In this document: piece by piece, positions 1-64,000 of the stretch
Layout: each line of letters opens with the position of its first letter
How positions within the stretch are numbered: position 1 is the first letter of the stretch
Assembly: GCF_054482525.1 (NCBI RefSeq)
Contig: NZ_CM137006.1
Length of the DNA: 64,000 bases
Strand: one strand, 5' to 3'
The notes under the pieces: model-generated
Databases searched by the model: none
Told to the model about the DNA's origin: nothing
What the model saw: only the letters and a program-made list of their open reading frames with translations
Translations under genes and position numbers: made by a program

Positions 1-2179
1 ATGGCCGTTAAAGCCTCCGGGCGTTTTGTCCCTCCGTCAGCATTTGCCGCAGGCACCGGTAAGGCGTTTACCGGTGCTTATGCATGGAACGCGCCACGCG
101 AGGCTGTCGGGCGCGAAAGACCCCTTACACGTGACGAGATGCGTCAGGTGCAAGGTGTTTTATCCACGATTAACCGCCTGCCTTACTTTTTGCGCTCGCT
201 GTTTACGTCACGCTATGACTACATCCGGCGCAATAAAAGCCCGGTGCACGGGTTTTATTTTCTCACATCCACTTTTCAGCGTCGTTTATGGCCGCGCATT
301 GAGCGTGTGAATCAGCGCCATGAAATGAACACCGACGCGTCGTTGCTGTTTCTGGCAGAGCGTGACCATTATGCGCGTCTGCCGGGGATGAATGACAAGG
401 AGCTGAAAAAGTTTGCCGCCCGTATCTCATCGCAGCTTTTCATGATGTATGAGGAACTCTGCGATGCCTGGGTGGATGCGCATGGCGAAAAAGAATCGCT
501 GTTTACGGATGAGGCGCAGGCTCACCTCTATGGTCATGTTGCTGGTGCTGCACGTGCTTTCAATATTTCCCCGCTCTACTGGAAAAAATACCGTAAAGGG
601 CAGATGACCACGAGGCAGGCATATTCTGCCATTGCCCGTCTGTTTAACGATGAGTGGTGGACCCATCAGCTTAAAGGCCAGCGTATGCGCTGGCATGAGG
701 CGTTACTGATTGCTGTCGGGGAGGTCAATAAAGACCGTTCTCCTTATGCTAGTAAACATGCCATTCGTGATGTGCGTGCACGCCGCCAGGCAAATCTGGA
801 ATTTCTTAAATCGTGTGATCTCGAAAACAGGGAAACCGGCGAGCGCATCGACCTTATCAGTAAGGTGATGGGCAGTATTTCTAATCCTGAAATTCGCCGG
901 ATGGAGCTGATGAACACCATTGCCGGTATTGAGCGTTACGCCGCAGCAGAGGGTGATGTGGGGATGTTTATCACGCTGACCGCGCCGTCAAAGTATCACC
1001 CGACACGTCAGGTCAGAAAAGGCGAAAGTAAAACCGTCCAGCTAAATCACGGCTGGAACGATGAGGCATTTAATCCAAAGGATGCGCAGCGTTATCTCTG
1101 CCGTATCTGGAGCCTGATGCGCACGGCATTCAAGGATAATGATTTACAGGTCTACGGTTTGCGTGTCGTCGAGCCACACCACGACGGAACGCCGCACTGG
1201 CATATGATGCTTTTTTGTAATCCGCGCCAGCGTAACCAGATTATCGAAATCATGCGTCGCTATGCGCTCAAAGAGGATGGCGATGAAAGAGGAGCCGCGC
1301 GAAACCGTTTTCAGGCAAAACACCTTAACCGGGGCGGTGCTGCGGGGTATATCGCGAAATACATCTCAAAAAACATCGACGGCTATGCACTGGATGGTCA
1401 GCTCGATAACGATACCGGCAGGCCGCTGAAAGACACTGCTGCGGCTGTTACCGCATGGGCGTCAACGTGGCGCATCCCGCAATTTAAAACGGTTGGTCTG
1501 CCGACAATGGGGGCTTACCGTGAACTACGCAAATTGCCGCGCGGCGTCAGCATTGCTGATGAGTTTGACGAGCGCGTCGAGGCTGCACGCGCCGCCGCAG
1601 ACAGTGGTGATTTTGCGTTGTATATCAGCGCGCAGGGTGGGGCAAATGTCCCGCGCGATTGTCAGACTGTCAGAGTCGCCCGTAGCCCGTCGGATGACGT
1701 TAACGAGTACGAGGAAGAGGTCGAGAGGGTGGTCGGCATTTACGCGCCGCATCTCGGCGCGCGTCATATTCATATCACCAGAACGACGGACTGGCGCATT
1801 GTGCCGAAAGTTCCGGTCGTTGAGCCTTTGACTTTAAAAAGCGGCATCGCCGCGCCTCGGAGTCCTGTCAATAACTGTGGAAAGCTCACCGGTGGTGATA
1901 CTTCGTTACCGGCTCCCACACCTTCTGAGCACGCCGCAGCAGTGCTTAATCTGGTTGATGACGGTGTTATCGAATGGAATGACCCGGAGGTCGTGAGGGC
2001 GCTCAGGGGCGCATTAAAACACGGGCTGAGAACGCCAAATCGTCAGCAAAGAAACAGAAGCCCGTTAAAACCGAATGAAATAGCGCCATCGGCCAGGCTG
2101 ACCCGGTCGGAACGAATGCAAATTACCCGTATCCGCGTTGACCTTGCTCAGAACGGTATCAGGCCGCAGCGATGGGAGC
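1..2179 (+). pseudogene. A: P2-like replication initiation protein gpA (rolling-circle HUH endonuclease), 3' end interrupted by IS3 after codon 726
   Basis: Translation begins MAVKASGRFVPPSAF and contains HUH motif PHWHMMLF and tyrosine motif GYIAKYISK; the provided ORF (1-2217) reads 12 codons into IS3 before stopping. Start at position 1 assumed from recalled P2 gpA N-terminus. Confidence 0.88.
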
Positions 2180-2244
2180 TGATCTTACCCAGCAATAGTG
2201 GACACGCGGCTAAGTGAGTAAACTCTCAGTCAGAGGTGACTCAC

Positions 2245-2544
2245 ATGACAAAAACAGTATCAACCAGTAAAAAACCCCGTAAACAGCATTCGCCTGAATT
2301 TCGCAGTGAAGCCCTGAAGCTTGCTGAACGCATCGGTGTTACTGCCGCAGCCCGTGAACTCAGCCTGTATGAATCACAACTCTACAACTGGCGCAGTAAA
2401 CAGCAAAATCAGCAGACGTCTTCTGAACGTGAACTGGAGATGTCTACCGAGATTGCACGTCTCAAACGCCAGCTGGCAGAACGGGATGAAGAGCTGGCTA
2501 TCCTCCAAAAGGCCGCGACATACTTCGCGAAGCGCCTGAAATGA
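2245..2544 (+). CDS. insE: IS3 transposase OrfA (InsE-like, 99 aa)
   Basis: [31 protein letters not shown]... helix-turn-helix/leucine-zipper OrfA of IS3; the provided ORF starts 3 codons upstream. Confidence 0.92.
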
Positions 2545-3407
2545 AGTATGTCTTTATTGAAAAACATCAGGCTGAGTTCAGCATCAAAGCAATGTGCCGC
2601 GTGCTCCGGGTGGCCCGCAGCGGCTGGTATACGTGGTGTCAGCGGCGGACAAGGATAAGCACGCGTCAGCAGTTCCGCCAACACTGCGACAGCGTTGTCC
2701 TCGCGGCTTTTACCCGGTCAAAACAGCGTTACGGTGCCCCACGCCTGACGGATGAACTGCGTGCTCAGGGTTACCCCTTTAACGTAAAAACCGTGGCGGC
2801 AAGCCTGCGCCGTCAGGGACTGAGGGCAAAGGCCTCCCGGAAGTTCAGCCCGGTCAGCTACCGCGCACACGGCCTGCCTGTGTCAGAAAATCTGTTGGAG
2901 CAGGATTTTTACGCCAGTGGCCCGAACCAGAAGTGGGCAGGAGACATCACGTACTTACGTACAGATGAAGGCTGGCTGTATCTGGCAGTGGTCATTGACC
3001 TGTGGTCACGTGCCGTTATTGGCTGGTCAATGTCGCCACGCATGACGGCGCAACTGGCCTGCGATGCCCTGCAGATGGCGCTGTGGCGGCGTAAGAGGCC
3101 CCGGAACGTTATCGTTCACACGGACCGTGGAGGCCAGTACTGTTCAGCAGATTATCAGGCGCAACTGAAGCGGCATAATCTGCGTGGAAGTATGAGCGCA
3201 AAAGGTTGCTGCTACGATAATGCCTGCGTGGAAAGCTTCTTTCATTCGCTGAAAGTGGAATGTATCCATGGAGAACACTTTATCAGCCGGGAAATAATGC
3301 GGGCAACGGTGTTTAATTATATCGAATGTGATTACAATCGGTGGCGGCGGCACAGTTGGTGTGGCGGCCTCAGTCCGGAACAATTTGAAAACAAGAACCT
3401 CGCTTAG
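2541..3407 (+). CDS. insF: IS3 transposase OrfB (InsF-like, 288 aa, DDE integrase domain)
   Basis: 288-aa ORF overlapping orfA by ATGA; contains HTDRGGQY...[14 protein letters not shown]-type motifs; expected to be expressed as an OrfAB fusion by -1 frameshift. Confidence 0.92.
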
Positions 3408-3440
3408 GCCTGTGTCCATATTACGTGGGTAGGATCAAGC

Positions 3441-3541
3441 TTGAGGTGCTGGCGCGTGGGGCAACGGTAAGCTATTGTGGGGAAAAATTTACGTATCCGG
3501 TCGCTGATGAGGGGGCGGGATTTGTAGTATGTAAATGGTGA
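3441..3541 (+). pseudogene. A: Displaced 3' remnant of gene A (last ~34 codons) downstream of IS3
   Basis: Joining 2179 to 3441 (removing IS3 and one TSD copy) continues the A frame as LEVLARGATVSYCGEKFTYPVADEGAGFVVCKW-stop at 3539-3541, giving ~760 aa, the expected gpA length. Confidence 0.6.
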
Positions 3542-3791
3542 AGGTAAGATGGGTTTTTGTCTGTAACGCATTGTTTTATATGGTTATATTTGATTTTTTG
3601 TAACGTGTGTTCATGTTTTCTTTGCTATGATTCATACTACTGCTATAGATGGCTAAAGATATAGGTTGTTGCTTAAATGTATATAGATAATTAAACGCCT
3701 TAATTTTTGATGAGATGTGTCATAAAGTGGAGTCTGTATGGCATAATTTTATGGGGCATGACATTTATACCATTCTTAAAAAGGAGATTAT

Positions 3792-5459
3792 ATGCTGATA
3801 ACTTTCTCAGGACAAAATTATAAGGCATACGAGAGTTTTAAGTTGTCTTTAAAGCCATTGACAATATTATTAGGGGCAAATAGTTGTGGGAAAAGTGCAT
3901 TAATTAACTCTTTGTTGATGTTTTCTCAGTCTGTTGATTCAATGTCATTGTCTGATTCTGCTTTAAGGTTGAATGGGCCTAAAGTTGGGATGGGAGAAGC
4001 ATTAAATATAATAAAAAATAAAGATGACTCCAAAACACTTAGTTTTAGTTTTGATTTTTCTGATAATACAGTGGTTAAAAATGGCATTGATACACTGAGG
4101 AGAGAAACTTTAGAATCATTTGCTATGATTATGCGATTCACAGTGCAAACGGTGAAAAATAATGACGCTTTGGTTACGAAAGCCAATGATTTAATAAATG
4201 AGGCTTCGAATGCGATCGTTAACTTTGACGAATTTGAGGAAGCTGAGTTAAAGGTTATCGCTGATAAGTTATGTCAATTACTTTTGCTTTTTAGGGAGGC
4301 GGGTGATAATGTCACATTTAGTCGTGCGACCTCAGAAAATTTACGCAAATTTATATATGAATGTCCATTAAAGAGAATAAAGGATTGTCTAACTAAAGTT
4401 ATTTCCATTTCAGGAAATAAATTGTCGGCTTCTAAGATAAGCTATGATTTCAAATATGATAAAAATAAAGGGGTGATAAAAGTTTCGAGGCTTGTTCTTT
4501 TAAATAAGAATGATGAAAAGATAGTTGAGCTATTACCAAAGAAGAATAATGTCGTTGTATTATCAGATGTTATCCCTCAAGAAGTGTTTAGAGGATGTCA
4601 GTCAGATATCTTAGAAATCATCAATCCTTATTCGCTGGGGCTGTTCCCTGTCAATAATGGGCGTGGTTTTTATGTTTTTTTTGGTAACTCTTATAATCCT
4701 GTTGTTAATTTTTTATCACATGTTGTTTCTTTGGGTGTATTAATGCTTTCAAAAATGTTTGATGGTGAAAATGTTAATCACGTCAGCCCATTGAGAGCAT
4801 TTCCTCAGCGATATTATCTATTAGACAAAACAGTCAATCATGCGCAGTTAAATTCTGCCGATGGATCTGAGTTAGCGGAGATCTTGAAGAAAAATACAAA
4901 AATAACAGAAAATATAAATCTTCTTCTGGCTGAATTTAATTTGGCTGTTGATATAGTTAAAGTTAATGACATAATTCATAAAATTGTTATAAACCAAGAT
5001 GCTGTTAATTTAGAGTTGACAGATGTGGGGTTTGGAATATCACAAGTATTGCCTGTCTTGGTTCAAGCTTATTTGTCACCAAAGGGTTCGATTACAATAA
5101 TAGAACAACCAGAAATACATTTGCATCCTAAAATGCAGGCATGGTTAACGGACGCATTAATTAAAATATCTATGCAAGAAAAGAAAGTATTTATTATTGA
5201 AACCCATAGCGATGCTTTAGTTAGACGAATTAGATTAAGAATTGTTGATGAATCGAGTGAACTTACAGAGGATCATGTTGCAATCTACCATCTTGAGCGC
5301 GATGAAGAGGGAACATCAACATTGCTGAATAGGGTGGCTGTAAATTCTGATGGAGATATCACATGGCCAAATGAATTTATGGATGTTGAGATTCAGGATA
5401 CAATTAGAATACAGGAGTTAAAGATACAGAAAATAATGAACTCAAAGGGGGTTCATTGA
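3792..5459 (+). CDS. ABC-type (AAA_15/AAA_21-like) ATPase, 555 aa; first gene of cargo operon in the P2 A-cos accessory slot; candidate defence-system ATPase
   Basis: Walker A GANSCGKS at aa 28-35 (nt 3873-3896); Walker B/D-loop ITIIEQPEIHLHP at aa 434-446 (nt 5091-5129); H-loop IIETHS; ~400-aa insert between Walker A and B; AAGGAG RBS 6 nt upstream; AT-rich codon usage unlike flanking phage genes. Confidence 0.75.
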   Translation: MLITFSGQNYKAYESFKLSLKPLTILLGANSCGKSALINSLLMFSQSVDSMSLSDSALRLNGPKVGMGEALNIIKNKDDSKTLSFSFDFSDNTVVKNGIDTLRRETLESFAMIMRFTVQTVKNNDALVTKANDLINEASNAIVNFDEFEEAELKVIADKLCQLLLLFREAGDNVTFSRATSENLRKFIYECPLKRIKDCLTKVISISGNKLSASKISYDFKYDKNKGVIKVSRLVLLNKNDEKIVELLPKKNNVVVLSDVIPQEVFRGCQSDILEIINPYSLGLFPVNNGRGFYVFFGNSYNPVVNFLSHVVSLGVLMLSKMFDGENVNHVSPLRAFPQRYYLLDKTVNHAQLNSADGSELAEILKKNTKITENINLLLAEFNLAVDIVKVNDIIHKIVINQDAVNLELTDVGFGISQVLPVLVQAYLSPKGSITIIEQPEIHLHPKMQAWLTDALIKISMQEKKVFIIETHSDALVRRIRLRIVDESSELTEDHVAIYHLERDEEGTSTLLNRVAVNSDGDITWPNEFMDVEIQDTIRIQELKIQKIMNSKGVH

Positions 5460-5460
5460 C

Positions 5461-6462
5461 ATGTATTGTGCAGTGTGTTTGTGTCCTGATTTTGTTGCGG
5501 CTAATATTTCTGATATTAATTTATTTAGTGGTTTTTTTATTGGAACCATTGTTAATGGTGAAAATCAGTTGATTTTAGATGCTGATGAAAAAATCCGTTT
5601 GGGCTATTTGAAATCTTGTAAAAATAACAAGGATTCTTTTTATCTGCTTCAGAAATGGGAGGCTGAATTATCTAAAGCTTCTTCAGGTAAAATATTGCTT
5701 GCACCAGTGAGTAATAGTACTGATGATATTAAGGATATAGTTGTTTGTGCAGTTGCTAACGCAGCTACCACCTTTGATAAACATATTGTGGTATTAGACA
5801 ATAATAGTTACTCTGGATATGTTGATGAATTAATTAGGCAAAGAGTTAATTTGTTAAATCTTAATAGTATAAGTTTAATATCAAAGGAGGATAGGGTGCA
5901 GCGTCCTTTGAATTTTATAAAGTTTGATAGCGATTTGTCTTGGGTGCTTCAAAGACTGGGGCGACGCTCTGCTAAAGGATATGGCGAAGATGATTTTAAT
6001 GATTTTATACGAGATATGTTATTAGCTAAAAATTATGAGGTAAAAGATCAAACTCGAGAAGGAGAGTCTCAATCGGGGAAAAAAGCCGGTGAGTTAGATC
6101 TTGTTATTGAAGATAGAGGAGAACTGTTTGCTATAATAGAAGCCTTGATTTTAAACTCTTTAGATCAAGCTAACATATTAAAGCATTATTCAAAGTTAAT
6201 TGATAACTATAATCCTATTCATGTCAAAAGGTTGTTTTTAATTGCTTATTATACAGGTGCAAAATTCGATGCCTGGTGTGAAAGATATATTGAGTATCTA
6301 AAGGGGATTACTTCGGTAGATATTGGTGTGGAATCTCATCAGATAGTTGAGGTTAAAGAAGTGGATACCCCGTACATAGGCTTAAGAAAAATTGAACATC
6401 ATTTTAGATATGCGGGGGAGCACTATTTTTGTATCCATTATGCAGTCAAAATGGCTCGGTGA
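5461..6462 (+). CDS. Hypothetical protein, 333 aa; partner of the ABC ATPase (translationally coupled); candidate effector of unknown fold
   Basis: ATG 1 nt after the ATPase stop (TGA-c-ATG); AT-rich; Cys cluster CAVCLC at N-terminus; acidic stretch GELDLVIEDRGELFAIIEAL; no motif I can assign confidently. Confidence 0.65.
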   Translation: MYCAVCLCPDFVAANISDINLFSGFFIGTIVNGENQLILDADEKIRLGYLKSCKNNKDSFYLLQKWEAELSKASSGKILLAPVSNSTDDIKDIVVCAVANAATTFDKHIVVLDNNSYSGYVDELIRQRVNLLNLNSISLISKEDRVQRPLNFIKFDSDLSWVLQRLGRRSAKGYGEDDFNDFIRDMLLAKNYEVKDQTREGESQSGKKAGELDLVIEDRGELFAIIEALILNSLDQANILKHYSKLIDNYNPIHVKRLFLIAYYTGAKFDAWCERYIEYLKGITSVDIGVESHQIVEVKEVDTPYIGLRKIEHHFRYAGEHYFCIHYAVKMAR

Positions 6463-6473
6463 TGTTTAAGATG

Positions 6474-6499
6474 AATGCACCTATAGGGTGCATCATTTT
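6474..6499 (+). terminator. Putative intrinsic terminator of the cargo operon
   Basis: Short hairpin tgcacc-tata-gggtgca followed by tcatttt immediately after the second cargo gene. Confidence 0.35.
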
Positions 6500-6599
6500 G
6501 CATGTTTAAATATGTTCTCTATGTATGTGCGCTAGGCTTGACTGGCGCGCTTATACTGTGTTTACGCAACTGCATTAAAACTGACCCATGAAGCGGGCG

Positions 6600-6618
6600 G
6601 GCGAGGCGGGGAAAGCAC
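6600..6618. other. cos: P2 cos site (19-nt cohesive-end sequence)
   Basis: GGCGAGGCGGGGAAAGCAC matches the P2 cohesive end as I recall it, located between the accessory slot and the portal gene Q as in P2. Confidence 0.8.
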
Positions 6619-6787
6619 TGCGCGCTGGCGGTGGTGCTGATTTTATTTTTTCAGCGTCTGAGCGCGTCGTGATGGCGTTTGGATTGTTCGCCGGGGCGTT
6701 GGTGTGTATGCGGGCTGTTTTGTGCGGTGGTGAGCGTGTGAGGGCGTGATGACGGGGTGTAAAAAAGCCGCCCGCAGGCGGCGATGT

Positions 6788-7822
6788 TCAGCCGTTGTCA
6801 GTGTCCAGTGAGTAGTTTTTAAAGCGGATGACCTCCTGACCGAGCCAGCCGTTTATCTCGCGGATCCTGTCCTGTAACGGGATAAGCTCATTGCGGACAA
6901 AGACCTTTGCCACTTTCTCAATATCACCCAGCGACCCGACGTTCTCCGGCTTGCCGCCCATCAACTGAAAAGGGATGCGGTGCGCGTCCAGCAGGTCTGC
7001 GGCGCTGGCTTTTTTGATATTAAAAAAATCGTCCTTCGTTGCCACTTCACTGAGCGGGATAATTTTAATACCGTCGGCTTTTCCCTGTGGGGCGTAGAGA
7101 AACAGGTTTTTAAAGTTGTTGCGGCCTTTCGACTTCACCATGTTTTCGCGAAGCATTTCGATATCGTTGCGATCCTGCACGGCATCGGTGACGTACATGA
7201 TGTATCCGGCATGTGCGCCGTTTTCGTAATACTTGCGGCGGAACAGCGTGGCCGACTCATTCAGCCAGGCAGAGTTAAGGGCGCTGAGATATTCCGGCAG
7301 GCCGTACAGCTCCTGATTGATATCCGGCTCCAGCAGGTGAAACACGGAGCCGGGCGCGAAAGGTGTCGGCTCGTTGAAGGATGGCACCCACCAGTAAACA
7401 TCCTCCTCCACGCCACGGCGGGTATATTTTGCCGGTGAGGTTTCCAGTCTGATGACCTTACCGGTAGTGCTGTAGCGCTTTTCCAGAAACGCATTACCGA
7501 ACACCAGAAAATCCAGCACAAAGCGGCTGAAATCCTGCTGGGAAAGCCACGGGTGCGGGATAAACGTTGAGGCCAGAATATTACGTTTGACGTAAATCGG
7601 TGAGCTGTGATGCACGGCAGCACGCAGGCTTTTTGCCAGACCGGTAAAGCTGACCGGTGGCTCATACCATCTGCCGTTACTGATGCACTCGACGTAATCC
7701 AGAATATCACGGCGGTCGAGTACCGGCACCGGCTCACCAAAGGTGAATGCCTCCATTTTCGGGGCGCTGGCAGTCATTGTTTTCACCGCTGGCTGCGGTG
7801 TTTTCCCTTTTTTCTTACTCAT
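6788..7822 (-). CDS. Q: P2-like portal protein gpQ (344 aa)
   Basis: 344-aa ORF MSKKKGKTPQPAVKT..., size and position (leftward, next to cos) match P2 Q. Confidence 0.92.
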   Translation of the reverse strand: MSKKKGKTPQPAVKTMTASAPKMEAFTFGEPVPVLDRRDILDYVECISNGRWYEPPVSFTGLAKSLRAAVHHSSPIYVKRNILASTFIPHPWLSQQDFSRFVLDFLVFGNAFLEKRYSTTGKVIRLETSPAKYTRRGVEEDVYWWVPSFNEPTPFAPGSVFHLLEPDINQELYGLPEYLSALNSAWLNESATLFRRKYYENGAHAGYIMYVTDAVQDRNDIEMLRENMVKSKGRNNFKNLFLYAPQGKADGIKIIPLSEVATKDDFFNIKKASAADLLDAHRIPFQLMGGKPENVGSLGDIEKVAKVFVRNELIPLQDRIREINGWLGQEVIRFKNYSLDTDNG

Positions 7823-9594
7823 CAGTAAAACTCCAGAATGGTGGATGTCAGCGGGGTGCTGATACCGGCGGTGAGTGGCTCATTTAACAGGGCGTGCATG
7901 GTCGCCCAGGCGAGGTCGGCGTGGCTGGCTTCCTCGCTGCGGCTGGCCTCATAGGTGGCGCTGCGTCCGCTGCTGGTCATGGTCTTGCGGATAGCCATAA
8001 ACGAGCTGGTGATGTCGGTGGCGCTGACGTCATATTCCAGACAGCCACGGCGAATAACGTCTTTTGCCTTGAGCACCATTGCGGTTTTCATTTCCGGCGT
8101 GTAGCGGATATCGCGTGCGGCGGGATAGAACGAGCGAACGAGCTGGAACACGCCGACACCGAGGCCGGTGGCATCAATTCCGATGTATTCGACGTTGTAT
8201 TTTTCGGTGAGTTTGCGGATGGATTCAGCCTGGGTGGCAAAGTCCATGCCTTTCCACTGGTGACGCTCAAGTATTCTGAATTTGCCACCGGCCACCACCG
8301 GCGGTGCCAGCACCACGCATCCGGCACTGTCGCCACGGTGTGACGGGTCGTAACCAATCCAGACCGGGCGGGAGCCGAACGGATTCGCGGCAAACGGCGC
8401 ATAGTCTTCCCATTCTTCCAGCGTGTCGACCATGCAGCGTTGCAGCTCCTCGAACGGGAACACCGACGCCTTGTCGTCAACAAATTCACACATGAACAGG
8501 TTTTTAAAATCGTCGGCGCTGTTTTCGCGTTTAAGCTGCTCAATGTCGAACAGCGTGCAGCCACCTTTCAGGGCGTCCTCAATGGTGACAATCTGCCGCC
8601 ACTGACCGTCCGCACAGAGAAGCCCACCGGCAAGAGCGTTATGACTGACGTCGATTTCCACGCGTTCGGCGGCGCTGGCGCGTCCCCGGTTGAACAGTTC
8701 ACCCGACCAGAACGGGTAGGCGTCGTGCGCCAGCGTGGACGGGGTGGAGAAATAGGTCGAGCGCAGGTGACTCTGTGAGGCCATACCTGATGCCACCTTA
8801 CGCAGTACCTGAAAATTCGGTATCCAGAAAATCTCGTCGACGTACAGGTCGCCGTTATGGCTCTGCGCGGTGTTGGAGTTGGTGCCGAGAAAAATCAGTT
8901 TTGCGCCGTTATTGCCCAGGACAATCGGGTCACCGGTCAGGTCAACGTCAACCAGCCGGGCAAAGGCGATGATGTATTCGCGGAACACATACGCCTGCGT
9001 TTTACTGGCCGACAGAAAAATCTGGTTATGACCGGTTTTCAGGGCGCGCAGCAGCGCCTCGCGGGAAAAATAAAACGTCGCGCCAATCTGGCGGGATTTC
9101 AGGATATCGCGGATGCGGTGCTCAAGCCCGGCGCGATACCAGTGCAACTGATATTCGAAAGACTGCTCAAAGAAAATCTGCTCCAGCTTTTCGATAGCCT
9201 CGTCACTGAAAAAATTCTTTTTCGGTTTGCGCCGCCCGCCTTTGTTGCGGTTAGCGATGTTCGGATTAAGGTCTGCCTCGTTGCCGGTCTGGCTGTAGCG
9301 GTTTACCCGTGCCAGTCGTTCAATCTGGCGTCCGAGCAGGTCAATTTCCTTGAAGTCACCGCCGGTTTTCTGCGGTTTGATGATGAGCTGGGTCAGCCGC
9401 GCTTCCAGACTCATTTCGACACGGCTGATGGGGGCAACGCTGTCCCAGCCGTCGCGCTGTTTCCAGCTCTGCACCGTCGGGCGTTTCATCTGCAACATGG
9501 CGGCAATCTGCGGCACGGAAAACCCCTGCCAGTACAGCAGCGCCGCCTGACGACGCGGGTCGTGCAAAAGAGTGGTGTCTGTGGTGATGGTCAT
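7822..9594 (-). CDS. P: P2-like terminase large (ATPase) subunit gpP (590 aa)
   Basis: Start taken at MTITTDTT (ORF track begins 10 codons upstream); 590 aa as P2 gpP; divergent from O. Confidence 0.9.
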   Translation of the reverse strand: MTITTDTTLLHDPRRQAALLYWQGFSVPQIAAMLQMKRPTVQSWKQRDGWDSVAPISRVEMSLEARLTQLIIKPQKTGGDFKEIDLLGRQIERLARVNRYSQTGNEADLNPNIANRNKGGRRKPKKNFFSDEAIEKLEQIFFEQSFEYQLHWYRAGLEHRIRDILKSRQIGATFYFSREALLRALKTGHNQIFLSASKTQAYVFREYIIAFARLVDVDLTGDPIVLGNNGAKLIFLGTNSNTAQSHNGDLYVDEIFWIPNFQVLRKVASGMASQSHLRSTYFSTPSTLAHDAYPFWSGELFNRGRASAAERVEIDVSHNALAGGLLCADGQWRQIVTIEDALKGGCTLFDIEQLKRENSADDFKNLFMCEFVDDKASVFPFEELQRCMVDTLEEWEDYAPFAANPFGSRPVWIGYDPSHRGDSAGCVVLAPPVVAGGKFRILERHQWKGMDFATQAESIRKLTEKYNVEYIGIDATGLGVGVFQLVRSFYPAARDIRYTPEMKTAMVLKAKDVIRRGCLEYDVSATDITSSFMAIRKTMTSSGRSATYEASRSEEASHADLAWATMHALLNEPLTAGISTPLTSTILEFY

Positions 9595-9767
9595 GAATAC
9601 CTCGCCGTGATGAATACACGGCAAGGCTACTGAGTCGCGCCCCGCGATTCGCTAAGGTGCTGTTGTGTCAGTGATAAGCCATCCGGGACTGATGGCGGAG
9701 GATGCGCATCGTCGGGAAACTGATGCCGACATGTGACTCCTCTAATCACTATTCAGGACTCCTGACA

Positions 9768-10622
9768 ATGGCAAAAAAAGTCTCAAAATTCTTTCGTATC
9801 GGCGTTGAGGGTGACACCTGTGACGGGCGTGTCATCAGTGCGCAGGATATTCAGGAAATGGCCGAAACCTTTGACCCGCGAGTCTATGGTTGCCGCATTA
9901 ACCTGGAACATCTGCGCGGCATCCTGCCTGACGGTATTTTTAAGCGTTATGGCGATGTGGTCGAACTGAAGGCCGAAAAGATTGACGATGATTCGGCGCT
10001 GAAAGGCAAATGGGCGCTGTTTGCGAAAATCACCCCGACCGATGACCTTATCGCGATGAACAAGGCCGCGCAGAAGGTCTACACCTCAATGGAAATTCAG
10101 CCGAACTTTGCCAACACCGGCAAATGTTATCTGGTGGGTCTGGCCGTCACCGATGACCCGGCAAGCCTCGGCACGGAATACCTGGAATTCTGCCGCACGG
10201 CAAAACACAACCCCCTGAACCGCTTCAAATTAAGCCCTGAAAACCTGATTTCAGTGGCAACGCCCGTTGAGCTGGAATTTGAAGACCTGCCTGAAACCGT
10301 GTTCACCGCCCTGACCGAAAAGGTGAAGTCCATTTTTGGCCGCAAACAGGCCAGCGATGACGCCCGTCTGAATGACGTGCATGAAGCGGTGACCGCTGTT
10401 GCTGAACATGTGCAGGAAAAACTGAGCGCCACTGAGCAGCGCCTCGCTGAGATGGAAACCGCTTTTTCCGCACTTAAGCAGGATGTGACTGACAGGGCGG
10501 ATGAAACCAGCCAGGCATTCACCCGCCTGAAAAACAGTCTCGACCACACCGAAAGTCTGACCCAGCAGCGCCGCAGCAAGGCCACCGGTGGTGGCGGTGA
10601 CGCCCTGATGACGAACTGCTGA
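9768..10622 (+). CDS. O: P2-like capsid scaffolding protein gpO (284 aa)
   Basis: Start at MAKKVSKFF (ATG 9768); length 284 aa as P2 gpO. Confidence 0.9.
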   Translation: MAKKVSKFFRIGVEGDTCDGRVISAQDIQEMAETFDPRVYGCRINLEHLRGILPDGIFKRYGDVVELKAEKIDDDSALKGKWALFAKITPTDDLIAMNKAAQKVYTSMEIQPNFANTGKCYLVGLAVTDDPASLGTEYLEFCRTAKHNPLNRFKLSPENLISVATPVELEFEDLPETVFTALTEKVKSIFGRKQASDDARLNDVHEAVTAVAEHVQEKLSATEQRLAEMETAFSALKQDVTDRADETSQAFTRLKNSLDHTESLTQQRRSKATGGGGDALMTNC

Positions 10623-10680
10623 CCGGCGTCAGTCAGTCCGGGAAAACCTTCACGATTAACCCTTAATTTCAGGAAAAACT

Positions 10681-11754
10681 ATGCGCCAGGAAACCCGCTT
10701 TAAATTTAATGCCTACCTGTCCCGTGTTGCCGAACTGAACGGCATCGACGCCGGTGATGTGTCGAAAAAATTCACCGTTGAACCGTCGGTCACCCAGACC
10801 CTGATGAACACCATGCAGGAGTCCTCTGACTTTCTGACCCGCATCAACATTGTGCCGGTCAGCGAAATGAAAGGGGAAAAAATTGGCATCGGTGTCACCG
10901 GCTCCATCGCCAGCACCACCGACACCGCCGGTGGCACCGAGCGTCAGCCGAAGGACTTCTCGAAGCTGGCGTCAAACAAGTACGAATGCGACCAGATTAA
11001 CTTCGATTTTTATATCCGCTACAAAACGCTGGACCTGTGGGCGCGTTATCAGGATTTCCAGCTCCGTGTCCGTAACGCCATTATCAAACGCCAGTCCCTT
11101 GATTTAATCATGGCCGGTTTTAACGGCGTGAGGCGTGCCGAAACCTCTGACCGCAGCAGCAATCCGATGCTGCAGGATGTGGCGGTCGGCTGGCTGCAGA
11201 AATACCGCAATGAAGCCCCGGCGCGCGTGATGAGCAAGGTCACTGACGAGGAAGGGCACACCACCTCTGAGGTTATCCGCGTGGGTAAGGGCGGTGATTA
11301 TGCCAGCCTTGACGCACTGGTGATGGATGCGACCAACAACCTGATTGAGCCGTGGTATCAGGAAGACCCTGACCTTGTGGTGATTGTGGGACGTCAGCTA
11401 CTGGCGGACAAGTATTTTCCCATCGTCAACAAGGAGCAGGACAACAGCGAAATGCTGGCCGCTGACGTCATCATCAGCCAGAAACGCATCGGTAACCTGC
11501 CGGCGGTACGCGTCCCGTACTTCCCGGCGGATGCGATGCTCATCACAAAGCTGGAAAACCTGTCCATCTACTACATGGATGACAGCCATCGCCGCGTGAT
11601 TGAGGAAAACCCGAAACTCGACCGCGTGGAGAACTACGAGTCAATGAACATTGATTACGTGGTGGAAGACTACGCCGCCGGTTGTCTGGTGGAAAAAATT
11701 AAGGTCGGTGATTTCTCCACACTGGCTAAAGCGACCGCAGAGCCGGGAGCGTAA
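10681..11754 (+). CDS. N: P2-like major capsid protein gpN (357 aa)
   Basis: 357-aa ORF MRQETRFKFNAYLSRVAELNG...; size and order match P2 N. Confidence 0.93.
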   Translation: MRQETRFKFNAYLSRVAELNGIDAGDVSKKFTVEPSVTQTLMNTMQESSDFLTRINIVPVSEMKGEKIGIGVTGSIASTTDTAGGTERQPKDFSKLASNKYECDQINFDFYIRYKTLDLWARYQDFQLRVRNAIIKRQSLDLIMAGFNGVRRAETSDRSSNPMLQDVAVGWLQKYRNEAPARVMSKVTDEEGHTTSEVIRVGKGGDYASLDALVMDATNNLIEPWYQEDPDLVVIVGRQLLADKYFPIVNKEQDNSEMLAADVIISQKRIGNLPAVRVPYFPADAMLITKLENLSIYYMDDSHRRVIEENPKLDRVENYESMNIDYVVEDYAAGCLVEKIKVGDFSTLAKATAEPGA

Positions 11755-11757
11755 CCG

Positions 11758-12501
11758 ATGACGAGTCCCGCACAGCGCCACATGATGCGGGTCTCGGCAG
11801 CGATGACCGCGCAGCGGGAAGCCGCCCCGCTGCGACATGCAACTGTCTATGAGCAGATGCTGGTTAAGCTCGCCGCAGACCAGCGCACACTGAAAGCGAT
11901 TTATTCAAAAGAGCTGAAGGCCGCGAAAAAACGCGAACTGCTGCCGTTCTGGTTGCCGTGGGTGAACGGCGTGCTGGAGCAGGGCAAAGGTGCACAGGAT
12001 GACATTCTGATGACGGTCATGCTGTGGCGTCTGGATACCGGCGATATTGCCGGTGCGCTGGAGATTGCCCGTTATGCCCTGAAGTACGGTCTGACCATGC
12101 CGGGTAAACACCGCCGTACCCCGCCGTACATGTTCACCGAGGAGGTAGCGCTTGCGGCCATGCGTGCCCACGCTGCCGGTGAGTCTGTGGATACCCGCCT
12201 GCTGACGGAGACCCTTGAACTGACCGCCACGGCTGACATGCCTGATGAAGTGCGCGCAAAGCTGCACAAAATCACCGGTCTGTTTCTGCGTGACGGTGGT
12301 GATGCCGCCGGTGCGCTGGCTCACCTGCAACGTGCGACACAGCTCGACTGTCAGGCAGGTGTCAAAAAAGAGATTGAACGACTGGAGCGGGAGCTGAAAC
12401 CGAAGCCGGAGCCGCAGCCCAAAGCGGCCACCCGCGCCCCGCGTAAGACCCGGAGCGTGACACCGGCAAAACGTGGACGCCCGAAAAAGAAAGCCAGTTA
12501 A
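11758..12501 (+). CDS. M: P2-like terminase small/endonuclease subunit gpM (247 aa)
   Basis: 247-aa ORF following N; basic C-terminus; P2 gene order. Confidence 0.9.
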   Translation: MTSPAQRHMMRVSAAMTAQREAAPLRHATVYEQMLVKLAADQRTLKAIYSKELKAAKKRELLPFWLPWVNGVLEQGKGAQDDILMTVMLWRLDTGDIAGALEIARYALKYGLTMPGKHRRTPPYMFTEEVALAAMRAHAAGESVDTRLLTETLELTATADMPDEVRAKLHKITGLFLRDGGDAAGALAHLQRATQLDCQAGVKKEIERLERELKPKPEPQPKAATRAPRKTRSVTPAKRGRPKKKAS

Positions 12502-12600
12502 CAACCGAATGCGCCCCGCGCCAGGGCGGCACGCCGGTCAGTGTGGGTGAATCACCTGACACTGTACCGGCGTCCACCGCCCGACTTTTCTGAGGTAGTC

Positions 12601-13110
12601 ATGATGACGCTGATTATTCCGCGAAAGGAGGCTCCCGTGTCCGGTGAGGGTACGGTGGTCATCCCGCAACCGGCAGGCGACGAGCCGGTGATTAAAAACA
12701 CGTTCTTTTTTCCCGATATCGACCCGAAGCGCGTCCGGGAACGTATGCGCCTTGAGCAGACCGTCGCCCCCGCCCGTCTGCGTGAGGCCATCAAGTCAGG
12801 CATGGCGGAGACGAATGCGGAGCTGTACGAGTACCGCGAACAGAAAATTGCCGCCGGTTTTACGCGTCTGGCTGACGTCCCGGCAGACGATATCGACGGT
12901 GAAAGCATCAAGGTTTTTTACTACGAGCGCGCCGTGTGTGCGATGGCGACCGCGTCGCTTTATGAGCGTTATCGCGGCGTGGATGCCAGTGCGAAAGGCG
13001 ACAAGAAGGCCGACAGCATTGACAGCACCATTGATGAACTGTGGCGGGATATGCGCTGGGCGGTGGCGCGTATCCAGGACAAGCCGCGCTGCATCGTGAG
13101 TCAAATCTGA
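12601..13110 (+). CDS. L: P2-like head completion/stabilisation protein gpL (169 aa)
   Basis: Start at MMTLIIPRKEAP (ATG 12601); 169 aa. Confidence 0.88.
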   Translation: MMTLIIPRKEAPVSGEGTVVIPQPAGDEPVIKNTFFFPDIDPKRVRERMRLEQTVAPARLREAIKSGMAETNAELYEYREQKIAAGFTRLADVPADDIDGESIKVFYYERAVCAMATASLYERYRGVDASAKGDKKADSIDSTIDELWRDMRWAVARIQDKPRCIVSQI

Positions 13111-13313
13111 TGAAGACCTTTGCGCTACAGGGCGACACGCTCGACGCCATTTGTGTCCGGTATTACGGGCGCACTGAGGGCGTGGTCGAGGCCGTGCTCG
13201 CCGCAAATCCGGGACTGGCTGAACTGGGCGTGGTGCTGCCACACGGCACCGCCGTCGAACTGCCCGACGTTCAGACCGCGCCCGTGGCTGAAACTGTCAA
13301 TCTGTGGGAGTAA
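13110..13313 (+). CDS. X: P2-like tail protein gpX (67 aa)
   Basis: MKTFALQGDTLDAICVRYYGRTEG...; ATG overlaps the L stop (TGATG). Confidence 0.85.
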   Translation: MKTFALQGDTLDAICVRYYGRTEGVVEAVLAANPGLAELGVVLPHGTAVELPDVQTAPVAETVNLWE

Positions 13314-13316
13314 CGC

Positions 13317-13598
13317 ATGACAGCAGAAGAAAAAAGCGTCCTGTCGCTTTTCATGATTGGGGTGCTGATTGTTGTCGGCAAGGTGCTTGCCGGTGGTGAA
13401 CCCATCACCCCGCGTCTGTTTATCGGGCGCATGTTGCTCGGTGGTTTTGTCTCGATGGTTGCCGGTGTTGTTCTGGTGCAGTTTCCTGACCTGTCACTGC
13501 CTGCGGTGTGCGGCATCGGCTCCATGCTGGGTATCGCCGGTTATCAGGTGATTGAGATTGCCATTCAGCGCCGTTTTAAGGGCAGGGGGAAACCGTAA
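13317..13598 (+). CDS. Y: P2-like holin gpY (93 aa)
   Basis: 93-aa ORF with hydrophobic transmembrane segments and basic C-terminus, upstream of endolysin. Confidence 0.88.
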   Translation: MTAEEKSVLSLFMIGVLIVVGKVLAGGEPITPRLFIGRMLLGGFVSMVAGVVLVQFPDLSLPAVCGIGSMLGIAGYQVIEIAIQRRFKGRGKP

Positions 13599-14095
13599 TG
13601 CCGGTAATTAACACGCATCAGAATATCGCCGCCTTTCTCGACATGCTGGCCGTGTCCGAAGGGACGGCGAATCATCCGCTGACGAAAAACCGGGGCTATG
13701 ACGTGATAGTCACCGGACTGGACGGGAAGCCGGAAATTTTCACCGACTACAGTGACCACCCGTTCGCGCATGGCCGACCGGCGAAGGTGTTTAACCGTCG
13801 TGGTGAAAAATCCACGGCCTCCGGTCGCTATCAGCAGCTTTACCTGTTCTGGCCGCACTACCGTAAACAGCTTGCCCTGCCTGATTTCAGTCCGTTGTCA
13901 CAGGACAGACTCGCCATTCAGTTGATCCGCGAACGCGGTGCACTGGATGACATCCGGGCGGGACGCATTGAGCGCGCCATTTCACGCTGTCGCAATATCT
14001 GGGCGTCCCTGCCGGGTGCCGGTTACGGTCAGCGTGAGCATTCACTGGAAAAACTGGTCACCGTCTGGCGTACCGCTGGCGGCGTACCGGCTTAA
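13598..14095 (+). CDS. K: P2-like endolysin/lysozyme gpK (165 aa)
   Basis: 165-aa ORF MPVINTHQNIAAFLDMLAVSEGT...; position after holin. Confidence 0.9.
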   Translation: MPVINTHQNIAAFLDMLAVSEGTANHPLTKNRGYDVIVTGLDGKPEIFTDYSDHPFAHGRPAKVFNRRGEKSTASGRYQQLYLFWPHYRKQLALPDFSPLSQDRLAIQLIRERGALDDIRAGRIERAISRCRNIWASLPGAGYGQREHSLEKLVTVWRTAGGVPA

Positions 14096-14109
14096 ACGGA
14101 GTAAACACC

Positions 14110-14535
14110 ATGAAGAAATTATCCCTTTCACTGATGCTGAACGTGTCGCTGGCACTGATGCCGGCACTGTCCCTGATTTACCCGCAGAGCGTGGCCGTCA
14201 ATTTTGTCGCCGCCTGGGCGATTCTGGCGACGGTTATCTGTGTGGTTGCCGGTGGTGTCGGCGTGTATGCCACTGAGTATGTGCTGGAACGCTACGGGCG
14301 GGAGCTGCCGCCGGAATCGCTGGCCGTGAAGATTGTCGCGTCGCTGTTTTTGCAGCCGGTGCCGTGGCGCAGACGGGCGGCGGCTCTGGTGGTGATGGTG
14401 GCGACGTTTATCTCGCTGGTCGCTGCCGGGTGGATTTTTACCGCGCTGATTTACCTCGTGGCGTCGGTGTTCTTCCGGCTGATACGTACGGCCTGCCGTC
14501 AGTGTTTTGAGGAGCGGCAACCATGTCAAGGCTGA
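14110..14535 (+). CDS. lysA: P2-like lysis accessory protein LysA (141 aa, membrane protein)
   Basis: 141-aa hydrophobic ORF after K. Confidence 0.85.
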   Translation: MKKLSLSLMLNVSLALMPALSLIYPQSVAVNFVAAWAILATVICVVAGGVGVYATEYVLERYGRELPPESLAVKIVASLFLQPVPWRRRAAALVVMVATFISLVAAGWIFTALIYLVASVFFRLIRTACRQCFEERQPCQG

Positions 14536-14948
14536 TGATTGTACTGATTGTGTTGTTATCGCTGGCGGTGGCGGGTCTGTTTCTGGTGAAACACAAAAAT
14601 GCCAGCCTGCGCACCTCACTGGACAGGGCGAACAATGTCGCCAGCGGGCAGCAGACGACCATCACCATGCTGAAAAACCAGCTTCATGTTGCCCTTACCA
14701 GGGCAGACAAAAACGAGCTGGCGCAGGTGGCACTGCGTCAGGAGCTGGAGAACGCCGCGAAGCGTGAAGCACAGCGCGAGAAAACCATCACGAGGTTACT
14801 TAATGAAAACGAAGATTTTCGCCGCTGGTACGGCGCTGACCTGCCTGATGCTGTGCGCCGGTTGCACCAGCGCCCCGCCTGCACCGACGCCAGTGATTGT
14901 CCACAACGCCTGCCCGAAAGTGAGCCTTTGCCCGATGCCGGGCAGTGA
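14523..14948 (+). CDS. lysB: P2-like LysB (Rz-like inner-membrane spanin, 141 aa)
   Basis: 141-aa ORF with N-terminal TM segment and coiled-coil-like body; overlaps lysA end. Confidence 0.85.
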   Translation: MSRLMIVLIVLLSLAVAGLFLVKHKNASLRTSLDRANNVASGQQTTITMLKNQLHVALTRADKNELAQVALRQELENAAKREAQREKTITRLLNENEDFRRWYGADLPDAVRRLHQRPACTDASDCPQRLPESEPLPDAGQ

Positions 14949-15093
14949 CCCGCAGACGAACGGCGATTTAAGTGCCGATATCCGGCAGCTTGAGAACGCG
15001 CTGGCGCGCTGTGCCAGCCAGGTAAAAATGATTAAACACTGTCAGGACGAAAACGATGCTCAAACCCGACAGCCTGCGCAGGGCGCTGACTGA
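14803..15093 (+). CDS. lysC: P2-like LysC (Rz1-like outer-membrane lipoprotein spanin, 96 aa) embedded in +1 frame of lysB
   Basis: MKTKIFAAGTALTCLMLCAGC lipoprotein signal with lipobox LCAGC; Pro-rich; starts inside lysB and extends beyond it. Confidence 0.8.
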   Translation: MKTKIFAAGTALTCLMLCAGCTSAPPAPTPVIVHNACPKVSLCPMPGSDPQTNGDLSADIRQLENALARCASQVKMIKHCQDENDAQTRQPAQGAD

Positions 15094-15523
15094 TGCCGTC
15101 ACGGTACTGAAAACTAACCCCGATATGCTGCGGATATTCGTGGATAACGGGAGTATTGCCTCCACACTGGCGACGTCGCTGTCATTCGAAAAGCGTTACA
15201 CGCTCAATGTCATTGTGACCGACTTTACCGGTGATTTTGACCTGCTCATTGTGCCGGTGCTGGCGTGGCTGCGGGAAAATCAGCCCGACATCATGACCAC
15301 CGACGAAGGCCAGAAAAAGGGCTTCACGTTTTATGCAGACATCAACAATGACAGCAGCTTTGATATCAGTATCAGCCTGATGCTGACCGAGCGCACGCTG
15401 GTCAGTGAGGTTGACGGTGCGCTGCATGTGAAGAATATCCCGGAACCCCCGCTGCCGGAGCCGGTCACCCGCCCGATGGAGCTGTATATCAATGGCGAAC
15501 TGGTGAGCAAGTGGGATGAATGA
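15056..15523 (+). CDS. R: P2-like tail completion protein gpR (155 aa)
   Basis: 155-aa ORF; size and order match P2 R. Confidence 0.88.
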   Translation: MLKPDSLRRALTDAVTVLKTNPDMLRIFVDNGSIASTLATSLSFEKRYTLNVIVTDFTGDFDLLIVPVLAWLRENQPDIMTTDEGQKKGFTFYADINNDSSFDISISLMLTERTLVSEVDGALHVKNIPEPPLPEPVTRPMELYINGELVSKWDE

Positions 15524-15968
15524 GTTTAAGCGTTTTGAAGACCGGCTGACCGGACTTATTGAATCGCTGTCACCGTCAGGGCGTCGGCGACTGAGTGCCG
15601 AACTGGCGAAACGTCTGCGGCAGAGTCAGCAGCGTCGGGTGATGGCTCAGAAAGCCCCGGACGGCACACCCTACGCGCCACGCCAGCAGCAGAGCGCCAG
15701 AAAAAAGACCGGTCGTGTTAAGCGAAAAATGTTTGCGAAACTTATCACCAGTCGTTTTTTGCATATCCGCGCCAGCCCGGAACAGGCATCAATGGAATTT
15801 TACGGCGGGAAGTCACCGAAAATCGCCAGCGTGCATCAGTTCGGCCTGTCGGAAGAAACCCGGAAAGACGGTAAGAAAATTGATTATCCGGCGCGTCCTC
15901 TGCTCGGCTTTACCGGTGAGGATGTGCAGATGATTGAAGAGATTATCCTGGCTCACCTTGAGCGTTAG
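15516..15968 (+). CDS. S: P2-like tail completion protein gpS (150 aa)
   Basis: 150-aa ORF overlapping R end; P2 order. Confidence 0.88.
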   Translation: MNEFKRFEDRLTGLIESLSPSGRRRLSAELAKRLRQSQQRRVMAQKAPDGTPYAPRQQQSARKKTGRVKRKMFAKLITSRFLHIRASPEQASMEFYGGKSPKIASVHQFGLSEETRKDGKKIDYPARPLLGFTGEDVQMIEEIILAHLER

Positions 15969-15998
15969 TTTTATCCAGGCAGAGGCTGATGCGCAATT

Positions 15999-16033
15999 AA
16001 ACATTGAGCGGCCATGCTGGTCGCTCAATGTTT
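15999..16033. terminator. Bidirectional stem-loop between S (+) and the reverse-strand moron
   Basis: 12-bp perfect inverted repeat aaacattgagcg...cgctcaatgttt with 11-nt loop, between convergent genes. Confidence 0.45.
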
Positions 16034-16039
16034 AGAGGT

Positions 16040-16825
16040 TTATGAGTGATTTTTATTTGATGCTTTGTATTCTACAACCTTCTTATTGGCGTAAAGGAAT
16101 TTTGTATATGACAGGAATATAACCAGACCTGAAATGAAATAGATGAGGGATATTATTAATAATGCTTTTTTTTGGCTGTTATTATCTTTAATCTCCTGAC
16201 TTAACCATTCCGAGTCCTCCTCGTTTAGCTGTAAGAGATTATTGCAGGCGATCTCAGGAAGTGTGTCTTTTATAAATACGTTTCGTAGCCTCTTGCAATC
16301 GGCAAGGCTATAAGTTTTATTGAATTCAACTGTTTTATTGTTGAAGGATAAAAGAACTTTGTCACTATAAACATAGTACATCATATTTTTATATGGTATG
16401 CCTATGGCATCTCTTACTATAGCGGATTGTTTGTTGTGTATATAACATGCGAAGAGAATATAAATAATGCTGGACAGAATTACAATTATTGTTTTAATTA
16501 TGTGTGGTGGTTTTGTTATGTCACCCCAGAAGCGAGTAAGAAAAAAATACGATGTTTTTAGTTTTCCATCAATCAGCCCCTGCTGTATCATTCTCACATC
16601 TTCGATGCCTGATACATTGATTCCGTTAATTATTTTAAATAGTTGAATGTCGCGCCATTTTTTGTCGAGCATTTTTAACTTTCTGTCTGAATACTCAAAA
16701 TTGAAATGATGTGCAATAAACCTCATAAGATTACTTTTACCAAAGGTAACAAATGTTAATGCTATTAATAAAAATAGATACAAAGAGATAAACCACCACG
16801 CATTAGTCACATTATCACTGAACAT
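16040..16825 (-). CDS. Moron: predicted membrane protein (261 aa, about three hydrophobic segments) in the S-V intergenic slot
   Basis: Opposite strand to the late operons; strongly AT-rich, Lys/Asn/Ile-rich; hydrophobic segments WWFISLYLFLLIALTFVTF, IIKTIIVILSSIIYILFACYI, ALLIISLIYFISGLVIFLSY. Confidence 0.7.
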   Translation of the reverse strand: MFSDNVTNAWWFISLYLFLLIALTFVTFGKSNLMRFIAHHFNFEYSDRKLKMLDKKWRDIQLFKIINGINVSGIEDVRMIQQGLIDGKLKTSYFFLTRFWGDITKPPHIIKTIIVILSSIIYILFACYIHNKQSAIVRDAIGIPYKNMMYYVYSDKVLLSFNNKTVEFNKTYSLADCKRLRNVFIKDTLPEIACNNLLQLNEEDSEWLSQEIKDNNSQKKALLIISLIYFISGLVIFLSYTKFLYANKKVVEYKASNKNHS

Positions 16826-16908
16826 TACGCTCTCCTCGAATGTTGTATGGTCGTTCTACAAATGAATCCAGATAGCATAACTTTTATATATTGTGCAATC
16901 TCACACGC

Positions 16909-17544
16909 ATGAACACTCTCGCAAATACTCAGGAACTCGCGCGCGCACTGCGCAACATGATCCGCACCGGCCTTGTCGTCGAAACCGACCTTAATGCCGG
17001 TCGCTGCCGTGTGCAGACCGGCGGCATGTGCACCGACTGGCTTCAGTGGCTGACCCATCGCGCCGGGCGTTCGCGCACATGGTGGGCACCTTCCGTGGGG
17101 GAACAGGTGCTGATTCTGGCCGTGGGTGGTGAACTCGACACGGCGTTCGTTCTGCCGGGGATTTATTCCGGCGATAACCCCGCGCCGTCTGCGTCGGCGG
17201 ATGCCCTGCATATCCGTTTCCCTGACGGGGCGGTGATTGAGTATGAACCTGAAACCAGCGCGCTCACGGTAAGCGGAGTTAAAACGGCCAGCGTGACGGC
17301 TTCTGATTCTGTTACTGCCACGGTGCCGGTGGTCATGGTGAAAGCATCAACCCGCATCACCCTGGACACGCCGGAGGTGGTCTGCACCAACAGGCTGATT
17401 ACCGGCACGCTGGAAGTACAGAAGGGCGGGACGATGCGCGGCAACATTGAACACACCGGCGGTGAACTCTCATCAAACGGTAAGGTACTGCATACCCATA
17501 AACACCCCGGCGACAGCGGCGGCACAACAGGGAGTCCTCTATGA
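16909..17544 (+). CDS. V: P2-like baseplate spike protein gpV (211 aa)
   Basis: Start at MNTLANTQELARALRNMIRTG (ATG 16909); 211 aa. Confidence 0.9.
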   Translation: MNTLANTQELARALRNMIRTGLVVETDLNAGRCRVQTGGMCTDWLQWLTHRAGRSRTWWAPSVGEQVLILAVGGELDTAFVLPGIYSGDNPAPSASADALHIRFPDGAVIEYEPETSALTVSGVKTASVTASDSVTATVPVVMVKASTRITLDTPEVVCTNRLITGTLEVQKGGTMRGNIEHTGGELSSNGKVLHTHKHPGDSGGTTGSPL

Positions 17545-17888
17545 CAGCGCGTTATCTCGGAATGAATCGCAGTGATGGCCTGACTGTCACTGACCTTGAG
17601 CATATCAGCCAGAGTATCGGCGATATCCTGCGCACACCGGTCGGCTCACGGGTGATGCGTCGTGATTACGGCTCGTTGCTGGCATCAATGATTGACCAGC
17701 CGCAGACCCCGGCGCTTGAGTTGCAGATTAAGGTCGCCTGTTACATGGCGGTGCTGAAATGGGAACCCCGCGTCACCCTGTCATCCGTCACCACTGAGCG
17801 CAGTTTTGACGGGCGAATGACGGTCACGTTAACCGGCCAGCACAACGACACCGGCCAGCCACTTTCGTTAACCATCCCTGTGAGTTGA
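17541..17888 (+). CDS. W: P2-like baseplate protein gpW (115 aa)
   Basis: 115-aa ORF, overlapping V stop. Confidence 0.9.
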   Translation: MTARYLGMNRSDGLTVTDLEHISQSIGDILRTPVGSRVMRRDYGSLLASMIDQPQTPALELQIKVACYMAVLKWEPRVTLSSVTTERSFDGRMTVTLTGQHNDTGQPLSLTIPVS

Positions 17889-17892
17889 AACC

Positions 17893-18801
17893 ATGCCGAT
17901 TATCGACCTGAACCAGCTACCCGCACCGGATGTGGTCGAGGAGCTGGACTTTGAAACCATTCTTGCCGAACGCAAGGCGACACTGATTTCCCTTTACCCG
18001 GAAGACCAGCAGGAGGCGGTCGCCCGTACCCTGACGCTGGAATCCGAGCCTCTCGTCAAACTGCTGGAGGAAAATGCTTATCGTGAGCTTATCTGGCGTC
18101 AGCGTGTGAATGAGGCCGCACGGGCGGTGATGCTGGCCTGTGCCGCCGGTAATGACCTTGATGTGATTGGTGCCAATTACAACACCACGCGCCTGATTAT
18201 CACTCCGGCAGATGATTCGACTATCCCGCCGACACCGGCAGTGATGGAATCTGACACCGATTATCGTCTGCGTATTCAGCAGGCGTTTGAGGGCTTAAGC
18301 GTCGCCGGGTCGGTGGGGGCCTATCAGTATCATGGTCGCAGTGCTGACGGGCGTGTCGCGGATATCTCTGTCACCAGTCCGTCTCCGGCCTGCGTCACCA
18401 TCTCCGTGCTGTCACGTGAAAATAACGGCGTCGCATCCGAAGACCTGCTGGCCGTGGTGCGTAACGCCCTTAATGGCGAGGACGTCAGGCCGGTGGCCGA
18501 CCGCGTGACCGTGCAGTCTGCCGCCATCGTTGAATACCAGATAAACGCCACGCTGTATCTTTACCCTGGTCCCGAAAGCGAACCCATTCGCGCTGCCGCC
18601 GTGAAAAAACTGGAAGCGTATATCACGGCACAGCACCGGCTGGGGCGCGACATCCGTCTGTCTGCCATTTATGCCGCTTTGCATGTGGAAGGCGTGCAGC
18701 GTGTCGAACTGGCTGCACCGCTGGCCGACATCGTGCTCAACAGTACGCAGGCGTCTTTCTGTACCGAATACAGCGTCGTGACCGGAGGCTCGGATGAGTG
18801 A
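17893..18801 (+). CDS. J: P2-like baseplate assembly protein gpJ (302 aa)
   Basis: 302-aa ORF; P2 order. Confidence 0.9.
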   Translation: MPIIDLNQLPAPDVVEELDFETILAERKATLISLYPEDQQEAVARTLTLESEPLVKLLEENAYRELIWRQRVNEAARAVMLACAAGNDLDVIGANYNTTRLIITPADDSTIPPTPAVMESDTDYRLRIQQAFEGLSVAGSVGAYQYHGRSADGRVADISVTSPSPACVTISVLSRENNGVASEDLLAVVRNALNGEDVRPVADRVTVQSAAIVEYQINATLYLYPGPESEPIRAAAVKKLEAYITAQHRLGRDIRLSAIYAALHVEGVQRVELAAPLADIVLNSTQASFCTEYSVVTGGSDE

Positions 18802-19405
18802 TTCGCGACTGCTGCCGACCGGCTCATCGCCGCTTGAAGTCGCCGCCGCAAAAGCCTGTGCGGAAATTGAAAAAACGCCGGTCAGTATTCGTGAGCTGTG
18901 GAACCCGGATACCTGTCCGGCAAATCTGCTGCCGTGGCTGGCGTGGTCATTTTCGGTTGACCGCTGGGATGATAAGTGGCCGGAAGCGACAAAACGCGCT
19001 GTTATCCGCGATGCGTATTTCATTCACTGCCATAAGGGCACTATAGGCGCAATCCGGCGTGTGGTGGAGCCGCTCGGCTATCTGATTGAGGTGAGGGAGT
19101 GGTGGCAGCTCAACGAGGAGCCGGGGACGTTCCGCATCGTTGTTGGCGTGCTTGAGCAGGGTATTACCGAGGAAATGTATCAGGAGCTGGAGCGCCTCGT
19201 TGCTGATGCAAAACCGGCAAGCCGCCATCTGACGGGACTGGCTATCAGTTTAAGTACAACCGGCAACATTTTTGCCAGTGCGGGATGCTATCACGGTGAC
19301 GCCCTGACGGTTTATCCCTACACCCCGGAGGCCATTATTGTCGGAGGGGATTATTTCCCGGCCTCGGCCATTCATTTAATTGATAACCTGAGAGTAAACG
19401 CATGA
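18794..19405 (+). CDS. I: P2-like baseplate protein gpI
   Basis: ORF overlapping J end and H start; exact start codon uncertain. Confidence 0.8.
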   Translation: MSDSRLLPTGSSPLEVAAAKACAEIEKTPVSIRELWNPDTCPANLLPWLAWSFSVDRWDDKWPEATKRAVIRDAYFIHCHKGTIGAIRRVVEPLGYLIEVREWWQLNEEPGTFRIVVGVLEQGITEEMYQELERLVADAKPASRHLTGLAISLSTTGNIFASAGCYHGDALTVYPYTPEAIIVGGDYFPASAIHLIDNLRVNA

Positions 19406-20700
19406 CAGTGAAATACTACGCCATTCTGACTAATCAGGGCGCAGCACGGCTGGCTAACGCGACGATGCTCGGCAGTAAGCTGAATCTGACGCAAATGGCC
19501 GTTGGTGATGCGAATGGTGTCTTGCCGACACCAGACCCGGCACAGACAAAACTGATTAATCAGAAACGCATCGCGCCGCTGAATCTTCTGAGTGTTGACC
19601 CGAACAACCAGAGCCAGATTATTGCGGAGCAAATCATCCCTGAGAACGAGGGCGGATTCTGGATCCGTGAGATTGGGCTTTATGATGATGAAGGCGTACT
19701 CATTGCGGTGGCGAACTGCCCGGAAACGTACAAACCGCAGTTACAGGAAGGCAGCGGTCGTACCCAGACTATCCGCATGATTCTGGTTGTCACGAATACC
19801 GAAGCCATCACGCTGAAAATCGACCCGTCGGTGGTACTGGCGACCCGTAAATACGTGGATGATAAAGTCCTGGAATTAAAGCTGTATGTGGATGACCAGA
19901 TGAGAAACCACATTGCCGCACAGGATCCTCATACCCAGTATGCACAGAAACATAATCCGACATTTACCGGAGAACCAAAAGCGCCGACGCCTGCCGCAGG
20001 AAATAACACCACGCGGATTGCGACCACTGCGTTTGTACAGGCCGCTATTACCGCTCTGATTAACGGTGCCCCTGACACGCTGGACACACTGAAAGAAATT
20101 GCCGCAGCTATCAACAATGACCCGAAATTCAGCACCACCATTAACAATGCGCTGTCAGGTAAGCAGCCACTGGATGAGACGCTGACTCATTTGAGTGGAA
20201 AGGATGTTGCCGGTCTTCTCGCATACCTTGGTTTGGGAGAAGGCTCTGCATTGCCGGTTGGTGTGCCTGTTCCGTGGCCTTCAGCCACTCCGCCAACGGG
20301 GTGGCTAAAATGTAACGGAGCAGTATTTTCTTCTGAAAAGTACCCAAATCTGGCAAAGGCTTACCCAACATTAAAATTACCAGATTTACGCGGTGAATTT
20401 ATTCGTGGCTGGGATGATGGGCGCGGGATTGACTCTGGTCGTAACTTATTATCTGCACAGAATGATGCAATTCAGAATATTGTTGGTTCTTTTGGGCGTA
20501 CCCAGCTTTTTAGAGACGTACTTAGTTCAGGGCCATTTAGTCAACATGGGCAAGTATTATCTACAGGTCTAAAGGAAGCCGAAATTATTGAGGGTTATGG
20601 CGCTTATAACTGGACATTCGACGCATCTCGCTCAGTTCGCACAGCATCTGAAACCCGCTCCCGTAACATCGCCTTTAATTATATTGTGAGGGCTGCATGA
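19402..20700 (+). CDS. H: Tail fibre protein gpH (432 aa): P2-like constant N-terminus fused to the currently expressed variable C-terminal cassette
   Basis: N-terminus MTVKYYAILTNQGAARLANA...; C-terminal region (WPSATPPTGWLKCNGAVFSSEKYPNLAKAY...LPDLRGEFIRGW) is tail-collar-like; inversion crossover site lies at codons ~276-280. Confidence 0.88.
   Translation: MTVKYYAILTNQGAARLANATMLGSKLNLTQMAVGDANGVLPTPDPAQTKLINQKRIAPLNLLSVDPNNQSQIIAEQIIPENEGGFWIREIGLYDDEGVLIAVANCPETYKPQLQEGSGRTQTIRMILVVTNTEAITLKIDPSVVLATRKYVDDKVLELKLYVDDQMRNHIAAQDPHTQYAQKHNPTFTGEPKAPTPAAGNNTTRIATTAFVQAAITALINGAPDTLDTLKEIAAAINNDPKFSTTINNALSGKQPLDETLTHLSGKDVAGLLAYLGLGEGSALPVGVPVPWPSATPPTGWLKCNGAVFSSEKYPNLAKAYPTLKLPDLRGEFIRGWDDGRGIDSGRNLLSAQNDAIQNIVGSFGRTQLFRDVLSSGPFSQHGQVLSTGLKEAEIIEGYGAYNWTFDASRSVRTASETRSRNIAFNYIVRAA
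20228..20242. repeat. Left inversion crossover site of tail-fibre segment (inside H)
   Basis: TTGGTTTGGGAGAAG; perfect inverted copy at 22160-22174; weak resemblance to gix/hix half-sites. Confidence 0.6.
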
Positions 20701-21302
20701 TAAGTAAAGCTGTATTAAATAATGAACTCATCGCCACAAAGGCCGGAGACATTACCGTTTATAATTATGATGGTGAAACACGGGAATATATTTCCACATC
20801 AACTGAATATCTTGCTGTGGGTGTCGGTATCCCGGCATGTTCCTGTTTAGATGCTCCTGGCTCATATAAAGCTGGTTATGCAATTTGCCGTTCTGCAGAT
20901 TTTAACTCATGGGAATATGTGCCAGACCATCGCGGTGAAATCGTCTATAGCACCGAAACAGGAGAATCAAAAGAAATCACAGTTCCGGGTGATTACCCTG
21001 AAAATACAACCACTATCGCCCCGTTAACGTCATACGATAAATGGGATGGTGAGAAATGGGTGACCGATACTGAGGCACAGCATAACGCCGCAGTAGACGC
21101 GGCAGAAGTACGGCGCCAGTCACTGATTGATGCTGCTATGGCTTCCATTAGTCTGATTCAGCTGAAATTGCAGGCCGGGCGGAAGCTGACGCAGGCAGAA
21201 ACAACCCGGCTTAACGCTGTGCTGGATTACATTGACGCGGTGACTGCAACAGATACCAGCACCGCGCCGGATGTCATCTGGCCTGAACTACCGGAGGCGT
21301 AG
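20697..21302 (+). CDS. G: Tail fibre assembly chaperone gpG (Tfa), currently expressed orientation
   Basis: 201-aa ORF directly after H; C-terminal ...TATDTSTAPDVIWPELPEA typical of Tfa proteins. Confidence 0.85.
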   Translation: MISKAVLNNELIATKAGDITVYNYDGETREYISTSTEYLAVGVGIPACSCLDAPGSYKAGYAICRSADFNSWEYVPDHRGEIVYSTETGESKEITVPGDYPENTTTIAPLTSYDKWDGEKWVTDTEAQHNAAVDAAEVRRQSLIDAAMASISLIQLKLQAGRKLTQAETTRLNAVLDYIDAVTATDTSTAPDVIWPELPEA

Positions 21303-21717
21303 GCCATTCAATATCTGGAGCACTGGCGGTATCAACCAGTTCCAGTGCGTCCAGATAATCCAGCCATAAATTATATTGTTCCAGCTCGTAACCTTTCAGA
21401 CGACCAATAGCAGCTTTGCCAGGCCACTGATGGGTATTGATGTAGGTATTGACTTCTGAAACCAAAGATATCTTTTTCATTTCAGCCGCCAGCATCTCAT
21501 CCTCTTTTGAAGGCGGCGGGGAATTAATCCATATTGGCCGTCCTGAACTGTCAGCGCCAATTTCTTTCCCTTCTGGATGCAGCCCAAGAAATTGCTCATA
21601 TGTTTCTCTGGTAATTTCAATAACATCATCAGGAAGCGTTCCCGCATCCTCATATTCTGGAAACAATTCTTGCAGATAAAAACTTTTACTTGCGGGTGAA
21701 AAGAATACTGAGTTCAT
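21274..21717 (-). CDS. Alternative tail fibre assembly chaperone (Tfa') for the inverted orientation
   Basis: 147-aa reverse-strand ORF; C-terminus ...DTASAPDIEWPTPPVVQAR parallels gpG; convergent with G and overlapping its 3' end. Confidence 0.75.
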   Translation of the reverse strand: MNSVFFSPASKSFYLQELFPEYEDAGTLPDDVIEITRETYEQFLGLHPEGKEIGADSSGRPIWINSPPPSKEDEMLAAEMKKISLVSEVNTYINTHQWPGKAAIGRLKGYELEQYNLWLDYLDALELVDTASAPDIEWPTPPVVQAR

Positions 21718-21719
21718 TC

Positions 21720-22159
21720 TTACCGTCCAATGATTAACGCTGAGACGCTGGTATCTGAAGGAAAGGCTGCATTCAGTGGTTTGTCGACTTTGAACACAAT
21801 CGTATTATTCCCCCTGACAGCGGCAAAAGAACAAACCGCCGTCGCGTATGAACCTGTAATATTACTGGATACACCACCATAAGCTGTTGTTGATACCAGA
21901 GGGATAACGCCCAGCACCTTATTAGGAAATACAAAGGGCAATGTGGCTGTGGCAATATAAGACTTATTAGAACCTGTAATGGCATAAGCATTATCAGTCA
22001 TTCCATTCATCGCCACTGGACCGCTTATACTTACAGTAACCATCTGAATGATTAGCCCGTCAGGTTGACGAATCACAAAATTTCCATTGCCACCAGTAAC
22101 CGTCCAGAAAGACATATCAGGGATTTGGTTTTCCCCGTTGCCCACATTTCGTTTTGCCG
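21720..22159 (-). CDS. Alternative (currently silent) tail-fibre C-terminal cassette, promoterless, expressed only after inversion
   Basis: Reverse-strand reading frame continuous from the right crossover site; shares the GLGE junction frame with H; no independent start expected. Confidence 0.65.
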
Positions 22160-22174
22160 CTTCTCCCAAACCAA
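22160..22174. repeat. Right inversion crossover site of tail-fibre segment
   Basis: CTTCTCCCAAACCAA, exact reverse complement of 20228-20242. Confidence 0.6.
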
Positions 22175-22241
22175 CGTTTAAGAAAATGCAGAGATTACGG
22201 CTAACTGGCATCATCCCCGGTTTTTATTCAGGGGATCCATC

Positions 22242-22835
22242 ATGCTTATTGGCTATGTCCGCGTGTCAACAAATGACCAGAATACGGAATTGCAGCGTAA
22301 CGCGCTGGAGTGTGCAGGATGTGAGCTTATTTTTGAGGATAAAATCAGCGGCACGAAGTCCGACCGACCGGGACTGAAAAAACTGCTCAGGACATTATCG
22401 GAGGGGGATACACTGGTGGTCTGGAAGCTGGACCGGCTGGGGCGTAGTATGCGGCATCTGGTCATTCTGGTTGAGGAACTGCGCGAACGCGGCGTTAATT
22501 TTCGCAGCCTGACGGATGCTATTGATACCAGCACGCCGATGGGGCGTTTTTTCTTTCATGTGATGGGTGCCCTGGCTGAAATGGAGCGAGAACTCATTGT
22601 CGAGAGGACACGCGCCGGACTGGAAGCGGCCAGAGCCAAAGGTCGTATTGGTGGCAGACGACCGAAACTCACCGCGAGTGAGTGGGAGCAGGCCGGGCGT
22701 TTGCTGGCTGCAGGGGAGTCACGTCAACGCGTGGCACTGATTTTTGATATTGGTCTGTCCACGCTCTATAAAAAATTTCCCTCATCAGCGACAAAGAATA
22801 AATTGTGTCATCCCTTAGCCAACCGGGACAAATAG
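22242..22835 (+). CDS. Serine recombinase, DNA invertase of the Pin/Gin/Hin/Cin family (197 aa)
   Basis: N-terminal catalytic domain MLIGYVRVSTNDQNTELQRNAL (active-site Ser in YVRVST), C-terminal HTH; positioned just outside the right crossover site. Confidence 0.9.
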   Translation: MLIGYVRVSTNDQNTELQRNALECAGCELIFEDKISGTKSDRPGLKKLLRTLSEGDTLVVWKLDRLGRSMRHLVILVEELRERGVNFRSLTDAIDTSTPMGRFFFHVMGALAEMERELIVERTRAGLEAARAKGRIGGRRPKLTASEWEQAGRLLAAGESRQRVALIFDIGLSTLYKKFPSSATKNKLCHPLANRDK

Positions 22836-22894
22836 CCTGACATCTCCGGCACAACTGAAAATATCACTCACCCATTAACCACGGAGTTAAACGG

Positions 22895-24085
22895 ATGAGT
22901 GACTATCATCACGGCGTGCAGGTGCTGGAGATTAACGACGGCACCCGCGTCATTTCCACCGTATCCACTGCCATTGTCGGCATGGTCTGCACGGCCAGCG
23001 ATGCGGATGCGGAAACCTTCCCCCTCAATAAACCTGTGCTGATTACCAATGTGCAGAGCGCAATTGCAAAGGCCGGTAAAAAAGGCACGCTGGCGGCATC
23101 GTTGCAGGCCATCGCTGACCAGTCAAAACCGGTCACCGTTGTCGTGCGCGTGGAAGACGGCACTGGTGATGACGAGGAAACGAAACTCGCGCAGACCGTT
23201 TCCAATATCATCGGCACCACCGACGAAAACGGTCAGTACACCGGACTGAAAGCCCTGCTGGCGGCGGAGTCGGTAACCGGTGTTAAACCGCGTATTCTCG
23301 GTGTGCCGGGACTGGATACCAAAGAGGTGGCTGTTGCACTGGCATCCGTCTGTCAGAAGCTGCGCGCTTTCGGATATATCAGCGCGTGGGGCTGTAAGAC
23401 TATTTCCGAGGTGAAAGCCTACCGCCAGAATTTCAGCCAGCGTGAGCTGATGGTCATCTGGCCGGATTTCCTCGTATGGGATACGGTCACCAGTACCACC
23501 GCCACCGCGTATGCCACCGCCCGTGCACTGGGGCTGCGTGCCAAAATCGACCAGGAGCAGGGCTGGCATAAAACGCTGTCCAATGTCGGGGTGAACGGTG
23601 TTACCGGCATCAGCGCATCTGTATTCTGGGATTTGCAGGAGTCCGGCACCGATGCTGACCTGCTTAACGAGTCAGGTGTCACTACGCTGATTCGCCGCGA
23701 CGGTTTCCGCTTCTGGGGTAACCGTACCTGCTCTGATGACCCGCTGTTCCTCTTTGAAAACTACACCCGCACCGCGCAGGTGCTGGCCGACACGATGGCT
23801 GAGGCGCACATGTGGGCGGTGGACAAGCCCATCACCGCAACGCTGATTCGCGACATCGTTGACGGCATCAATGCCAAATTCCGTGAGCTGAAAACAAACG
23901 GCTATATCGTGGATGCGACCTGCTGGTTCAGCGAAGAATCCAACGATGCGGAAACCCTCAAGGCCGGAAAACTGTATATCGACTACGACTATACACCGGT
24001 GCCTCCTCTTGAAAACCTGACCCTGCGCCAGCGTATTACCGATAAATACCTGGCAAATCTGGTCACCTCGGTTAACAGCAATTAA
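22895..24085 (+). CDS. FI: P2-like contractile tail sheath protein gpFI (396 aa)
   Basis: 396-aa ORF MSDYHHGVQVLEINDGTRVIS...; P2 size and order. Confidence 0.93.
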   Translation: MSDYHHGVQVLEINDGTRVISTVSTAIVGMVCTASDADAETFPLNKPVLITNVQSAIAKAGKKGTLAASLQAIADQSKPVTVVVRVEDGTGDDEETKLAQTVSNIIGTTDENGQYTGLKALLAAESVTGVKPRILGVPGLDTKEVAVALASVCQKLRAFGYISAWGCKTISEVKAYRQNFSQRELMVIWPDFLVWDTVTSTTATAYATARALGLRAKIDQEQGWHKTLSNVGVNGVTGISASVFWDLQESGTDADLLNESGVTTLIRRDGFRFWGNRTCSDDPLFLFENYTRTAQVLADTMAEAHMWAVDKPITATLIRDIVDGINAKFRELKTNGYIVDATCWFSEESNDAETLKAGKLYIDYDYTPVPPLENLTLRQRITDKYLANLVTSVNSN

Positions 24086-24097
24086 GGAGCCTGACCG

Positions 24098-24616
24098 ATG
24101 GCAATGCCGCGCAAACTCAAGTTAATGAACGTCTTTCTGAACGGCTACAGCTATCAGGGCGTCGCGAAGTCCGTCACGCTACCAAAACTGACCCGTAAGC
24201 TCGAAAACTATCGCGGTGCGGGGATGAACGGCAGCGCACCGGTAGACCTCGGCCTTGATGACGATGCGCTGTCAATGGAGTGGTCGCTCGGTGGCTTCCC
24301 GGATTCGGTTATCTGGGAGCTTTACGCCGCAACCGGTGTGGATGCCGTACCGATTCGTTTTGCAGGCTCTTACCAGCGCGACGATACCGGCGAAACGGTG
24401 GCCGTCGAGGTGGTCATGCGTGGACGTCAGAAAGAAATCGACACCGGCGAGGGCAAACAGGGAGAAGACACCGAGTCGAAAATCTCCGTGGTCTGCACCT
24501 ATTTCCGGCTGACGATGGACGGTAAGGAGCTGGTCGAAATCGACACCATCAACATGATTGAGAAGGTGAACGGCGTCGACCGGCTGGAGCAACACCGCCG
24601 CAATATCGGCCTGTGA
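24098..24616 (+). CDS. FII: P2-like tail tube protein gpFII (172 aa)
   Basis: 172-aa ORF after FI. Confidence 0.92.
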   Translation: MAMPRKLKLMNVFLNGYSYQGVAKSVTLPKLTRKLENYRGAGMNGSAPVDLGLDDDALSMEWSLGGFPDSVIWELYAATGVDAVPIRFAGSYQRDDTGETVAVEVVMRGRQKEIDTGEGKQGEDTESKISVVCTYFRLTMDGKELVEIDTINMIEKVNGVDRLEQHRRNIGL

Positions 24617-24672
24617 TTTTCATCCGGTCAGCCTGACTGACCGGTTAACCCCGATTCAGAAGTGAGAAAACC

Positions 24673-24948
24673 ATGAACAAAGAAAATGTGATTACCCTGG
24701 ACAATCCGGTCAAGCGTGGTGAGCAGGTTATCGAACAGGTCACGCTGATGAAACCTAATGCCGGGACGCTGCGCGGTGTCAGTCTGGCAGCGGTCGCGAA
24801 CTCCGAAGTCGATGCACTGATTAAGGTGTTGCCGCGCATGACGGCACCGATGCTGACCGCGCAGGAAGTCGCCGCACTGGAACTGCCTGACCTTGTGGCG
24901 CTGGCCGGTAAGGTGGTCGGTTTTTTGTCGCCGAACTCGGTGCAGTGA
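24673..24948 (+). CDS. E: P2-like tail assembly chaperone gpE (91 aa)
   Basis: 91-aa ORF; contains slippery run GGTTTTTTG near its 3' end. Confidence 0.88.
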   Translation: MNKENVITLDNPVKRGEQVIEQVTLMKPNAGTLRGVSLAAVANSEVDALIKVLPRMTAPMLTAQEVAALELPDLVALAGKVVGFLSPNSVQ

Positions 24949-25100
24949 CGTTTCCGAAAAATCTCTCGGTCGATGACCTGATGGCGGATGTGGCAGTGAT
25001 ATTTCACTGGCCGCCATCAGAACTGTATCCCATGAGCCTGACCGAACTCATCACATGGCGCGAAAAGGCGCTCCGGCGAAGCGGAAACACGAATGAGTAA
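24673..25100 (+). CDS. E+E': gpE+E' extended tail chaperone made by programmed -1 frameshift at TTTTTTG (~24917-24925)
   Basis: -1 frame is open from the slippery site to TAA at 25098-25100, overlapping the T start; analogous to P2 E/E' and lambda G/GT. Confidence 0.6.
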
Positions 25101-27540
25101 CAATGTAAAATTACAGGTATTGCTCAGGGCTGTTGACCAGGCATCCCGCCCGTTTAAATCCATCCGTACAGCGAGCAAATCGCTGTCGGGGGATATCCGG
25201 GAAACACAAAAATCACTGCGCGAGCTGAACGGTCACGCATCCCGTATTGAGGGATTTCGCAAGACAAGTGCACAGCTCGCCGTGACTGGTCATGCACTTG
25301 AAAAGGCTCGGCAGGAAGCCGAAGCCCTTGCCACACAGTTTAAAAACACCGAACGTCCGACCCGTGCTCAGGCGAAAGTGCTGGAATCCGCAAAGCGTGC
25401 GGCGGAGGACTTACAGGCGAAATATAACCGCCTGACGGATTCCGTTAAACGCCAGCAGCGGGAACTGGCCGCTGTGGGAATTAATACCCGCAATCTTGCA
25501 CATGATGAGCAGGGACTGAAAAACCGTATCAGTGAAACCACCGCACAGATTAACCGTCAGCGTGACGCGCTGGCGCGTGTCAGTGCGCAACAGGCCAAAC
25601 TTAACGCAGTCAAACAGCGTTATCAGGCCGGAAAAGAACTGGCAGGAAATATGGCCTCAGTGGGCGCTGCCGGTGTGGGGATTGCTGCTGCGGGAACGAT
25701 GGCTGGTGTTAAGTTGCTGATGCCCGGTTATGAGTTTGCGCAGAAAAACTCAGAATTGCAGGCTGTGCTCGGTGTGGCAAAAGACTCCGCCGAAATGGCT
25801 GCACTACGCAAGCAGGCGCGCCAGCTCGGTGACAATACTGCCGCCTCGGCGGATGATGCAGCCGGTGCACAGATTATCATTGCGAAAGCCGGTGGGGATG
25901 TTGATGCCATTCAGGCGGCAACGCCGGTCACGCTGAATATGGCACTGGCGAACCGCCGCACGATGGAGGAAAACGCCGCCCTGCTGATGGGGATGAAATC
26001 CGCCTTTCAGCTTTCAAACGATAAAGTCGCTCATATCGGGGATGTTCTCTCCATGACGATGAACAAAACCGCCGCCGATTTTGACGGCATGAGCGATGCG
26101 CTGACCTATGCCGCACCTGTGGCAAAAAATGCCGGTGTCAGCATTGAAGAAACCGCCGCAATGGTCGGGGCGCTGCATGATGCAAAAATAACAGGCTCAA
26201 TGGCGGGGACGGGAAGCCGTGCCGTGTTAAGCCGCCTGCAGGCACCGACGGGAAAAGCATGGGATGCACTCAAAGAGCTTGGTGTGAAAACCTCAGACAG
26301 TAAGGGAAACACCCGACCAGTATTTACCATTCTGAAAGAAATGCAGGCCAGTTTTGAGAAAAACCGGCTCGGTACTGCCCAGCAGGCTGAATACATGAAA
26401 ACCATTTTCGGGGAGGAGGCCAGCTCAGCCGCCGCCGTGCTGATGACTGCCGCGTCAACCGGAAAGCTGGACAAACTGACCGCTGCGTTTAAAGCCTCAG
26501 ACGGGAAGACCGCAGAGCTGGTAAATATCATGCAGGACAACCTCGGCGGTGACTTTAAGGAGTTTCAGTCCGCTTATGAGGCGGTGGGGACTGACCTGTT
26601 TGACCAGCAGGAAGGCGCACTGCGTAAGCTCACACAGACGGCCACAAAGTATGTGTTAAAACTCGACGGCTGGATACAGAAAAACAAATCACTGGCGTCA
26701 ACCATTGGCCTCATTGCCGGTGGCGCGCTGGCGCTGACTGGCATCATCGGTGCAATTGGTCTTGTAGCCTGGCCGGTTATCACCGGCATCAATGCCATCA
26801 TCGCGGCAGCAGGCGCAATGGGGGCAATCTTCACGACGGTTGGCAGTGCCGTTATGACGGCCATCGGGGCGATTAGCTGGCCGGTTGTGGCCGTGGTGGC
26901 CGCTATTGTCGCCGGGGCGTTACTTATCCGTAAATACTGGGAGCCTGTCAGCGCATTCTTTGGCGGAGTGGTTGAAGGGCTGAAAGCGGTATTTGCGCCG
27001 GTGGGGGAACTGTTCACGCCACTTAAGCCGCTGTTTGACTGGCTGGGTGAAAAGTTACAGGCCGCGTGGCAGTGGTTTAAAAACCTGATTGCCCCGGTTA
27101 AAGCCACCCAGGACACCCTGAACCGTTGCCGTGACACGGGCGTCATGTTCGGGCAGGCACTGGCTGACGCGCTGATGCTGCCGCTTAATGCGTTCAACAA
27201 ACTGCGCAGTGGTATTGACTGGGTACTGGAAAAACTCGGTGTTATCAACAAAGAGTCAGACACACTTGACCAGACCGCCGCCAGAACTCAAGCCGCCACA
27301 TATGGCAGCGGTGATTATATTCCGGCGACCAGCTCTTATGCAGGCTATCAGGCTTATCAGCCGGTCACGGCACCGGCTGGCCGCTCTTATGTAGACCAGA
27401 GTAAAAACGAATATCACATCAGCCTGACGGGTGGTACTGCGCCGGGGACACAGCTTGACCGCCAGTTACAGGATGCGCTCGAAAAATACGAGCGGGATAA
27501 ACGTGCGCGCGCCCGTGCCAGCATGATGCATGACGGTTAA
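25093..27540 (+). CDS. T: P2-like tail tape measure protein gpT (815 aa)
   Basis: 815-aa Ala/Gly-rich coiled-coil protein; P2 size and order. Confidence 0.93.
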   Translation: MSNNVKLQVLLRAVDQASRPFKSIRTASKSLSGDIRETQKSLRELNGHASRIEGFRKTSAQLAVTGHALEKARQEAEALATQFKNTERPTRAQAKVLESAKRAAEDLQAKYNRLTDSVKRQQRELAAVGINTRNLAHDEQGLKNRISETTAQINRQRDALARVSAQQAKLNAVKQRYQAGKELAGNMASVGAAGVGIAAAGTMAGVKLLMPGYEFAQKNSELQAVLGVAKDSAEMAALRKQARQLGDNTAASADDAAGAQIIIAKAGGDVDAIQAATPVTLNMALANRRTMEENAALLMGMKSAFQLSNDKVAHIGDVLSMTMNKTAADFDGMSDALTYAAPVAKNAGVSIEETAAMVGALHDAKITGSMAGTGSRAVLSRLQAPTGKAWDALKELGVKTSDSKGNTRPVFTILKEMQASFEKNRLGTAQQAEYMKTIFGEEASSAAAVLMTAASTGKLDKLTAAFKASDGKTAELVNIMQDNLGGDFKEFQSAYEAVGTDLFDQQEGALRKLTQTATKYVLKLDGWIQKNKSLASTIGLIAGGALALTGIIGAIGLVAWPVITGINAIIAAAGAMGAIFTTVGSAVMTAIGAISWPVVAVVAAIVAGALLIRKYWEPVSAFFGGVVEGLKAVFAPVGELFTPLKPLFDWLGEKLQAAWQWFKNLIAPVKATQDTLNRCRDTGVMFGQALADALMLPLNAFNKLRSGIDWVLEKLGVINKESDTLDQTAARTQAATYGSGDYIPATSSYAGYQAYQPVTAPAGRSYVDQSKNEYHISLTGGTAPGTQLDRQLQDALEKYERDKRARARASMMHDG

Positions 27541-27554
27541 GGAGGTGACGAAAA

Positions 27555-28034
27555 ATGATGCTCGCGTTAGGTATGTTTGTTTTTATGCGCCAGACGCTGC
27601 CACACCAGACCATGCAGCGTGAATCAGATTATCGCTGGCCGTCAAATTCCCGTATCGGTAAACGGGATGCCTTTCAGTTTCTCGGTGTTGGCGAGGAAAA
27701 CATCACGCTTGCCGGTGTGCTTTATCCCGAGCTGACCGGCGGAAAGCTGACGATGACCACGCTCAGGCTGATGGCAGAGGAAGGTCGGGCGTGGCCGTTG
27801 CTGGATGGCACCGGCATGATTTACGGCATGTATGTCATCAGCAGGGTGAGTGAAACAGGGAGTATTTTCTTTGCAGACGGCACACCCCGAAAAATTGATT
27901 TTACGCTGTCGCTCACCCGCGTTGATGAATCACTGGCCGCGCTTTATGGCGATATCGGTAAACAGGCGGAATCGCTCATCGGTAAGGCTGGCAGTATGGC
28001 GACTAAATTCACGGGTATGACGGGGGCGGGATAA
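27555..28034 (+). CDS. U: P2-like tail protein gpU (159 aa)
   Basis: 159-aa ORF after T. Confidence 0.9.
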   Translation: MMLALGMFVFMRQTLPHQTMQRESDYRWPSNSRIGKRDAFQFLGVGEENITLAGVLYPELTGGKLTMTTLRLMAEEGRAWPLLDGTGMIYGMYVISRVSETGSIFFADGTPRKIDFTLSLTRVDESLAALYGDIGKQAESLIGKAGSMATKFTGMTGAG

Positions 28035-29197
28035 TGCTGGATGCGCTGACATTTGATGCAGGCAGTACGCTGACGCCGGATTACATGCTGATGCTCGACA
28101 GCAGGGATATTACCGGCAATATCAGCGACCGTCTGATGAGCATGACTCTGACGGATAACCGGGGCTTTGAGGCTGACCAGCTTGATATTGAACTGAACGA
28201 TGCCGACGGGCAGGTCGAACTGCCGGTTCGTGGCGCTGTCCTGACGGTGTATATCGGCTGGAAAGGTTTTGCCCTGGTATGCAAAGGGAAATTCACCGTT
28301 GATGAGGTAGAGCACCGGGGCGCGCCGGATGTGGTCACCATCCGGGCCCGGAGTGCAGATTTTCGTGGCACGCTCAATTCCCGCCGTGAAGGCTCCTGGC
28401 ATGACACCACGCTCGGTGCGATTGTTGAGGCGATAGCCTCCCGTAACAGGCTGGAAGCCAGTGTCGCTCCATCACTGGCCGGAATTAAAATCCCGCACAT
28501 CGACCAGTCGCAGGAGTCTGATGCTAAATTCCTGACCCGTCTTGCTGAACGCAACGGCGGTGAGGTGTCGGTAAAAATGGGAAAACTGCTGTTTCTCAAA
28601 GCGGGGCAGGGGGTGACGGCCAGCGGTAAAAAAATCCCGCAGATTACCATCACCCGCAGCGACGGCGACCGCCATCATTTTGCGATTGCTGACCGTGGAG
28701 CCTATACCGGCGTAACGGCAAAGTGGTTACACACCAAAGACCCGAAGCCACAAAAGCAGAAGGTAAAACTGAAGCGCAAAAAGAAAGAGAAACACCTGCG
28801 CGCACTGGAGCACCCGAAAGCAAAACCGGTCACGCAGAAGAAAGTGCCAAAAGTACCGGAAGCGCGCGAAGGTGAATACATGGCCGGTGAGGCTGACAAC
28901 GTTTTTGCCCTGACTACGGTATATGCCACGAAAGCGCAGGCCATGCGCGCCGCTCAGGCGAAGTGGGATAAACTGCAACGGGGTGTGGCGGAGTTCTCCA
29001 TCAGCCTGGCTACCGGTCGGGCAGATATTTACACGGAAACGCCGGTCAAGGTATCAGGCTTTAAGCGCGTCATAGACGAGCAGGACTGGACAATCACTAA
29101 GGTGACACATTTTCTGAATAATAGCGGCTTCACGACGTCCTTAGAGCTTGAGGTCAGGCTTTCTGATGTGGAGTACGAAACAGAAGATGATGAGTGA
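28034..29197 (+). CDS. D: P2-like tail protein gpD (387 aa)
   Basis: 387-aa ORF after U. Confidence 0.9.
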   Translation: MLDALTFDAGSTLTPDYMLMLDSRDITGNISDRLMSMTLTDNRGFEADQLDIELNDADGQVELPVRGAVLTVYIGWKGFALVCKGKFTVDEVEHRGAPDVVTIRARSADFRGTLNSRREGSWHDTTLGAIVEAIASRNRLEASVAPSLAGIKIPHIDQSQESDAKFLTRLAERNGGEVSVKMGKLLFLKAGQGVTASGKKIPQITITRSDGDRHHFAIADRGAYTGVTAKWLHTKDPKPQKQKVKLKRKKKEKHLRALEHPKAKPVTQKKVPKVPEAREGEYMAGEADNVFALTTVYATKAQAMRAAQAKWDKLQRGVAEFSISLATGRADIYTETPVKVSGFKRVIDEQDWTITKVTHFLNNSGFTTSLELEVRLSDVEYETEDDE

Positions 29198-29278
29198 TGT
29201 CTATTATTTATCTGTTTGTTTTATAAGGATAAATTAACTAAAATGGCACCATCAACAAAACCGGAAGAGGTGCTCGCG

Positions 29279-29497
29279 ATGTTTCATTGTCCTTTATGCC
29301 AGCATGCCGCACATGCGCGTACAAGCCGCTATATCACTGACACGACAAAAGAGCGTTATCACCAGTGCCAGAACGTGAATTGCAGCGCCACGTTCATCAC
29401 TTATGAGTCGGTACAGCGATACATCGTGAAGCCGGGAGAAGTCCACGCCGTAAGGCCGCACCCGTTGCCGTCAGGGCAGCAAATTATGTGGATGTAA
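29279..29497 (+). CDS. ogr: Ogr zinc-finger late-gene transcriptional activator (72 aa)
   Basis: MFHCPLCQHAAHARTSRYITDTTKERYHQCQNVNCSATF with Cys4 zinc finger; the provided ORF starts 21 codons upstream. Confidence 0.9.
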   Translation: MFHCPLCQHAAHARTSRYITDTTKERYHQCQNVNCSATFITYESVQRYIVKPGEVHAVRPHPLPSGQQIMWM

Positions 29498-29510
29498 TTA
29501 CATACAGGAA

Positions 29511-29534
29511 GCCCCTCAGTCGAGGGGCTTTTTT
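29511..29534 (+). terminator. Rho-independent terminator after ogr
   Basis: gcccctc-agtc-gaggggc hairpin followed by TTTTTT. Confidence 0.7.
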
Positions 29535-29598
29535 GTCGATGTGGTCAATGTGTGGACGTGACCAGAAATAAATCCTTTTATTTCATTGTATTACGCGT

Positions 29599-29625
29599 AA
29601 AAAATAAGCCCGTGTAAGGGAGATT
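29599..29625. other. attR: P2 att core (prophage right junction, attR) next to yegQ
   Basis: AAAAAATAAGCCCGTGTAAGGGAGATT matches the 27-bp P2 attachment core as I recall it; lies between ogr and the first host gene. Confidence 0.75.
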
Positions 29626-29769
29626 ACACAGGCTAAGGAGGTGGTTCCTGGTACAGCTAGCATTTTATGGGTTATGTTTTTCAGCGAAACGGATGATAAC
29701 CTTAATAAATGCAGCTGTATGTGATCGGTTTCTAAGAATTTTCCATCCGGGAAAAATAATCGAAATTAA

Positions 29770-31131
29770 TCACTTACCGTGGGGGTTACGCGTGGTTTCC
29801 CCGGAGAAATTACGCATCAGGAGCGCGTAATTTAGCTCAAGATCCTGCGGCACCGGGATCCACACAGTATAACCATCGCCTGGTGCGACCGGCATAGCTT
29901 CACCTTTGGTGTTTTCCATGTGCTCAAGGGTAAAGTTAATGTTCCCTTGCGGCGTCATCAGCTCAAGGCTGTCGCCAACGGAGAATTTATTTTTCACCGC
30001 TACCGCCGCGAGGTCGCCCTTGCGCTCACCGGTAAACTCACCAACAAACTGCTGGCGGTCAGAAACTGAATAACCGTATTCGTAGTTCTGATAATCGTCG
30101 TGAGTATGACGACGCAGGAAACCTTCGGTATAGCCACGATGCGCCAGACCTTCCAGGGTTTCCAGCAGGCTGGTATCGAACGGTTTGCCCGCAGCGGCGT
30201 CATCGATAGCTTTACGATAAACCTGTGCGGTGCGTGCGCAATAGTAGAAAGATTTGGTACGGCCTTCGATTTTCAGCGAATGCACGCCCATTTTGGTCAG
30301 GCGTTCTACATGGGCGATGGCGCGCAGATCTTTCGAGTTCATGATGTAAGTGCCGTGCTCATCTTCAAACGCGGTCATATACTCGCCCGGACGCTGGGCT
30401 TCTTCGATCATAAACACTTTGTCAGTTGGTGCGCCGATACCCAGCGTCGGCTCAACATTTTGCACCGGAATCGGCTCGTACTTGTGTACGATGTTGCCAA
30501 CGTCATCTTCTTTCCCTTCCTGGACGTTGTACTCCCAGCGGCAGGCGTTGGTGCAGGTGCCCTGGTTCGGGTCGCGCTTGTTGATATAGCCAGAGAGCAG
30601 GCAGCGACCGGAGTAGGCCATGCACAGCGCGCCGTGAACGAAGATCTCGATCTCCATATCCGGCACCTGATTACGAATCTCTTCAATCTCTTCCAGCGAC
30701 AGCTCGCGAGAGAGGATCACGCGGGTCAGTCCCATTTGCTGCCAGAATTTCACCGTCGCCCAGTTCACGGCGTTAGCCTGCACCGAGAGGTGGATCGGCA
30801 CTTCAGGGAAGTGCTCACGCACCAGCATAATCAGCCCTGGATCAGACATAATCAGCGCATCCGGCCCCATTTCCACCACCGGTTTCAGGTCACGGATAAA
30901 GGTTTTCAGCTTGGCGTTGTGCGGTGCAATGTTGACCACGACATAAAACTTTTTCCCCAGCGCATGGGCTTCATTAATGCCGAGCTGAAGATTTTCGTGG
31001 TTGAATTCGTTGTTGCGCACACGCAGGGAGTAACGCGGCTGGCCCGCATAAACAGCATCTGCGCCATAAGCGAAAGCGTAACGCATATTTTTCAGCGTTC
31101 CCGCCGGGGAAAGGAGTTCCGGTTTAAACAT
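29770..31131 (-). CDS. yegQ: U32-family peptidase-like protein YegQ (453 aa)
   Basis: 453-aa ORF with U32 family features; conserved neighbour of yegP/baeR. Confidence 0.95.
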   Translation of the reverse strand: MFKPELLSPAGTLKNMRYAFAYGADAVYAGQPRYSLRVRNNEFNHENLQLGINEAHALGKKFYVVVNIAPHNAKLKTFIRDLKPVVEMGPDALIMSDPGLIMLVREHFPEVPIHLSVQANAVNWATVKFWQQMGLTRVILSRELSLEEIEEIRNQVPDMEIEIFVHGALCMAYSGRCLLSGYINKRDPNQGTCTNACRWEYNVQEGKEDDVGNIVHKYEPIPVQNVEPTLGIGAPTDKVFMIEEAQRPGEYMTAFEDEHGTYIMNSKDLRAIAHVERLTKMGVHSLKIEGRTKSFYYCARTAQVYRKAIDDAAAGKPFDTSLLETLEGLAHRGYTEGFLRRHTHDDYQNYEYGYSVSDRQQFVGEFTGERKGDLAAVAVKNKFSVGDSLELMTPQGNINFTLEHMENTKGEAMPVAPGDGYTVWIPVPQDLELNYALLMRNFSGETTRNPHGK

Positions 31132-31278
31132 AATTCTCTCGTTCTGATGACAGGTCAGATCCGCTTCACCTGATGAAGCGGTTAGGGGAGTGCCCCCACT
31201 TTAAGGGCGGGCATTGTAGCGCTGTAGGGGGGAGCTGGTAAAGCGCCAGACGCCAACAACACGCGCCCGGCATCGTAA

Positions 31279-31611
31279 TTACGTATTGTCTTTCACCGTC
31301 TGGCTTGTGCCATTGGCTTTAACGGAGGCAATTCCGGTTTCACGAGATTGCGCGGTGGCGTACATCTGGCTGGAGCCGATAATTTGATGATTGGCGGCTT
31401 TCAGATTGAAATAGAATTTGCCGTTGCTTGCCGTTTTTTTCTCATAGCGTTCTTCTTGCGGGCTGTTGCTACGCACCGACGCGATACCCTTTTCCGCAGA
31501 GGCTTTTGAGGTATATAGCTCGCTGGTGAGGATAGTCTCACCATTGCCCGCTTTTAGCACAAACCGGAACTGATTATCACTGCTCTTACTGAGTTCAAAC
31601 CAACCAGCCAT
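31279..31611 (-). CDS. yegP: YegP (DUF1508/UPF0339 tandem-repeat protein, 110 aa)
   Basis: Start at MAGWFELSKSSDNQFRFVLKAGNGE; two DUF1508-like repeats. Confidence 0.93.
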   Translation of the reverse strand: MAGWFELSKSSDNQFRFVLKAGNGETILTSELYTSKASAEKGIASVRSNSPQEERYEKKTASNGKFYFNLKAANHQIIGSSQMYATAQSRETGIASVKANGTSQTVKDNT

Positions 31612-31790
31612 AATGACTCCTTGATTGAAATTGCGTATCGAAAACAGCATCTAAAAGGACTGTTTACCGATTAAAGTATGAGCGATTTTCAGGCGGTTGC
31701 CAGGGCGGAGAGATAATGTCAGTTTGCTGACCATGCGTGGGATAATGTTGCCGGATGCGGCGTGAATGCCTTCTCCGGCAGGTAAAAATG

Positions 31791-32513
31791 TTAAACGATG
31801 CGGCAGGCGTCGGCTTCCCAGCGGTAACCGACGCCGTAAACGGCACGGATAAAGGACTGTTCGGCGTCGAGAGATTCCAGCTTGCGACGCAGGTTTTTAA
31901 TGTGGCTGTCGATAGTGCGGTCGGTTACTACGCGGTAGTCGTCATAAAGATGATTGAGCAATTGTTCGCGGGAGAACACTTTTCCTGGTTCATGAGAGAG
32001 CGTTTTCAGCAGACGAAATTCCGCAGGCGTCAGGTCAAGCATTTTTCCGCGCCAGGAAGCCTGAAAACGACCTTCGTCGATAATCAACGGGCTTTCAGCA
32101 TCCTGTTGCTGCAACTCACGCTGGGGTTTGCAACGGCGCAAAATGGTTTTGACGCGCGCTACCACTTCCCGTGGGCTGTACGGTTTGCAGATGTAGTCAT
32201 CAGCGCCAATTTCCAGCCCCAGCAGGCGGTCGATCTCTTCGATTTTTGCTGTCACCATCACGATCGGAATGTCAGAAAAACGACGAATTTCCCGGCACAG
32301 CGTCAAGCCATCGGTGCCAGGGAGCATCAGATCCAACAGGATCAGATCCGGTGGTGTCTGGCGCACATACGGCAGTACCTGATCGCCGTGGCTGATAAGC
32401 GTCGGCGCATAGCTCGCAGCACGCAGATAATCAATGAGTAACTGCCCCAGCTTCGGTTCATCTTCCACGATCAAAATACGCGGTGTGTTTTCGTCGATTG
32501 GTAACTCGGTCAT
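31791..32513 (-). CDS. baeR: Two-component response regulator BaeR (240 aa)
   Basis: Receiver domain ([10 protein letters not shown]...[13 protein letters not shown]) plus OmpR-type winged helix. Confidence 0.96.
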
Positions 32514-33913
32514 ACTTCTCTCTGTAAATCCCGTTCCAGCGGTAACTCTACTGTAATGCTTACCCCGCCAAAAGGCGAATGGGCAGCAATAATGCGGCCA
32601 TTATGTGCTTCAACAATGTTCAGGCAAATCGCCAGCCCCAGCCCGGAACCGCCGCTGGCGCGGTTCCGGGAACCTTCGGTGCGATAAAAACGTTCAAACA
32701 ATTTTTGTAGCTGATCGTCACTGACGCCCGGCGCGCTGTCAGCAAAGGTCAGGCGCACCGTTTTGTCGTGCTGCTCGGCAGAGATTTTCAGGCTGCCGCC
32801 GCTGTCAGTGTAGCGCAGGCTGTTTTCCAGTAAGTTATTGAATAACTGCATTAAACGGTCGCGATCGCCAAATACAGTAATACTGTCTGGCAGGGAAAAT
32901 TGCAGTTTCAGGCCACGGCTGGCGAATCGTTCGCGAAATGCGCCGCCCGCCACTTCCAGCAGTGGGATCAAATCTACCGGTGCTTTTTGATAGGCGAGAG
33001 CGCCTTCATCAGACATCGACAACTGATGCAGATCGTCAACCAGTTTGGTCAGTGTACCGACCTCCGCCTGTAAAGACGCCACCGTCTCCGGCGTGAATTT
33101 ACGCACGCCATCCTGAATGGCTTCCAGTTCACCGCGCAGCACCGCTAATGGCGTACGCAGTTCGTGAGAAATATCGGCCATAAAATCGCGGCGCATTTGC
33201 TGGTTTTTCTCCAGCGTGCTGGCGAGCTGGTTGAAGTCTTGCGCCAGTTTGCCCAGTTCATCTTCACTGGTGGGCGTCACGCGGGTAGTGAAATCGCCCG
33301 CCGCCAGTTTGTGCGTGCCGTCCACCAGCCGTTTTACCGGTGCCAGCAAACCACGCGCCAGCAGAAAGGTAGCGAGTGCCGCGAGTAACGTTGCCAGAGC
33401 GACAATCAGCCAGCTGGTTTGCCGCTGTTGTTTATCGAAATTGATATCAGTATTGCGGGTCAGTCGCTCAACAGGGGAGGCAATCACCGCACCCACTTCC
33501 GCACCGTTGACCAGAATGGGTCGCCGTGTACCGTCAGGTGGAATCGGCGCTCGCGGACCAACCAGCACTTTGTTGTTTTGATCAACCACCCAGAACTGGG
33601 TACGCCAGCCGTGCGGTGGCATACCCGGGCCGGGTTTATCTTCCGAATTATCGTGTTCAAATGAACGCAGGATCTGAAAGACAAAGCGATCATTGTTGCG
33701 CAGGAAGCGCCAGTTACCATGCTGCGCATACTGCTCGCCAAGCGCATCACTTAACAGTTGTAATCGCTGTTCATTACCATGCTTGATGTAATCAATAAAG
33801 CCACGCTCAAAACTGATACGCACCGCCCAGTGCATACTGATCAGCAAGACAATGCAGGTGGCGAAAATCGCCAGAAACAGTTTGCCGGTAATACCGGGTC
33901 GCCAGAACTTCAT
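32510..33913 (-). CDS. baeS: Sensor histidine kinase BaeS (467 aa)
   Basis: TM sensor, HAMP, His kinase (HELRTPL) and ATPase domains; overlaps baeR start. Confidence 0.96.
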
Positions 33914-35325
33914 TGCGCGCTCCTTTTTCGCCGCGAAATAGCTACATTTTGATGCGTATCGTTCGGCACTCTGGCAAAGATGAACGCCGGAAGGGCGATG
34001 ATAAACGCCATGCTAAGCCAGGTGTACATAAAGACGGTTTGTGTGGTGCCGCTGTCGACGCTGACATGCTGTGAACCAAAAAGTCCCAGCAACAGCCCGG
34101 CGATAGTGACGCCGATACTCATCGACAATTGCATAATCATCGACAGCAGGCTGTTTCCGCTGCTCGCCAGATTGTCCGGGAGATCTTTCAGCGTCAGGGT
34201 GTTCATGGAGGAGAAACGCGTCGAGTTGACCATCCCTTGTAAAAACAGGACGAACGGCAAAACGTAGTACCAGCCCAGCAGAGCAGTGGTCATAAACAAC
34301 AGGGTGACCAGCGACAGACCCAGCGTGGTCGCCACCAGTACCCGACGATAACCAAAGCGATTCACTACCTGTACCACAATTCGCTTCATCCCCATGCTGC
34401 CGAGCACCATCGGGATCATCATCAGTCCGGCATGAAACGGTGAGAAGCCAAGGCCAATTTGCAGGAAAACCGGCGTCATAAAGGGCAACATGCCGCTACC
34501 GATACGTCCGGCAAAGCTCCCCGCCAGGCCCAGCGAAAAGGTACGAGTGCGGAACAGTTTCAGACTGAACAGGGCGCGGTTGTTATTTCTGGCGTGCAGC
34601 AGATAAAGCACCAGTGCCACCACGCCAACTGCGACCAGGCCAGCAATCGCCAGCGGCGATAAACCTGTACCTTTACTGCCGTCCAGCGCCAGGGTTAATA
34701 CCGCCATGCCAACCGCCAGCAATAAAAAGCCGGAGAGATCAAAGCGCCGCGTCTGCATGGTGTAGTTCGGCATTAACATCAGTGTGGCGATCGCACCGAT
34801 AATCCCCACCGGAATGTTGATCAAAAAGATCCAGTGCCAGGAGGCGTACTCCACCAGCAGGCCGCCGAGCGCCGGACCGAGCAGCGGCCCGACCTGACCG
34901 GGTAACGTGACAAAGGTCATCGCCGCCATATATTGCTCGCGCGGTACGATTTTCATCACCGTAAGCCTTCCGACCGGCACCATCATCGCACCGCCAACGC
35001 CCTGTAACGCGCGTGCCAGCAACAGTTCGTTCAGCGTGCCGGAAAGCGCGCAAAACAGTGAACCGAGAGTAAACAGCACGATGGCGGTAAAGAAAATATT
35101 GCGCACGCCGACTTTGTCCGCCAGCCAGCCGCTGGCGGGCAGCATCACCGCCACGGTCAGTACATAAGAGACAATGACCATGTGCATATGCAACGGACTT
35201 TCCCCGAGACTTTGCGCCATTGAGGGAAGCGCGGTGTTAACGATGGTGGTGTCCAGCGACTGCATAAAGAAGCCGAAAGCCACAATCCACAATTGCCAGC
35301 GGGTGCTGTCGGGAAGATCTGTCAT
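33910..35325 (-). CDS. mdtD: MFS transporter MdtD (471 aa)
   Basis: Polytopic MFS membrane protein, last gene of mdtABCD. Confidence 0.95.
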
Positions 35326-38300
35326 TTACTCGGTTACCGTTTGTTTAGGTTTACGCGAAAAACGCAGCCGCAGACGGTCGAAAAAGAGATACACCACCGG
35401 CGTGGTATACAGCGTCAGAAGCTGGCTCATTACCAGACCGCCGACAATGGTGATCCCCAATGGTTGCCGCAGCTCCGAGCCGTCACCGCCCGACAATACC
35501 AGCGGCAGCGCACCAAACAGCGCCGCCAGGGTAGTCATCATAATCGGGCGAAAACGCAGCAGACAGGCCTGGAAAATAGCTTCCTGCGGCGTCAGGTTAC
35601 CGTGCCGTTGGGCTTCAAGCGCAAAATCGACCATCATGATGGCGTTTTTCTTTACGATGCCGATTAATAGCATGATCCCTATCAGGGCGATTAGGCTGAA
35701 CGGGGCATTGAACAGTTCCAGCGCCAGCAGCGCTCCAACGCCCGCCGAGGGCAGGGTGGAGAGAATCGTCAGCGGATGTACGTAACTCTCGTAAAGGATA
35801 CCCAGCACGATATACACCGTGGCGATGGCGGCGATAATCAGGATCACCTGCGAGTTCATCGTCTCCTGGAACACCTGCGCCGTGCCGGCAAAACTACCGC
35901 GCACCGTCGAAGGCACACCAAGCTGGGTCATTGCGCGATCGATCGCTGCACTGGCGTCCGAGAGCGATTTCCCGGTCGGCAGGTTGAACGAGATGGTCGA
36001 GGCTGCCGATAATCCCTGATGATTCACCGACAGCGGAGCATTCGCCGGTTGCCATTTAGCGAAATACGACAGCGGGATCGCTTTTCCTTCGTTATTGATA
36101 ACGAACATTTTTTCCAGCGCGCTGATGTCCTGGGTATAGCGCGGATCCACTTCCATCACCACTTTATACTGGTTCATCGGCTGGTAAATGGTCGAGATTT
36201 GCCGCTGACCGAAGGCGTTATTTAACAGACTGTTGGCGGCTTGCACGTCGATTCCCAGCCGTGCCATGGTGTCGCGGTCGTAAACCAGATTCATCTCCGC
36301 GCCGTTATCCTGCTGGTCGGAGTTCACGTCCGCCAGTTCCGGCAATGTCGCCAGTTTTTTGCGGATTTTCGGCTCCCATTCGCGCAGTGCCGCCAGGTCG
36401 TCGGATAACAACGTGTACTGGTAGCTGGCGTTCGACTGACGTCCGCCAACGCGAATATCCTGTACCGCCATCAGGAACAGATTCGCCCCCGGTTCTTTCG
36501 CCAGCTTCACGCGCAGACGGTCGATAATTTGCTGCGCCGTTTCGCTGCGTTCGCCGCGTGGCTTCAGCGTGATAAACATCATCCCGCTGTTCACCCGCGA
36601 ACCGCCGGTAAAGCCGGTAACATTATCCACCGCCGGATCGTCACGGATAATTTTCATAAAATCCTGCAACTTACCGCGCATTGCCTGAAACGAAATACTC
36701 TGATCCGCCTGTATCCCACCCATCAGGACGCCGGTATCCTGCTCCGGGAAGAAGGTTTTCGGGATCGAGATATATAGCCAGATATTCAGCGCAATGGTGC
36801 CAAGCAACACCACGCCCACCAGACGGGTATGATTAAGCACCCATTTCAGCGACTTACCATAGCCTTGTTGCAGGGCTACCAACATGCGACCAAAACCACG
36901 TAGTCGCTTTTGCTCGCGCGGCTTGCTGGCTTTTAGCATCCAGCCGCACATCATTGGCGTTAGCGTCAGAGAAACCAGCAACGAAATACCAATGGCGACA
37001 GAAAGCGTCACGGCAAACTCGCGTAACAGTCTGCCCGGCAATCCGCCCATCAACAGCAGCGGCAGAAACACCGCCACCAGTGACAGACTCATCGACAGCA
37101 CCGTAAAACCGACTTCGCGAGTACCTTGCAGTGCGGCCTGTAGTGGTTTTATCCCCGCTTCCAGGTGACGGGCAATGTTTTCCAGCACCACGATGGCGTC
37201 ATCCACCACGAAACCAGTAGCAATAGTGAGCGCCATTAACGACAGGTTATTGAGACTGAATCCGCACAGGTACATCGCCGCAAACGTACCAATCAGCGAA
37301 ACCGGCACCGCAACGGCGGGAATAATAGTGGCGCGACCCGAGCGCAGGAATAAAAACACCACCAGAATCACCAGCGCCACCGAGATAATCAGCGTTTGCT
37401 CGACTTCTTCCAGCGAGGCGCGAATGGTGGGGGAGCGATCCTGGGCAATTTGCAGATCAATCGCCGCCGGAATGGTTTCCTGCAACTCCGGTAATTTTGC
37501 CCGGATGCTGTCAACCGTCTGGATAATATTGGCTTCCGGCAGCTTGCGGATCATCAGCAAAATAGCCGGTTTGGCATTGGTCATCCCGGCGTTACGTACA
37601 TCCTGTACAGAGTCGGTCACCGTCGCCACATCGCCCAGACGAACCGCGCCGCCGTTGTTGTAATGAATAATCAGCGGCTGATATTCAGCGGCGGTTTTTA
37701 GCTCATCGTTGGTCTGGATCTGCCAGCGGTGAGTGCTATCTTCCAGCGCCCCCTGCGGTTTACGCACGTTGGCATTGCTGATGGCGCTGCGCACATCGTC
37801 CAGCGACACGCCCTGATTAAACAGCGCCTGCGGATTCAGCCCGACGCGTACGGCGGGCAGCGAGCTGCCGCCAACATCGACATCACCGACACCGTCGATT
37901 TGCGAAATCGTCGGAGCCAACTGCGTCGAGGCGAAATCGTACAGTTCACCCTGCGAATAAGTATCGGACGTCAGCGTCAGGATCATTATTGGCGCATCCG
38001 ACGGGTTCGCTTTGCGATAGGTCGGACGGCTTGGCATCCCGCTGGGCAGCAAACTTTGCGCGGCGTTGATCGCCGCTTGCACATCGCGCGCTGCGCCGTT
38101 GATATCGCGGTCAAAATCAAACTGCAAAATAATGCGCGTGCTGCCGAGCGAACTGCTGGAGGTCATTTCACTGACCCCGGCAATGCGCCCAAGCGAACGT
38201 TCCAGCGGCGTGGCAACGGAAGACGCCATTGTTTCTGGTGACGCACCGGGCAGCGAGGCGCTGACCATAATCACCGGAAAATCGACCTGCGGCAGCGGGG

Positions 38301-38403
38301 CGACCGGCAGCATACGGAAGCCCAGTATGCCGCACAGGGTAATGGCGACCGACAGTAAAATCGTCGCCACCGGGCGGTAAATGAAGAGGGCAAAAAACTT
38401 CAC
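35326..38403 (-). CDS. mdtC: RND multidrug efflux pump subunit MdtC (1025 aa)
   Basis: 1025-aa RND transporter paralogue directly downstream of mdtB. Confidence 0.96.
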
Positions 38404-41400
38404 TTACGCCTCCTCTTCATGACGGGCAAAGCGGCTTTTGGTCCACAATGCCAGGCGGTCGAATAGCAGATAAATCACCGGCGTGGTGAACAGCGTCAGC
38501 ACCTGGCTGACAATCAGACCGCCGACCATGCCGATACCTAACGGACGACGCAGTTCCGCGCCGACCCCGGTACTCAACATCAGCGGCAGCGCGCCAAGCA
38601 GAGCCGCCAGGGTGGTCATCAGGATCGGACGAAAACGCAACAGACAAGCCTGGTAGATTGCATCGCGCGGCGACATGCCTTGCTCGCGCTCAGCAGCCAG
38701 CGCGAAGTCGATCATCATGATGGCGTTCTTCTTCACGATACCGATCAGCAAAATAATGCCGATAATTGCAATCACATCCAGTTCGCTACCGGCAATCATT
38801 AACGCCAGCAGTGCGCCAACACCTGCCGTGGGTAGCGTCGAGAGAATGGTGATCGGGTGAATAAAGCTCTCGTACAGAATGCCGAGCACGATATACATCG
38901 CCACCACCGCCGCGACAATCAGCCAGACAGTGCTGCCCAGCGCCGACTGGAAAGCGAGGGTGCTGCCCTGGAACTGCGTGGTGATATCCACCGGCAGATT
39001 CAGCGTCTTTTCGGTGTCCATAATCGCCTGCACCGCATCGCCCAGCGAATAGTTATCCGGCACGTTAAAGGAGATAGTCGTTACCGGAAACTGATCCAGA
39101 TGGTTGATGGAGAGCGGCGCAAAACGCTGCTCAATTTTGGCAATTGAGCTTAGCGGCACCACGCCGCCGTCGCTGCTGGTCAGGCGAATGGTATCCAGCG
39201 CCGCGAGGCCTGGGGTATTTTCGGTGTTGTGTTCCAGCACCACGCGATACTGGTTAGCCTGAGTATAAATAGTGGAAATCAGCCGCTGACCAAACGCGTT
39301 GTACAGGGCGTTATCGACATCCGCCATGCTGATCCCCAGACGGCTGGCGCTGTCGCGATCAACATTGACATACGCCACCAGCCCTTGGTCCTGCCAGTCG
39401 CTGGAGACATCAGAAAGCTGTGGCAACTGCTGGAGTTTTTCCATCAACTGTGGCACCCAGGTACTGAGCGCATCCAGTGACGTGGCCTGCAAGGTAAACT
39501 GGTACTGGGTGCGGCTGACCTGAGTATCGATGGTCAGGTCCTGCGTTGGTTGCAGGAAGAGATCGACGCCCGGCACTTTATCCACCGCCGTTTGCAGACG
39601 GGCGATGACTTTTTGCACCCGGTCATCTCGTTCATCCAGTGGTTTGAGATTGATCTGTAAACGCGCACTGTTCAGCGACGGGTTAGTGCCATCAACGCCA
39701 ACAAATGAGGTCAAACTTTGCACTGCCGGATCCTGCAAAATCACGTCCGCGACCTGGCGTTGCCGCTGGGCCATATTGGCAAAGGAGCTGGATTGCGGTG
39801 CCTGCAAAGTGCCCTGAATAATGCCGTTGTCCTGCACCGGGAAGAAACCTTTCGGAATGAACACCCACAGCAGCACGCTAAGCAGCAGCGTGCTGAGTGC
39901 CACGCTTAAGGTCAGCCACGGATGATTCAGCACTTTCGCCAGTCCACGACCATAGGCGGCGATTATCCTGTCGAACATTTTCTCCGAGGCTCGGGAGAAG
40001 CGATTCTGTTTACGCAGCGACTCCTGGCTGAGCATCCGCGCGCACATCATCGGCGTCAGAGTCAGCGACACCACGGCTGAGATCAAAATCGCGACTGCCA
40101 GAGTAATAGCAAATTCGCGGAACAGTCGCCCGACGATATCGCCCATAAATAGCAGTGGGATCAACACTGCAATCAGTGAGAAGGTCAGCGAGATAATGGT
40201 AAAGCCGATTTCACCCGCGCCTTTGAGCGCCGCCGCCAACGGTTTTTCGCCTTTTTCGATATAGCGGGAAATGTTTTCGATCACCACGATGGCGTCATCG
40301 ACCACAAATCCGGTGGCGATAGTTAACGCCATCAGCGTCAGGTTATTGATTGAAAAATCGAGAAACACCATGACCGCGAAGGTGCCGATTAACGACAGCG
40401 GCACTGCGACGCCGGGAATGATGGTCGCCGGAATATTACGCAAAAACAGGTAGATAATCATGACTACCAGCGCGATAGCCATCATCAATTCAAACTGAGT
40501 ATCATCGACCGATGCGCGGATGTTGGTGGTGCGGTCAGAAAGCACCGTCACTTTTACCGATTTCGGCAAACTCTCGGTGAGTTGTGGCAGCATCTGCCGG
40601 ATGCTGTCGGCGGTGGAGATAATGTTAGCACCGGGCTGGCGCTGAACATTCATCACAATGGCCTGTTCTTTGTTCGCCCACGCGCCGAGCCAGCTGTTTT
40701 CTGCTCCTTGCTCTACGGTTGCGACATCGCCCAGACGAATCGGCGCGCCGTTCTGGTAGGCGATGATCAGCTGGCGATACTCTTCGGCGGATTGCATCTG
40801 GTCGTTCGCGGAAAGTGTGACCGCACGGGAAGGGCCGTCGAGGCTACCTTTTGCCGAGTTAACGTTAGCGCCGGTAATAGCGGTGCGCGCGGTTTCGCTG
40901 GTCAGGCCGAGGGCGGCAATCGCCTGGGCGTTAAGTTTGACGCGAACAGCCGGACGCTGGCCGCCGGAAAGCGTCACCAGGCCGACGCCGGAAATCTGCG
41001 AGATTTTTTGCGCGACGCGGGTTTCCACCATATCTTCCACCTGGGTCATCGGCATGGCGGTTGAGGTGACGGCGAGCGTCATGATCGGCGGATCTGCCGG
41101 GTTCACTTTGCTATAAACCGGCGGGTTAGGTAGATCGCTCGGCAACAAGTTGGTCGCAGCGTTAATCGCGGCCTGCACTTCCTGCTCGGCGACATCGAGC
41201 GGTAATGTTAGCTGGAACTGCAAAGTGATAACTGACGCACCGCCGGAACTTTGCGACGACATCTGTTTCAGGCCAGACATCTGCCCGAACTGGCGTTCGA
41301 GCGGCGCGGTAACGGCAGAGGTCATGACATCCGGGCTGGCACCTGGGTAGAGGGTGACCACCTGAATGGTTGGATAGTCCACTTCCGGCAGCGCCGAAAC

Positions 41401-41526
41401 GGGCAGGGCGCGATAACCGATAATCCCGGCGAGTAAGATCGCCACCATCAGCAGCGTGGTGGCGACAGGACGCATAATAAACAGGCGCGACGGGCCGCCT
41501 GTGCTGCTCGGGGGTAACACCTGCAT
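38404..41526 (-). CDS. mdtB: RND multidrug efflux pump subunit MdtB (1040 aa)
   Basis: 1040-aa RND transporter. Confidence 0.96.
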
Positions 41527-42773
41527 CAGGAGCGTGCTCCTTTTTTCGCGTATTCGCGGCTGGTGGCTTTCTCTTCCGAAGTGGTGGCGCTCTGGGCTTC
41601 CACCACTTCCACTTTCGCCCCTTCGGTCAGGCGATCAATGCCATCCGTCACTACGCGGTCGCCCGCAGAAATACCTGCGCGGATCACCACTTTCTGACTG
41701 TCCTGAATGCCCGGCGTCACCAGATGTTTGCTGACCTTGTTTTCGCTATTCAGCACCCAGACAAAATGGCCTTCGTTGCCCATTTGCAGAGCGGCGGTGG
41801 GGATCACCACGGCGTTTTGTTCGGTGTCGACTAACATACGCGCGTTAACAAACTGATTGGGAAACAGCGCATCATCCTGATTATTAAAGCGTGCTTTCAC
41901 TTTAATCGTACCGGTAGTGGCATCGATTTGGTTATCGAGACTTAACAGCGTGCCTTCACTTAATTTCTTCGAGTTGGTGCGATCCCAGGCTTCAACAACC
42001 AGCGGTTTTCCGGCTTTTTGCGCCTGTACTACGGTAGCGATATCGCTTTCCGGCAGGGTAAAGAGCAAATCGATAGGATGCGTCTGGGTGATCACCACAA
42101 TCCCGGTGGTATCACCACTGGAGATTTGGTTACCAACATCAACCTGCTTGAGGCCAACGCGACCATCGACTGGTGCGGTAATACGGCTCCAGTCGAGCTG
42201 CAGCTGCGCGCTGGCGACGCTTGCTTCATCAGCCTTAATGGTGCCTTCGGTTTCACTGACCAGCGCTTGTTGGGCATCCAGCTCCTGGCGGGAGACAAGA
42301 TTGGTTTTTGCCAGTTGTTGATAACGCGCCAGGTCACGGCGGGCGTTGGCAAGCGTGGCTTTATCTTTTGCCAGTTGGCCCTGGGCTTGTGCTAATGCAA
42401 CTTTGAACTGGCTTGGGTCAATTTCTGCCAGTAAATCGCCTGCTTTGACCTGCTGGCCTTCCTGGAAATGTAACGCCATCAGTTGACCGTCCACGCGGCT
42501 GCGCACCGTAACGGTATTAGCGGCGGTAATGGTGCCAAGCCCGGTGAGATAACGTGGCACAGCTTGTTCTACGGCAGTCGCCGCCTGAACCGGGGCTAAT
42601 GGGCCGGCACGCATACCACGGCGACCACCCGCTGGCGATTGCTGCGCTTGTTTCGTCGCCCCTGGGGCTGCACTCCGGGAGTCATTGCGGCCTTGCCAGA
42701 ACCAGAATGCGGCGATGGCGGCGATAACCACCACGATTACGATTACCCAACGGGATTTATAACTGCCTTTCAT
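41526..42773 (-). CDS. mdtA: Efflux membrane fusion protein MdtA (415 aa)
   Basis: Start at [16 protein letters not shown] (ATG 42773, revcomp); HlyD-type periplasmic adaptor. Confidence 0.94.
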
Positions 42774-42826
42774 CGTTAAGAGTTTCTCTTCCTGAAACGT
42801 TTCGCGGAATGATACTAGTGTAGCCA

Positions 42827-42844
42827 GCCAATAAGGGAGAAAAA
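42827..42844 (-). promoter_or_regulatory. Putative BaeR-binding box upstream of mdtA
   Basis: Reverse complement reads TTTTTCTCCCTTATTGGC, close to the BaeR box consensus as I recall it (TTTTTCTCCATDATTGGC); ~55 bp upstream of the mdtA start. Confidence 0.5.
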
Positions 42845-42999
42845 TGGAGGAATTATGAAACACTATCGGGAATCGTCTGAATGGCGGGCACATTTGCGAG
42901 CACGCATCCAGTAATAACACATGAAACTATTTTATCTACGCGTTAGCGATAGACTACGTGCATGGCGAAAGGAGGTAAGCCGATGATTTCAGCGGGACG

Positions 43000-43150
43000 C
43001 TGAAACGGGAAAGCCCCTCCCGAGGAAGGGGCCATAAATAAGGAAAGGGTCATGATGAAGCTACTCATCATCGTGGTGCTCTTAGTCATTAGCTACCCAG
43101 CATACTAAGACTACCAGGGCGGGGGAAACCCCGCTCTACCCTCACTCCTG
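43000..43150 (-). ncRNA. sibB: SibB antisense sRNA (type I antitoxin), approximate boundaries
   Basis: By established ibs/sib organisation the antisense RNA fully overlaps ibs; reverse-strand hairpin plus U-rich tract near 43009-43031 is consistent with its terminator. Confidence 0.5.
43052..43108 (+). CDS. ibsB: Type I toxin IbsB (18-aa hydrophobic peptide)
   Basis: ATGATGAAG... encodes MMKLLIIVVLLVISYPAY; preceded by AAGGAGG-containing leader. Confidence 0.85.
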   Translation: MMKLLIIVVLLVISYPAY

Positions 43151-43329
43151 AAAGTATGCCTTCACGATAAGATTGTCAATCTGCAGGCTTTGCAGTCTGC
43201 GATCCTGCCAGCAAATATTCTTTGCGAGACGTTACGCAATAATCACACTGGAAACTATTTTATCCGCAAGTCAGCGATAGACTGCATACAGGGCGAAAGG
43301 AGGTAAGCCGACGATTTCAGCGGGACGCT

Positions 43330-43480
43330 GAAACGGGAAACCCTCTCCCGGAGAAGAGGGCTTTTAATAAGGAAAGGGTTATGATGAAGCACGTCATCAT
43401 ACTGGTGATACTCTTAGTGATTAGCTTCCAGGCTTACTAAGAACACCAGGGGGAGGGGGAAACCTCTCCCTAACCCTCAC
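43330..43480 (-). ncRNA. sibA: SibA antisense sRNA (type I antitoxin), approximate boundaries
   Basis: Antisense to ibsA by analogy; hairpin at ~43338-43360. Confidence 0.5.
43381..43440 (+). CDS. ibsA: Type I toxin IbsA (19-aa hydrophobic peptide)
   Basis: Encodes MMKHVIILVILLVISFQAY. Confidence 0.85.
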   Translation: MMKHVIILVILLVISFQAY

Positions 43481-43660
43481 TCCTGAAATTATGTCACTCC
43501 GCCCTTAGTGTCAATCGACGGCTCTCCGTTCTTGCGAGGCGAATAGCAAAATTTTCTGCGCCGCCGGGCCTAATTCTGAAAGTTTCTTCGTTTGCTCTTA
43601 TTTCATTGTTGCAGTCGGTATGATACCGGACCTCGATAATTCTCTAAGAAAGGATTTCTT

Positions 43661-44320
43661 ATGAGCGAACAAATCACGTTTGCCACCAGCGATTTTGCCA
43701 GTAACCCGGAACCACGTTGCCCCTGCATTTTGCTGCTGGATGTTTCTGGCTCGATGAGCGGCAGACCTATTAATGAACTTAATGCCGGATTGGTTACCTT
43801 TCGCGATGAGCTGCTTGCCGACCCGCTGGCCTTAAAAAGAGTGGAACTCGGTATTGTGACGTTCGGCCCGGTGCATGTGGAACAACCATTTACCAGCGCC
43901 GCTAATTTTTTCCCGCCCATCCTGTTTGCCCAGGGCGATACACCAATGGGCGCCGCCATTACCAAAGCCCTGGATATGGTTGAGGAGCGCAAACGTGAGT
44001 ATCGCGCCAATGGTATTTCCTATTATCGTCCGTGGATTTTCCTGATCACTGATGGCGCACCAACCGATGAGTGGCAGGCTGCCGCCAACAAAGTGTTTCA
44101 GGGGGAAGAAGATAAGAAGTTTGCCTTCTTTTCCATCGGTGTTCAGGGGGCGGATATGAAGACTTTGGCACAAATCAGCGTTCGTCAGCCTTTGCCACTG
44201 CAGGGATTACAATTCCGTGAACTGTTTAGCTGGTTATCCAGTTCGCTGCGTTCGGTTTCCCGCTCCACGCCGGGAACTGAAGTTGTGCTGGAAGCGCCAA
44301 AAGGCTGGACGTCAGTGTGA
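43661..44320 (+). CDS. yegL: von Willebrand factor A domain protein YegL (219 aa)
   Basis: vWA MIDAS-like motif [11 protein letters not shown]; 219 aa. Confidence 0.93.
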
Positions 44321-45078
44321 GCTGGCGTCTGGTCTATGCATCAACCGTTGGAACGTCGCACATCAGCGCGGACTTGCCTTGCCAGGATGCCTGCCAGATG
44401 CAGGTTGCCTGGTTAAATGACCAGCAGCCATTATTGTCGGTATTTGTCGCTGATGGCGCAGGCAGTGTCTCGCAGGGTGGCGAAGGCGCGATGCTCGCCG
44501 TCAATGAAGCGATGGCTTATATGTCGCAAAAAGTGCAGGGCGGGGAATTGGGGCTTAATGATGTCCTCGCCACGGATATTGTGCTGACCATTCGTCAGCG
44601 ACTTTTTGCCGAGGCAGAGGCCAAAGAATTAGCGGTTCGCGATTTTGCCTGCACATTTCTGGGACTGATTTCATCGCCTGACGGCACCTTGATTATGCAG
44701 ATTGGCGATGGCGGCGTGGTGGTAGATTTGGGTCACGGTCTGCAATTGCCTCTCACGCCGATGGTGGGTGAATATGCCAATATGACGCACTTCATTACCG
44801 ACGAAGATGCCGTTTCCAGACTGGAAACTTACACCAGTACTGAGCGTGCGCATAAAGTTGCAGCATTTACGGATGGTATTCAGAGGCTGGCGTTAAATAT
44901 GTTGAATAATTCTCCGCATGTGCCTTTTTTTACCCCGTTTTTCAATGGACTGGCGTCAGCAACGCAGGAACAACTCGATTTATTACCTGAATTGTTAAAG
45001 CAGTTTTTGTCCGGCCCGGCGGTAAACGAGCGTACCGATGATGATAAAACGTTGGCACTGGCGCTGTGGTTACCATGA
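44317..45078 (+). CDS. pphC: PP2C-like protein phosphatase YegK/PphC (253 aa)
   Basis: 253-aa ORF overlapping the yegL stop; conserved partner of the yegI kinase. Confidence 0.9.
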
Positions 45079-47015
45079 AACCCACTTTATATACTGCTAC
45101 TGGTGAGTGCGTTACGCCAGGCTGTGAACTGGGCAAAGGTGGCGAAGGCGCGGTTTATGATATCGAGGAGTTTGTCGATAGCGTCGCCAAGATTTATCAC
45201 ACGCCGCCACCCGCCTTAAAACAGGACAAACTTGCCTTTATGGCTGCGACAGCTGATGCGCAGTTGCTGAATTATGTCGCCTGGCCGCAGGCAACGCTTC
45301 ACGGTGGACGAGGCGGAAAAGTTATCGGTTTTATGATGCCAAAAGTTTCTGGTAAAGAACCGATTCATATGATCTATAGCCCGGCACATCGTCGCCAGAG
45401 TTACCCTCATTGTGCGTGGGATTTTCTACTCTATGTTGCGCGCAATATTGCGTCATCTTTTGCTACGGTTCACGAGCACGGGCATGTCGTGGGTGACGTA
45501 AACCAGAACAGCTTTATGGTAGGCCGTGACAGCAAAGTGGTATTGATTGATAGCGACTCCTTTCAGATTAACGCCAATGGAACGCTGCATTTATGCGAAG
45601 TCGGCGTGTCGCATTTTACGCCGCCAGAGCTGCAAACATTGCCATCATTTGTCGGCTTTGAACGCACCGCGAATCACGATAATTTTGGCCTTGCGTTGCT
45701 GATTTTTCACGTCTTGTTTGGTGGTCGGCATCCTTATTCCGGTGTACCGCTTATCTCTGATGCGGGTAATGCGCTGGAGACGGATATTGCCCATTTCCGT
45801 TATGCCTACGCGTCAGATAATCAGCGACGTGGTTTAAAACCGCCGCCACGATCGATACCGCTGTCGATGTTACCGGGCGATGTTGAAGCCATGTTTCAGC
45901 AGGCATTCACGGAAAGTGGCGTGGCAACCGGGCGTCCGACGGCAAAAGCGTGGGTATCAGCACTGGATTCTCTACGCCAACAGTTAAAGAAATGTACCGT
46001 TTCGGCAATGCATGTTTATCCTGCTCATTTGACCGACTGCCCGTGGTGTACGCTGGATAATCAAGGCGTTATCTATTTTATTGATCTCGGCGAAGAGGTC
46101 ATTACCACCAGTGGTGATTTTGTGCTGGCGAAAGTCTGGGCGATGGTGATGGCGTCAGTAGCACCGCCAGCATTGCAATTGCCATTACCCGATCATTTCC
46201 AACCGACTGGCCGGCCGCTTCCTTTAGGCCTGTTACGGCGCGAATACATCATTCTGATTGAGATCGCACTGTCAGCTTTATCGCTGTTGCTTTGCGGTCT
46301 TCAGGCAGAACCGCGTTATATTATTTTGGTTCCTGTGCTGGCGGCTATCTGGATTATTGGCAGTCTGACAAGCAAAGCTTATAAAGCAGAAATCCAGCAA
46401 CGCCGTGAGGCATTTAATCGCGCGAAAATGGACTATGACCATTTAGTCAGCCAGATCCAGCAGGTGGGCGGGCTGGAAGGTTTTATCGCCAAACGGACGA
46501 TGCTCGAAAAAATGAAGGACGAAATGCTCGGGTTACCGGAAGAAGAAAAACGTGCTCTGGCAGCACTTCACGACACCGCAAGGGAACGGCAGAAGCAGAA
46601 GTTTCTGGAGGGATTTTTTATTGATGTTGCCTCTATTCCCGGCGTTGGCCCTGCGCGTAAAGCGGCGTTACGGTCCTTTGGTATTGAAACAGCAGCGGAT
46701 GTTACCCGTCGTGGGGTTAAGCAAGTGAAAGGGTTTGGTGATCATCTGACCCAGGCGGTTATCGACTGGAAAGCGAGTTGCGAACGCCGTTTTGTGTTCA
46801 GGCCGAACGAAGCGGTAACGCCTGCAGACAGACAAGCGGTAATGGCAAAAATGACCGCCAAACGACATCGGCTGGAATCGGCGTTGACTGTCGGCGCGAC
46901 AGAGTTGCAGCGATTCCGCCTTCATGCTCCAGCACGGACCATGCCGTTGATGGAACCGTTACGTCAGGCGGCAGAAAAACTGGCTCAGGCGCAGGCTGAT
47001 TTAAGCCGTTGCTGA
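45066..47015 (+). CDS. yegI: Ser/Thr protein kinase-like protein YegI (649 aa) with C-terminal membrane/coiled-coil region
   Basis: Kinase-like N-terminal domain (HGHVVGDVNQNSFMV catalytic-loop-like, DSDSF), TM segments, C-terminal region. Confidence 0.92.
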   Translation: MVTMKPTLYTATGECVTPGCELGKGGEGAVYDIEEFVDSVAKIYHTPPPALKQDKLAFMAATADAQLLNYVAWPQATLHGGRGGKVIGFMMPKVSGKEPIHMIYSPAHRRQSYPHCAWDFLLYVARNIASSFATVHEHGHVVGDVNQNSFMVGRDSKVVLIDSDSFQINANGTLHLCEVGVSHFTPPELQTLPSFVGFERTANHDNFGLALLIFHVLFGGRHPYSGVPLISDAGNALETDIAHFRYAYASDNQRRGLKPPPRSIPLSMLPGDVEAMFQQAFTESGVATGRPTAKAWVSALDSLRQQLKKCTVSAMHVYPAHLTDCPWCTLDNQGVIYFIDLGEEVITTSGDFVLAKVWAMVMASVAPPALQLPLPDHFQPTGRPLPLGLLRREYIILIEIALSALSLLLCGLQAEPRYIILVPVLAAIWIIGSLTSKAYKAEIQQRREAFNRAKMDYDHLVSQIQQVGGLEGFIAKRTMLEKMKDEMLGLPEEEKRALAALHDTARERQKQKFLEGFFIDVASIPGVGPARKAALRSFGIETAADVTRRGVKQVKGFGDHLTQAVIDWKASCERRFVFRPNEAVTPADRQAVMAKMTAKRHRLESALTVGATELQRFRLHAPARTMPLMEPLRQAAEKLAQAQADLSRC

Positions 47016-47027
47016 GCCAGTTTTCAA

Positions 47028-48380
47028 TTAACGAAACACCACTTCCGCCCAGCGTGCCAGCCCGGCGGTGACGGAGCCAAAGTCATCGCCACCTGCAATC
47101 GGAATGCCCGGCAACTGTTCTGTCAGCGCTTTTTTAATCAGCGGTGAACGGGCGCTACCGCCAGTTAGGTAGATAACGTCCGGTTTTTCCTGGGCGTTAT
47201 CCAGCGCCAGTTGCACCTGTTCCAGAATCCGCGCCAGTGGCTGGTTGAGGGCGCTTTCCAGCCCTTGCTGGCTAATCAGCGTAGCCAGTTCATCGCTGAT
47301 AAACGGTAGTGAGGCGCGGGTTTCCGCTACGCTTGAAAGGGCGATTTTGCTCTCTTCTGCACTGCGCACCAGGCGATAGCTTAAACGCTGACGCCAGACT
47401 TTCTGTAACAGGGCCACTTTTTCCGGTTCGCGGGCATCGCGTACCAGATCGTTAAGCAGACGACCGTTGGCACTACTGTAGAAATCACTTTGCGCAGGTA
47501 CGTCGTTGATGGCAACCGCATTCCACCACGGCAGAATCGGCAGGGCGATGCCTTTTTCGGTTTCGCCACCCATGCCAAGTAACGGCATCAGGTTTTTAAA
47601 CGCCAGCGCGATATCCAGATCGTTACCACCAATACGGCAACCACTGTGACCCAGCAGGCTGGCTTCACGATCGAGACGCGAACGCCACTGCGGCCCCATC
47701 AGCAGCAATGAACAGTCAGTCGTACCACCGCCGATATCCACCACCAGCACCCGTTTTTCTTCCTGCAAGGTGGCTTCGTAATCCAGCCCAGCCGCGACCG
47801 GCTCGTACTGGAATACCACATCCTTAAACCCGGCACGCTTTGCCGCGCGTTCCAGAATCCCTTGCGCCTGGGTGTTTGCTTCATCGCCGCCCAGCCCCTG
47901 GAAGTTGATCGGGCGACCAATCACCGCCTGAGTAATCGCATCCGGCAGCTGCGCCTGCGCCTGCTGGCGAATGTGCAACATCATTGCGCAGACCAGATCC
48001 TCAAACAGCGCTACCTGCTGCGGTTTTAAGCCGCTGGCACCGAGGAATGATTTTGGTGATTTCACAAACCACACCTCTTCTGGATCATCAATGTACTGTG
48101 CCAGTGAGGAAAGACCGAACTGCACGCTTTTCGCCGTAACATCGATATCTTCTTCGCGGTTATAACGAATCGCCCGACGCAACAGCGCCTGCGTTTCATC
48201 GTCGTCTGCCGGAACATCATGATGGCGGTACAGCCATTCGCTTACCGCTTCACGCGTTGGCGCGCAAAGCATTGAAGGCAGCAGCGTGCTGTCGTTTTCC
48301 ATTTTCAGTAATTGCGGCTTACCGTCGCGCATGACCGCCACTGAACAGTTTGCTGTACCGTAATCAAAACCAATAAACAC
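47028..48380 (-). CDS. yegD: Hsp70-family (actin-like ATPase) protein YegD (450 aa)
   Basis: Start taken at GTG giving MFIGFDYGTANCSVAV; DnaK-like phosphate-binding motifs (VVDIGGGTTD). Confidence 0.9.
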   Translation of the reverse strand: MFIGFDYGTANCSVAVMRDGKPQLLKMENDSTLLPSMLCAPTREAVSEWLYRHHDVPADDDETQALLRRAIRYNREEDIDVTAKSVQFGLSSLAQYIDDPEEVWFVKSPKSFLGASGLKPQQVALFEDLVCAMMLHIRQQAQAQLPDAITQAVIGRPINFQGLGGDEANTQAQGILERAAKRAGFKDVVFQYEPVAAGLDYEATLQEEKRVLVVDIGGGTTDCSLLLMGPQWRSRLDREASLLGHSGCRIGGNDLDIALAFKNLMPLLGMGGETEKGIALPILPWWNAVAINDVPAQSDFYSSANGRLLNDLVRDAREPEKVALLQKVWRQRLSYRLVRSAEESKIALSSVAETRASLPFISDELATLISQQGLESALNQPLARILEQVQLALDNAQEKPDVIYLTGGSARSPLIKKALTEQLPGIPIAGGDDFGSVTAGLARWAEVVFR

Positions 48381-48513
48381 GAAATAATCCCCATGCCGGT
48401 GAAGAAGGGGCGTGACTTTAGCGAAATGTTGCCGTCGCGACAACCGGAATATGAAAGCAAAGCGTAGCGTCTGAATAACGTTTATGCTGAAAGCGGATTA
48501 ACAAGGAGATGCG

Positions 48514-49371
48514 ATGTATACCCTGAACTGGCAGCCGCCATATGACTGGTCGTGGATGTTGGGATTTCTCGCCGCCCGTGCGGTGAACGGTGTGGAAACG
48601 GTCGCTGACGATTATTATGCCCGTAGTCTGGCGGTGGGCGAATATCGCGGCGTGGTGACTGCTATTCCGGATATAGCCCGCCATACTCTGCACATAAATT
48701 TAAGTGCAGGTTTAGAACCTGTTGCCGCAGAGTGTCTGGCGAAAATGAGCCGCCTGTTTGATCTGCAATGTAACCCGCAGATTGTTAACGGTGCGTTGGG
48801 CAAGTTAGGCGCGGCGCGGCCCGGATTGCGTTTACCCGGCAGTGTTGATGCTTTTGAGCAGGGCGTGCGGGCGATTTTAGGCCAACTGGTGAGCGTGGCG
48901 ATGGCGGCAAAATTGACCGCCAGAGTGGCACAGCTTTATGGCGAACGGCTGGATGATTTTCCGGATTATGTCTGCTTCCCCACGCCTCAGCGGCTGGCTG
49001 CAGCCGACCCGCAGGCATTAAAAGCGTTAGGTATGCCGTTGAAACGGGCAGAGGCACTGATTCATCTGGCAAATGCGGCGCTGGAGGGCACCTTACCAAT
49101 GACAATTCCGGGCGACGTAGAGCAAGCGATGAAAACGCTGCAAACTTTTCCGGGTATCGGGCGCTGGACGGCGAATTATTTCGCCTTACGTGGCTGGCAG
49201 GCGAAAGATGTTTTCCTGCCGGATGATTATCTGATTAAACAGCGATTTCCGGGAATGACACCGGCACAAATCCGCCGTTATGCCGAACGCTGGAAGCCCT
49301 GGCGTTCTTATGCGCTGTTGCATATCTGGTATACGGAAGGCTGGCAACCAGACGGAACGGACGAATTGTAG
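48514..49371 (+). CDS. alkA: 3-methyladenine DNA glycosylase II AlkA
   Basis: 285-aa ORF with HhH-GPD glycosylase motif (FPGIGRWTANYFALRG). Confidence 0.95.
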   Translation: MYTLNWQPPYDWSWMLGFLAARAVNGVETVADDYYARSLAVGEYRGVVTAIPDIARHTLHINLSAGLEPVAAECLAKMSRLFDLQCNPQIVNGALGKLGAARPGLRLPGSVDAFEQGVRAILGQLVSVAMAAKLTARVAQLYGERLDDFPDYVCFPTPQRLAAADPQALKALGMPLKRAEALIHLANAALEGTLPMTIPGDVEQAMKTLQTFPGIGRWTANYFALRGWQAKDVFLPDDYLIKQRFPGMTPAQIRRYAERWKPWRSYALLHIWYTEGWQPDGTDEL

Positions 49372-49392
49372 GCCTGATACGCCGCATCAGGC
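49372..49392. terminator. REP-like hairpin between convergent alkA and dgcE
   Basis: gcctgat-acgccgc-atcaggc inverted repeat. Confidence 0.35.
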
Positions 49393-49408
49393 GATGGGGA
49401 AGCACGCC

Positions 49409-52400
49409 TTAGTTAATCGCGAAATAACTGCTATTCACCAGCAAATCCAGCGGTTGGGCATCGGCAATCACATCGCCATAAATCAGATCGACGCCGATGC
49501 CAGAAAGCGTATCCATCACCAGGGGTAAAACTACTGGCCCGGCGATGGTCTTCATCCCGAGCCGCTGAGCGTGCCCCTGAATGATCGTAATCAGCATCTC
49601 ATCCATCAAATTTCCCTGCACGTTGGCGCATAACTCACCATCAAGTAGCAGGTAATCTGCCATATTCGCTTTCAGCGAGTTGAAGATTTGCAGATCGCGG
49701 CCCACCTGACTGAATACGATCCGACATCCCGCCAGCCGCAGTTTTTGCACGTTTTCTGCGTGATCTAAAATCGCGTCTGCCGGAATAATCAGATGTAATA
49801 ACCGTGGTGGTAGAGGGCTATTTTCCAGCTGCTCAAGTAGTTCATTCACCAGCGTGGCGCTACTCAAACCGGCAACGGAAAGGGGGAGGGCGATGCTTAA
49901 GCCTTTACTGGCAACCGCTTTTGCGGCCTGCTGGAAAAAATCGTGGAATACCCGTCGGTCAAGAGCATGGCTAAGTGCCGGATCGCTGAAGCTACGACGA
50001 AATGTTTGTTCATCAATAATCTCGCCTTCGCAACTCCAGAGCTTAAGTGAAATCAGCCACAAATTACGTGCTTCCGGGATCCGCGGCGAAGCGACACCGT
50101 GGGCGATCATCATCAACTGATTTTCTTTAATCATCCGCCACTGTTCATCAAGCGATATCGCCGCCCGTTCGCTATGTGTGGCAGCTTGCTGCGGTTCGTA
50201 AATCGTCACCCGGCCCCGTCCACCATTTTTGGAGGCATAACAGGCGATATCAGCCTGCGACATCACTTCAGCTGCCTGATGATTGTTGTCATCAATCAAG
50301 GTAATCCCGGCACTGGCACCTACCCGATGTACTCGTCCTTCCCAGATAAAGTGATAGTCATTCACGGCGCTGATAATGCGTGTAGCGATAAAACGCGCAC
50401 TTTCTACATTACAATCTGGCAGCAGCAGACCAAATTCATCGCCACCGAGTCGCGCCAGCACGTCGCTGGAGCGCAGCATACTCAGCATCAACGACGCCAG
50501 TTCGCGCAGCAAAGCGTCGCCAGCGGCGTGCCCGGCGCTGTCATTCACCGCTTTAAAGCGATCAAGATCGATAAACACCAGTGCATGTCGCTGATGTGTA
50601 CTGTTTACCGTTTGCAGCAGGATGCGTAGTTGCTTCTCAAAACTGGCGCGATTGGCGAGATGCGTCAGTGCATCATGGGAGGCGCTGTAGCTCAGCTGGC
50701 GCAGCATTTTGCGTGATTCGGTGACGTCCTGAATCACCAGAACCGAGCCTATATTGCTGCCGTCCAGAGTACTTAACGGCGTAATACTGTAATGCACGTC
50801 GTAGCTGCCGCCGCTCCGACAGTGCAACACCACATCTTGTTCAATCGCGGAACGTGAGGTGTCGGCACTGTAAATGTTCTCCATTAATGGTCCGTTGTCG
50901 CCAAAAGTAATATGCAACACCGTCAGGAGCGGAACACCTAATGCTTCTTCCTGCGTCCAGCCGCTCATCTTCTCCGCCACCGGATTCATAAAGGTAATTT
51001 TCATCGCCATATCAATACAGACCACGGCTTCACCGATGGAGTCCAGCGTAATGTGCAGGCGCTCTTTTTCCTGAAACAATGCCTCGTTAAGCTGTTTCAC
51101 TTCGGTCATATCCATATTAATGCCGAGCAGGCGTTCGACTTCGCCTTCTTTATTCAGTACCCGGTTAGCGAGGGCGCGGATATGGCGGATGCCATCTTTC
51201 ACGGCAATGCGAAATTCCAGCTTAAAGGGCGAGCGTGATTGCAACGAATCACGAATCACTTTTTCGGCATGCTGGCGATCTTCCGGCAGCACGCACTCGT
51301 ACCACACCTGCCAGTTCGGTTTGATATGTGGAGGAATTTCATACAGCTCGAACATCCGCTTATCCCAGCTAAAAATATTCGGCTTCAACTCCCACTCCCA
51401 GATGCCAATCCCGCCCGCTTCGTTAGCCAGCGTGATGCGCTCCATCAGTTGCTGGTTCACCTGTTCGGTGCGTTTTAGCTCGTTAATGTCTTCAATCTGA
51501 GCGATAAAATAGAGCGGCGTACCATCGGTGTGGCGCACCAGTGAGACGGCAAGCAACGCCCAGACAACATCGCCATTGCGGTTGTAGTAGCGTTTTTCCA
51601 TTGAATAGGTGTTTATTTCACCGCTGATCAGCTTTTCAACCTGTTGCAGATCTTTATTGAGATCCTCCGGCCAGGTCAGTTGCTGAAAGGTGAGTCCGCG
51701 CAGTTCTTCCTGACTGTAACCGAGAAACTGGCAGAGCGCTTTGTTGGATTGCAGCCATTGCCCCTCGGTGCCCACTAATGCCATGCCGATGGCGGAATAT
51801 TCCATCGCGTTACGAAAGCGGGTTTCGCTTTCAGAGATGTGTTTGCGTTCCGCACGAAAGGCATACATCACCATCGTCATGATGTTGGCGGGCAGCAGGA
51901 TCAGCAAAAACGGTAGCCACGGCATATGGCTCATCAGGTATGTACGCGGCGTAGCAAGCAGGGAGGGATCCGCGGCCATCATCAGTGACACCATCATCAC
52001 CGTGGTAAGGAAGATCAAAAAGGCTTCCATTCGTGGCAGGCGCACGGCGCTCCACATCAACAGCACAATAATGAAAGTAAAAGGCCACGGCAGATACAGC
52101 ATCGAAAGCCAGCTTAACGTCAGTGTGATGGCCAACGTGAGCAGCGACTCAAAAAGCAACCGTGGGTTGCGATGGCGCAGCAGATAGTGTGGTTTAAATA
52201 ACAATCCCAGTGGCACCAGTGCCAGTGCGCCGATGGATTCTGACAGTACCCATATCAAAAATGCCCTGAGAGGATCGTCTCCGGGCGTCAGCAGGATAAC
52301 CAGAACACCCCCTAACAGAGGTGGAACAATGGCGCTGCCGAGTGCCAGACGCAGCCAGTCAGCCAGATTTTGCAATGGGTTATACCACGGCAGCAATATA

Positions 52401-52726
52401 CGCAGTAGCACTGCTCCGACCACGGCTTCAACAATATTGATGGTCGTCCAGGTCATGTTCAGCGAGCTGGTGGAAAAAAGCAGGATGGATGCGGCGATAT
52501 TTCCCAGCGAGCAGCTCAGCGCAATCCCCGGCCACATGCGCCCGGCATGGCGATAAAACGCCACCATCATGATGGACGTCGGGAACCACAGTGGGGCGAG
52601 TTGGGTGCCAAATTGCGAAAGCTCAAGCGAGAAAAGGGTAAAGATAAACGAGACTAAACCTAAACTGACCAGGTGAAGCAGCGGGTGGGGCAGGGCAATT
52701 AATACATGCTGTGATTGTTTGCTCAT
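49409..52726 (-). CDS. dgcE: Diguanylate cyclase DgcE/YegE (1105 aa; MASE1 membrane domain, PAS domains, GGDEF, degenerate EAL)
   Basis: 1105-aa ORF; N-terminal polytopic membrane domain, GGDEF motif (RLGGDEFGLLL), C-terminal EAL-like region. Confidence 0.95.
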   Translation of the reverse strand: MSKQSQHVLIALPHPLLHLVSLGLVSFIFTLFSLELSQFGTQLAPLWFPTSIMMVAFYRHAGRMWPGIALSCSLGNIAASILLFSTSSLNMTWTTINIVEAVVGAVLLRILLPWYNPLQNLADWLRLALGSAIVPPLLGGVLVILLTPGDDPLRAFLIWVLSESIGALALVPLGLLFKPHYLLRHRNPRLLFESLLTLAITLTLSWLSMLYLPWPFTFIIVLLMWSAVRLPRMEAFLIFLTTVMMVSLMMAADPSLLATPRTYLMSHMPWLPFLLILLPANIMTMVMYAFRAERKHISESETRFRNAMEYSAIGMALVGTEGQWLQSNKALCQFLGYSQEELRGLTFQQLTWPEDLNKDLQQVEKLISGEINTYSMEKRYYNRNGDVVWALLAVSLVRHTDGTPLYFIAQIEDINELKRTEQVNQQLMERITLANEAGGIGIWEWELKPNIFSWDKRMFELYEIPPHIKPNWQVWYECVLPEDRQHAEKVIRDSLQSRSPFKLEFRIAVKDGIRHIRALANRVLNKEGEVERLLGINMDMTEVKQLNEALFQEKERLHITLDSIGEAVVCIDMAMKITFMNPVAEKMSGWTQEEALGVPLLTVLHITFGDNGPLMENIYSADTSRSAIEQDVVLHCRSGGSYDVHYSITPLSTLDGSNIGSVLVIQDVTESRKMLRQLSYSASHDALTHLANRASFEKQLRILLQTVNSTHQRHALVFIDLDRFKAVNDSAGHAAGDALLRELASLMLSMLRSSDVLARLGGDEFGLLLPDCNVESARFIATRIISAVNDYHFIWEGRVHRVGASAGITLIDDNNHQAAEVMSQADIACYASKNGGRGRVTIYEPQQAATHSERAAISLDEQWRMIKENQLMMIAHGVASPRIPEARNLWLISLKLWSCEGEIIDEQTFRRSFSDPALSHALDRRVFHDFFQQAAKAVASKGLSIALPLSVAGLSSATLVNELLEQLENSPLPPRLLHLIIPADAILDHAENVQKLRLAGCRIVFSQVGRDLQIFNSLKANMADYLLLDGELCANVQGNLMDEMLITIIQGHAQRLGMKTIAGPVVLPLVMDTLSGIGVDLIYGDVIADAQPLDLLVNSSYFAIN

Positions 52727-53043
52727 TACCGCTTTATCCGCAAGACCAGGTCGCCAGTATTCGTTTCTGTGTTTATGCTAGTACAAAAGTTTTACATTTT
52801 ATATGCGAATTGCTCATAAAGTGACGTAAAGGCGGATAATTTGCGCAACTGCGTATAACATTTTTTACCTTGCATTAAAACTGAACAACGTAATTTGCCA
52901 CCGGGAATTATTCGTCAACAATTACTCTGAGCGCGCGGCAACGCTATTCGACTGGTATCAGGCGGATGAAATCCCTATAATTGCCGCGTTTGGCGCTTCG
53001 TCGCCCCCTTCCTAACATCCAGGTTAATCAGGTCGCTAAATAT

Positions 53044-53685
53044 ATGACTGATCAGTCTCATCAGTGCGTCATTATCGGTATCGCTGGCGCATCGGCTTCC
53101 GGCAAGAGTCTTATTGCCAGTACCCTTTATCGTGAATTACGTGAGCAAGTCGGTGATGAACACATCGGCGTAATTCCCGAAGACTGCTATTACAAAGATC
53201 AAAGCCATCTGTCGATGGAAGAACGCGTTAAGACCAACTACGACCATCCCAGCGCGATGGATCACAGCCTGCTGCTTGAGCATTTACAAGCATTGAAACG
53301 CGGCTCGGCCATTGACCTGCCGGTTTACAGCTATGTTGAACATACGCGTATGAAAGAAACGGTGACGGTTGAGCCGAAGAAAGTCATCATTCTCGAAGGC
53401 ATTTTGCTGCTGACGGATGCGCGTTTGCGTGATGAACTTAACTTCTCAATTTTCGTTGATACCCCGCTGGATATCTGCCTGATGCGCCGCATCAAGCGTG
53501 ACGTTAACGAGCGTGGGCGTTCAATGGATTCAGTGATGGCGCAATATCAAAAAACCGTGCGTCCGATGTTCCTGCAATTCATTGAGCCTTCTAAACAATA
53601 TGCGGACATTATCGTGCCGCGCGGCGGGAAAAACCGCATCGCCATCGATATATTGAAAGCGAAAATAAGTCAGTTCTTTGAATAA
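53044..53685 (+). CDS. udk: Uridine/cytidine kinase Udk (213 aa)
   Basis: Start at [22 protein letters not shown] (P-loop); 213 aa. Confidence 0.96.
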
Positions 53686-53776
53686 GCTTGATAAATTGTG
53701 TACCGTTCAGTGATAACCTGGTATGCCCTTGACGTAATTGGCGTTAAGGGAGTGATGCGCGAAAGGAGAAAATGCC

Positions 53777-54358
53777 ATGCGTCTGTGTGACCGAGATATT
53801 GAAGCCTGGCTTGATGAAGGCCGTTTGTCGATCAACCCACGTCCGCCAGTGGAGCGTATTAACGGCGCGACGGTGGATGTGCGCCTGGGCAATAAATTTC
53901 GTACCTTCCGTGGTCACACGGCAGCGTTTATCGATCTGAGCGGTCCCAAAGATGAAGTGAGCGCCGCGCTTGACCGCGTGATGAGCGATGAGATCGTTCT
54001 CGATGAAAGCGAGGCGTTCTATCTTCACCCAGGAGAGCTGGCGCTGGCGGTGACGCTGGAGTCGGTGACGCTGCCAGCCGATCTGGTGGGCTGGCTGGAC
54101 GGGCGTTCCTCATTGGCGCGTCTGGGGCTGATGGTGCACGTCACCGCGCACCGCATCGATCCGGGCTGGTCTGGCTGCATTGTGCTGGAGTTCTACAACT
54201 CCGGTAAGCTGCCGCTGGCGCTGCGTCCGGGCATGTTAATTGGTGCGCTGAGCTTTGAGCCGCTTTCCGGCCCGGCGGCGCGACCATACAACCGCCGCGA
54301 AGATGCGAAATATCGCAACCAGCAGGGCGCGGTAGCCAGCCGAATCGATAAAGACTAA
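53777..54358 (+). CDS. dcd: dCTP deaminase Dcd (193 aa)
   Basis: 193-aa [26 protein letters not shown]... Confidence 0.96.
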
Positions 54359-54379
54359 TTCAGGCCCATTGAGGATACC

Positions 54380-56233
54380 ATGAGACGATTTCTGACGACG
54401 CTGATGATACTCCTGGTCGTGCTGGTGGCCGGGTTATCTGCGTTAGTGTTGCTGGTGAATCCGAATGATTTCCGCGACTATATGGTCAAGCAAGTTGCTG
54501 CACGTAGCGGTTATCAATTGCAGCTCGACGGGCCACTGCGTTGGCACGTCTGGCCGCAGCTTAGTATCCTCTCCGGGCGAATGTCTCTCACCGCCCAGGG
54601 CGCGAGCCAGCCACTGGTTCGCGCCGACAACATGCGTCTGGACGTGGCGCTTTTACCACTGCTGAGTCATCAACTGAGCGTTAAGCAGGTAATGCTAAAA
54701 GGGGCAGTGATCCAACTGACGCCGCAGACGGAAGCGGTACGCAGTGAAGATGCCCCGGTTGCACCACGCGACAATACCTTGCCGGATCTGTCAGACGATC
54801 GCGGATGGTCGTTTGATATATCCAGTCTTAAGGTGGCGGACAGCGTGCTGGTGTTCCAGCATGAAGATGACGAGCAGGTGACAATCCGCAATATTCGCCT
54901 GCAAATGGAACAAGATCCCCAACATCGTGGTTCATTTGAGTTCTCCGGGCGGGTTAATCGCGATCAGCGCGACCTCACATTATCCCTTAACGGTACGGTA
55001 GATGCTTCTGATTATCCGCATGATTTAACGGCGGCTATTGAACAAATTAACTGGCAGTTGCAGGGTGCAGATTTACCAAAACAAGGTATTCAGGGGCAGG
55101 GGAGTTTCCAGGCCCAGTGGCAGGAGTCACATAAACGCCTTTCATTTAACCAAATCAGTTTGACTGCCAATGACAGTACGCTGAGCGGGCAAGCACAGGT
55201 CACGCTGACAGAGAAACCGGAATGGCAGCTGAGGCTGCAATTCCCGCAACTGAATCTTGACAACCTCATCCCGCTTAAAGAAACAGCGAACGGTGAAAAC
55301 GGTGCCGCGCAGCAGGGGCAGAGCCAATCAACGTTGCCGCGCCCGGTCATTTCTTCGCGTATTGATGAACCGGCCTATCAGGGACTGCAAGGCTTTACGG
55401 CTGATATTTTGTTGCAGGCCAGTAACGTGCGCTGGCGCGGAATGAATTTTACAGATGTTGCCACGCAAATGACCAACAAGTCGGGTCTGCTGGAAATTAC
55501 TCAACTGCAGGGCAAACTTAACGGTGGACAGGTTTCGCTGCCGGGCACGCTGGACGCGACATCAATAAATCCGCGGATAAGCTTCCAGCCACGGCTGGAA
55601 AACGTTGAGATTGGCACCATTCTGAAGGCGTTTAACTATCCGATTTCGTTGACCGGAAAGATGTCACTGGCTGGTGATTTCTCCGGTGCTGACATAGATG
55701 CCGATGCATTCCGCCACAACTGGCAAGGACAGGCACATGTCGAAATGACTGACACGCGCATGGAAGGGATGAACTTCCAGCAGATGATTCAGCAAGCGGT
55801 AGAGCGTAATGGTGGTGATGTGAAGGCCGCTGAAAACTTCGATAACGTGACGCGTCTTGACCGCTTTACCACCGATTTGACGTTGAAGGATGGCGTCGTG
55901 ACGTTAAACGACATGCAAGGTCAATCGTCAGTGCTGGCGCTGACAGGGGAAGGCATGTTGAATTTGGCAGATCAAACCTGCGACACCCAGTTTGACATTC
56001 GTGTGATTGGCGGTTGGAACGGGGAAAGCAAACTGATTGATTTCCTCAAAGAAACGCCAGTACCGCTGCGGGTTTATGGCAACTGGCAGCAACTTAATTA
56101 CAGCCTGCAAGTTGACCAGCTGCTACGCAAACATCTACAGGACGAAGCGAAACGTCGCCTGAATGACTGGGCCGAGCGGAATAAAGATTCCCGCAATGGC
56201 AAAGATGTGAAGAAGTTGCTGGAGAAGATGTAG
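54380..56233 (+). CDS. asmA: Outer-membrane protein assembly factor AsmA (617 aa)
   Basis: 617-aa ORF with N-terminal signal anchor; conserved neighbour of dcd. Confidence 0.95.
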   Translation: MRRFLTTLMILLVVLVAGLSALVLLVNPNDFRDYMVKQVAARSGYQLQLDGPLRWHVWPQLSILSGRMSLTAQGASQPLVRADNMRLDVALLPLLSHQLSVKQVMLKGAVIQLTPQTEAVRSEDAPVAPRDNTLPDLSDDRGWSFDISSLKVADSVLVFQHEDDEQVTIRNIRLQMEQDPQHRGSFEFSGRVNRDQRDLTLSLNGTVDASDYPHDLTAAIEQINWQLQGADLPKQGIQGQGSFQAQWQESHKRLSFNQISLTANDSTLSGQAQVTLTEKPEWQLRLQFPQLNLDNLIPLKETANGENGAAQQGQSQSTLPRPVISSRIDEPAYQGLQGFTADILLQASNVRWRGMNFTDVATQMTNKSGLLEITQLQGKLNGGQVSLPGTLDATSINPRISFQPRLENVEIGTILKAFNYPISLTGKMSLAGDFSGADIDADAFRHNWQGQAHVEMTDTRMEGMNFQQMIQQAVERNGGDVKAAENFDNVTRLDRFTTDLTLKDGVVTLNDMQGQSSVLALTGEGMLNLADQTCDTQFDIRVIGGWNGESKLIDFLKETPVPLRVYGNWQQLNYSLQVDQLLRKHLQDEAKRRLNDWAERNKDSRNGKDVKKLLEKM

Positions 56234-56254
56234 GTTACCAGGTGACCTGTCCTG

Positions 56255-56291
56255 TAGGCCTGATAAGACGCGTGAAGCGTCGCATCAGGCG
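56255..56291. repeat. REP (repetitive extragenic palindromic) element downstream of asmA
   Basis: gtaggcctgataagacgcgtgaagcgtcgcatcaggcg, classic REP palindrome. Confidence 0.7.
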
Positions 56292-56525
56292 TTCGTGGCG
56301 GCACCATTATATTCTGAATATGTAAGTTCGAAGGCTGTTCCGTTCACTTGATGTTCCTCGTTACTATGGAACGCTCAAGCCGGTGAACGTGCCAGGGTGG
56401 CTCAATCTCCACCACCCTGGCAACCCGGACCCACACCCCCGCTGTGATGTCCATGTACCACAGACAACGCTTCATTGCTGAAGTTATAAGGCGTTACGCA
56501 GCATTGGGTAAAATGGCCGATACCA

Positions 56526-58109
56526 TCACACCTCGTATTCCATCTCGCCATCCTTATGCAGCGGAATAATCTGCACCTTCTGCACGCGATGGCTTTCCAC
56601 CTGCAACGTTTTAAGCAAATAATCCCCCACCTGAACTTCTTCGCCAGGTTTTGGAATACGCTGCAAATATTCCATCAGCAGCCCGGCAATGGTGTGATAT
56701 TCACGTTTCTCGTCCAGCGGCAGCGGCACATATTGCACCAGATCTTCCAGTGGCATATGACCATTCGCCGTCCAGGAACCGTCCGCATTCTTCTGAATAT
56801 CATGGCGGGCGTCGATCTCTTCCACTTCGTTCGGTAAGTTACCGGCAATGGTTTCTGTGACGTCACTTAATGTCACAATCCCTTCCACTGAACCAAACTC
56901 ATCCACCACAAAAGCAAAGTGCGTGCGGGCATTACGGAACTGCTCCAGGGCTGGTAACAACGGCAAGGTTTCCGGGAACACCAGCGGCTGGCGAATCAAC
57001 ACCCGCAGGTTGAGCGGTTCGCCGCGCAGTGACTGTTGTAGCAGGTCGATAACGTGAACAACACCGAGCAAATCTTCCGCGTCGTCACCGTCGGTAACCA
57101 CCAGCCGCGTATGCTGATTTCGCTCCAGCAACTGGCGGATTTCCTCTTCCGGCGCGTTGAGATCGATATGCTCAATATCGTGGCGCGACGTCATAATGCT
57201 GCTGACGGTACGCTGGTTAAGATTAAGGACCCGCTCAATCATCCGCCGCTCCTGCGGATTAAAGATCTGCTGGTTACCATGATCCACCAGCATGGACGCG
57301 GTTTCGGCATCCAGTTCCGCATCTTCTTTTTGCCCGCTAAGCAGGCGCATTACCGCTTCGGTAGTCCGCTGGCGCAGTGTCTGGTTAGCGGAAAGAAAAC
57401 GTCGTCGGTTAAAGATAGCCAACTGATTGAGCGCCTCGATCATCACCGAGAAGCCAATGGCGGCGTACAGGTAGCCTTTCGGAATGACGAAGCCGAAACC
57501 TTCTGCCACCAGGCTAAAGCCAATCATCAACAGGAAGCTTAAGCAGAGAATAACGATGGTCGGGTGACTGTTAACAAATTGCGTTAACGGCTTGCTGGCC
57601 ATCAGCATCAGGCTGATAGCGATAACCACGGCGGCCATCATGACCAGTAAATGGTCGACCATCCCGACGGCGGTAATCACTGAGTCGAGTGAGAAGATGG
57701 CGTCCAGTACCACAATTTGTGTCACCACCCCCCAGAACTTCGCACCTTTGCGTTGTGTGGGGTTATTGCTGTCTTTCCCCTCCAGCCGTTCGTTCAGCTC
57801 CATCGTGGCTTTGAACAGCAGGAAGAAACCACCAAACAGCATGATTAAGTCGCGGGCGCTAAAGGTAAACGAGCGGAAGCTGAACAGCGGTTGAGTCAGG
57901 GTGACCAGCCAGGAGATTGACGCCAGCAGTAACAGGCGCATTAACATCGCCAGCAGCAGCCCGGTAACCCGTGCGCGGTCGCGCTGCTTCGGTGGTAGTT
58001 TTTCGGCGAGGATGGCAATAAAGACCAGGTTATCAATGCCGAGGACCAGTTCGATCACAATCAGCGTGATTAACCCGGCCCAGATAGACGGATCGGCAAT
58101 CCATTCCAT
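56526..58109 (-). CDS. yegH: TerC-family membrane protein with CBS/CorC domains, YegH (527 aa)
   Basis: Start at [13 protein letters not shown] (ATG 58109 revcomp); TerC N-terminal TM domain, C-terminal CBS pair and CorC/transporter-associated domain. Confidence 0.93.
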
Positions 58110-58270
58110 AGTAAGTACAAAACCTATTCGTTGTATGACAAATGTCACAATTCGATCATGGATAAATCGGGGCAAAAATGCAATGTTGCAGCACTATTTA
58201 TCTCATATTATTTGAGGTTTATAACCTCACATTATCCCTGAATTAAAAGTGGTAATAATAAAACATTATT

Positions 58271-58284
58271 TAAGAAATATCGCA
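58271..58284 (+). promoter_or_regulatory. Possible RcsAB box in the cps (wza) promoter region
   Basis: TAAGAAATATCGCA resembles the RcsAB box consensus (TaAGaatatTCctA) as I recall it; weak, by eye. Confidence 0.3.
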
Positions 58285-58577
58285 TGTGGAGACACTATAT
58301 TAAATATTGTCAACCTAAAGAAACTCCTAAAAACCATATTGAATGACACTTAATATAATTCTTAAAAATAGCCAATTGCCGAATTGTTACCTTGCCTGCT
58401 ATTCCGTTAGCTGTAACACTTCCTCCTGCATTATTGGAGAGCCAATATTCAATTACCATAATGTCACCTTATATTCGGAAGTTAATTTCCGCAATAACCC
58501 TTTCTCATCAACGACTGTATGTTGAGAGGGTTTTAAAAATTAAGCTAAATCAGTGTATTGGTAGCTAAAAAGCCAGG

Positions 58578-58589
58578 GGCGGTAGCGTG
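58578..58589 (+). promoter_or_regulatory. ops: ops element (GGCGGTAGCGTG) within JUMPstart in the wza 5' leader; RfaH recruitment site
   Basis: Exact match to ops consensus GGCGGTAGnnTG ~180 bp upstream of wza, same strand. Confidence 0.8.
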
Positions 58590-58767
58590 TCTGGATGCCT
58601 GAAAGACCAGTCTGAATTATTCTGTCAATAGCCTGCGGATGAAATCAATTTTTTTAGGACTGATGCCAGTTAAATTTTTATTCAATTAACTGCAAGGTAA
58701 ATGTGCATGGCGACATTGCTATTAACAGTGCACAGGATAATTACTCTGCCAAAGTGATAAATAAACA

Positions 58768-59907
58768 ATGATGAAATCCAAAATGAAATTGATGCCATTA
58801 TTGGTGTCAGTAACCTTGATAAGCGGTTGCACAGTACTTCCGGGCAGCAATATGTCGACGATGGGGAAAGACGTCATCAAACAGCAGGACGCTGATTTCG
58901 ATCTCGACAAAATGGTGAATGTTTATCCGTTGACCCCGCGCCTGATTGATCAATTACGACCACGCCCGAATGTAGCGCGCCCCAATATGACGCTGGAAAG
59001 TGAGATCGCGAATTATCAGTATCGCGTCGGGCCGGGGGACGTTCTTAATGTCACCGTCTGGGATCACCCGGAACTCACCACGCCAGCCGGTCAGTACCGC
59101 AGCTCCAGCGACACCGGCAACTGGGTACAGCCTGACGGCACTATGTTTTACCCGTATATCGGCAAGGTTCACGTGGTGGGGAAAACGCTCGCTGAAATCC
59201 GCAGTGATATTACCGGGCGCTTAGCGACGTACATCGCTGACCCGCAGGTGGACGTTAATATCGCCGCCTTCCGCTCGCAAAAAGCCTATATCTCCGGTCA
59301 GGTGAATAAATCCGGTCAACAGGCCATCACCAACGTGCCACTGACCATTCTTGATGCCATCAACGCCGCAGGTGGCCTGACCGACACCGCTGACTGGCGC
59401 AACGTAGTGCTAACACACAATGGTCGTGAAGAGCGCATTTCTTTGCAGGCGCTGATGCAAAACGGCGACCTCAATCAGAACCGACTGCTTTACCCCGGCG
59501 ATATTCTCTACGTGCCGCGTAATGATGATCTGAAAGTGTTTGTGATGGGTGAAGTGAAGAAACAGAGCACCCTGAAAATGGACTTTAGCGGCATGACCCT
59601 GACTGAAGCCCTTGGTAATGCTGAAGGCATCGACATGACCACCTCCAACGCCAGCGGCATCTTTGTCATTCGTCCGCTGAAAGGCGAGGGTGGGCGTAAC
59701 GGCAAGATTGCCAATATCTACCAGCTGGATATGTCCGATGCCACGTCGCTGGTGATGGCGACAGAATTCCGCCTGCAACCTTATGACGTGGTGTATGTCA
59801 CCACCGCACCGGTTTCCCGCTGGAACCGTCTGATCAATCAGTTGCTGCCAACTATTAGCGGTGTCCGTTACATGACGGATACAGCCAGCGACATTCATAA
59901 CTGGTAA
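58768..59907 (+). CDS. wza: Outer-membrane polysaccharide export lipoprotein Wza (379 aa)
   Basis: Lipoprotein signal [21 protein letters not shown]; 379 aa. Confidence 0.96.
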
Positions 59908-59912
59908 TCGTC

Positions 59913-60356
59913 ATGTTTAACAACATTTTAGTTGTCTGTGTCGGCAATATTTGCCGTTCCCCGACGGCGGAACGCTTACTGCAACGTTATCACCCGGAGC
60001 TGAAAGTGGAGTCCGCTGGACTCGGCGCGCTGGTCGGTAAGGGCGCTGATCCTACCGCTATCAGCGTCGCCGCAGAACATCAACTGTCTCTGGAAGGTCA
60101 CTGTGCCCGTCAAATCAGCCGCAGCCTGTGTCGCAACTACGACCTGATTTTGACCATGGAAAAGCGCCATATCGAACGCTTATGCGAGATGGCACCTGAG
60201 ATGCGCGGCAAAGTGATGCTGTTTGGTCACTGGGATAACGAATGTGAAATCCCCGATCCGTATCGCAAAAGCCGGGAAACGTTTGCAGCGGTGTACACAT
60301 TACTTGAACGGTCTGCCCGCCAGTGGGCGCAGGCATTGAACGCAGAGCAGGTATAA
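59913..60356 (+). CDS. wzb: Low-molecular-weight protein-tyrosine phosphatase Wzb (147 aa)
   Basis: CX5R P-loop VCVGNICRS at N-terminus. Confidence 0.96.
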   Translation: MFNNILVVCVGNICRSPTAERLLQRYHPELKVESAGLGALVGKGADPTAISVAAEHQLSLEGHCARQISRSLCRNYDLILTMEKRHIERLCEMAPEMRGKVMLFGHWDNECEIPDPYRKSRETFAAVYTLLERSARQWAQALNAEQV

Positions 60357-60358
60357 GA

Positions 60359-62521
60359 ATGACAGAAAAAGTAAAACAACATGCCGCTCCGGTAACGGGC
60401 AGTGATGAAATCGATATTGGTCGCCTGGTCGGCACCGTCATTGAAGCGCGCTGGTGGGTGATTGGCATCACCGCCGTATTTGCCCTCTGTGCCGTGGTTT
60501 ACACCTTCTTCGCCACGCCGATATATAGCGCCGACGCACTGGTACAAATCGAACAAAGCAGCGGCAATTCGCTGGTGCAGGATATCGGATCGGCATTAGC
60601 CAACAAACCGCCAGCATCGGACGCTGAGATCCAGTTGATTCGTTCGCGTCTGGTGCTTGGTAAAACGGTGGACGATCTCGACCTCGATATTGCGGTGAGC
60701 AAAAACACGTTCCCGATTTTCGGTGCGGGCTGGGATCGTTTGATGGGACGCCAGAACGAGACGGTGAAAGTGACCACCTTTAACCGCCCGAAAGAGATGG
60801 CGGATCAAGTGTTTACGCTTAATGTGCTTGATGACAAAAACTACACCTTGAGCAGTGATGGCGGCTTTAGCGCCCGTGGGCAAGCGGGCCAGATGCTGAA
60901 AAAAGAAGGCGTCACGCTGATGGTTGAAGCCATTCACGCCAGCCCGGGCACTGAGTTTACCGTCACCAAATACTCCACGCTGGGGATGATCAACCAACTG
61001 CAAAACAGCCTGACGGTAACGGAGAACGGCAAAGACGCAGGCGTACTGAGCCTGACTTATACCGGTGAAGATCGCGAACAGATCCGCGACATTCTTAACA
61101 GTATCGCCCGTAACTATCAGGAGCAAAATATTGAGCGCAAATCGGCGGAAGCGTCGAAAAGCCTCGCCTTCCTCGCGCAACAGTTACCGGAAGTACGTAG
61201 CCGCCTTGATGTTGCCGAAAACAAACTGAATGCCTTCCGTCAGGATAAAGATTCTGTTGATCTGCCGCTGGAAGCAAAAGCGGTGCTCGATTCGATGGTG
61301 AACATCGACGCACAGTTGAACGAACTGACCTTTAAAGAGGCAGAAATCTCCAAGCTGTACACCAAAGTTCACCCGGCGTACCGCACGCTGCTGGAGAAAC
61401 GGCAGGCGCTGGAAGACGAAAAAGCCAAACTTAACGGTCGCGTAACGGCGATGCCGAAAACCCAGCAGGAGATTGTGCGCCTGACCCGCGATGTCGAGTC
61501 TGGTCAGCAGGTCTATATGCAACTGCTGAATAAAGAGCAGGAGCTGAAAATCACCGAAGCCAGCACCGTCGGCGATGTGCGCATTGTTGACCCGGCAATC
61601 ACTCAGCCTGGTGTGCTGAAACCGAAGAAAGGGCTGATTATCCTCGGCGCGATTATCCTCGGCCTGATGCTCTCTATCGTGGGTGTGCTGCTGCGCTCGT
61701 TGTTCAATCGCGGCATCGAAAGCCCACAGGTGCTGGAAGAACACGGTATTAGCGTCTATGCCAGCATCCCGCTGTCGGAATGGCAGAAAGCGCGCGATAG
61801 CGTCAAAACCATCAAAGGGGTTAAACGCTATAAACAGAGCCAGCTACTGGCGGTGGGGAATCCAACCGATCTGGCGATTGAAGCCATCCGCAGTCTGCGT
61901 ACCAGTCTGCACTTCGCGATGATGCAGGCGCAGAACAATGTGTTGATGATGACCGGGGTTAGCCCGTCAATCGGTAAAACCTTTGTCTGCGCTAACCTGG
62001 CGGCGGTGATCAGTCAGACCAATAAACGGGTGTTGTTGATCGACTGCGATATGCGCAAAGGCTACACCCACGAGCTGTTGGGCACCAATAACGTCAATGG
62101 CCTGTCGGAAATTTTGATTGGTCAGGGCGATATTACTACCGCTGCTAAACCGACCTCTATTGCCAAATTTGACCTGATCCCGCGCGGTCAGGTACCGCCA
62201 AATCCTTCTGAACTGTTGATGAGCGAACGCTTTGCCGAACTGGTGAACTGGGCGAGTAAAAACTATGACCTGGTGTTGATTGATACGCCGCCGATTCTGG
62301 CAGTGACCGATGCGGCAATTGTTGGTCGTCATGTCGGAACCACGTTAATGGTGGCGCGTTATGCGGTCAACACATTGAAAGAAGTGGAAACCAGTCTGAG
62401 CCGCTTTGAGCAAAATGGTATTCCGGTGAAAGGGGTGATTCTCAACTCCATCTTCCGCCGCGCCAGCGCGTATCAGGATTATGGCTATTACGAATACGAA
62501 TATAAGTCGGATGCGAAATAA
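60359..62521 (+). CDS. wzc: Tyrosine autokinase / polysaccharide co-polymerase Wzc (720 aa)
   Basis: Start at MTEKVKQHAAP; Walker A GVSPSIGKT; C-terminal Tyr-rich tail YQDYGYYEYEYKSD. Confidence 0.96.
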   Translation: MTEKVKQHAAPVTGSDEIDIGRLVGTVIEARWWVIGITAVFALCAVVYTFFATPIYSADALVQIEQSSGNSLVQDIGSALANKPPASDAEIQLIRSRLVLGKTVDDLDLDIAVSKNTFPIFGAGWDRLMGRQNETVKVTTFNRPKEMADQVFTLNVLDDKNYTLSSDGGFSARGQAGQMLKKEGVTLMVEAIHASPGTEFTVTKYSTLGMINQLQNSLTVTENGKDAGVLSLTYTGEDREQIRDILNSIARNYQEQNIERKSAEASKSLAFLAQQLPEVRSRLDVAENKLNAFRQDKDSVDLPLEAKAVLDSMVNIDAQLNELTFKEAEISKLYTKVHPAYRTLLEKRQALEDEKAKLNGRVTAMPKTQQEIVRLTRDVESGQQVYMQLLNKEQELKITEASTVGDVRIVDPAITQPGVLKPKKGLIILGAIILGLMLSIVGVLLRSLFNRGIESPQVLEEHGISVYASIPLSEWQKARDSVKTIKGVKRYKQSQLLAVGNPTDLAIEAIRSLRTSLHFAMMQAQNNVLMMTGVSPSIGKTFVCANLAAVISQTNKRVLLIDCDMRKGYTHELLGTNNVNGLSEILIGQGDITTAAKPTSIAKFDLIPRGQVPPNPSELLMSERFAELVNWASKNYDLVLIDTPPILAVTDAAIVGRHVGTTLMVARYAVNTLKEVETSLSRFEQNGIPVKGVILNSIFRRASAYQDYGYYEYEYKSDAK

Positions 62522-62545
62522 CGACGCCTGCATTCGCACCGCCCC

Positions 62546-62583
62546 GTAGGCCGGATAAGGCGCTCACGCCGCATCCGGCAAGC
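62546..62583. repeat. REP element between wzc and wcaA
   Basis: gtaggccggataaggcgctcacgccgcatccggcaagc palindrome. Confidence 0.7.
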
Positions 62584-62613
62584 AAACCAGCTCATAAGTC
62601 GGGAGAACAACCT

Positions 62614-63453
62614 ATGAAAGACAATCCGCTGATCTCAATCTATATGCCGACCTGGAACCGCCAACAACTGGCGATTCGGGCGATAAAATCGGTCCTGCGC
62701 CAGGACTACAGTAACTGGGAGATGATCATCGTGGATGATTGCTCCACCTCCTGGGAACAGCTGCAACAGTATGTCAGCGCCCTCAACGATCCGCGTATCA
62801 CCTACATTCACAACGACATTAACAGCGGGGCGTGCGCGGTACGTAACCAGGCGATTATGCTGGCGCAAGGGGAATACATCACCGGGATCGATGATGATGA
62901 TGAATGGACACCCAACCGCCTGAGCGTCTTCCTCGCCCATAAACAGCAACTGGTCACTCATGCCTTTTTGTACGCTAACGACTACGTTTGCCAGGGCGAA
63001 GTCTATTCCCAACCGGCAAGTTTGCCGCTGTATCCAAAATCGCCATATTCACGCCGACTGTTCTACAAACGCAATATCATTGGCAATCAGGTCTTTACCT
63101 GGGCGTGGCGTTTCAAAGAGTGTTTGTTCGATACCGAACTGAAAGCGGCACAGGATTACGACATCTTTCTGCGAATGGTGGTGGAGTATGGCGAACCGTG
63201 GAAAGTGGAAGAGGCGACGCAGATCCTGCATATCAATCACGGCGAAATGCAGATCACCTCGTCACCGAAAAAATTCTCCGGATACTTCCACTTTTACCGC
63301 AAGCACAAAGACAAATTCGACCGTGCCAGTAAAAAATATCAGCTGTTTACCCTCTACCAGATCCGCAATAAACGTATGACCTGGCGCACTTTGCTGACGC
63401 TGCTGTCGGTGCGTAACGGCAAACGTCTGGCTGATGGTATTCGGGGGCGCTAA
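62614..63453 (+). CDS. wcaA: Colanic acid glycosyltransferase WcaA (GT2 family, 279 aa)
   Basis: GT2 motifs (ISIYMPTWNR, DDDDEW). Confidence 0.95.
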   Translation: MKDNPLISIYMPTWNRQQLAIRAIKSVLRQDYSNWEMIIVDDCSTSWEQLQQYVSALNDPRITYIHNDINSGACAVRNQAIMLAQGEYITGIDDDDEWTPNRLSVFLAHKQQLVTHAFLYANDYVCQGEVYSQPASLPLYPKSPYSRRLFYKRNIIGNQVFTWAWRFKECLFDTELKAAQDYDIFLRMVVEYGEPWKVEEATQILHINHGEMQITSSPKKFSGYFHFYRKHKDKFDRASKKYQLFTLYQIRNKRMTWRTLLTLLSVRNGKRLADGIRGR

Positions 63454-63455
63454 AG

Positions 63456-63944
63456 ATGCTGGAAGATCTGCGCGCCAACAGCTGGAGTTTACGCCCGTGC
63501 TGCATGGTTCTTGCCTATCGCGTCGCTCATTTTTGTTCGGTGTGGCGCAAAAAGAACGTCCTCAACAATCTGTGGGCGGCCCCGCTGCTGGTGCTGTATC
63601 GCATTATCACCGAATGCTTTTTCGGTTATGAAATCCAGGCCGCCGCGACCATTGGCCGACGCTTTACTATCCATCACGGTTACGCCGTGGTGATCAATAA
63701 AAACGTGGTCGTGGGGGATGATTTCACCATTCGCCACGGCGTCACTATCGGCAATCGTGGTGCCGATAACATGGCATGCCCACACATTGGCAACGGCGTC
63801 GAACTCGGTGCCAACGTCATTATTCTTGGTGATATCACGCTTGGTAACAACGTCACCGTGGGCGCGGGCAGCGTGGTGCTCGACTCTGTCCCGGACAACG
63901 CGCTGGTGGTGGGAGAAAAAGCGCGAGTGAAGGTAATTAAATGA
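63456..63944 (+). CDS. wcaB: Colanic acid acetyltransferase WcaB (hexapeptide-repeat, 162 aa)
   Basis: Left-handed beta-helix hexapeptide repeats (IGNGVELGANVIILGDITLGNNVTVGAGSVV). Confidence 0.95.
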   Translation: MLEDLRANSWSLRPCCMVLAYRVAHFCSVWRKKNVLNNLWAAPLLVLYRIITECFFGYEIQAAATIGRRFTIHHGYAVVINKNVVVGDDFTIRHGVTIGNRGADNMACPHIGNGVELGANVIILGDITLGNNVTVGAGSVVLDSVPDNALVVGEKARVKVIK

Positions 63945-64000
63945 ATATTCTGCAATTTAATGTGCGACTGGCGGAAGGCGGGGCAGCAGGTGTGGCGTTA
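63941..64000 (+). CDS. wcaC: Colanic acid glycosyltransferase WcaC, 5' end only (window edge)
   Basis: ATG overlapping the wcaB stop; MNILQFNVRLAEGGAAGVAL; truncated by the window. Confidence 0.8.
   Translation, partial: MNILQFNVRLAEGGAAGVAL

Follow-up and report, generated by a model that had tools for sequence, protein, structure and literature searches.

We analysed a window of 64,000 nucleotides, a single stretch of contig NZ_CM137006.1 (NCBI RefSeq assembly GCF_054482525.1), around a small open reading frame that begins inside a gene for an Rz-like lysis protein, lysB, and whose product has the features of an outer-membrane lipoprotein. The features of the region are listed in Table 1. 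The reading frame, lysC, opens with an ATG at 14803 and closes with a TGA at 15091-15093; its 96 codons (protein MKTKIFAAGTALTCLMLCAGCTSAPPAPTPVIVHNACPKV...) agree to the base with the coordinates given in the original prediction, which had also correctly described it as starting within lysB, in the +1 frame, and as reaching 145 nt beyond it. The two genes share 146 nt. Taken modulo 3, the coordinates of lysB, lysC and the following gene R are 0, 1 and 2, so that the three forward frames are used in turn. The lysC ATG is preceded, at a distance of 6 nt, by a Shine-Dalgarno-like GAGGT, whose GAGG is kept in most of the relatives when the loci are aligned.

Table 1. Features of the lysC region and the collinear P2 blocks around it, in window coordinates
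Feature	Coordinates	Strand	Evidence or remark
Collinear block, P2 28034-30213	1-2180		~97% identity (BLAST, whole P2 genome vs window)
Collinear block, P2 1-12629	6600-19230		~97% identity (BLAST)
Y, holin, 93 aa	13317-13598	+	Pfam Phage_holin_3_2, 2.6e-42; 92/93 identical to P2 gpY
K, endolysin, 165 aa	13598-14095	+	PHROG 90 endolysin, 1.4e-70; 165/165 identical to P2 gpK
lysA, membrane protein affecting lysis timing, 141 aa	14110-14535	+	131/141 identical to P2 LysA; NCBIfam NF038378
lysB, i-spanin, 141 aa	14523-14948	+	98% aa identity to P2 LysB; TIGR03495; PHROG 89
Shine-Dalgarno-like GAGGT, 6 nt upstream of lysC ATG	14792-14796	+	Sequence; SpaninDB predicted SD of P2 LysC
lysC, predicted o-spanin (Rz1-like outer-membrane lipoprotein precursor), 96 aa	14803-15093	+	ORF, P2 identity, NF038368, PF23793, PHROG 456
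Predicted lipoprotein signal peptide, residues 1-20, plus Cys21 codon (14863-14865)	14803-14865	+	MKTKIFAAGTALTCLMLCAG; n-region, h-region, G20-C21
Dual-coding segment, 146 nt: lysB C-terminus (frame 0) / lysC signal peptide and proline-rich N-terminus (frame +1)	14803-14948	+	
Hairpin inside lysC, P2 record 'putative transcription attenuator; O operon' (P2 8399-8417)	15000-15018	+	
Overlap of lysC 3' end and R start, 38 nt, R in frame +2	15056-15093	+	P2 record layout alike
R, tail-completion gene	15056-15523	+	Pfam P2_Phage_GpR, 1.4e-45
Collinear block, P2 17572-24382 (ends at attP core)	22815-29625		~97% identity (BLAST)

The frame at 14803-15093 is almost certainly the lysC gene of a P2-like (Peduovirus) E. 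coli prophage, encoding the o-spanin of a two-component spanin in which LysB is the i-spanin. Its likeness to the lysB/lysC pair of phage P2 had been proposed at the outset, with comparison to P2 as one check, and the resemblance is close: DNA identity is 96.7% over 571 nt to P2 7922-8492, and 93 of the 96 residues of LysC and 138 of the 141 residues of LysB are identical. The geometry of the P2 record (AF063097; lysB 7922-8347, lysC 8202-8492) is that of the window, with the same 141 and 96 codons, +1 frame, 146-nt overlap, 145-nt extension and 38-nt overlap with R. The GAGGT, the lipobox LCAGC, four periplasmic cysteines in LysC, two cysteines in LysB and the gene neighbourhood Y-K-lysA-lysB/C-R-S-orf30 are likewise shared. 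From P2 to the window the replacements are R2K, V11A and P34H in LysC and V9I, A31T and M130L in LysB; nothing structural differs. The H34 variant also occurs in phage fiAA91-ss, and Yersinia phage vB_YpM_117 encodes a protein 100% identical to the whole of LysC. The 571-nt lysB-lysC segment matches 83 phage records, mostly of Peduovirus, and close homologues of the two genes are annotated in 1,608 of 5,426 complete E. coli genomes.

The family models give the same identification. LysC exceeds the curated cut-offs of both models for the P2 LysC o-spanin family, namely the NCBIfam equivalog NF038368 (P2_Rz1, 'Rz1-like lysis system protein LysC'; 128.9 bits against a cut-off of 27, over residues 4-88) and Pfam PF23793 (LysC; 63.5 bits against 27, E=1.7e-17). 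LysB scores 175.2 bits against the equivalog TIGR03495 (phage_LysB, 'Rz-like lysis system protein LysB'; cut-off 92.75), and the PHROG families matched by the two proteins (456 for LysC; 89 for LysB, at 6e-61) are both Rz-like spanin. No model of the lambda family was found among the reported Pfam, PHROG and NCBIfam matches. Sequence searches of the PDB returned no meaningful match for LysB or LysC, neither family having a solved structure there.

LysB has the properties of an i-spanin partner: its gene adjoins lysC, and the protein combines one N-terminal transmembrane domain (hydropathy 2.5-3.4 over residues 1-21) with a polar, charged periplasmic part that shows heptad-like periodicity. In that part the hydrophobic fraction at heptad-like a/d positions is 0.68, against a background of 0.36, by a crude periodicity test. 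Directly upstream stand the holin, the endolysin and lysA, which the P2 record describes as 'nonessential; affects timing of lysis'. The lysis cassette had been called complete, and it is so: Y, K, lysA, lysB and lysC are intact, of P2 length, in P2 order and 93-100% identical to their P2 counterparts, and the five genes have no internal stops.

Spanin gene pairs are classed by their architecture, embedded as in lambda Rz/Rz1 or overlapped, with P2 as the type example (Kongari et al. 2018, PMC6139136). The window pair is of the overlapped type, lysC starting within lysB in another frame and ending past its stop codon. The original prediction described it as overlapped in its text, which stands, but its title used the word 'embedded', which does not, since lysC ends at 15093 and lysB at 14948. 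The RefSeq note on lysC likewise calls the overlap substantial and the gene 'not fully embedded', and the overlapped arrangement of P2 lysB/lysC has been described (PMC3091744). This compact way of coding, with its +1 overlap, comes down from the P2 lineage and is not peculiar to the locus examined here.

The window pair and lambda Rz/Rz1 have in common a type II inner-membrane protein whose periplasmic domain is helical, a small outer-membrane lipoprotein that is rich in proline and read in the +1 frame, and a position after the holin and endolysin genes. The window pair differs in that Rz1 is wholly contained in Rz, whereas lysC continues for 145 nt beyond lysB, and in that LysC is the longer protein, with a mature part of 76 aa, ~12% proline and four periplasmic cysteines; mature lambda Rz1 has 40 aa and ~25% proline. 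The proline-rich character that had been noted for LysC is concentrated at its N-terminal end, 8 of the 9 prolines of the mature protein lying within its first 30 residues.

The N-terminus of LysC reads MKTKIFAAGTALTCLMLCAG followed by CTSAPPAPTPV. It displays the elements of an o-spanin signal, that is a basic n-region (K2 and K4), a hydrophobic core (hydropathy 1.7-2.1 over residues 6-21), a small residue at -1 with the invariant cysteine after it at +1 (G20-C21), and the lipobox LCAGC that had been pointed out is present at residues 17-21. Two further cysteines, C14 and C18, lie inside the signal peptide. Mature LysC begins C-T-S, with threonine at +2 and serine at +3. The absence of Asp at +2 suggests sorting to the outer membrane, by the well-established +2 rule (Asp) for Lol sorting in E. 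coli. When the ATG-initiated frames of 60 aa or more in the whole window, 664 in number, were screened with a relaxed lipoprotein-signal pattern, only 4 loci fitted; lysC is one of them, and another, at 58768, resembles a host outer-membrane lipoprotein.

Stricter patterns behave differently. Neither the strict PROSITE PS51257 lipoprotein pattern, in our own implementation, nor the consensus lipobox [LVI][ASTVI][GAS]C matches LysC, in both cases because position -3 is a cysteine. The original prediction was to fall if prediction gave no lipoprotein signal, a test whose outcome hinges on the prediction method. We rejected the PS51257 failure as a refutation of the lipoprotein reading, as the cysteine at -3 is its only cause and Cys21 aligns with canonical lipoboxes of relatives. 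For P2 LysC itself, whose residues 12-33 are identical to those of the window protein, SpaninDB (PMC6139136 supplement) lists LipoP cleavage at 20 and 17 and 'No hit by Prosite'. The deviation is thus a trait of an accepted member of the family, and the membership of the window protein stands. Another deviant spanin lipobox, AWAC, has been experimentally validated as functional (Kongari et al., PMC6139136). On present evidence, the lipoprotein signal of LysC appears to be real, but non-canonical at -3.

The best-supported start of lysC is 14803. An ATG at 14686, which opens the mechanical ORF (135 aa), and a GTG at 14764, which our script chose in both the window and P2, were ruled out because the stretch upstream of 14803 is not conserved as an open frame (in Wphi and EtG a TGA directly precedes the conserved ATG), because the n-region MKTK is conserved, and because GAGGT stands 6 nt before 14803. 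It is very unlikely that LysC is instead shorter or otherwise processed, whether by a start at Met16 (14848) or by a signal peptidase II cut before Cys18. The RefSeq lysC of E. coli 19KM1776, of 246 nt (81 aa), does begin 45 nt downstream of the start in the P2 record, the second LipoP site of P2 LysC falls after residue 17, and the cysteine at -3 renders the Cys21 lipobox atypical. However, a start at Met16 would leave a leader of 5 residues, MLCAG, devoid of charged n-region and hydrophobic core and incompatible with export, whereas residues 1-15 are conserved between genera (M1, G9, C14 and L15 being invariant), the NF038368 alignment begins at residue 4, and the position of GAGGT favours ATG 14803 over Met16. 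As for the cleavage site, the canonical L-S-G-C and L-C-A-C lipoboxes of the relatives align with Cys21 only, most relatives have leucine in place of Cys18, and the leucine at -1 of Cys18 breaks the [GAS] rule. Translation from 14803 and lipidation at Cys21 remain our reading of LysC.

The hairpin within lysC that the P2 record marks as an attenuator is predicted to have an 8-bp stem, lengthened by an A-to-G change. Its z-score (-0.79) is no better than that of shuffled sequence, it has no U-tract, and a terminator scan found nothing at its position; on these grounds we rejected it as a supported attenuator. One might speculate that the lipobox of the P2/186 clade, with its cysteine at -3 and the signal-peptide cysteines 14 and 18, is not neutral and that these cysteines permit alternative processing at Cys18 or Cys21, or a thiol-dependent control of maturation, and that together with the hairpin at 15000-15018 they may tune the ratio of spanin to tail-completion protein. 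We hold this to be highly improbable, and no data here call for either the processing and thiol idea or the tuning of the ratio.

Homology, through the model for lambda Rz/Rz1 and the literature on P2, suggests how the pair would act; the geometry, the two-frame selection, the topology signals and the gene position are observed at the locus itself. LysB and LysC would be produced late in infection from the O-operon transcript. LysC would be exported by the Sec pathway, receive its lipid on Cys21 and be cut by signal peptidase II, after which the Lol pathway would deliver it to the outer membrane's inner leaflet. LysB would be anchored in the inner membrane by residues ~4-22 and expose a helical periplasmic domain. 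The periplasmic domain of LysC would bind to the C-terminal part of LysB, and the resulting complex would cross the periplasm by way of the meshwork of peptidoglycan. Once the holin Y lets the endolysin K degrade the murein, the complexes would be freed to change conformation and, with the murein gone, would fuse the inner membrane with the outer one. This membrane-fusion model rests on spheroplast and genetic experiments with lambda Rz/Rz1, the pair on which nearly all mechanistic work on spanins has been done (PMC6139136).

Older annotation describes these genes in other terms. The GenBank notes of P2 call lysB 'nonessential; affects timing of lysis' and lysC 'non-essential; regulation of lysis', and many derived records carry the name 'lysis regulatory protein', as though LysC, with LysB, regulated the timing of lysis via the holin or endolysin and were not a structural subunit for membrane fusion. 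We give this even less credence than a shorter or otherwise processed LysC, as the topology of the two proteins is that of a spanin, with an inner-membrane anchor and helical periplasmic domain on one side and a small lipoprotein carrying a signal for sorting to the outer membrane on the other. P2 lysB and lysC together reportedly complement lambda Rz/Rz1 null mutants. Spanin null mutants show delayed or incomplete lysis in laboratory conditions, and it is this mild phenotype that would account for the old 'timing' label. SpaninDB and RefSeq now class LysB and LysC as spanins, as we do.

We compared 13 loci (12 further phages), with LysC identity from 92% down to ~37%, from phages of Escherichia, Salmonella, Erwinia, Klebsiella, Yersinia, Burkholderia, Pseudomonas and Aeromonas. 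Our script, whose heuristic mis-extended the start of lysB in KL3 and FLC10, found the lipoprotein ORF in 12 of the 13 loci (seven host genera), in frame +1 in all 12, and with the conserved start these lysC genes overlap lysB by 146-164 nt and extend 112-157 nt beyond its stop. The script found no lipoprotein ORF in phiCTX, but the annotated orf12.5 of that phage reads VTMNPIASGLTSLCLMLLAGC, with a leader of the same kind (...LCLMLLAGC). In addition to the four leader residues named above, the lipidation cysteine 21 and the periplasmic cysteines 37, 43, 70 and 80 are invariant in the 13 aligned homologues. The LysC proteins of 186-like, Fels-2-like and Burkholderia P2-like phages (Eganvirus, Kp4849-2, KL3, KS14, phiX216, phiCTX orf12.5) share with that of the window the overlapped +1 architecture, Cys21, the four periplasmic cysteines and a conserved N-G-D-L motif. 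The lipobox separates them: the P2 and 186 clade, the window included, has cysteine at -3 (L-C-A-G-C or L-C-V-G-C), whereas the more distant homologues have the canonical T-L-S-G-C, or L-C-A-C. The cysteines of LysB are missing in distant members.

Nucleotide identity between P2-like and 186-like phages is higher in the overlap (0.78-0.82) than in the parts that code for lysB only (0.58-0.62) or lysC only (0.70-0.71). At third codon positions the same groups diverge by 0.24-0.25 in each frame of the overlap, as against 0.57 in the single-coding part of lysB, 0.49 in that of lysC and 0.45 in that of R, and this reduction to roughly half argues for dual coding. Each of the 4 differences that separate the window from P2 within the overlap replaces an amino acid in one frame and leaves that of the other frame unchanged. 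Both reading frames there are under purifying selection, the signature expected when two frames are translated.

There is next to no likelihood that the +1 frame is a chance ORF in G+C-rich DNA, with lysB alone real and the short stretch between it and R left untranslated. The length of the frame alone is uninformative, since the region abounds in alternative-frame ORFs of 100-160 aa, and lysC is unannotated in several phage records (e.g. L-413C and vB_YenM_31.17), but frame, start and cysteine pattern are kept down to 35-45% amino acid identity in Burkholderia, Pseudomonas and Aeromonas phages, the scores against the curated equivalog and Pfam models far exceed the cut-offs, divergence at third positions is held down in each of the two overlapping frames, the 145-nt part past lysB diverges by codon position (0.22/0.17/0.49) in the manner typical of coding sequence, and the absent annotations reflect a known bias of gene callers against overlapped genes (PMC6139136). 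As judged from sequence comparison, conservation and the dual-coding signature exclude a chance frame, and lysC is to be read as a gene.

The three collinear P2 blocks show that the first 29.6 kb of the window (1 to ~29625) is a P2-like prophage. The remainder is chromosome of E. coli, and around the junction yegQ, yegP, ogrK and baeR are matched at 99.8%. Elsewhere in the window, an IS3-family element follows gene A, the P2 tin/old hotspot holds a two-gene ATPase cassette of low G+C, Z/fun is replaced by an invertible tail-fibre segment that has a serine invertase, and orf30 is diverged.

The lysC feature as such is already known and ordinary, and it adds nothing new to spanin biology. Overlapped o-spanin genes are nonetheless often mis-called in annotation: the RefSeq start of the E. 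coli lysC homologue is 15 codons too late, and in several 186-like phage records lysC is reduced to a 52-codon stub, so that the coordinates first proposed here are better than some database entries. For the bacterium, the presence of an intact five-gene lysis module means that the P2-like prophage is plausibly still capable of lysing its host.

The homologues of lysC, the o-spanin lipoprotein gene that overlaps lysB in the +1 frame, are inconsistently annotated across database records. In E. coli 19KM1776 (locus L015, positions 626-871), the RefSeq start corresponds to Met16 of P2 LysC, giving an 81-aa product that is without a usable signal peptide. In three 186-like phage records (L004, L005 and L006; positions 1033-1191), lysC is annotated only as a 52-codon stub starting past the lysB stop; all three still hold the full +1 lysC open reading frame, lipobox included.

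The lysC gene also contains a hairpin (see the table) whose counterpart in the P2 record is a feature labelled "putative transcription attenuator; O operon". Compared with P2, an A-to-G change lengthens the stem in the window; folding shows no significance there (z -0.79), and a U-tract is absent.

Features of the prophage in the window
Feature	Position	Strand	Details
IS3-family insertion sequence	2236-3407	+	orfA and orfB
IS3-family orfA	2236-2544	+	HTH_Tnp_1
IS3-family orfB	2541-3407	+	rve integrase core
Two-gene cassette	3792-6462	+	G+C 32-35%
Cassette gene 2	5461-6462	+	333-aa product
Hairpin	15000-15018	+	GCTGGCGC-GCT-GTGCCAGC, inside lysC
P2 orf30 homologue	16040-16825	-	261 aa, 36% G+C
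H-like fibre	within 19402-22835		432 aa
Inverted repeats	20216-20242 and 22160-22186		27 nt
Tail-fibre assembly gene, first	20697-21302
Tail-fibre assembly gene, second	21274-21717	opposite
Fibre C-terminus	21720-22214	opposite
Serine recombinase/invertase	22242-22835		Resolvase and HTH_7

At its right end (P2 attP core, ~29625), the prophage adjoins E. coli yegQ, yegP and baeR (~29600-31800), with an ogr/ogrK-type gene beside them. Further into the host chromosome, a 379-aa open reading frame at 58768 has a canonical lipoprotein leader at its N-terminus; its putative product presumably resembles Wza.

The IS3-family element starts immediately after the homology to P2 gene A stops, where P2 itself has orf91. 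The orf30 homologue, lying between S and V on the strand opposite to them, shares 220 of its 261 residues with P2 Orf30, the differences being clustered at the N-terminus, and was without a match in Pfam, PADLOC or NCBIfam. At 19402-22835 lies a tail-fibre and invertase segment unlike the tail-fibre region of P2, which carries Z/fun in its place; the segment's arrangement recalls that of a Gin/Cin-type invertible switch of host range.

The low-G+C cassette occupies the P2 tin/old moron hotspot, adjoining cos. Its first gene codes for an ATPase of the AAA_15/AAA_21 type (555 aa), for which the top PADLOC match was NsnB (1.9e-52), with HEC-03B, PDC-M55A and AriA matching as well; the product of the second was without a match in Pfam, PADLOC or NCBIfam. 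The sole match in the phage database was the "P2-EC5" tin/old-region fragment AM157364.1 (88.6%), where the annotation gives two hypothetical proteins. The two genes of the cassette appear to be a candidate pair for defence against phages.

What the first reader, a model, noticed from the sequence alone, without database searches (positions are those of the whole stretch)
16040..16825. AT-rich reverse-strand membrane-protein moron between tail genes S and V
A 261-aa protein with about three hydrophobic segments is encoded on the opposite strand to the late operons, in strongly AT-rich DNA, flanked by a perfect 12-bp-stem bidirectional hairpin (15999-16033). Accessory ORFs are known at the S-V junction in P2-like phages. 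Small membrane proteins at such positions are often superinfection-exclusion or abortive-infection factors expressed from the prophage.
Basis: partly seen in the sequence, partly recalled or inferred. Interest (0 to 1): 0.55.

Follow-up and report, generated by a model that had tools for sequence, protein, structure and literature searches.

The report
Phage P2 orf30 membrane-protein gene
This is an allele of orf30, a long-known but never characterised non-essential gene of phage P2; it encodes a three-helix inner-membrane protein that probably acts in the lysogen, perhaps to keep other phages out, but that function is untested.

Summary
A 261-codon ORF lies on the minus strand at 16040-16825. 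It is 32% G+C between tail genes S (54%) and V (61%), predicts three transmembrane helices, and is followed by a strong two-way hairpin at 15997-16035. It is not new: it is phage P2 orf30 ("nonessential" in AF063097), 84% identical in protein to the P2 allele and an exact match to public E. coli "hypothetical proteins".

New here:
- Orf30 belongs to PHROG 2407, a family remotely linked to Pfam DUF6216, with no solved fold relative and no defence-database hit.
- Predicted topology is N-out/C-in, with a conserved cytoplasmic helical domain and a periplasmic domain carrying a conserved cysteine pair.
- Relatives only 20-35% identical sit at the same place and orientation in other P2-like prophages. 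All are AT-rich, so this is a long-resident, fast-evolving gene rather than a recent pick-up.
- All 73 alleles examined are intact. dN/dS is 0.47, against 0.06 for S and 0.13 for V.
- One prophage carries two tandem paralogues. One relative overlaps the end of int in a cI-int gene string.

Best guess is a prophage-expressed envelope protection factor of the superinfection-exclusion type (confidence about 0.35). Function, promoter and expression remain unshown.

The parts
15516..15968 (+). Tail-completion gene S, the last gene of the P2 O late operon and the left border of the junction.
   Evidence: ORF list; annotated gpS in AF063097 over the aligned region; dN/dS 0.06.
15997..16035 (.). Two-way hairpin (18-bp stem, 3-nt loop) between the S stop and the orf30 stop. 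It is a putative terminator for the O operon on the + strand and for orf30 on the - strand.
   Evidence: Fold energies -32.4 and -21.6 kcal/mol, z -6.3 and -5.6. Annotated as a putative rho-independent terminator in P2. The simple terminator scan did not flag it because its T-run is short. The Rfam hits on it are spurious.
16040..16825 (-). orf30 allele. It encodes a 261-aa inner-membrane protein with three TM helices (11-29, 109-131, 221-243). Predicted layout: periplasmic N-tail, cytoplasmic helical loop 1 (30-108), periplasmic alpha/beta loop 2 (132-220) with Cys177 and Cys194, and a cytoplasmic K-rich C-tail.
   Evidence: It matches PHROG 2407 over its full length at E 2e-143. It is 84% identical to P2 Orf30. 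The exact sequence is in public E. coli records as a hypothetical protein.
16830..16837 (-). Shine-Dalgarno-like GAGGAGAG ending 4 nt upstream of the orf30 ATG.
   Evidence: Read directly from the sequence.
16840..16867 (.). Counterpart of the P2 'activator binding site' (Ogr) for late promoter P_V, beginning 15 nt from the orf30 start codon. Any orf30 promoter must overlap P_V or lie inside V.
   Evidence: Coordinates transferred from the AF063097 annotation 10239-10266. The intergenic region is 95-100% identical among P2-type phages.
16885..16913 (-). Best candidate sigma-70 promoter for orf30 (TTCATG-17-TATATA). Its -35 overlaps the V start codon. It is not better than chance.
   Evidence: My weight-matrix scan scored it 5.6, against a mean best score of 6.3 in shuffles. 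The tool's consensus scan found no minus-strand site upstream of the ORF.
16909..17544 (+). Baseplate spike gene V, the first gene of the P_V late operon. It is divergent from orf30 and forms the right border of the junction.
   Evidence: dN/dS 0.13.

Best explanation
The ORF is a functional allele of phage P2 orf30. It forms a self-contained transcription unit in the gap between two late operons. It encodes a three-pass inner-membrane protein with a periplasmic N-terminus, a conserved cytoplasmic helical domain, a disulfide-braced periplasmic domain and a cytoplasmic C-tail.

I propose that it is made in the lysogen rather than for virion production. I propose that it acts at the cytoplasmic membrane as an allele-specific protection factor of the superinfection-exclusion type. 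In this model the periplasmic and membrane parts meet a component of an incoming, heterologous phage, and genome entry is blocked.

Shown: the gene is real and constrained, its topology (in silico), its family, its conserved position, its dispensability and its fast evolution. Inferred: expression in the lysogen. Speculative: the exclusion mechanism and its target.
For: Real and constrained:
- 73 of 73 alleles are intact.
- dN/dS is 0.28-0.36 in the two loops.
- A strong SD precedes the ATG, and a hairpin follows the stop.

Membrane topology:
- Across 26 family members the N-tail has 2 K/R against 40 D/E.
- Loop 1 has 327 K/R against 202 D/E; loop 2 is neutral.
- Cys177 is present in 23 of 26 members and Cys194 in 26 of 26.
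- The C-tail is K/R-rich.
- The AF2 model has pLDDT 84 and pTM 0.72.

Accessory, not structural:
- About 26% of P2-type V loci in complete E. coli genomes carry it (481 of 1820 places).
- Viable phages lack it.
- P2 annotates it as 'nonessential'.

Conflict-like evolution:
- dN/dS is 0.47, against 0.06 for S and 0.13 for V.
- Mean pairwise protein distance is 0.109, against 0.001-0.066 for 11 neighbouring genes.
- Alleles reassort freely against the backbone (Mantel r at most 0.13).
- One prophage remnant carries two tandem paralogues only 25% identical to each other.

Lysogenic expression (inferred):
- The gene opposes both late operons and is shielded by a terminator.
- A Pantoea homologue (family HMM E 3e-74) starts 8 nt inside the end of int, in a same-strand cI-yebY-int-gene string.

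Guilt by location:
- Other cargo at the S-V junction includes an OLD-like protein in Burkholderia phage KS5 and a DNA methylase in KL3 (PMC3091744).
- It also includes an HNH-like protein in R18C (the HNH reading is from motifs seen by eye).
- Family members also sit in the Q-proximal hotspot beside a putAbiC gene.
Against: - No homology to any known exclusion or defence protein: PADLOC gave 0 hits at E up to 1, with no NCBIfam or Pfam assignment.
- No promoter above chance was found upstream, and no transcript data were found.
- The most conserved part of the family is the cytoplasmic loop. A pure periplasmic blocker would not obviously need that.
- The classical P2 lysogen phenotypes against lambda, T-even phages and T5 are credited to old, tin and fun, not to orf30 (general knowledge).
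- PADLOC includes systems from the E. coli pangenome selection on T4, lambda and T7 (PD-T4 models appear), and orf30 matches none.
- 18 complete genomes carry two orf30 copies, close to the roughly 16 expected if P2-type prophages accumulate independently. It probably does not exclude P2-type phages themselves.
Confidence: 0.35

Rival explanations
1. Abortive-infection type sensor-effector. The variable periplasmic and membrane parts sense an infection cue at the envelope. The conserved cytoplasmic domain then triggers growth arrest or membrane depolarisation, so the infected cell dies without releasing phage.
For: At family level the cytoplasmic loop 56-95 is the best-conserved region, while the periplasmic loop and the TM helices vary. 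That is the 'variable sensor, conserved effector' pattern. The evolutionary signals are the same as for the main model. One family member lies in a prophage cargo region beside putAbiC.
Against: It is a single small protein with no recognisable effector domain. PADLOC gave no hit. There is no toxicity or partner-gene signal: no conserved neighbour other than V and S.
Confidence: 0.2
2. A lysogenic-conversion factor unrelated to phage entry. One version is an immunity-like protein against membrane-targeting bacteriocins or tailocins. Another is a modifier of a host envelope process. Either would raise host fitness.
For: The layout resembles the immunity genes of pore-forming colicins: a reverse-strand gene for a multi-pass inner-membrane protein between forward genes (analogy from general knowledge, not tested). 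Tandem divergent paralogues recall immunity-gene arrays. Two intact paralogues persist in a prophage remnant whose J gene is truncated. The protein has a periplasmic domain stabilised by a cysteine pair. One homologue lies next to a DsbA gene.
Against: No sequence or fold similarity to any immunity family. No toxin gene is linked. Nearly all members seen are inside P2-like prophages.
Confidence: 0.2
3. A lytic-cycle accessory function for the phage itself, such as tuning lysis timing, membrane events during assembly, or post-infection exclusion expressed early after infection (as T4 imm is).
For: The gene is embedded in the late region, 84 bp from V. Any promoter would overlap P_V and the Ogr site. 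Its position next to V is conserved across lineages whose V proteins are 65-83% identical to this one.
Against: It is oriented against both late operons and shielded by a terminator. It is absent from about three quarters of P2-type prophages and from viable phages. Orf30 alleles do not co-vary with V, S, the holin, LysA or LysB. One homologue sits in a cI-int string. The S|V and G|FI gaps are the two inter-operon gaps in the tail-gene region, which by itself explains the position (general knowledge of the P2 map).
Confidence: 0.1
4. A chance or decaying ORF with no function.
For: No promoter was found. It is AT-rich DNA. It is annotated only as a hypothetical protein everywhere.
Against: 73 of 73 alleles are intact despite up to 26% protein divergence. 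dN/dS is below 0.4 in the loops. The family is conserved down to about 20% identity with invariant G68, D76, G87, C194 and I212. The fold prediction is confident.
Confidence: 0.02

Closest known systems
Phage P2 Orf30 (AAD03281.1; AF063097 9439-10224)
   Same: Same gene at the same position and orientation between S and V. The length is the same (261 aa). Protein identity is 84%, and DNA identity is 91% within the gene against 96-97% in the flanking genes S and V.
   Different: 41 amino-acid differences, 16 of them within residues 1-27 (N-tail and TM1). Closer alleles exist, for example 98.5% in Peduovirus P24A7b and an exact match in E. coli genomes.
PHROG 2407 (unknown function)
   Same: Full-length match at E 2e-143. 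All ten distant relatives tested also fall in this PHROG.
   Different: The PHROG carries no functional annotation.
Pfam DUF6216 (PF19723), integral membrane proteins of unknown function
   Same: 3 of 26 family members hit DUF6216 at E up to 1e-3, and 6 of 26 at E up to 0.1. The relative P0053 is annotated as DUF6216. AFDB proteins labelled DUF6216 match the model at E about 2e-5 to 5e-5.
   Different: The window protein itself gives no DUF6216 hit. DUF6216 has no known function, so the link adds no mechanism.
Inner-membrane superinfection-exclusion proteins (T4 Imm, P22 SieA, HK97 gp15)
   Same: These are small, phage-encoded, non-essential inner-membrane proteins. HK97 gp15 is likewise a moron among tail genes (general knowledge).
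   Different: No sequence or fold similarity was detected. Orf30 is larger and has two conserved soluble domains. This is an analogy only.
Other P2 accessory genes (old, tin, Z/fun) and S-V junction cargo in other P2-like phages
   Same: They are non-essential genes in the variable regions of P2-like genomes. The orf30 locus is one of three recognised variable regions (PMC3091744). KS5 carries an OLD-like gene at this junction and KL3 a methylase.
   Different: old, tin and fun have demonstrated phage-exclusion phenotypes; orf30 has none reported. Recent hotspot surveys did not treat the S-V junction.

Membership tests
P2 orf30 / PHROG 2407 | Full-length sequence homology to P2 Orf30 | tested here: met
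   84% identity over 261 aa; PHROG 2407 at E 2e-143 covering 1-261 of 261.
P2 orf30 / PHROG 2407 | Location between S and V on the opposite strand | tested here: met
   Window, P2 record, and every one of 77 IMG/VR loci where the flank is present.
Pfam DUF6216 (PF19723) | Significant match to the Pfam profile | tested here: not met
   The window protein has no DUF6216 hit even at E up to 10. Only 3 of 26 relatives reach E 1e-3. I treat it as a remote relative, not a member.
Moron (autonomous accessory unit in a phage genome) | Own terminator and atypical base composition | tested here: met
   Hairpin 15997-16035; G+C 0.32 against 0.54-0.61 in the flanks.
Moron (autonomous accessory unit in a phage genome) | Own promoter | tested here: inconclusive
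   No site above chance. The best candidate overlaps P_V.
Moron (autonomous accessory unit in a phage genome) | Present in some and absent from other close relatives | tested here: met
   The S-V spacer is 940 bp with orf30 and 66 bp without it among P2-type phages. Divergent homologues at the same site show long residence rather than recent gain.
Superinfection-exclusion protein | Cytoplasmic-membrane location | tested here: met
   In silico only: three TM helices and a consistent charge bias across 26 homologues.
Superinfection-exclusion protein | Expressed from the prophage | not testable with these tools
   Only indirect support: the gene's orientation and terminator, and a homologue overlapping int in a cI-int string.
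Superinfection-exclusion protein | Blocks genome entry of superinfecting phage without killing the cell | not testable with these tools
   Needs plating, adsorption and DNA-entry assays.
Known anti-phage defence systems (PADLOC-DB v2) | Match to any defence-protein model | tested here: not met
   0 families at E up to 1.
Phage lysis or structural proteins | Homology to a holin, antiholin, spanin, tail or baseplate protein | tested here: not met
   No Pfam, NCBIfam, PDB-sequence or fold match.

The most novel reading that the evidence does not exclude
Orf30 / PHROG 2407 (remote DUF6216) proteins are a previously unrecognised family of prophage-encoded, allele-specific inner-membrane immunity determinants. 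They are kept in P2-like phages as an exchangeable cassette. Each allele or stacked paralogue would recognise, within the membrane or periplasm, a different invading agent that breaches the inner membrane: a contractile-tailed phage, a tailocin or a pore-forming toxin. The conserved cytoplasmic domain would couple to a common host partner.
Probability: 0.25. Interest if true: 0.6.

Novelty: already known. Interest (0 to 1): 0.3.

Why it matters
orf30 is one of the few genes of the model phage P2 still without a function. It sits in about 8.5% of complete E. coli genomes (463 of 5426). The recent defence-hotspot surveys I checked did not discuss the S-V junction. Showing that this family is a conserved, rapidly diversifying, probably lysogen-expressed inner-membrane protein gives a concrete set of experiments. 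If a protective phenotype is found, it would add a fourth accessory function to P2 and a function to part of the DUF6216 superfamily. As it stands, the finding is a correct re-discovery of a known uncharacterised gene.

Tried and rejected
- The word-indexed protein search with the family profile found no new members.
- Co-adaptation with the adjacent spike V or with lysis genes is rejected. Mantel r is at most 0.13 for all 11 neighbouring genes tested.
- Self-exclusion of P2-type phages is disfavoured. 18 genomes carry two orf30 copies against about 16 expected by chance. From memory, classical P2 double lysogens also exist.
- The promoter search was negative in both the tool scan and my weight-matrix scan. 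A motif conserved across lineages (ATAAAGTT) cannot be separated from P_V elements on the other strand.
- Rfam gave nothing real in the region.
- The literature searches returned no experimental work on orf30.

Full report
**1. What is in the sequence**

The minus strand carries a 261-codon ORF at 16040-16825 that starts with ATG. A GAGGAGAG Shine-Dalgarno-like sequence ends 4 nt upstream of the ATG.

G+C falls from 0.54-0.61 in the flanking genes to 0.32 in the ORF.

Six bases beyond the stop codon lies an inverted repeat. As RNA it folds into an 18-bp stem with a 3-nt loop at 15997-16035. Free energy is -32.4 kcal/mol on the plus strand and -21.6 on the minus strand. None of 200 shuffles folds as well.

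The protein has three hydrophobic stretches at residues 11-29, 109-127 and 221-239.

**2. Identity**

A 2.1-kb stretch around the ORF matches P2-type phages over its whole length at 93-98% identity. That includes phage P2 itself, at 94.6%.

In the P2 record AF063097 the aligned features are:
- gpS
- a 'putative rho-independent terminator for O operon'
- orf30 ('nonessential', opposite strand)
- the activator (Ogr) binding site of the P_V promoter
- gpV

So the ORF is an allele of P2 orf30. It is 84% identical in protein to the P2 allele, with 41 differences, 16 of them within residues 1-27 (N-tail and TM1). The exact protein already exists in public E. coli assemblies, always named 'hypothetical protein'.

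The window as a whole is a P2-type prophage in an E. coli chromosome: the late genes Q to D lie at roughly 6.8-29.2 kb and are followed by trhP.

**3. What was already known**

The library describes orf30 only as a gene of unknown function. It also names the orf30 locus as one of three regions of P2-like genomes where unrelated genes replace each other (PMC3091744; R18C paper).

Recent surveys of defence hotspots in P2-like phages deal with the old/tin (Q-A) and Z/fun sites. One also reports a site near the repressor. None treats the S-V junction.

I found no experimental study of orf30.

**4. Family and fold**

The protein has no PADLOC hit, and no NCBIfam or Pfam match near significance. It matches PHROG 2407 (unknown function) over its full length.

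An exhaustive phmmer search of 1.84 billion cluster representatives found only 41 proteins. About 25 of them are full-length relatives at 17-33% identity. They align without large gaps. Invariant residues are G68, D76, G87, C194 and I212, and loop 1 carries a D-x-Q-L-F-R-x-x-N-G-I-N-V ... D-A motif.

Ten distant members tested all fall in PHROG 2407. Three of 26 also hit Pfam DUF6216 at E up to 1e-3. One more distant relative is annotated as DUF6216.

An AlphaFold2 model built on this alignment is confident (pLDDT 84, pTM 0.72). It shows three long TM helices, an all-helical first loop, and a second loop with a four-stranded sheet plus helices.

The model has no meaningful relative among solved structures. 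In the AlphaFold database it matches only uncharacterised proteobacterial membrane proteins, a few of them labelled DUF6216, DUF3592 or DUF2207.

**5. Topology (in silico)**

Charge counts across the 26 sequences:

| Region | K/R | D/E | Inferred side |
|---|---|---|---|
| N-tail | 2 | 40 | periplasm |
| Loop 1 | 327 | 202 | cytoplasm |
| Loop 2 | 310 | 314 | periplasm |
| C-tail | 113 | 60 | cytoplasm |

Loop 2 also holds the two conserved cysteines. Cys177 is present in 23 of 26 sequences and Cys194 in 26 of 26.

By the positive-inside rule this gives N-out/C-in, with loop 1 (about 80 aa) in the cytoplasm and loop 2 (about 88 aa) in the periplasm, probably braced by a disulfide.

At family level the cytoplasmic stretch 56-95 is the best-conserved part. 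The periplasmic loop and the TM helices are much more variable.

**6. Position is conserved; sequence is not**

In every one of 77 IMG/VR loci where the flank is present, the homologue lies between V and S on the opposite strand.

Seven further relatives at 20-33% identity are in the same slot, always directly next to V. They come from Yersinia, Sodalis, other Enterobacteriaceae and metagenomes. In the four divergent IMG/VR loci where V was compared with this window, it stays 65-83% identical.

Every homologue measured is AT-rich, at 0.32-0.35 G+C against 0.46-0.62 in the flanks. AT-richness is therefore a lasting property of the family, not a mark of recent import.

A Pantoea/Erwinia sub-branch sits at two other accessory sites of P2-like prophages:
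- One site is directly after int. The gene's ATG lies 8 nt inside the end of int, in a same-strand cI-yebY-int-gene string at the prophage border.
- The other is the portal-proximal cargo region, in one case in the same cargo stretch as a putAbiC gene.

**7. Population pattern in the P2 clade**

The gene is present at 481 places in 463 of 5426 complete E. coli genomes. A P2-type V gene is present at 1820 places in 1587 genomes. So about a quarter of these prophages carry orf30.

Isolated P2-type phages fall into two states at the S-V junction:
- a 940-bp spacer containing orf30
- an unrelated 66-bp spacer, as in Wphi, L-413C, pro147 and fiAA91-ss

R18C instead carries a forward-strand AT-rich gene. 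By eye, its CxxC...H...CxxC motifs suggest an HNH-like protein.

Among 73 alleles there are 56 DNA variants and 48 protein variants, and every one is intact.

Selection and divergence:

| Gene or region | dN/dS | Source |
|---|---|---|
| orf30, whole gene | 0.47 | |
| S | 0.06 | |
| V | 0.13 | |
| orf30 loops | 0.28-0.36 | |
| orf30 N-tail + TM1 | 1.2 | |
| orf30 TM3 + C-tail | 0.8 | |

Mean pairwise protein distance is 0.109 (maximum 0.26). The 11 neighbouring genes range from 0.001 to 0.066.

Orf30 distances do not track those of any neighbour, not even V or S (Mantel r at most 0.13). Meanwhile the two short intergenic flanks stay 94-100% identical. The gene therefore behaves as an exchangeable cassette.

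One prophage remnant keeps two tandem, intact paralogues only 25% identical to each other, beside a truncated J gene.

**8. Expression signals**

The unit is insulated. The O operon ends at the hairpin, and P_V fires away from orf30.

I could not find a promoter. The tool's scan found none on the minus strand upstream. My weight-matrix scan gives a best candidate of TTCATG-17-TATATA at 16913-16885, overlapping the V start codon and the P_V region. It scores below the mean best score of shuffles.

The Ogr site begins 15 nt from the orf30 ATG, so any promoter must overlap P_V or lie inside V. The two might then be mutually exclusive; that is inference only.

The only positive hint of lysogenic expression is the homologue fused into a cI-int gene string.

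**9. Mechanism**

Shown:
- It is a real, selectively maintained, dispensable gene.
- It encodes a three-pass inner-membrane protein with one conserved domain on each side of the membrane.
- It evolves faster than any neighbouring gene.
- It is exchanged like a cassette and is sometimes stacked in tandem.
- It occupies sites that elsewhere hold exclusion or anti-restriction cargo: an OLD-like gene in KS5 and a methylase in KL3.

Most likely (confidence about 0.35): it is a lysogen-expressed envelope protection factor of the superinfection-exclusion type, directed at heterologous invaders.

It is probably not directed at P2-type phages themselves. Double carriage of orf30 occurs about as often as chance predicts (18 observed against about 16 expected).

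Rivals and my rough weights:
- an abortive-infection sensor-effector, favoured by the conserved cytoplasmic domain (0.2)
- immunity to membrane-targeting bacteriocins or tailocins, or another envelope function (0.2)
- a lytic-cycle accessory role (0.1)
- no function at all (0.02), effectively excluded

None can be separated further without experiments.

**10. Verdict**

But it is the known gene orf30 of phage P2, so novelty is 'already known'.

The added value is a family-level description (PHROG 2407, remote DUF6216), a topology model, evidence of long residence with rapid diversification, and a concrete test plan. Interest is modest, at 0.3.

Noticed in passing
window 2541-6462: The cargo region upstream of portal gene Q (the old/tin hotspot position) holds three genes. 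They are an IS3-family transposase (2541-3407), a 555-aa AAA ATPase matching PADLOC NsnB, HEC-03B and AriA-like models (3792-5459, best E 2e-52), and an adjacent 333-aa protein with no hit (5461-6462). The last two are probably a two-gene defence system.
   Followed up: partly
window 21720-22835: At the G-FI (Z/fun) junction there is a serine recombinase / DNA invertase-like gene (22242-22835) and a 164-aa reverse-strand ORF (21720-22214) with no family hit. This may be an invertible tail-fibre segment rather than a fun-type gene.
   Followed up: partly
L105 5001-6658: Two tandem PHROG 2407 paralogues (256 and 252 aa, 25% identical) sit next to V in what looks like a prophage remnant. J is truncated to 126 aa and host genes follow directly.
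   Followed up: partly
L109 3759-6777: In a Pantoea P2/186-like prophage a family member starts 8 nt inside the end of int, in a same-strand cI-yebY-int-gene string at the prophage border. The P0014 loci (L004-L007) show an integrase remnant upstream and the same downstream GNAT gene.
   Followed up: partly
L107 581-1321; L025 5877-7214; L023 5800-7440: Other cargo occurs at the S-V junction. R18C has a forward-strand, 36% G+C gene whose CxxC...H...CxxC motifs look HNH-like by eye. One prophage has a DUF4062 protein between the Orf30 homologue and S. Another has an ORF6N-domain protein (weak PADLOC PDC-S05 hit) plus two small ORFs.
   Followed up: partly
L027 470-535 (phage pro147): The 'empty' S-V junction is a 66-bp spacer unrelated to either end of the orf30-bearing spacer. 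By eye it contains a GC-rich hairpin (GCCGCCGG...CCGGCGGC). The terminator and P_V region therefore differ between the two junction types.
   Followed up: no
window 14110-14535 (lysA): Among 11 neighbouring genes compared across the IMG/VR loci, lysA is the second most polymorphic after orf30 (mean protein distance 0.066, maximum 0.256).
   Followed up: no
window 1-2217: A 738-aa ORF starts at the first base of the window and has no NCBIfam hit. I did not establish whether it is the replication gene A or cargo.
   Followed up: no

Follow-up and report, generated by a model that had tools for sequence, protein, structure and literature searches.

Mu, P1, e14 and p15B have provided examples of invertible tail-fibre segments since the 1980s. 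In the 64-kb window that we analysed, the whole stretch of DNA under study, a P2-like prophage of Escherichia coli carries a tail-fibre gene, H, with one arm of an inverted repeat inside it, raising the question of whether the adjoining DNA can be flipped so that one constant region is joined to either of two fibre ends. We find that the locus is best read as a two-state switch in which site-specific DNA inversion changes tail-fibre specificity, a reading to which we assign a probability of about 90%. The structural parts of a Gin/Cin/Pin-type tail-fibre switch, namely paired sites, in-frame fusions both ways, two tip and chaperone cassettes and an adjoining invertase, are all there and undamaged. 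Switches of this kind are not new, having been both published and annotated in P2-like prophages of E. coli.

Two alternative fibre ends and their reading frames

The prophage has a full head, lysis and tail gene set, with its left end outside the window. Its tail module follows the P2-type order V-W-J-I-H ... FI-FII-E-T-U-D (ORFs 16891-20700 and 22895-29197), colinear relatives are annotated with baseplate V, GPW/gp25, baseplate J, tail protein I, sheath and tube, and a Peduovirus record matches with 92% identity and 72% of the query covered. The fibre gene is part of the P2 late operon, where it is placed after baseplate gene I and before the tail sheath gene. A search of the DNA preceding the sheath gene gave no exact Ogr-type TGT-N12-ACA dyad, the closest being TGTGTCATCCCTTAGCCA (22805-22822) with one mismatch. 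Among chromosomal relatives the nearest is strain 19KM1776; its P2-like prophage occupies the same site but lacks the invertible module, which makes it unusable as an isogenic orientation control. Between the constant part of H and the right end of the segment we distinguish the following coding features:

19402-20241, plus strand: constant part of H (residues 1-280), an open reading frame that joins either variable end
20242-20700, plus strand: variable fibre end Sv, a collar-type receptor-binding end (Pfam Collar, PF07484), expressed in the orientation found
20697-21302, plus strand: tfa, the chaperone gene for Sv, 201 aa, TfaE type (PHROG 105, phrog_105, E 3.5e-98)
21274-21717, minus strand: tfa', 147 aa, chaperone partner of the silent end (PHROG 188, phrog_188, E 7.9e-53)
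21720-22160, minus strand: silent alternative fibre end S'v, 146 aa, without an N-terminal part of its own; the H C-terminus after inversion

As found, H spans 19402-20700 and encodes 432 aa that match the tail protein PHROG 327 (E 2.4e-210), with Pfam Phage_tail_fib (PF12571) covering residues 1-150 (E 2.5e-62). The original prediction had proposed comparing the variable C-termini with known receptor-binding domains. Sv carries the Collar domain at residues 287-334 of H (E 1.6e-14) and matches the sequences of two solved structures, the short tail fibre 9cuy (3.8e-23) and T4 gp37 2xgf (9.8e-15), while S'v matches PHROG 12714 (1.5e-47), weaker tail-fibre PHROGs and, weakly, Pfam Gp53-like_C (E 0.0015). 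Judged by these matches, the two tips are unrelated domains; the position of S'v and its fibre PHROG matches suggest that it too binds a receptor. Both tfa genes match tail-fibre-assembly PHROGs, bearing out the claim that two sets of fibre C-terminus and Tfa chaperone converge here. The start of tfa overlaps the stop codon of H (ATGA), and the 3' ends of tfa and tfa' overlap by 29 nt. A PDB sequence search returned no solved-structure relative for the alternative tip or either chaperone; the lone match for the 147-aa chaperone, a pentatricopeptide protein (E 0.005), we judged to be due to chance. In NCBIfam the fibre and chaperone proteins had no matches, and the invertase none above the curated cut-offs.

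The frames on the two sides of the segment are in phase. At the site H reads ...AYLGLGE followed by GSALP..., and the silent minus-strand frame reads ...NVGLGE followed by AAKRNVGNGENQ..., in agreement with the L-G-L-G-E and V-G-L-G-E readings given for the two sites in the original prediction. Inverting 20243-22159 in silico yields an uninterrupted 426-aa H' in which ...AYLGLGE is joined to AAKRNVGNGENQ..., so that the fibre gene is open both ways, as 432 aa in the orientation found and as 426 aa when inverted. Stop codons are absent from the silent cassette, and neither a frame nor a stop codon blocks the fusion, as had been anticipated; an intact invertase gene lies at 22242-22835, just outside the interval originally described. 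Genomes with the other orientation annotate the fused gene as a 426-aa 'phage tail protein', and the 'hypothetical protein' that RefSeq relatives place at 21720-22214 is the silent fibre end and no free-standing gene.

Crossover sites, invertase and candidate enhancer

Recombination at this locus would involve two sites, an enzyme and possibly an enhancer, which we place as follows:

20216-20241, minus strand: left crossover site inside H, 26 bp, reading TTCTCCCAAACC-AA-GGTATGCGAGAA on the minus strand; core dinucleotide 20228-20229
22161-22186, plus strand: right crossover site, 26 bp, reading TTCTCCCAAACC-AA-CGTTTAAGAAAA; core dinucleotide 22173-22174
22242-22835, plus strand: small serine DNA invertase of the Pin/Gin family, 197 aa, outside the invertible segment and adjoining it
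22263-22349, no strand assigned: candidate Fis-dependent recombinational enhancer at the 5' end of the invertase gene, predicted from G-N13-C cores

The segment had been described as bounded by a 15-bp perfect inverted repeat. That repeat is real: the 15-mer TTGGTTTGGGAGAAG occurs at 20228-20242 on the plus strand and as its exact reverse complement at 22160-22174, with no further exact copy in 64 kb. Allowing up to two mismatches gave three matches against 0.10 expected, a count reached in 0 of 100 shuffles. With imperfect pairing the repeat can be followed over 27 nt (20216-20242 and 22160-22186, 81% complementarity), and it is not merely the 15-bp repeat but a larger, 26-bp element that forms the functional site. 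Both sites have the form TTCTCCCAAACC-AA-N12, inverted with respect to each other and partly palindromic, with an identical AA core; read as dyads, their outer halves agree with the inner half at 10 of 12 positions (20216-20241) and 8 of 12 (22161-22186). The third match, at 3985-3999, was considered as an additional site, such as would occur in multi-inversion systems of the kind seen in p15B Min or in the four-variant locus of enteropathogenic E. coli (EPEC), and was rejected because it is 16 kb distant and, with its two mismatches, lacks the AAACC core context.

The arrangement recurs in related loci. The right site starts 81 nt 5' of the invertase ATG, and among 79 related IMG/VR loci most of those whose upstream sequence can be read have a site 80-81 nt 5' of this codon. 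Most of the loci with a long enough upstream stretch also have an inverted partner site, usually 1.5-2.5 kb upstream, and the left-site outer half GGTATGCGAGAA is found again in most P2-type loci.

The full-length invertase has Ser9, wild-type Met114 and an intact C-terminal helix-turn-helix. It matches PHROG 125 (DNA invertase, E 6.4e-101) and, over residues 1-182, the Gin structures 3uj3/4m6f (E 1.6e-94); sequence identity is 86% with PinE and 77% with Mu Gin. It also retains K46, K47 and R50 as well as a Q-x-x-R-L motif (EQAGRLL), which we take to be the putative equivalents of Hin residues 47/48/51 and 151/154/155. These Hin residues are reported as unique to Fis-dependent invertases (McLean et al. 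2013, PMC3798978).

Fis dependence would imply an enhancer, and in Mu this element lies within the 5' coding DNA of gin (Kahmann et al. 1985, cited in PMC3798978). In the corresponding part of the invertase gene we found Fis-like G-N13-C cores centred at 22270 and 22319 and at 22294 and 22342, that is, in pairs 48-49 bp apart at +29/+78 and +53/+101, which recur at matching positions in Mu gin although G-N13-C is a common pattern in any case; the +53/+101 pair is absent from e14 pinE. The proximal candidate is about 97 bp from the right site, and in the Hin system the distance from site to enhancer is about 100 bp (PMC3798978). Across 60 distinct homologues, third codon positions vary least over the initial ~100 nt of the invertase gene, a gradient that could reflect mosaic ancestry instead of an enhancer. 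A Fis-bound enhancer probably lies within this initial stretch.

By analogy with Gin and Hin, invertase dimers would bind 20216-20241 and 22161-22186, and the two sites would come together on the Fis-bound enhancer. Ser9 would then cut all four strands at the AA core, half of the tetramer would turn through 180 degrees, and the strands would rejoin with ~1.94 kb inverted. The state found would produce H(1-280) with the collar-type tip, made with the TfaE-type chaperone, and the inverted state H(1-280) with the unrelated 146-aa tip, made with its own chaperone. With two alternative fusions, particles from a lysogen population would therefore be expected to carry one tip or the other and to adsorb to different receptors. 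The anatomy of the locus, its open frames, the intact enzyme and sites and the two orientations among natural genomes are demonstrated by the sequences themselves. Inversion in the studied strain, its dependence on Fis and the difference in receptor are all things that we infer, and host-range prediction for the prophage must allow for two fibre tips.

Orientation in natural genomes and rival explanations

Public E. coli genomes hold the segment both ways: 66 are colinear with the orientation found and 37 with the predicted inverted form, whose breakpoints fall exactly in the repeat, counts which indicate that the module is widely active or was recently active. Genome YZ3E2001 follows our in-silico inverted sequence in a single piece over 2517 of 2517 nt at 98.5%. 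Its Tfa, Tfa' and invertase proteins are identical to those of SC492, and the segment is flipped between the two; aligned with each other, their flanks run colinear on the plus strand, the inner 1950 bp match on the minus strand at 99.8%, and the junctions fall inside the 15-bp repeat. Genomes with this invertase family (WP_000905108.1), whose members in the IMG/VR loci L008-L030 are 98-100% identical, likewise hold the segment either way. Both orientations thus occur among natural E. coli genomes, and the assembled sequence of the studied strain shows one.

This single orientation in the window would also be expected if an intact-looking segment no longer inverted, so that the lysogen made only the collar-type fibre or none at all; the invertase could be unexpressed, the enhancer defective or the prophage unable to make particles. 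A promoter scan found no sigma-70-like site above threshold between the right site and the invertase ATG, in a search whose overall match counts were no higher than those in shuffles, and the prophage's left end is beyond the window. Decay of the module does occur, as the invertase of the 'phage P2' record KC618326 (strain T22) is truncated to 164 aa and lacks the DNA-binding domain. Here, however, the enzyme is full length and keeps all the catalytic and presumed Fis-contact residues that we checked, the inner halves and cores of both sites are identical, the silent cassette has remained free of stop codons, and the genomes with this invertase family carry the segment in either orientation. 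We therefore regard a frozen relic as unlikely.

Differences in orientation might instead have arisen by horizontal replacement of the cassette or by general recombination, without the invertase. The same segment is indeed joined to both P2-type and e14/lambdoid-type constant parts, indicating that modules have been exchanged between phages. Against this origin, the SC492 and YZ3E2001 sequences differ by a clean inversion between colinear flanks, and the 15 bp within which their junctions fall are far below the usual length for RecA-type recombination. Inversion at such sites has, moreover, been seen directly in clonal cultures (PMC4272514), and we consider an origin without the invertase extremely improbable.

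A further possibility is that one of the fusion products serves the host, besides or instead of altering host range, as a fibre-derived block to the adsorption of other phages. According to Kirigo et al. (2025, PMC12529663), inversion of the e14 P segment yields StfE2, a protein that prevents T2 from adsorbing. The expressed tip here is of the StfE type (56% identity), and its chaperone is 91% identical to TfaE. In this prophage, however, the fibre gene belongs to a P2 late operon within a full complement of head, lysis and tail genes, and P2 late genes, whose transcription depends on Ogr, are silent in lysogens; the location of the gene makes expression of a fibre fusion in the lysogen unlikely. 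Such a host-serving product is accordingly rated very unlikely, and there is a slight chance, reasoning from e14, that the switch toggles host defence in addition to the host range of the phage, through a fusion that blocks competing phages.

Relation to known inversion systems

For the inversion switch that we favour, the nearest counterpart is the P segment of e14 in E. coli K-12 with its invertase Pin (stfP-tfaP / tfaE-stfE / pinE), reportedly described by Plasterk and van de Putte in 1985. The original prediction had likened the locus to the Mu G and P1 C segments embedded in a P2-like tail module; the invertible fibre switch and the P2-type genes stand, and the closest relative by sequence, with e14 and Mu compared, is e14 rather than Mu G or P1 C, because it has the same inner half-sites and AA core as found here and the invertase is closer to PinE than to Gin. 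The e14 pix sites (locus L003) share the inner half TTCTCCCAAACC and AA core with both sites here, the invertase-proximal e14 site has a 1-nt mismatch to 22161-22186, and the gene layout is the same down to the 29-nt overlap of convergent tfaP and tfaE. TfaE is the counterpart of the Sv chaperone, and the identity of Sv with StfE given above applies to the StfE variable part.

The two systems differ in what surrounds and fills the segment. The e14 constant part is the lambdoid StfP, in contrast to the P2-type H in a P2-like tail operon here, and since the constant parts differ so does the left-site outer half, which is GGTATGCGAGAA here and GGTTTTCGAGAG in e14. The silent tip is unrelated to StfP, and its chaperone is 54% identical to TfaP. 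PinE has 184 aa as against 197 aa for the invertase here, whose C-terminal tail is 13 residues longer; its last 11 codons are P2 backbone sequence. In length, by contrast, the two segments are alike, at ~1.94 kb here and a reported 1797 bp in e14 (PMC12529663).

The Mu G segment with Gin follows the same logic, with Sc-Sv-U and U'-S'v between inverted sites and the invertase gene just outside, and the leader and 5' coding DNA of gin are conserved with the invertase gene here. Its segment is longer, however, at ~3 kb, the gix core is GA instead of AA, the fibre ends and U chaperones have no detectable similarity to those here, and the phage backbone is another one.

Among P2-like phages, pro483, 500465-2 and the 'P2' of strain T22 are annotated with a tail module of the P2 type that includes H, a pair of tfa genes and, located between the fibre genes and the sheath gene, a DNA invertase. 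Across this 3.4-kb stretch the maximum coverage listed for phage records is 74%, none in the collection reaching 80%, and fibre cassettes are shuffled between P2-like relatives. Inversion of e14 and of the segments in two P2-like prophages of EPEC E2348/69 has been demonstrated by sequencing and PCR (Goldberg et al. 2014, PMC4272514), and in these EPEC prophages whole-genome sequencing and PCR found both forms coexisting in clonal cultures (PMC4272514). The locus here has two sites and two variants, as against three and four, respectively, at one of the EPEC loci.

Salmonella Hin is an enzyme of the same family that acts at 26-bp hix sites, also with an AA core, through a mechanism, presumably common to both, that depends on Fis and an enhancer (PMC3798978). 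There, however, it is a promoter that flips, with hin and the enhancer inside the segment; here a coding end would flip, and the invertase gene lies outside.

Architecture of the invertible segment

The invertible tail-fibre segment in the window is a known kind of system, correctly read as such by the original prediction. Goldberg et al. (2014) documented inversion, with PCR confirmation, for the e14 segment of E. coli K-12 and for segments in two P2-like prophages of EPEC E2348/69 (with two and four variants), and read them as tail-fibre switches (PMC4272514); families enriched at programmed inversions include tail-fibre and tail-fibre-assembly genes (Milman et al. 2023, PMC9881135). The segment here is preceded by V, W, J and I and followed by sheath, tube, E, tape measure, U and D; this gene order, and tail-gene identities agreeing with annotated relatives, bear out the predicted P2-like tail module.

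Features of the segment, in window coordinates
19402-20700, plus strand: fibre gene H (432 aa); P2-type N-terminal domain (PF12571, E = 2.5e-62) and, in the expressed end, Collar domain (PF07484, residues 287-334, E = 1.6e-14)
20241 down to 20216: left crossover site, read outward from the segment, TTCTCCCAAACC-AA-GGTATGCGAGAA
20697-21302, plus strand: tfa (201 aa), chaperone gene of the expressed end; PHROG 105, E = 3.5e-98; start overlaps the H stop
21274-21717, minus strand: tfa' (147 aa), chaperone gene of the silent end; PHROG 188, E = 7.9e-53
21720-22160, minus strand: silent fibre end; tail-fibre PHROGs and, in Pfam, a weak Gp53-like_C match (E = 0.0015)
22161-22186: right crossover site, read outward from the segment, TTCTCCCAAACC-AA-CGTTTAAGAAAA
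22242-22835, plus strand: invertase (197 aa), aligning with Mu Gin structures

The perfect 15-bp inverted repeat expected to bound the segment was located at both ends: TTGGTTTGGGAGAAG occupies 20228-20242 (plus strand) and is matched base for base by its reverse complement at 22160-22174, with no further exact copies in the 64-kb window. At up to two mismatches the window holds 3 hits against 0.10 expected, a number reached in 0 of 100 shuffles. In a repeat finder each arm grows to 27 nt (20216-20242 and 22160-22186), the two being 81% complementary. Each crossover site spans 26 bp and consists of two partly symmetric 12-bp halves flanking an AA core, the same format as hix, gix and pix sites (hix sites are 26 bp; PMC3798978). 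The left site falls at H residue 280, immediately upstream of the Collar domain, and the right site begins 81 nt 5' of the invertase ATG.

Between the sites lie two convergent sets of fibre end and chaperone gene, as proposed, the chaperone of the plus-strand set matching PHROG 105 and that of the minus-strand set PHROG 188. The open frame of the silent end continues across the right site up to a fortuitous ATG at 22214. Flipping 20243-22159 in silico yields an H of 426 aa that reads AYLGLGE and then AAKRNVGNGENQ, with tfa' starting two bases after it. Because this inverted H reads through, both orientations are open, with a chaperone gene directly 3' of each fibre end. The claimed in-frame fusion is therefore correct, and neither a stop codon nor a frame change blocks it in silico.

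The invertase and a candidate enhancer

Residues 1-182 of the invertase align to Mu Gin crystal-structure sequences (E = 1.6e-94), and the protein is 86% identical to PinE of e14 and 77% to Gin. Its C-terminal DNA-binding region is complete, and it carries K46, K47 and R50 and the motif EQAGRLL, which are the putative counterparts of Hin residues 47/48/51 and 151/154/155. These Hin positions are conserved only among Fis-dependent invertases (McLean et al., PMC3798978). Also present are Ser9, the residue that in Gin makes the covalent DNA link, and a wild-type Met114, the position at which M114V abolishes the Fis dependence of Gin (PMC3575834). A sigma-70-like scan from the right site to the ATG found no invertase promoter at the scan threshold.

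By homology with Gin and Hin (PMC3798978, PMC3575834), invertase dimers would bind each crossover site and be assembled into a tetramer by a Fis-bound enhancer; Ser9 would then cut four strands at the core, and a 180-degree subunit rotation followed by religation would leave the DNA inverted. Mu has its stimulating site inside the invertase gene (Kahmann et al. 1985, as cited in PMC3798978). Here, the invertase gene aligns closely with gin and pinE over its opening ~130 nt, a stretch that contains Fis-like G-N13-C cores at +29/+78 and +53/+101, the same positions as in gin. The nearer candidate lies ~97 bp from the right site; in Hin, ~100 bp separate site and enhancer (PMC3798978). In a set of 60 distinct homologues, entropy at third codon positions runs at 0.44-0.73 over the first ~100 nt, at ~0.7-1.0 mid-gene and mostly at 1.2-1.35 from ~nt 360 onward. 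Core positions, spacing and entropy gradient would fit, if loosely, a candidate Fis enhancer in the 5' end of the gene. G-N13-C cores are common in general, the pair at +53/+101 is absent from e14 pinE, and the gradient could come from mosaic ancestry rather than an embedded cis element.

Both orientations among genomes

A 600-nt chimera was made from the H constant part and the predicted inverted junction, 300 nt each; at least 80% of it was covered in 14 complete E. coli genomes, with identities of up to 98.8% for matches in one piece. The native junction matched 232 genomes at that coverage. Of the genomes colinear with 2517-nt queries that span both junctions, 66 follow the native form and 37 the in-silico inversion; among the latter, YZ3E2001 matches the inverted form across 2517/2517 nt in a single piece at 98.5%. 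In SC492 (native) and YZ3E2001 the two chaperones and the invertase have the same protein accessions; the flanks of the two strains align on the plus strand and the inner 1950 bp on the minus strand at 99.8%, with overlap of the alignment ends confined to the repeat. In USDA5905 (O55:H7) the breaks fall at the same places, 20242 and 22160 in window coordinates. The hexamers AGAGCC and TGCCGC, just inside the sites, trade sides between forms as inversion predicts, while the outer half-sites stay unmoved. It is the comparison of genomes, not the window's own strain, that points to inversion at these sites.

Cassette replacement or general recombination would scarcely account for these forms, given that the breakpoints are exact and that inversion has been directly observed in clonal cultures (PMC4272514). 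Somewhat less remote, though improbable, is a frozen relic that no longer inverts. Such decay does occur: in KC618326 ('Escherichia phage P2' of O157:H43 strain T22; locus L005, 4495-4989) the invertase loses similarity past residue ~129 and stops at 164 aa, lacking a DNA-binding domain, and that segment is probably locked. In the window, by contrast, the silent cassette is intact, as are the enzyme and the two sites. A host-defence role resembling that of e14 StfE2 (PMC12529663) would be compatible with a fibre switch, but is very unlikely for an H within the P2 late operon.

Four IMG/VR contigs (L017, L029, L054, L062) are palindromic about the segment, running invertase (minus), segment, invertase (plus); the flanks of L017 are sheath-gene copies at 99.5-100% identity. 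An assembler makes such contigs when a culture holds both orientations, and these palindromes are probably artefacts of assembly and, indirectly, a sign of mixed populations. Separately, the segment (20228-22177) is 99.7-99.8% identical to loci L002 and L007, while the flanking tail genes reach only 97.4-98.9%; judged from these identities, the segment may either have been swapped more recently than its flanks or be under stronger constraint.

Relatives and prophage setting

The e14 element has the same layout, with stfP-tfaP, then tfaE-stfE on the opposite strand, then pinE, and its tfa genes overlap by 29 nt, as do tfa and tfa'. Its sites, TTCTCCCAAACC-AA-GGTTTTCGAGAG and TTCTCCCAAACC-AA-CGTTTATGAAAA, share inner halves and core with those of the window, and the invertase-proximal one differs from our right site by one base. 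Identity is 91% between TfaE and the 201-aa chaperone, 56% between StfE and the collar end and 54% between TfaP and the 147-aa chaperone, whereas StfP is unrelated to the second fibre end. Mu follows the same switch logic, but with a segment of ~3 kb, a GA core, and fibre ends and chaperones that have no detectable similarity to those here.

Among 79 related IMG/VR loci with an invertase, a site 80-81 nt 5' of the invertase ATG is present in most whose upstream sequence is readable; most that extend far enough also show its inverted partner, as a rule 1.5-2.5 kb upstream. For the outer half of the left site there are two main classes, GGTATGCGAGAA (P2-type H) and GGTTTTCGAGAG (e14 type); the module is therefore shared between phage types, joined at the site. 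Phage records such as pro483, 500465-2 and 'P2' of strain T22 are annotated with the same gene set, DNA invertase included.

In e14-like or lambdoid prophages (locus L042; E. coli hits H59-H61 and H83-H85) the same cassette pair occurs with another constant part and with an invertase of PinE type, 180 aa long. In L042 the fibre ends and chaperones are 99-100% identical to those here; in the E. coli hits, similarity to the window begins at query position 275, ~10 nt short of the crossover site. Two such copies, in opposite orientations, are present in strain CD45. In the IMG/VR loci L075 and L042 the invertase is preceded by at least three site copies of mixed orientation, and these loci are candidate multi-inversion systems like the four-variant EPEC locus.

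To the right of the prophage lie the host genes yegP, yegQ, baeSR and mdtABCD, by which the window belongs to an E. coli chromosome, 99.5% identical to that of strain 19KM1776. Similarity to that strain (locus L006) stops at 19227 inside gene I and restarts at 22803; its P2-like prophage, at the same chromosomal site, has a 917-aa H, a single tfa and no invertase. The swapped module therefore comprises the rest of gene I, the whole of H, the segment and the invertase. The final 11 invertase codons sit in the P2 backbone, just upstream of the sheath gene, and so the C-terminal tail is longer than that of PinE.

A 261-aa ORF (16040-16825, minus strand) stands just before baseplate gene V, antiparallel to the adjoining tail genes and presumably at the position of P2 orf30. 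Many of its codons specify Ile, Asn, Lys or Phe, and its product resembles a membrane protein; PADLOC gave no match for it. Just left of portal gene Q (6788-7822, minus strand), a two-gene cassette (3792-6462) occupies the position of the P2 old/tin cargo hotspot. PADLOC returned no match for its second gene (333 aa, 5461-6462); the first encodes a 555-aa ABC/AAA-type ATPase matching NsnB (1.9e-52), HEC-03B, PDC-M55A and AriA, and the cassette is probably anti-phage defence cargo.

Follow-up and report, generated by a model that had tools for sequence, protein, structure and literature searches.

A Gin-family DNA invertase gene and its predicted tail-fibre switch in the Z/fun slot of a P2-like prophage

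Introduction

The closest described relatives of the locus reported here are the invertible tail-fibre segments of phages Mu and P1, of e14 in Escherichia coli K-12 and of Fels-2 in Salmonella LT2, together with the fun(Z) gene of phage P2, whose place in the genome the locus takes. In the Gin/G segment of Mu and the Cin/C segment of P1, a fibre tip is switched together with a chaperone, the crossover sites are 26 bp long and the recombinational enhancer lies in the 5' coding region of the invertase gene (annotated for cin); the structure of Gin has been solved. The locus analysed here, part of a P2-like prophage in a 64-kb stretch of DNA (the window), shares the switching logic and the 26-bp sites, has a predicted enhancer in the corresponding place and encodes an invertase with 77% protein identity to Mu Gin and 78% to P1 Cin. 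It differs from both systems in phage family, core dinucleotides and fibre modules, and from P1 also in the position of the invertase gene, cin being placed upstream of cixL, at the opposite side of the segment.

With the e14 PinE/P segment, the window shares an invertase that is 85% identical, a right crossover site that is identical at 25 of 26 positions and the order of fibre tip, chaperone, second chaperone and second tip, with the invertase beyond the right site; in both loci the convergent chaperone genes overlap by 29 nt. The tip and chaperone currently expressed in the window are 84–89% identical to the stfE/tfaE region of e14, where they lie in the opposite orientation. Unlike e14, however, the window element is a P2-like myovirus whose fibre constant part is a P2-type gpH, its second tip differs from the second tip of e14, and its invertase ORF extends 13 codons further in the 3' direction, running into the P2 pF activator site. 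Fels-2 (STM2702; Felsduovirus) is, like the window element, a member of the Peduoviridae, and has the order H, G, G', H', invertase and FI as well as an invertase protein 85% identical to that of the window. In contrast to this agreement in layout, the backbone DNA is only about 67–69% identical, the crossover core of Fels-2 is TC/GA where that of the window is TT/AA, and the fibre segments are different, the alternative H' of Fels-2 being annotated as a probable pseudogene.

In P2 itself, H and G are annotated first, followed by a terminator, the minus-strand gene fun(Z), the pF activator site and FI. The window invertase occupies the same slot between G and the pF promoter, with the same right border at the pF activator site, but is unrelated in sequence and function to Fun(Z), the product of a lysogenic-conversion/T5-exclusion gene on the opposite strand. 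Anti-phage defence cargo is the usual content of the Z/fun slot. A DNA invertase has also often been seen in this hotspot, along with inversion of adjacent genes (10.1101/2024.10.15.618418), and inversion in P2-like prophages has been measured experimentally in EPEC E2348/69 (PMC4272514).

The invertase gene and its product

The gene at the centre of the locus is the following.

22242–22835, + strand: serine DNA invertase gene of the Gin/Cin/Pin/Hin subfamily, 197 aa (ORF, Pfam, structure match, alignment)

A first-pass annotation of the window had named this gene a Pin/Gin/Hin/Cin-type serine invertase, and both its intactness and its family are confirmed. The ORF runs from ATG to TAG without interruption over 197 codons and encodes a Resolvase N-terminal domain at residues 3–135 (Pfam, E=2e-52) followed by an HTH_7 domain at residues 138–181 (Pfam, E=1.1e-12). 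The closest solved structure is that of phage Mu Gin (3uj3/4m6f; E=1.6e-94 over residues 1–182), and Hin's DNA-binding domain (1hcr) matches residues 139–188 with E=1.1e-8. Protein identities, which range from 77 to 85%, and residue checks were taken from a five-way alignment of the window protein with Mu Gin, P1 Cin, e14 PinE and the Fels-2 invertase. In this alignment the YVRVST motif with catalytic Ser9 (Gin numbering, which is Hin numbering minus 1) is invariant, and the catalytic serine and the helix-turn-helix DNA-binding domain are both intact.

The pair of Resolvase and HTH_7 domains is common to the gamma-delta and Tn3 resolvases as well, and on that ground the protein could be taken for a resolvase, a serine recombinase of transposon type or a serine integrase, with no part in tail-fibre switching. 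This reading is refuted by the scores, the gamma-delta and Tn3 resolvase structures matching far more weakly (E=1e-27 to 1e-33 versus 1e-94 for Gin), by the presence of invertase-specific residues and by the layout of the sites, a pair of inverted 26-mers on either side of alternative fibre exons; nor is there a transposase or res site nearby. It is accordingly given next to no weight.

The residues associated with Fis are also in place. In Hin, K47, K/R48 and K/R51 together with Q151, R154 and L155 contact Fis and the enhancer and are uniquely conserved in Fis-dependent invertases (PMC3798978); the window protein has K46, K47 and R50 as well as Q150, R153 and L154 as their counterparts. Hyperactive, Fis-independent mutants have been found at or near the positions of His106 and Met114, for example Hin H107Y (PMC3798978). 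Ser9, His106 and Met114 of the window protein are the wild-type Gin residues, whereas in the solved Gin chains position 114 is Val (3uj3 and 4m6f) and Ser9 is replaced by Ala (3uj3). Given these Fis-contact residues and the wild-type His106 and Met114, the invertase is expected, from its sequence, to depend on Fis. At the DNA level the gene is 100% identical to a copy in NZ_CP053787 (RefSeq product WP_000905100.1), and several genomes encode an identical protein.

Between the right crossover site and the invertase ATG, a sigma-70 promoter scan gave nothing convincing, and a terminator scan around the gene returned weak terminator-like matches only, inside coding sequence. An RNA hairpin at 22187–22262 that would occlude the ribosome-binding site was considered and dropped, its folding being no better than that of shuffled sequence (z = -1.19). 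The interval between the right site and the invertase start also holds a motif, ATGGCAT (window 22203–22214), that is kept in Mu, e14, Fels-2 and the window. It may be read as an invertase promoter element or as the start of the silent fibre tip described below, as on the minus strand it gives an ATG that extends the silent tip ORF past the segment boundary and that is annotated by gene callers.

Crossover sites and the two states of the segment

Two crossover sites flank the segment next to the invertase gene.

20216–20241, + strand: left crossover site, TTCTCGCATACC TT GGTTTGGGAGAA (inverted repeat, 12-2-12 layout)
22161–22186, + strand: right crossover site, TTCTCCCAAACC AA CGTTTAAGAAAA (opposite in orientation to the left site; the minus strand reads TT at the core)

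Read on the other strand, the right site is TTTTCTTAAACG TT GGTTTGGGAGAA, and the two 26-bp sites thus have identical TT cores in inverted orientation. They coincide with the best inverted repeat in the region, 20216–20242 / 22160–22186, and their 12-2-12 layout is common to the Mu gix and e14 sites. The left site is the only match to the symmetrised site with at most 3 mismatches in the 64-kb window, where 0 are expected by chance, and the same search pattern, run on the comparison loci, recovers the Mu gix pair and the pairs of e14, Fels-2 and others. A third crossover site, as in shufflon-type multi-inversion, was sought in the 64-kb window, and only the pair was present. With the right site at 22161–22186, the invertase gene starts 55 bp outside it, counted to the ATG, and its placement directly outside the right crossover site in the first-pass annotation is borne out.

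The constant part of the fibre gene and the segment between the sites comprise the following features.

19402–20229, + strand: constant N-terminal part of tail fibre gene H, 276 codons, common to both states (Pfam Phage_tail_fib, 1.5e-62)
20230–20700, + strand: variable C-terminus of H expressed in the present orientation, with collar domain and tip (Pfam Collar, 6.4e-15)
20697–21302, + strand: tail fibre assembly chaperone, G/TfaE-like, paired with the current tip (Pfam Caudo_TAP, 6e-32)
21274–21717, - strand: alternative tail fibre assembly chaperone, silent in the present orientation (Pfam Caudo_TAP, 2.8e-26)
21720–22172, - strand: alternative fibre C-terminus, 150 codons, silent in the present orientation (in-frame flip)

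In the present orientation, H is an ORF of 432 aa (19402–20700) encoding a P2-type gpH, and its constant part, with the frame checked, extends to the left crossover site's core. The alternative tip gives a weak match to Gp53-like_C (5.2e-5, 24.1 bits, just below the Pfam curated cut-off of 24.9), and its ORF stretches mechanically to 22214 (21720–22214), the extension lying outside the segment. When 20230–22172 is flipped in silico, H codon 276 joins the 150-codon alternative tip in frame to give a protein of 426 aa, and the second chaperone then has its ATG 2 nt past the stop codon of this alternative H, so that either state of the switch is coding-competent.

A predicted enhancer within the invertase gene

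The first-pass annotation had also expected a Fis-dependent enhancer in the 5' coding region, as is usual for this family, and a candidate is found there.

22260–22331, + strand: predicted recombinational enhancer, gene nt 19–90 (P1 cin enhancer homology, synonymous constraint)

The P1 record annotates the Cin inversion enhancer at cin nt 19–90, and this stretch is homologous to the 5' region of the window gene. Constraint on synonymous codons was measured on nine invertase genes, namely those of the window, gin, cin, pin, Fels-2, Phi06, mEp237 and Aeromonas phage 3 and the Hin-like invertase gene of Klebsiella phage KP12, which served as a proxy for Hin DNA; the first 135 codons of all nine align without indels, and identities were computed among the seven closer genes. 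Synonymous-codon identity is 0.81 over codons 8–13 and 0.71 over codons 24–29, compared with 0.36 over the intervening codons 14–23 and 0.38 over codons 31–135, and the four highest of 32 sliding windows of 8 codons are those over the blocks at codons 8–13 and 24–29. Homology to the cin enhancer and the two-peaked constraint together point to an enhancer at this position.

Within it, a proximal Fis site is predicted at gene nt 23–37 (window 22264–22278, TGTCAACAAATGACC) and a distal one at gene nt 71–85 (window 22312–22326, GTGCAGGATGTGAGC), with their centres 48 bp apart. The two Fis sites of the Hin enhancer are likewise spaced by 48 bp. Against the degenerate Fis consensus GNNYRNNWNNYRNNC, the distal block has no mismatch and the proximal block 1; as this consensus is not enriched in the window, with 101 matches versus 144 expected, it was not used as evidence on its own. 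The centre of the predicted proximal site lies about 97 bp from the centre of the right crossover site, and the native spacing between hix1 and the enhancer is 99 bp (PMC3798978).

Natural copies in both orientations

When the predicted flipped right junction was used as a query, full-length matches were found in E. coli genomes. In NZ_CM169472 and NZ_CP149815 (loci L008 and L009), window positions 20225–21322 are present in reverse, at 99.4% identity, and abut 22160 onward, the overlap at the flipped junction being the 18 bp common to both crossover sites. Natural copies in both orientations break exactly at the crossover sites. The invertase of L008 is WP_000905100.1, the accession also found in NZ_CP053787, and that of L009 is WP_000905106.1, a close variant. 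The two loci are not exact mirror images of the window because of an IS21 insertion in the segment: an IS21-family element (istA/istB) lies in the far-end chaperone gene of both flipped copies, at 172–2479 in L008 and 156–2458 in L009. The two elements belong to different families, ISSso4 and ISEc12.

Cassette damage in relatives, which includes these IS21 insertions and a frameshift in the chaperone of NZ_CP053787, would fit a decayed or silent invertase carried as a passenger next to a frozen segment, with the alternative tip and chaperone as relics, and the lack of a clear promoter upstream of the invertase points the same way. Such decay is nonetheless very improbable for the window, where the ORF is complete, no catalytic or Fis-contact residue is missing and both alternative sets of fibre and chaperone ORFs are intact and in frame. 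It also sits badly with the occurrence in nature of the same invertase protein beside both orientations, and with its recurrence in identical form in several genomes. An active switch is thus the preferred reading, and inversion of the segment would presumably depend on this particular invertase gene.

Distribution of the layout and other resident invertases

An 801-bp query comprising the alternative tip, the invertase and the pF junction was covered to at least 80% in 480 of 5426 complete E. coli genomes. Annotations of Fels-2 (STM2702) and of a P2-like phage of O157:H43 strain T22 show this gene order too, and pro483, S164, 500465-2 and Salmonella phage MET_P1_103_31 match the layout. In view of Fels-2, the T22 phage, the 480 genomes and the preprint cited in the Introduction, the finding of an invertase in the Z/fun slot is correct but already known.

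The Gin, Cin, Pin and Hin invertases cross-complement, and another resident invertase could for this reason act on the sites. At least one homologous invertase locus was present in 3179 of the 5426 E. coli genomes, with up to 8 in some, and the right site of the window differs from the e14 site at 1 of 26 positions only; both observations are compatible with inversion being catalysed mainly in trans, for example by e14 Pin, with the window gene redundant. This arrangement is considered a very unlikely one. The predicted enhancer lies in cis, inside this invertase gene, the gene has been kept beside the segment in about 480 genomes, and no second invertase site or gene was seen in the 64-kb window; redundancy would, moreover, leave this gene functional. 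The preferred reading remains that the window invertase acts on the segment next to it.

Position of the invertase in the P2 backbone

The right border of the slot is defined by two features.

about 22798–22826, + strand: equivalent of the P2 pF activator (Ogr) binding site (P2 annotation transferred through alignment)
22895–24085, + strand: tail sheath gene FI, right border of the slot (Pfam Phage_sheath_1, 8.2e-34; 97.8% identical to P2 FI)

High-identity homology to P2 (97.8%) starts at window position 22815, inside the equivalent of the pF activator site, of which the outer parts TTGTG and TTAGCCAACCGG are retained and the 7 bp between them differ from P2. With the invertase stop at 22833–22835, the last dozen codons of the gene overlap the activator site, and this overlap accounts for the non-conserved C-terminal tail of the protein, by which it is 13 residues longer than PinE. 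The predicted pF transcription start follows about 35 bp downstream of the stop. Between the invertase stop and FI there remain just 59 bp, taken up by the pF promoter, which leaves no room there for another cargo gene, and no further ORF fits between the two genes.

The first-pass annotation had placed the invertase in the P2 Z/fun position between G and FI, and the resumption of P2 homology at 22815, in the pF site, upholds this. Its picture of the slot needs refinement, however, in that the G–FI interval also contains the alternative assembly gene (21274–21717, - strand) and the alternative fibre C-terminus (21720–22172, - strand), so that Z/fun is replaced by the silent half of the cassette together with the invertase (21303–22835).

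Exchange of the segment between prophages

Window positions 20225–22180 are 99.8% identical (4 mismatches) to a segment in an e14/Mu-tail-like prophage of NZ_CP098211 (locus L016), and this identity is lost within about 7 bp of each crossover centre, the left side being without any flanking homology. The NZ_CP098211 prophage has a different fibre constant part, and its pinE gene is only 78–95% identical. Conversely, NZ_CP132983 has the same P2 backbone and an identical invertase protein but a different segment, with homology to the window breaking at 20242 and 22160. The pattern suggests that cassettes have been exchanged at the crossover sites. Cassette exchange made by the invertase was reportedly put forward in the early 1990s for the Min and Cin inversion systems. 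That the invertible segment of the window is a portable cassette, moved between unrelated prophages by the invertases themselves, is a tentative proposal and somewhat doubtful on balance.

In L016 (10102–14556), an Avs2 (AVAST type 2) defence gene follows the invertase, and the tail module there ends in an invertase with defence cargo next to it.

Other features of the window

The old/tin hotspot, at window 2218–6787 between gpA and the portal gene, contains an IS3-family transposase ORF (2541–3407, rve domains) and a two-gene candidate defence module. The latter consists of an AAA_15 ATPase (3792–5459; PADLOC NsnB 1.9e-52, AriA 1.2e-27) and a 333-aa protein (5461–6462) for which neither Pfam nor PADLOC gave a match. 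Just past the right end of the prophage lies a peptidase U32 gene (29770–31131), which we take to resemble yegQ, the site being presumably the locH-type P2 attachment region of E. coli. The ORFs that follow fit the baeSR-mdtABCD cluster in size and order, the peptidase being the only one of these genes that was scanned.

The proposed switch and its meaning

The ORF at 22242–22835 is, with a probability of about 0.9, a functional Fis- and enhancer-dependent serine DNA invertase of the Gin/Cin/Pin/Hin type belonging to the P2-like prophage. Dimers of the invertase would bind the inverted 26-bp sites at 20216–20241 and 22161–22186, and Fis bound to the two-site enhancer in the first 90 bp of the gene would join them in an invertasome on supercoiled DNA, which would then invert the segment of about 1.95 kb between the sites. 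Inversion would swap the C-terminal 156 residues of gpH and the chaperone for the 150-residue tip and the second chaperone, and the virions from a population of lysogens would thereby come in two receptor specificities. Fis dependence, the catalytic role of this very protein and the effect on host range are parts of the scheme that we infer.

Beyond correct annotation, the finding is of little importance. In RefSeq the invertase gene is listed as 'recombinase family protein', the alternative tip as 'hypothetical protein', and the right label for the locus would be a tail-fibre phase-variation switch, made up of an invertase, two sites, an enhancer and two pairs of tip and chaperone. For the mining of the Z/fun slot for defence genes, it means that roughly 9% of complete E. 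coli genomes have host-range machinery there instead. The identity to an unrelated prophage that is bounded by the crossover sites offers a clean natural example of fibre-cassette exchange, usable to study the movement of modules, and if such swaps were made by rare intermolecular action of the invertase, as opposed to homologous recombination, cassette exchange would be a second role of the crossover sites.

Follow-up and report, generated by a model that had tools for sequence, protein, structure and literature searches.

The P2-type E/E+E' programmed -1 frameshift site of an Escherichia coli prophage, and a candidate upstream stimulator

We found that a P2-like (Peduovirus) prophage beside yegQ in E. 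coli almost certainly has, in its gene E, the site of programmed -1 ribosomal frameshifting that is known from the P2-type E/E+E' gene pair. The feature is already known: it is the textbook P2 recoding site, identical to the reference. From position 24877 to at least position 25140 of the window (the whole stretch of 64,000 nucleotides that was analysed), the DNA is 100% identical to phage P2 (NC_001895), a segment that extends over the site and the whole of E' into the start of T. The alignment with P2 E/E' that the initial annotation had suggested as a check is thus in its favor. That the shift occurs is a point that we take from the literature on P2, whose site is the same. In its passages on P2, PMC3091744 (citing Christie et al. 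2002 and Xu et al. 2004) attributes the 91-aa E and the 142-aa E+E' to a -1 shift at TTTTTTG. Where they deal with this phage, both PMC3091744 and PMC5009743 cite Christie et al. 2002 (J Bacteriol 184:6522) for the experimental demonstration of the E+E' frameshift.

The extents of E, the heptamer and the E' frame are given in Table 1, together with the surrounding tail genes. According to the open reading frame listing and its translation, E begins with the ATG at 24673 and stops with the TGA at 24946-24948. Near its 3' end, the codons are GTG GTC GGT TTT TTG TCG, the peptide is VVGFLSPNSVQ*, and the 91-aa gpE has the C-terminal end AGKVVGFLSPNSVQ*. Relative to the E frame, the heptamer T TTT TTG has the register X XXY YYZ that tandem tRNA slippage requires, with UUU (Phe) as the P-site codon and UUG (Leu) as the A-site codon. 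The initial annotation had correctly placed a slippery heptamer near the 3' end of E, but the sequence it quoted, GGTTTTTTG, has nine bases (24919-24927), of which the last seven are the heptamer. The coordinates that it assigned to the whole feature, 24917-25100, are essentially right.

The -1 frame is shut by a TAA at 24909-24911 and opens at 24912. Given that the 0 frame stops at 24946-24948, the zone in which a shift would be productive is only about 35 nt long (24912-24945, where both frames are open), and the heptamer falls within it. No -1 stop codon follows directly on the slippery site; the frame stays open until 25098-25100. The post-shift reading GTC GCC GAA corresponds to VAELGAVTFPKNL...NTNE*, which is 57 codons long, and together with E codons 1-85 it makes a gpE+E' fusion of 142 aa. 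The -1 frame had been described as ending in a stop that overlaps the start of T, and this is the case: the T start codon (ATG 25093-25095) and the E' stop overlap inside ATGAGTAA.

Table 1. Features of the tail operon and of the frameshift region (positions in the window)
Feature	Position	Strand	Basis
FI, tail sheath, 396 aa	22895-24085	+	Pfam Phage_sheath_1, Phage_sheath_1C, Gp18_domIII_N; P2 length, collinear
FII, tail tube, 172 aa, directly upstream of E	24098-24616	+	Pfam Phage_tube (E 2e-60); P2 FII homologue
Gene E, 0 frame, tail assembly chaperone, 91 aa	24673-24948	+	Translation, Pfam, PHROG, P2 homology
Shine-Dalgarno-like AAGGTGGTC	24910-24918	+	Predicted duplex with 16S 3' end, -14.0 kcal/mol
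Slippery heptamer T TTT TTG	24921-24927	+	Register with E; identical to P2 site
E' coding part, -1 frame, 57 codons (VAELG...NTNE) + TAA	24927-25100	+	Translation, Pfam, PHROG
Hairpin inside E', 10-bp stem (CUGAUGGCGG...CCGCCAUCAG)	24978-25020	+	100-nt fold, z = -3.07
T, tape measure, 815 aa	25093-27540	+	Pfam PhageMin_Tail; P2 T homologue, equal length
U, tail gene, 159 aa	27555-28034	+	Pfam Phage_P2_GpU
D, tail/baseplate hub, 387 aa, last FETUD gene	28034-29197	+	Pfam Phage_GPD; collinear with P2

In the mechanism that we propose, most ribosomes would read on through GGU UUU UUG UCG to the UGA at 24946-24948 and yield gpE (91 aa). A minority would pause on the heptamer while tRNA-Phe is paired with UUU (P site) and tRNA-Leu with UUG (A site), after which both tRNAs could move back by one base onto U UUU UU. 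Reading would continue in the -1 frame with GUC GCC GAA and end at the UAA at 25098-25100, producing the 142-aa gpE+E' with the junction ...VVGFL-VAELG.... Such tandem slippage predicts a tryptic junction peptide VVGFLVAELGAVTFPK, with Leu at fusion position 85. By analogy with lambda gpG/gpGT, the common E part might coat the tape measure protein T, the E' extension might recruit the tube protein FII, and tail assembly would depend on the fixed gpE : gpE+E' ratio that the frameshift sets. It is this analogy that suggests chaperone roles for gpE and gpE+E'. In P2, gpE+E' arises at a level of several percent, reportedly about 10%; E' reportedly proved essential in complementation, and both products are reported to be essential.

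A different route to a fusion would be the addition of an extra U by RNA polymerase on the run of six T, or slippage of the P-site tRNA-Phe alone. Either event would give the junction ...GFF-VAELG... and the peptide VVGFFVAELGAVTFPK, which has Phe rather than Leu at position 85. Run lengths of about 8-9 or more are usually needed for productive transcriptional slippage. The site does have six T in a row, although this is shorter than the usual length, and a simple terminator scan flagged a hairpin plus T-run at 24900-24921. However, the hairpin upstream of the T run has a z of -0.7 and is not conserved. Moreover, it is the X XXY YYZ register that relatives conserve and not the length of the run, since one homologue has A AAT TTT, with four T only. 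The P2 sources (NC_001895, and PMC3091744 and PMC5009743 in their statements on P2) establish the fusion, not which slippage route produces it. We consider the extra-U or P-site-only route very unlikely, and prefer tandem slippage on the heptamer. The terminator-like hairpin and T-run at 24900-24921 were also considered as an attenuator or slippage element in their own right, and were rejected on the same grounds of a poor z and lack of conservation.

The relationship to P2 is close throughout this region. A megablast search with positions 24098-25300 gave 82 phage records, and the identity is 95-99% in 74 cases; they belong to Peduovirus and comprise P2 along with relatives found in E. coli and Yersinia. 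The gene order, the heptamer, the reading frames and the product lengths of 91 and 142 aa are those of P2 E and E+E'. The 5' two-thirds of E differ from P2 at 11 nucleotides, which changes two residues (S29N and E63A), so that gpE is 98% identical to P2 gpE at the amino acid level, whereas E' is 100% identical. Also unlike P2, the host prophage carries other cargo, has a tail-fibre segment that is invertible, and is interrupted in gene A by an IS3. In the annotation of NC_001895, E occupies 19430-19705 and E+E' occupies 19430-19857, joined from two pieces. Its note on E+E' reads 'shares amino terminus with gpE; -1 frameshift; essential tail protein', and the feature 'site of -1 translational frameshift' comes one base after the last G of the heptamer, on its 3' side.

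Both parts of the fusion belong to recognized protein families. The E part matches Pfam PF10109 (Phage_TAC_7) over residues 7-85 with 46.4 bits (cutoff 25), and the description of this family mentions 'tail assembly chaperone proteins E, or 41 or 14'. The E' part matches PF06528 (Phage_P2_GpE) over fusion residues 104-139 with 76.3 bits (cutoff 23; E 1e-21). Among the PHROG tail families, E matches PHROG 103 (E 5e-45), and E' matches PHROG 1756 and 6416.

The split between two frames is conserved far beyond the close relatives of P2. In a tblastn search, 417 phage records match the fusion, from hosts that include Burkholderia, Klebsiella, Ralstonia, Escherichia, Yersinia, Salmonella, Pseudomonas, Mannheimia and Vibrio. 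The full-length matches among those listed fall into two pieces, which is what two reading frames would lead one to expect. We compared 18 loci of Peduoviridae, consisting of 16 diverse loci, P2 and the window. E' is in the -1 frame relative to E in all 18 loci, even though the identity of E drops to 32%, and an in-register slippery heptamer is found at the homologous Phe-Leu codons in all of them. The heptamer is T TTT TTG in 15 of the 18; the exceptions are Smp131 (T TTT TTT), VHML (T TTT TTC) and phage 503458 (A AAT TTT). The heptamer-encoded Phe84 is invariant in the fusion alignment, and most of the 18 loci have an x-A-E motif in the -1 frame directly 3' of the heptamer.

The E/E' pairs of other Peduoviridae, such as phage 186 orf51/orf52 (gene H), Wphi, KS5/KS14/KL3, Smp131 and RSA1, share the -1 offset and T TTT TTG or a close variant, and their E' ends at or near the start of the tape-measure gene, as it does here. 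They differ from the present pair in protein sequence (32-75% identity) and in the number of codons that gpE has beyond the site (about 6 to 24), and some have no upstream Shine-Dalgarno-like (SD-like) sequence.

Larger sequence collections agree with this comparison. An alignment of 15 sequences had no stretch conserved enough for a search for relatives, and a 6-sequence alignment yielded 80 further IMG/VR contigs, all of the Klebsiella-type subfamily and at 82-97% identity; T TTT TT(G/A) is in register in 80 of these 80 contigs from a single subfamily. We added a scan with a DNA pattern that leaves the region upstream of the heptamer unconstrained, which gave 97 distinct viral-contig sequences that are considered below. 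In cellular genomes, the segment occurs in 1581 of 5426 complete E. coli genomes (about 29%), nearly always at 95-99% identity.

These data bear on the concern that the heptamer has arisen by chance, or that E and E' are the halves of a decayed gene that was split by a frameshift mutation in a dead prophage. TTTTTTG is not enriched in the window, where it occurs 17 times compared to 16.5 expected from shuffles, and the prophage does have an IS3 in gene A. The motif alone means nothing, and the significance of the heptamer rests on its position and conservation. Regarding position, only one of the 17 copies (24921-24927) combines the register within a long, real ORF (91 open codons upstream), a position only 8 codons from the 0-frame stop and a -1 extension of at least 50 codons, the extension being 57 codons. 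Regarding conservation, which is the decisive argument against chance, the same split is found in every relative examined and in the 1581 E. coli genomes. In addition, the sequence is identical to that of a functional phage, P2, and curated protein families are matched by both frames. The identity with P2 and the conservation data refute chance or decay, whose probability we regard as practically nil.

A second in-register T TTT TTG occurs at 15755-15761, inside the tail gene S (15516-15968). There, a stop closes the -1 frame after 37 codons, and a shift would shorten the product. This copy is probably due to chance.

E' could instead be an independent gene of 51 aa that starts at the GTG at 24945 and needs no recoding. 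This codon is indeed present in the -1 frame. Moreover, RefSeq/PGAP annotations of E. coli genomes contain a separate CDS from this GTG, called 'GpE family phage tail protein', and many phage records do likewise. However, the predicted anti-SD duplex in front of GTG 24945 amounts to only -2.6 kcal/mol, and the codon is confined to the P2/Wphi group. In other relatives, the first start-like codon is found at codon 13 to 27, with a strong Shine-Dalgarno sequence in none of them. In the most distant ones (SEN5, VHML and RSA1), it even lies beyond the start of the conserved DDLMADIA...WPP domain. An independent start also does not fit the conserved x-A-E residues of the -1 frame, which begin right after the heptamer, or the fact that the heptamer and the -1 offset are kept in 98 of 98 loci. 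The P2 reference record likewise has E+E' as a -1 extension of E, as does the account of P2 in PMC3091744. We reject an independent start, which is extremely unlikely for lack of a credible start codon, given that GTG 24945 is weak and not conserved. E' is best annotated as a frameshift extension of E and not as a separate 51-aa gene.

It follows that the separate-gene calls for E' are a systematic annotation error that affects well over a thousand E. coli genomes. One example is the locus from NZ_CP028379.1, whose positions 573-728 correspond to 24945-25100 of the window and PGAP has a separate E' gene from the GTG. Since the segment is present in about 29% of complete E. coli genomes, the point about annotation is general. 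Otherwise, the site marks the tail operon of the prophage as functional P2 type and has little importance beyond correct annotation.

We also looked at what might stimulate the P2-type shift. Other heptamers are more prone to slippage than U UUU UUG, so a stimulator would be expected. The reporter results in PMC4066793 put heptamers without stimulators in E. coli at 2-10x a background of about 0.05%, well under 1%, and the same part of that paper describes mixed purine/pyrimidine ZZN codons, e.g., UUG, as shifting less well. We did not detect a downstream structure: the 70 nt after the heptamer have a z of +0.3 relative to shuffles, with no hairpin 5-9 nt downstream. There is also no shared downstream structure in the relatives, 17 of 18 of which have a z above -1.4.

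Immediately upstream of the heptamer is the SD-like sequence AAGGTGGTC, which is a candidate for the stimulator. Its predicted pairing with the 3' end of the 16S rRNA is stronger than what any 16-nt stretch reaches in the 240 nt of E that come before it. The SD-like element is likewise the strongest stretch in 13 of the 18 diverse loci, and in 70% of the 97 distinct viral-contig sequences that were found by the pattern without an upstream constraint. In the Klebsiella-type subfamily, GAGGT is invariant in 32 distinct sequence contexts, and neighboring synonymous positions vary. The element is missing altogether in the phiE202-like clade (G-I-F-A-G), and a few relatives have AAA for the Lys codon within it. 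Its conservation may be at the protein level, as the element encodes a conserved K/E-V-V/I.

The arrangement resembles that of E. coli dnaX (A AAA AAG), which also has a heptamer for tandem slippage and an upstream sequence complementary to the anti-SD. In dnaX, the gap from the SD-like element to the heptamer is 10 nt. By contrast, the gap here is only 2-5 nt, depending on how the pairing is drawn, and the present site also differs from dnaX in that there is no hairpin 5-9 nt downstream. For comparison, the spacing range that Sharma et al. searched for SD-like elements, as given in their account of that search, is 6-17 nt. We tentatively suggest that AAGGTGGTC could be conserved as a stimulator that pairs with rRNA, with a spacing that is unusually short compared to dnaX, though we think this the less probable reading of the sequence pattern. 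If true, an SD-like stimulator would explain how a weak heptamer without downstream structure reaches the P2-type level of frameshifting.

The hairpin inside E' was considered as another potential stimulator. Its stem is a perfect 10-bp inverted repeat (CTGATGGCGG...CCGCCATCAG), and all 10 pairs are kept in the enterobacterial P2/186 group (P2, Wphi, Kp4886-2, 186 and YenM), but are lost in distant relatives. The arms encode the conserved peptide motifs LMAD and PPSE. No compensatory changes are present among the relatives that were compared, and the hairpin starts 50 nt past the heptamer, which is too far for a classical stimulator. We rejected it as such on these two grounds, and it may be incidental.

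The arrangement of the genes is that known from lambda gpG/gpGT: two overlapping ORFs lie between the major tail or tube gene and the tape measure gene, and a -1 shift towards the end of the first one joins them. The initial annotation had proposed a G/GT-like chaperone arrangement, and the order of FII (tube), E/E' and T (tape measure) agrees with this. We found no sequence similarity of E/E' to lambda gpG/gpT, as the Pfam scan gives only PF10109 and PF06528, and we found no sequence relative of the fusion in the PDB. Thus, judging by these searches, E/E' appears to be an analogue of lambda gpG/gpT in arrangement, with no homology detectable at the sequence level. The tail of P2 is contractile, unlike that of lambda. 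The lambda slippery site is G GGA AAG, with an efficiency of about 3-4%. The gpG/gpGT ratio in lambda is 30:1. In its treatment of lambda and P2, PMC5009743 states that a fixed ratio of the short and long products is needed for tail assembly in lambda, and that in P2 and its relatives frameshifting is 2 to 3 times as efficient as the low-level G-T shift of lambda. The literature named for lambda gpG/gpGT is Levin et al. 1993 and Xu, Hendrix and Duda 2004, 2013 and 2014.

We also looked at the predicted structure of the fusion. An AlphaFold model is confident, with a pLDDT of 90.4 and a pTM of 0.80, and a long helix comprising residues 71-89 runs through the junction at 85/86. The model suggests that E' continues the E fold and is not attached by a flexible linker. 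A Foldseek search of this model against the PDB gave nothing significant. The references considered for the chaperone fold were the HK97 tail assembly chaperone gp10 (PDB 2OB9) and B. subtilis YqbN (3KLU). Overall, the structural searches yielded little, a weak hint of a shared tail assembly chaperone fold and not a proof of it.

The initial annotation had further described the tail-assembly module as intact, and the operon gives every sign of this. The FETUD operon (22815-29625) aligns to P2 17572-24382 with 96.9% identity and no indels, both segments being 6811 nt long, and is collinear with it. All six of its ORFs (FI, FII, E, T, U and D) have the lengths that they have in P2, as does ogr. 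The aligned block extends from the pF promoter region to the attP core, and the pF region is conserved from within the activator-binding dyad onward. The tail module is intact as far as sequence can tell, which does not imply an intact prophage.

Position 1 of the window falls on the ATG of P2 gene A, and window positions 1-2180, 6600-19230 and 22815-29625 match P2 28034-30213, 1-12629 and 17572-24382, respectively, at about 97%. The left end of the prophage (int, C, cox and B) is outside the window. A homologue of the P2 attP core at 29599-29625 is the right prophage end (attR); it adjoins yegQ, which is followed by the E. coli genes yegP, baeR and baeS. In E. coli K-12, the cryptic P2 remnant (ogrK/yegZ) occupies this chromosomal position. 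A terminator-like hairpin on the minus strand (29607-29634) overlaps the attP core homologue.

A complete IS3 of 1258 bp occupies 2180-3437 and is flanked by a 3-bp target duplication, AGC, at 2177-2179 and 3438-3440. Its orfA (2236-2544) and orfB (2541-3407) overlap, and the IS3 has a -1 frameshift motif of its own in this overlap, CCA AAG G at about 2505-2511. The element sits in the last 35 codons of the replication gene A, whose ORF has 738 aa compared to 761 in P2. With this insertion in gene A, the prophage may have a replication defect, even though the tail operon is intact. P2 is not SOS-inducible. No complete E. coli genome in the collection matches at least 80% of positions 2100-6650, a query that comprises the IS3 and the adjacent cargo.

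The cargo, at 3792-6462, has a low GC content (33%) and consists of two genes that replace P2 orf91/tin/old between gene A and cos. One of them encodes a 555-aa ATPase of the AAA_15/AAA_21 type, with matches in PADLOC to NsnB (2e-52), HEC-03B and AriA (1e-27). The other encodes a 333-aa protein with no Pfam or PADLOC family. The two genes are probably an anti-phage defence pair in a known P2 hotspot.

The tail-fibre region at 19402-22835 also differs from P2. It has H (432 aa) and G (201 aa) on the plus strand, and an alternative assembly gene and fibre C-terminus on the minus strand (21274-21717 and 21720-22214). It further contains a Hin/Gin-type serine invertase gene (22242-22835) and a 27-nt inverted repeat at 20216-20242 and 22160-22186. 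This region is a Mu/P1-like invertible host-range switch that replaces the P2 H/G/Z-fun genes.
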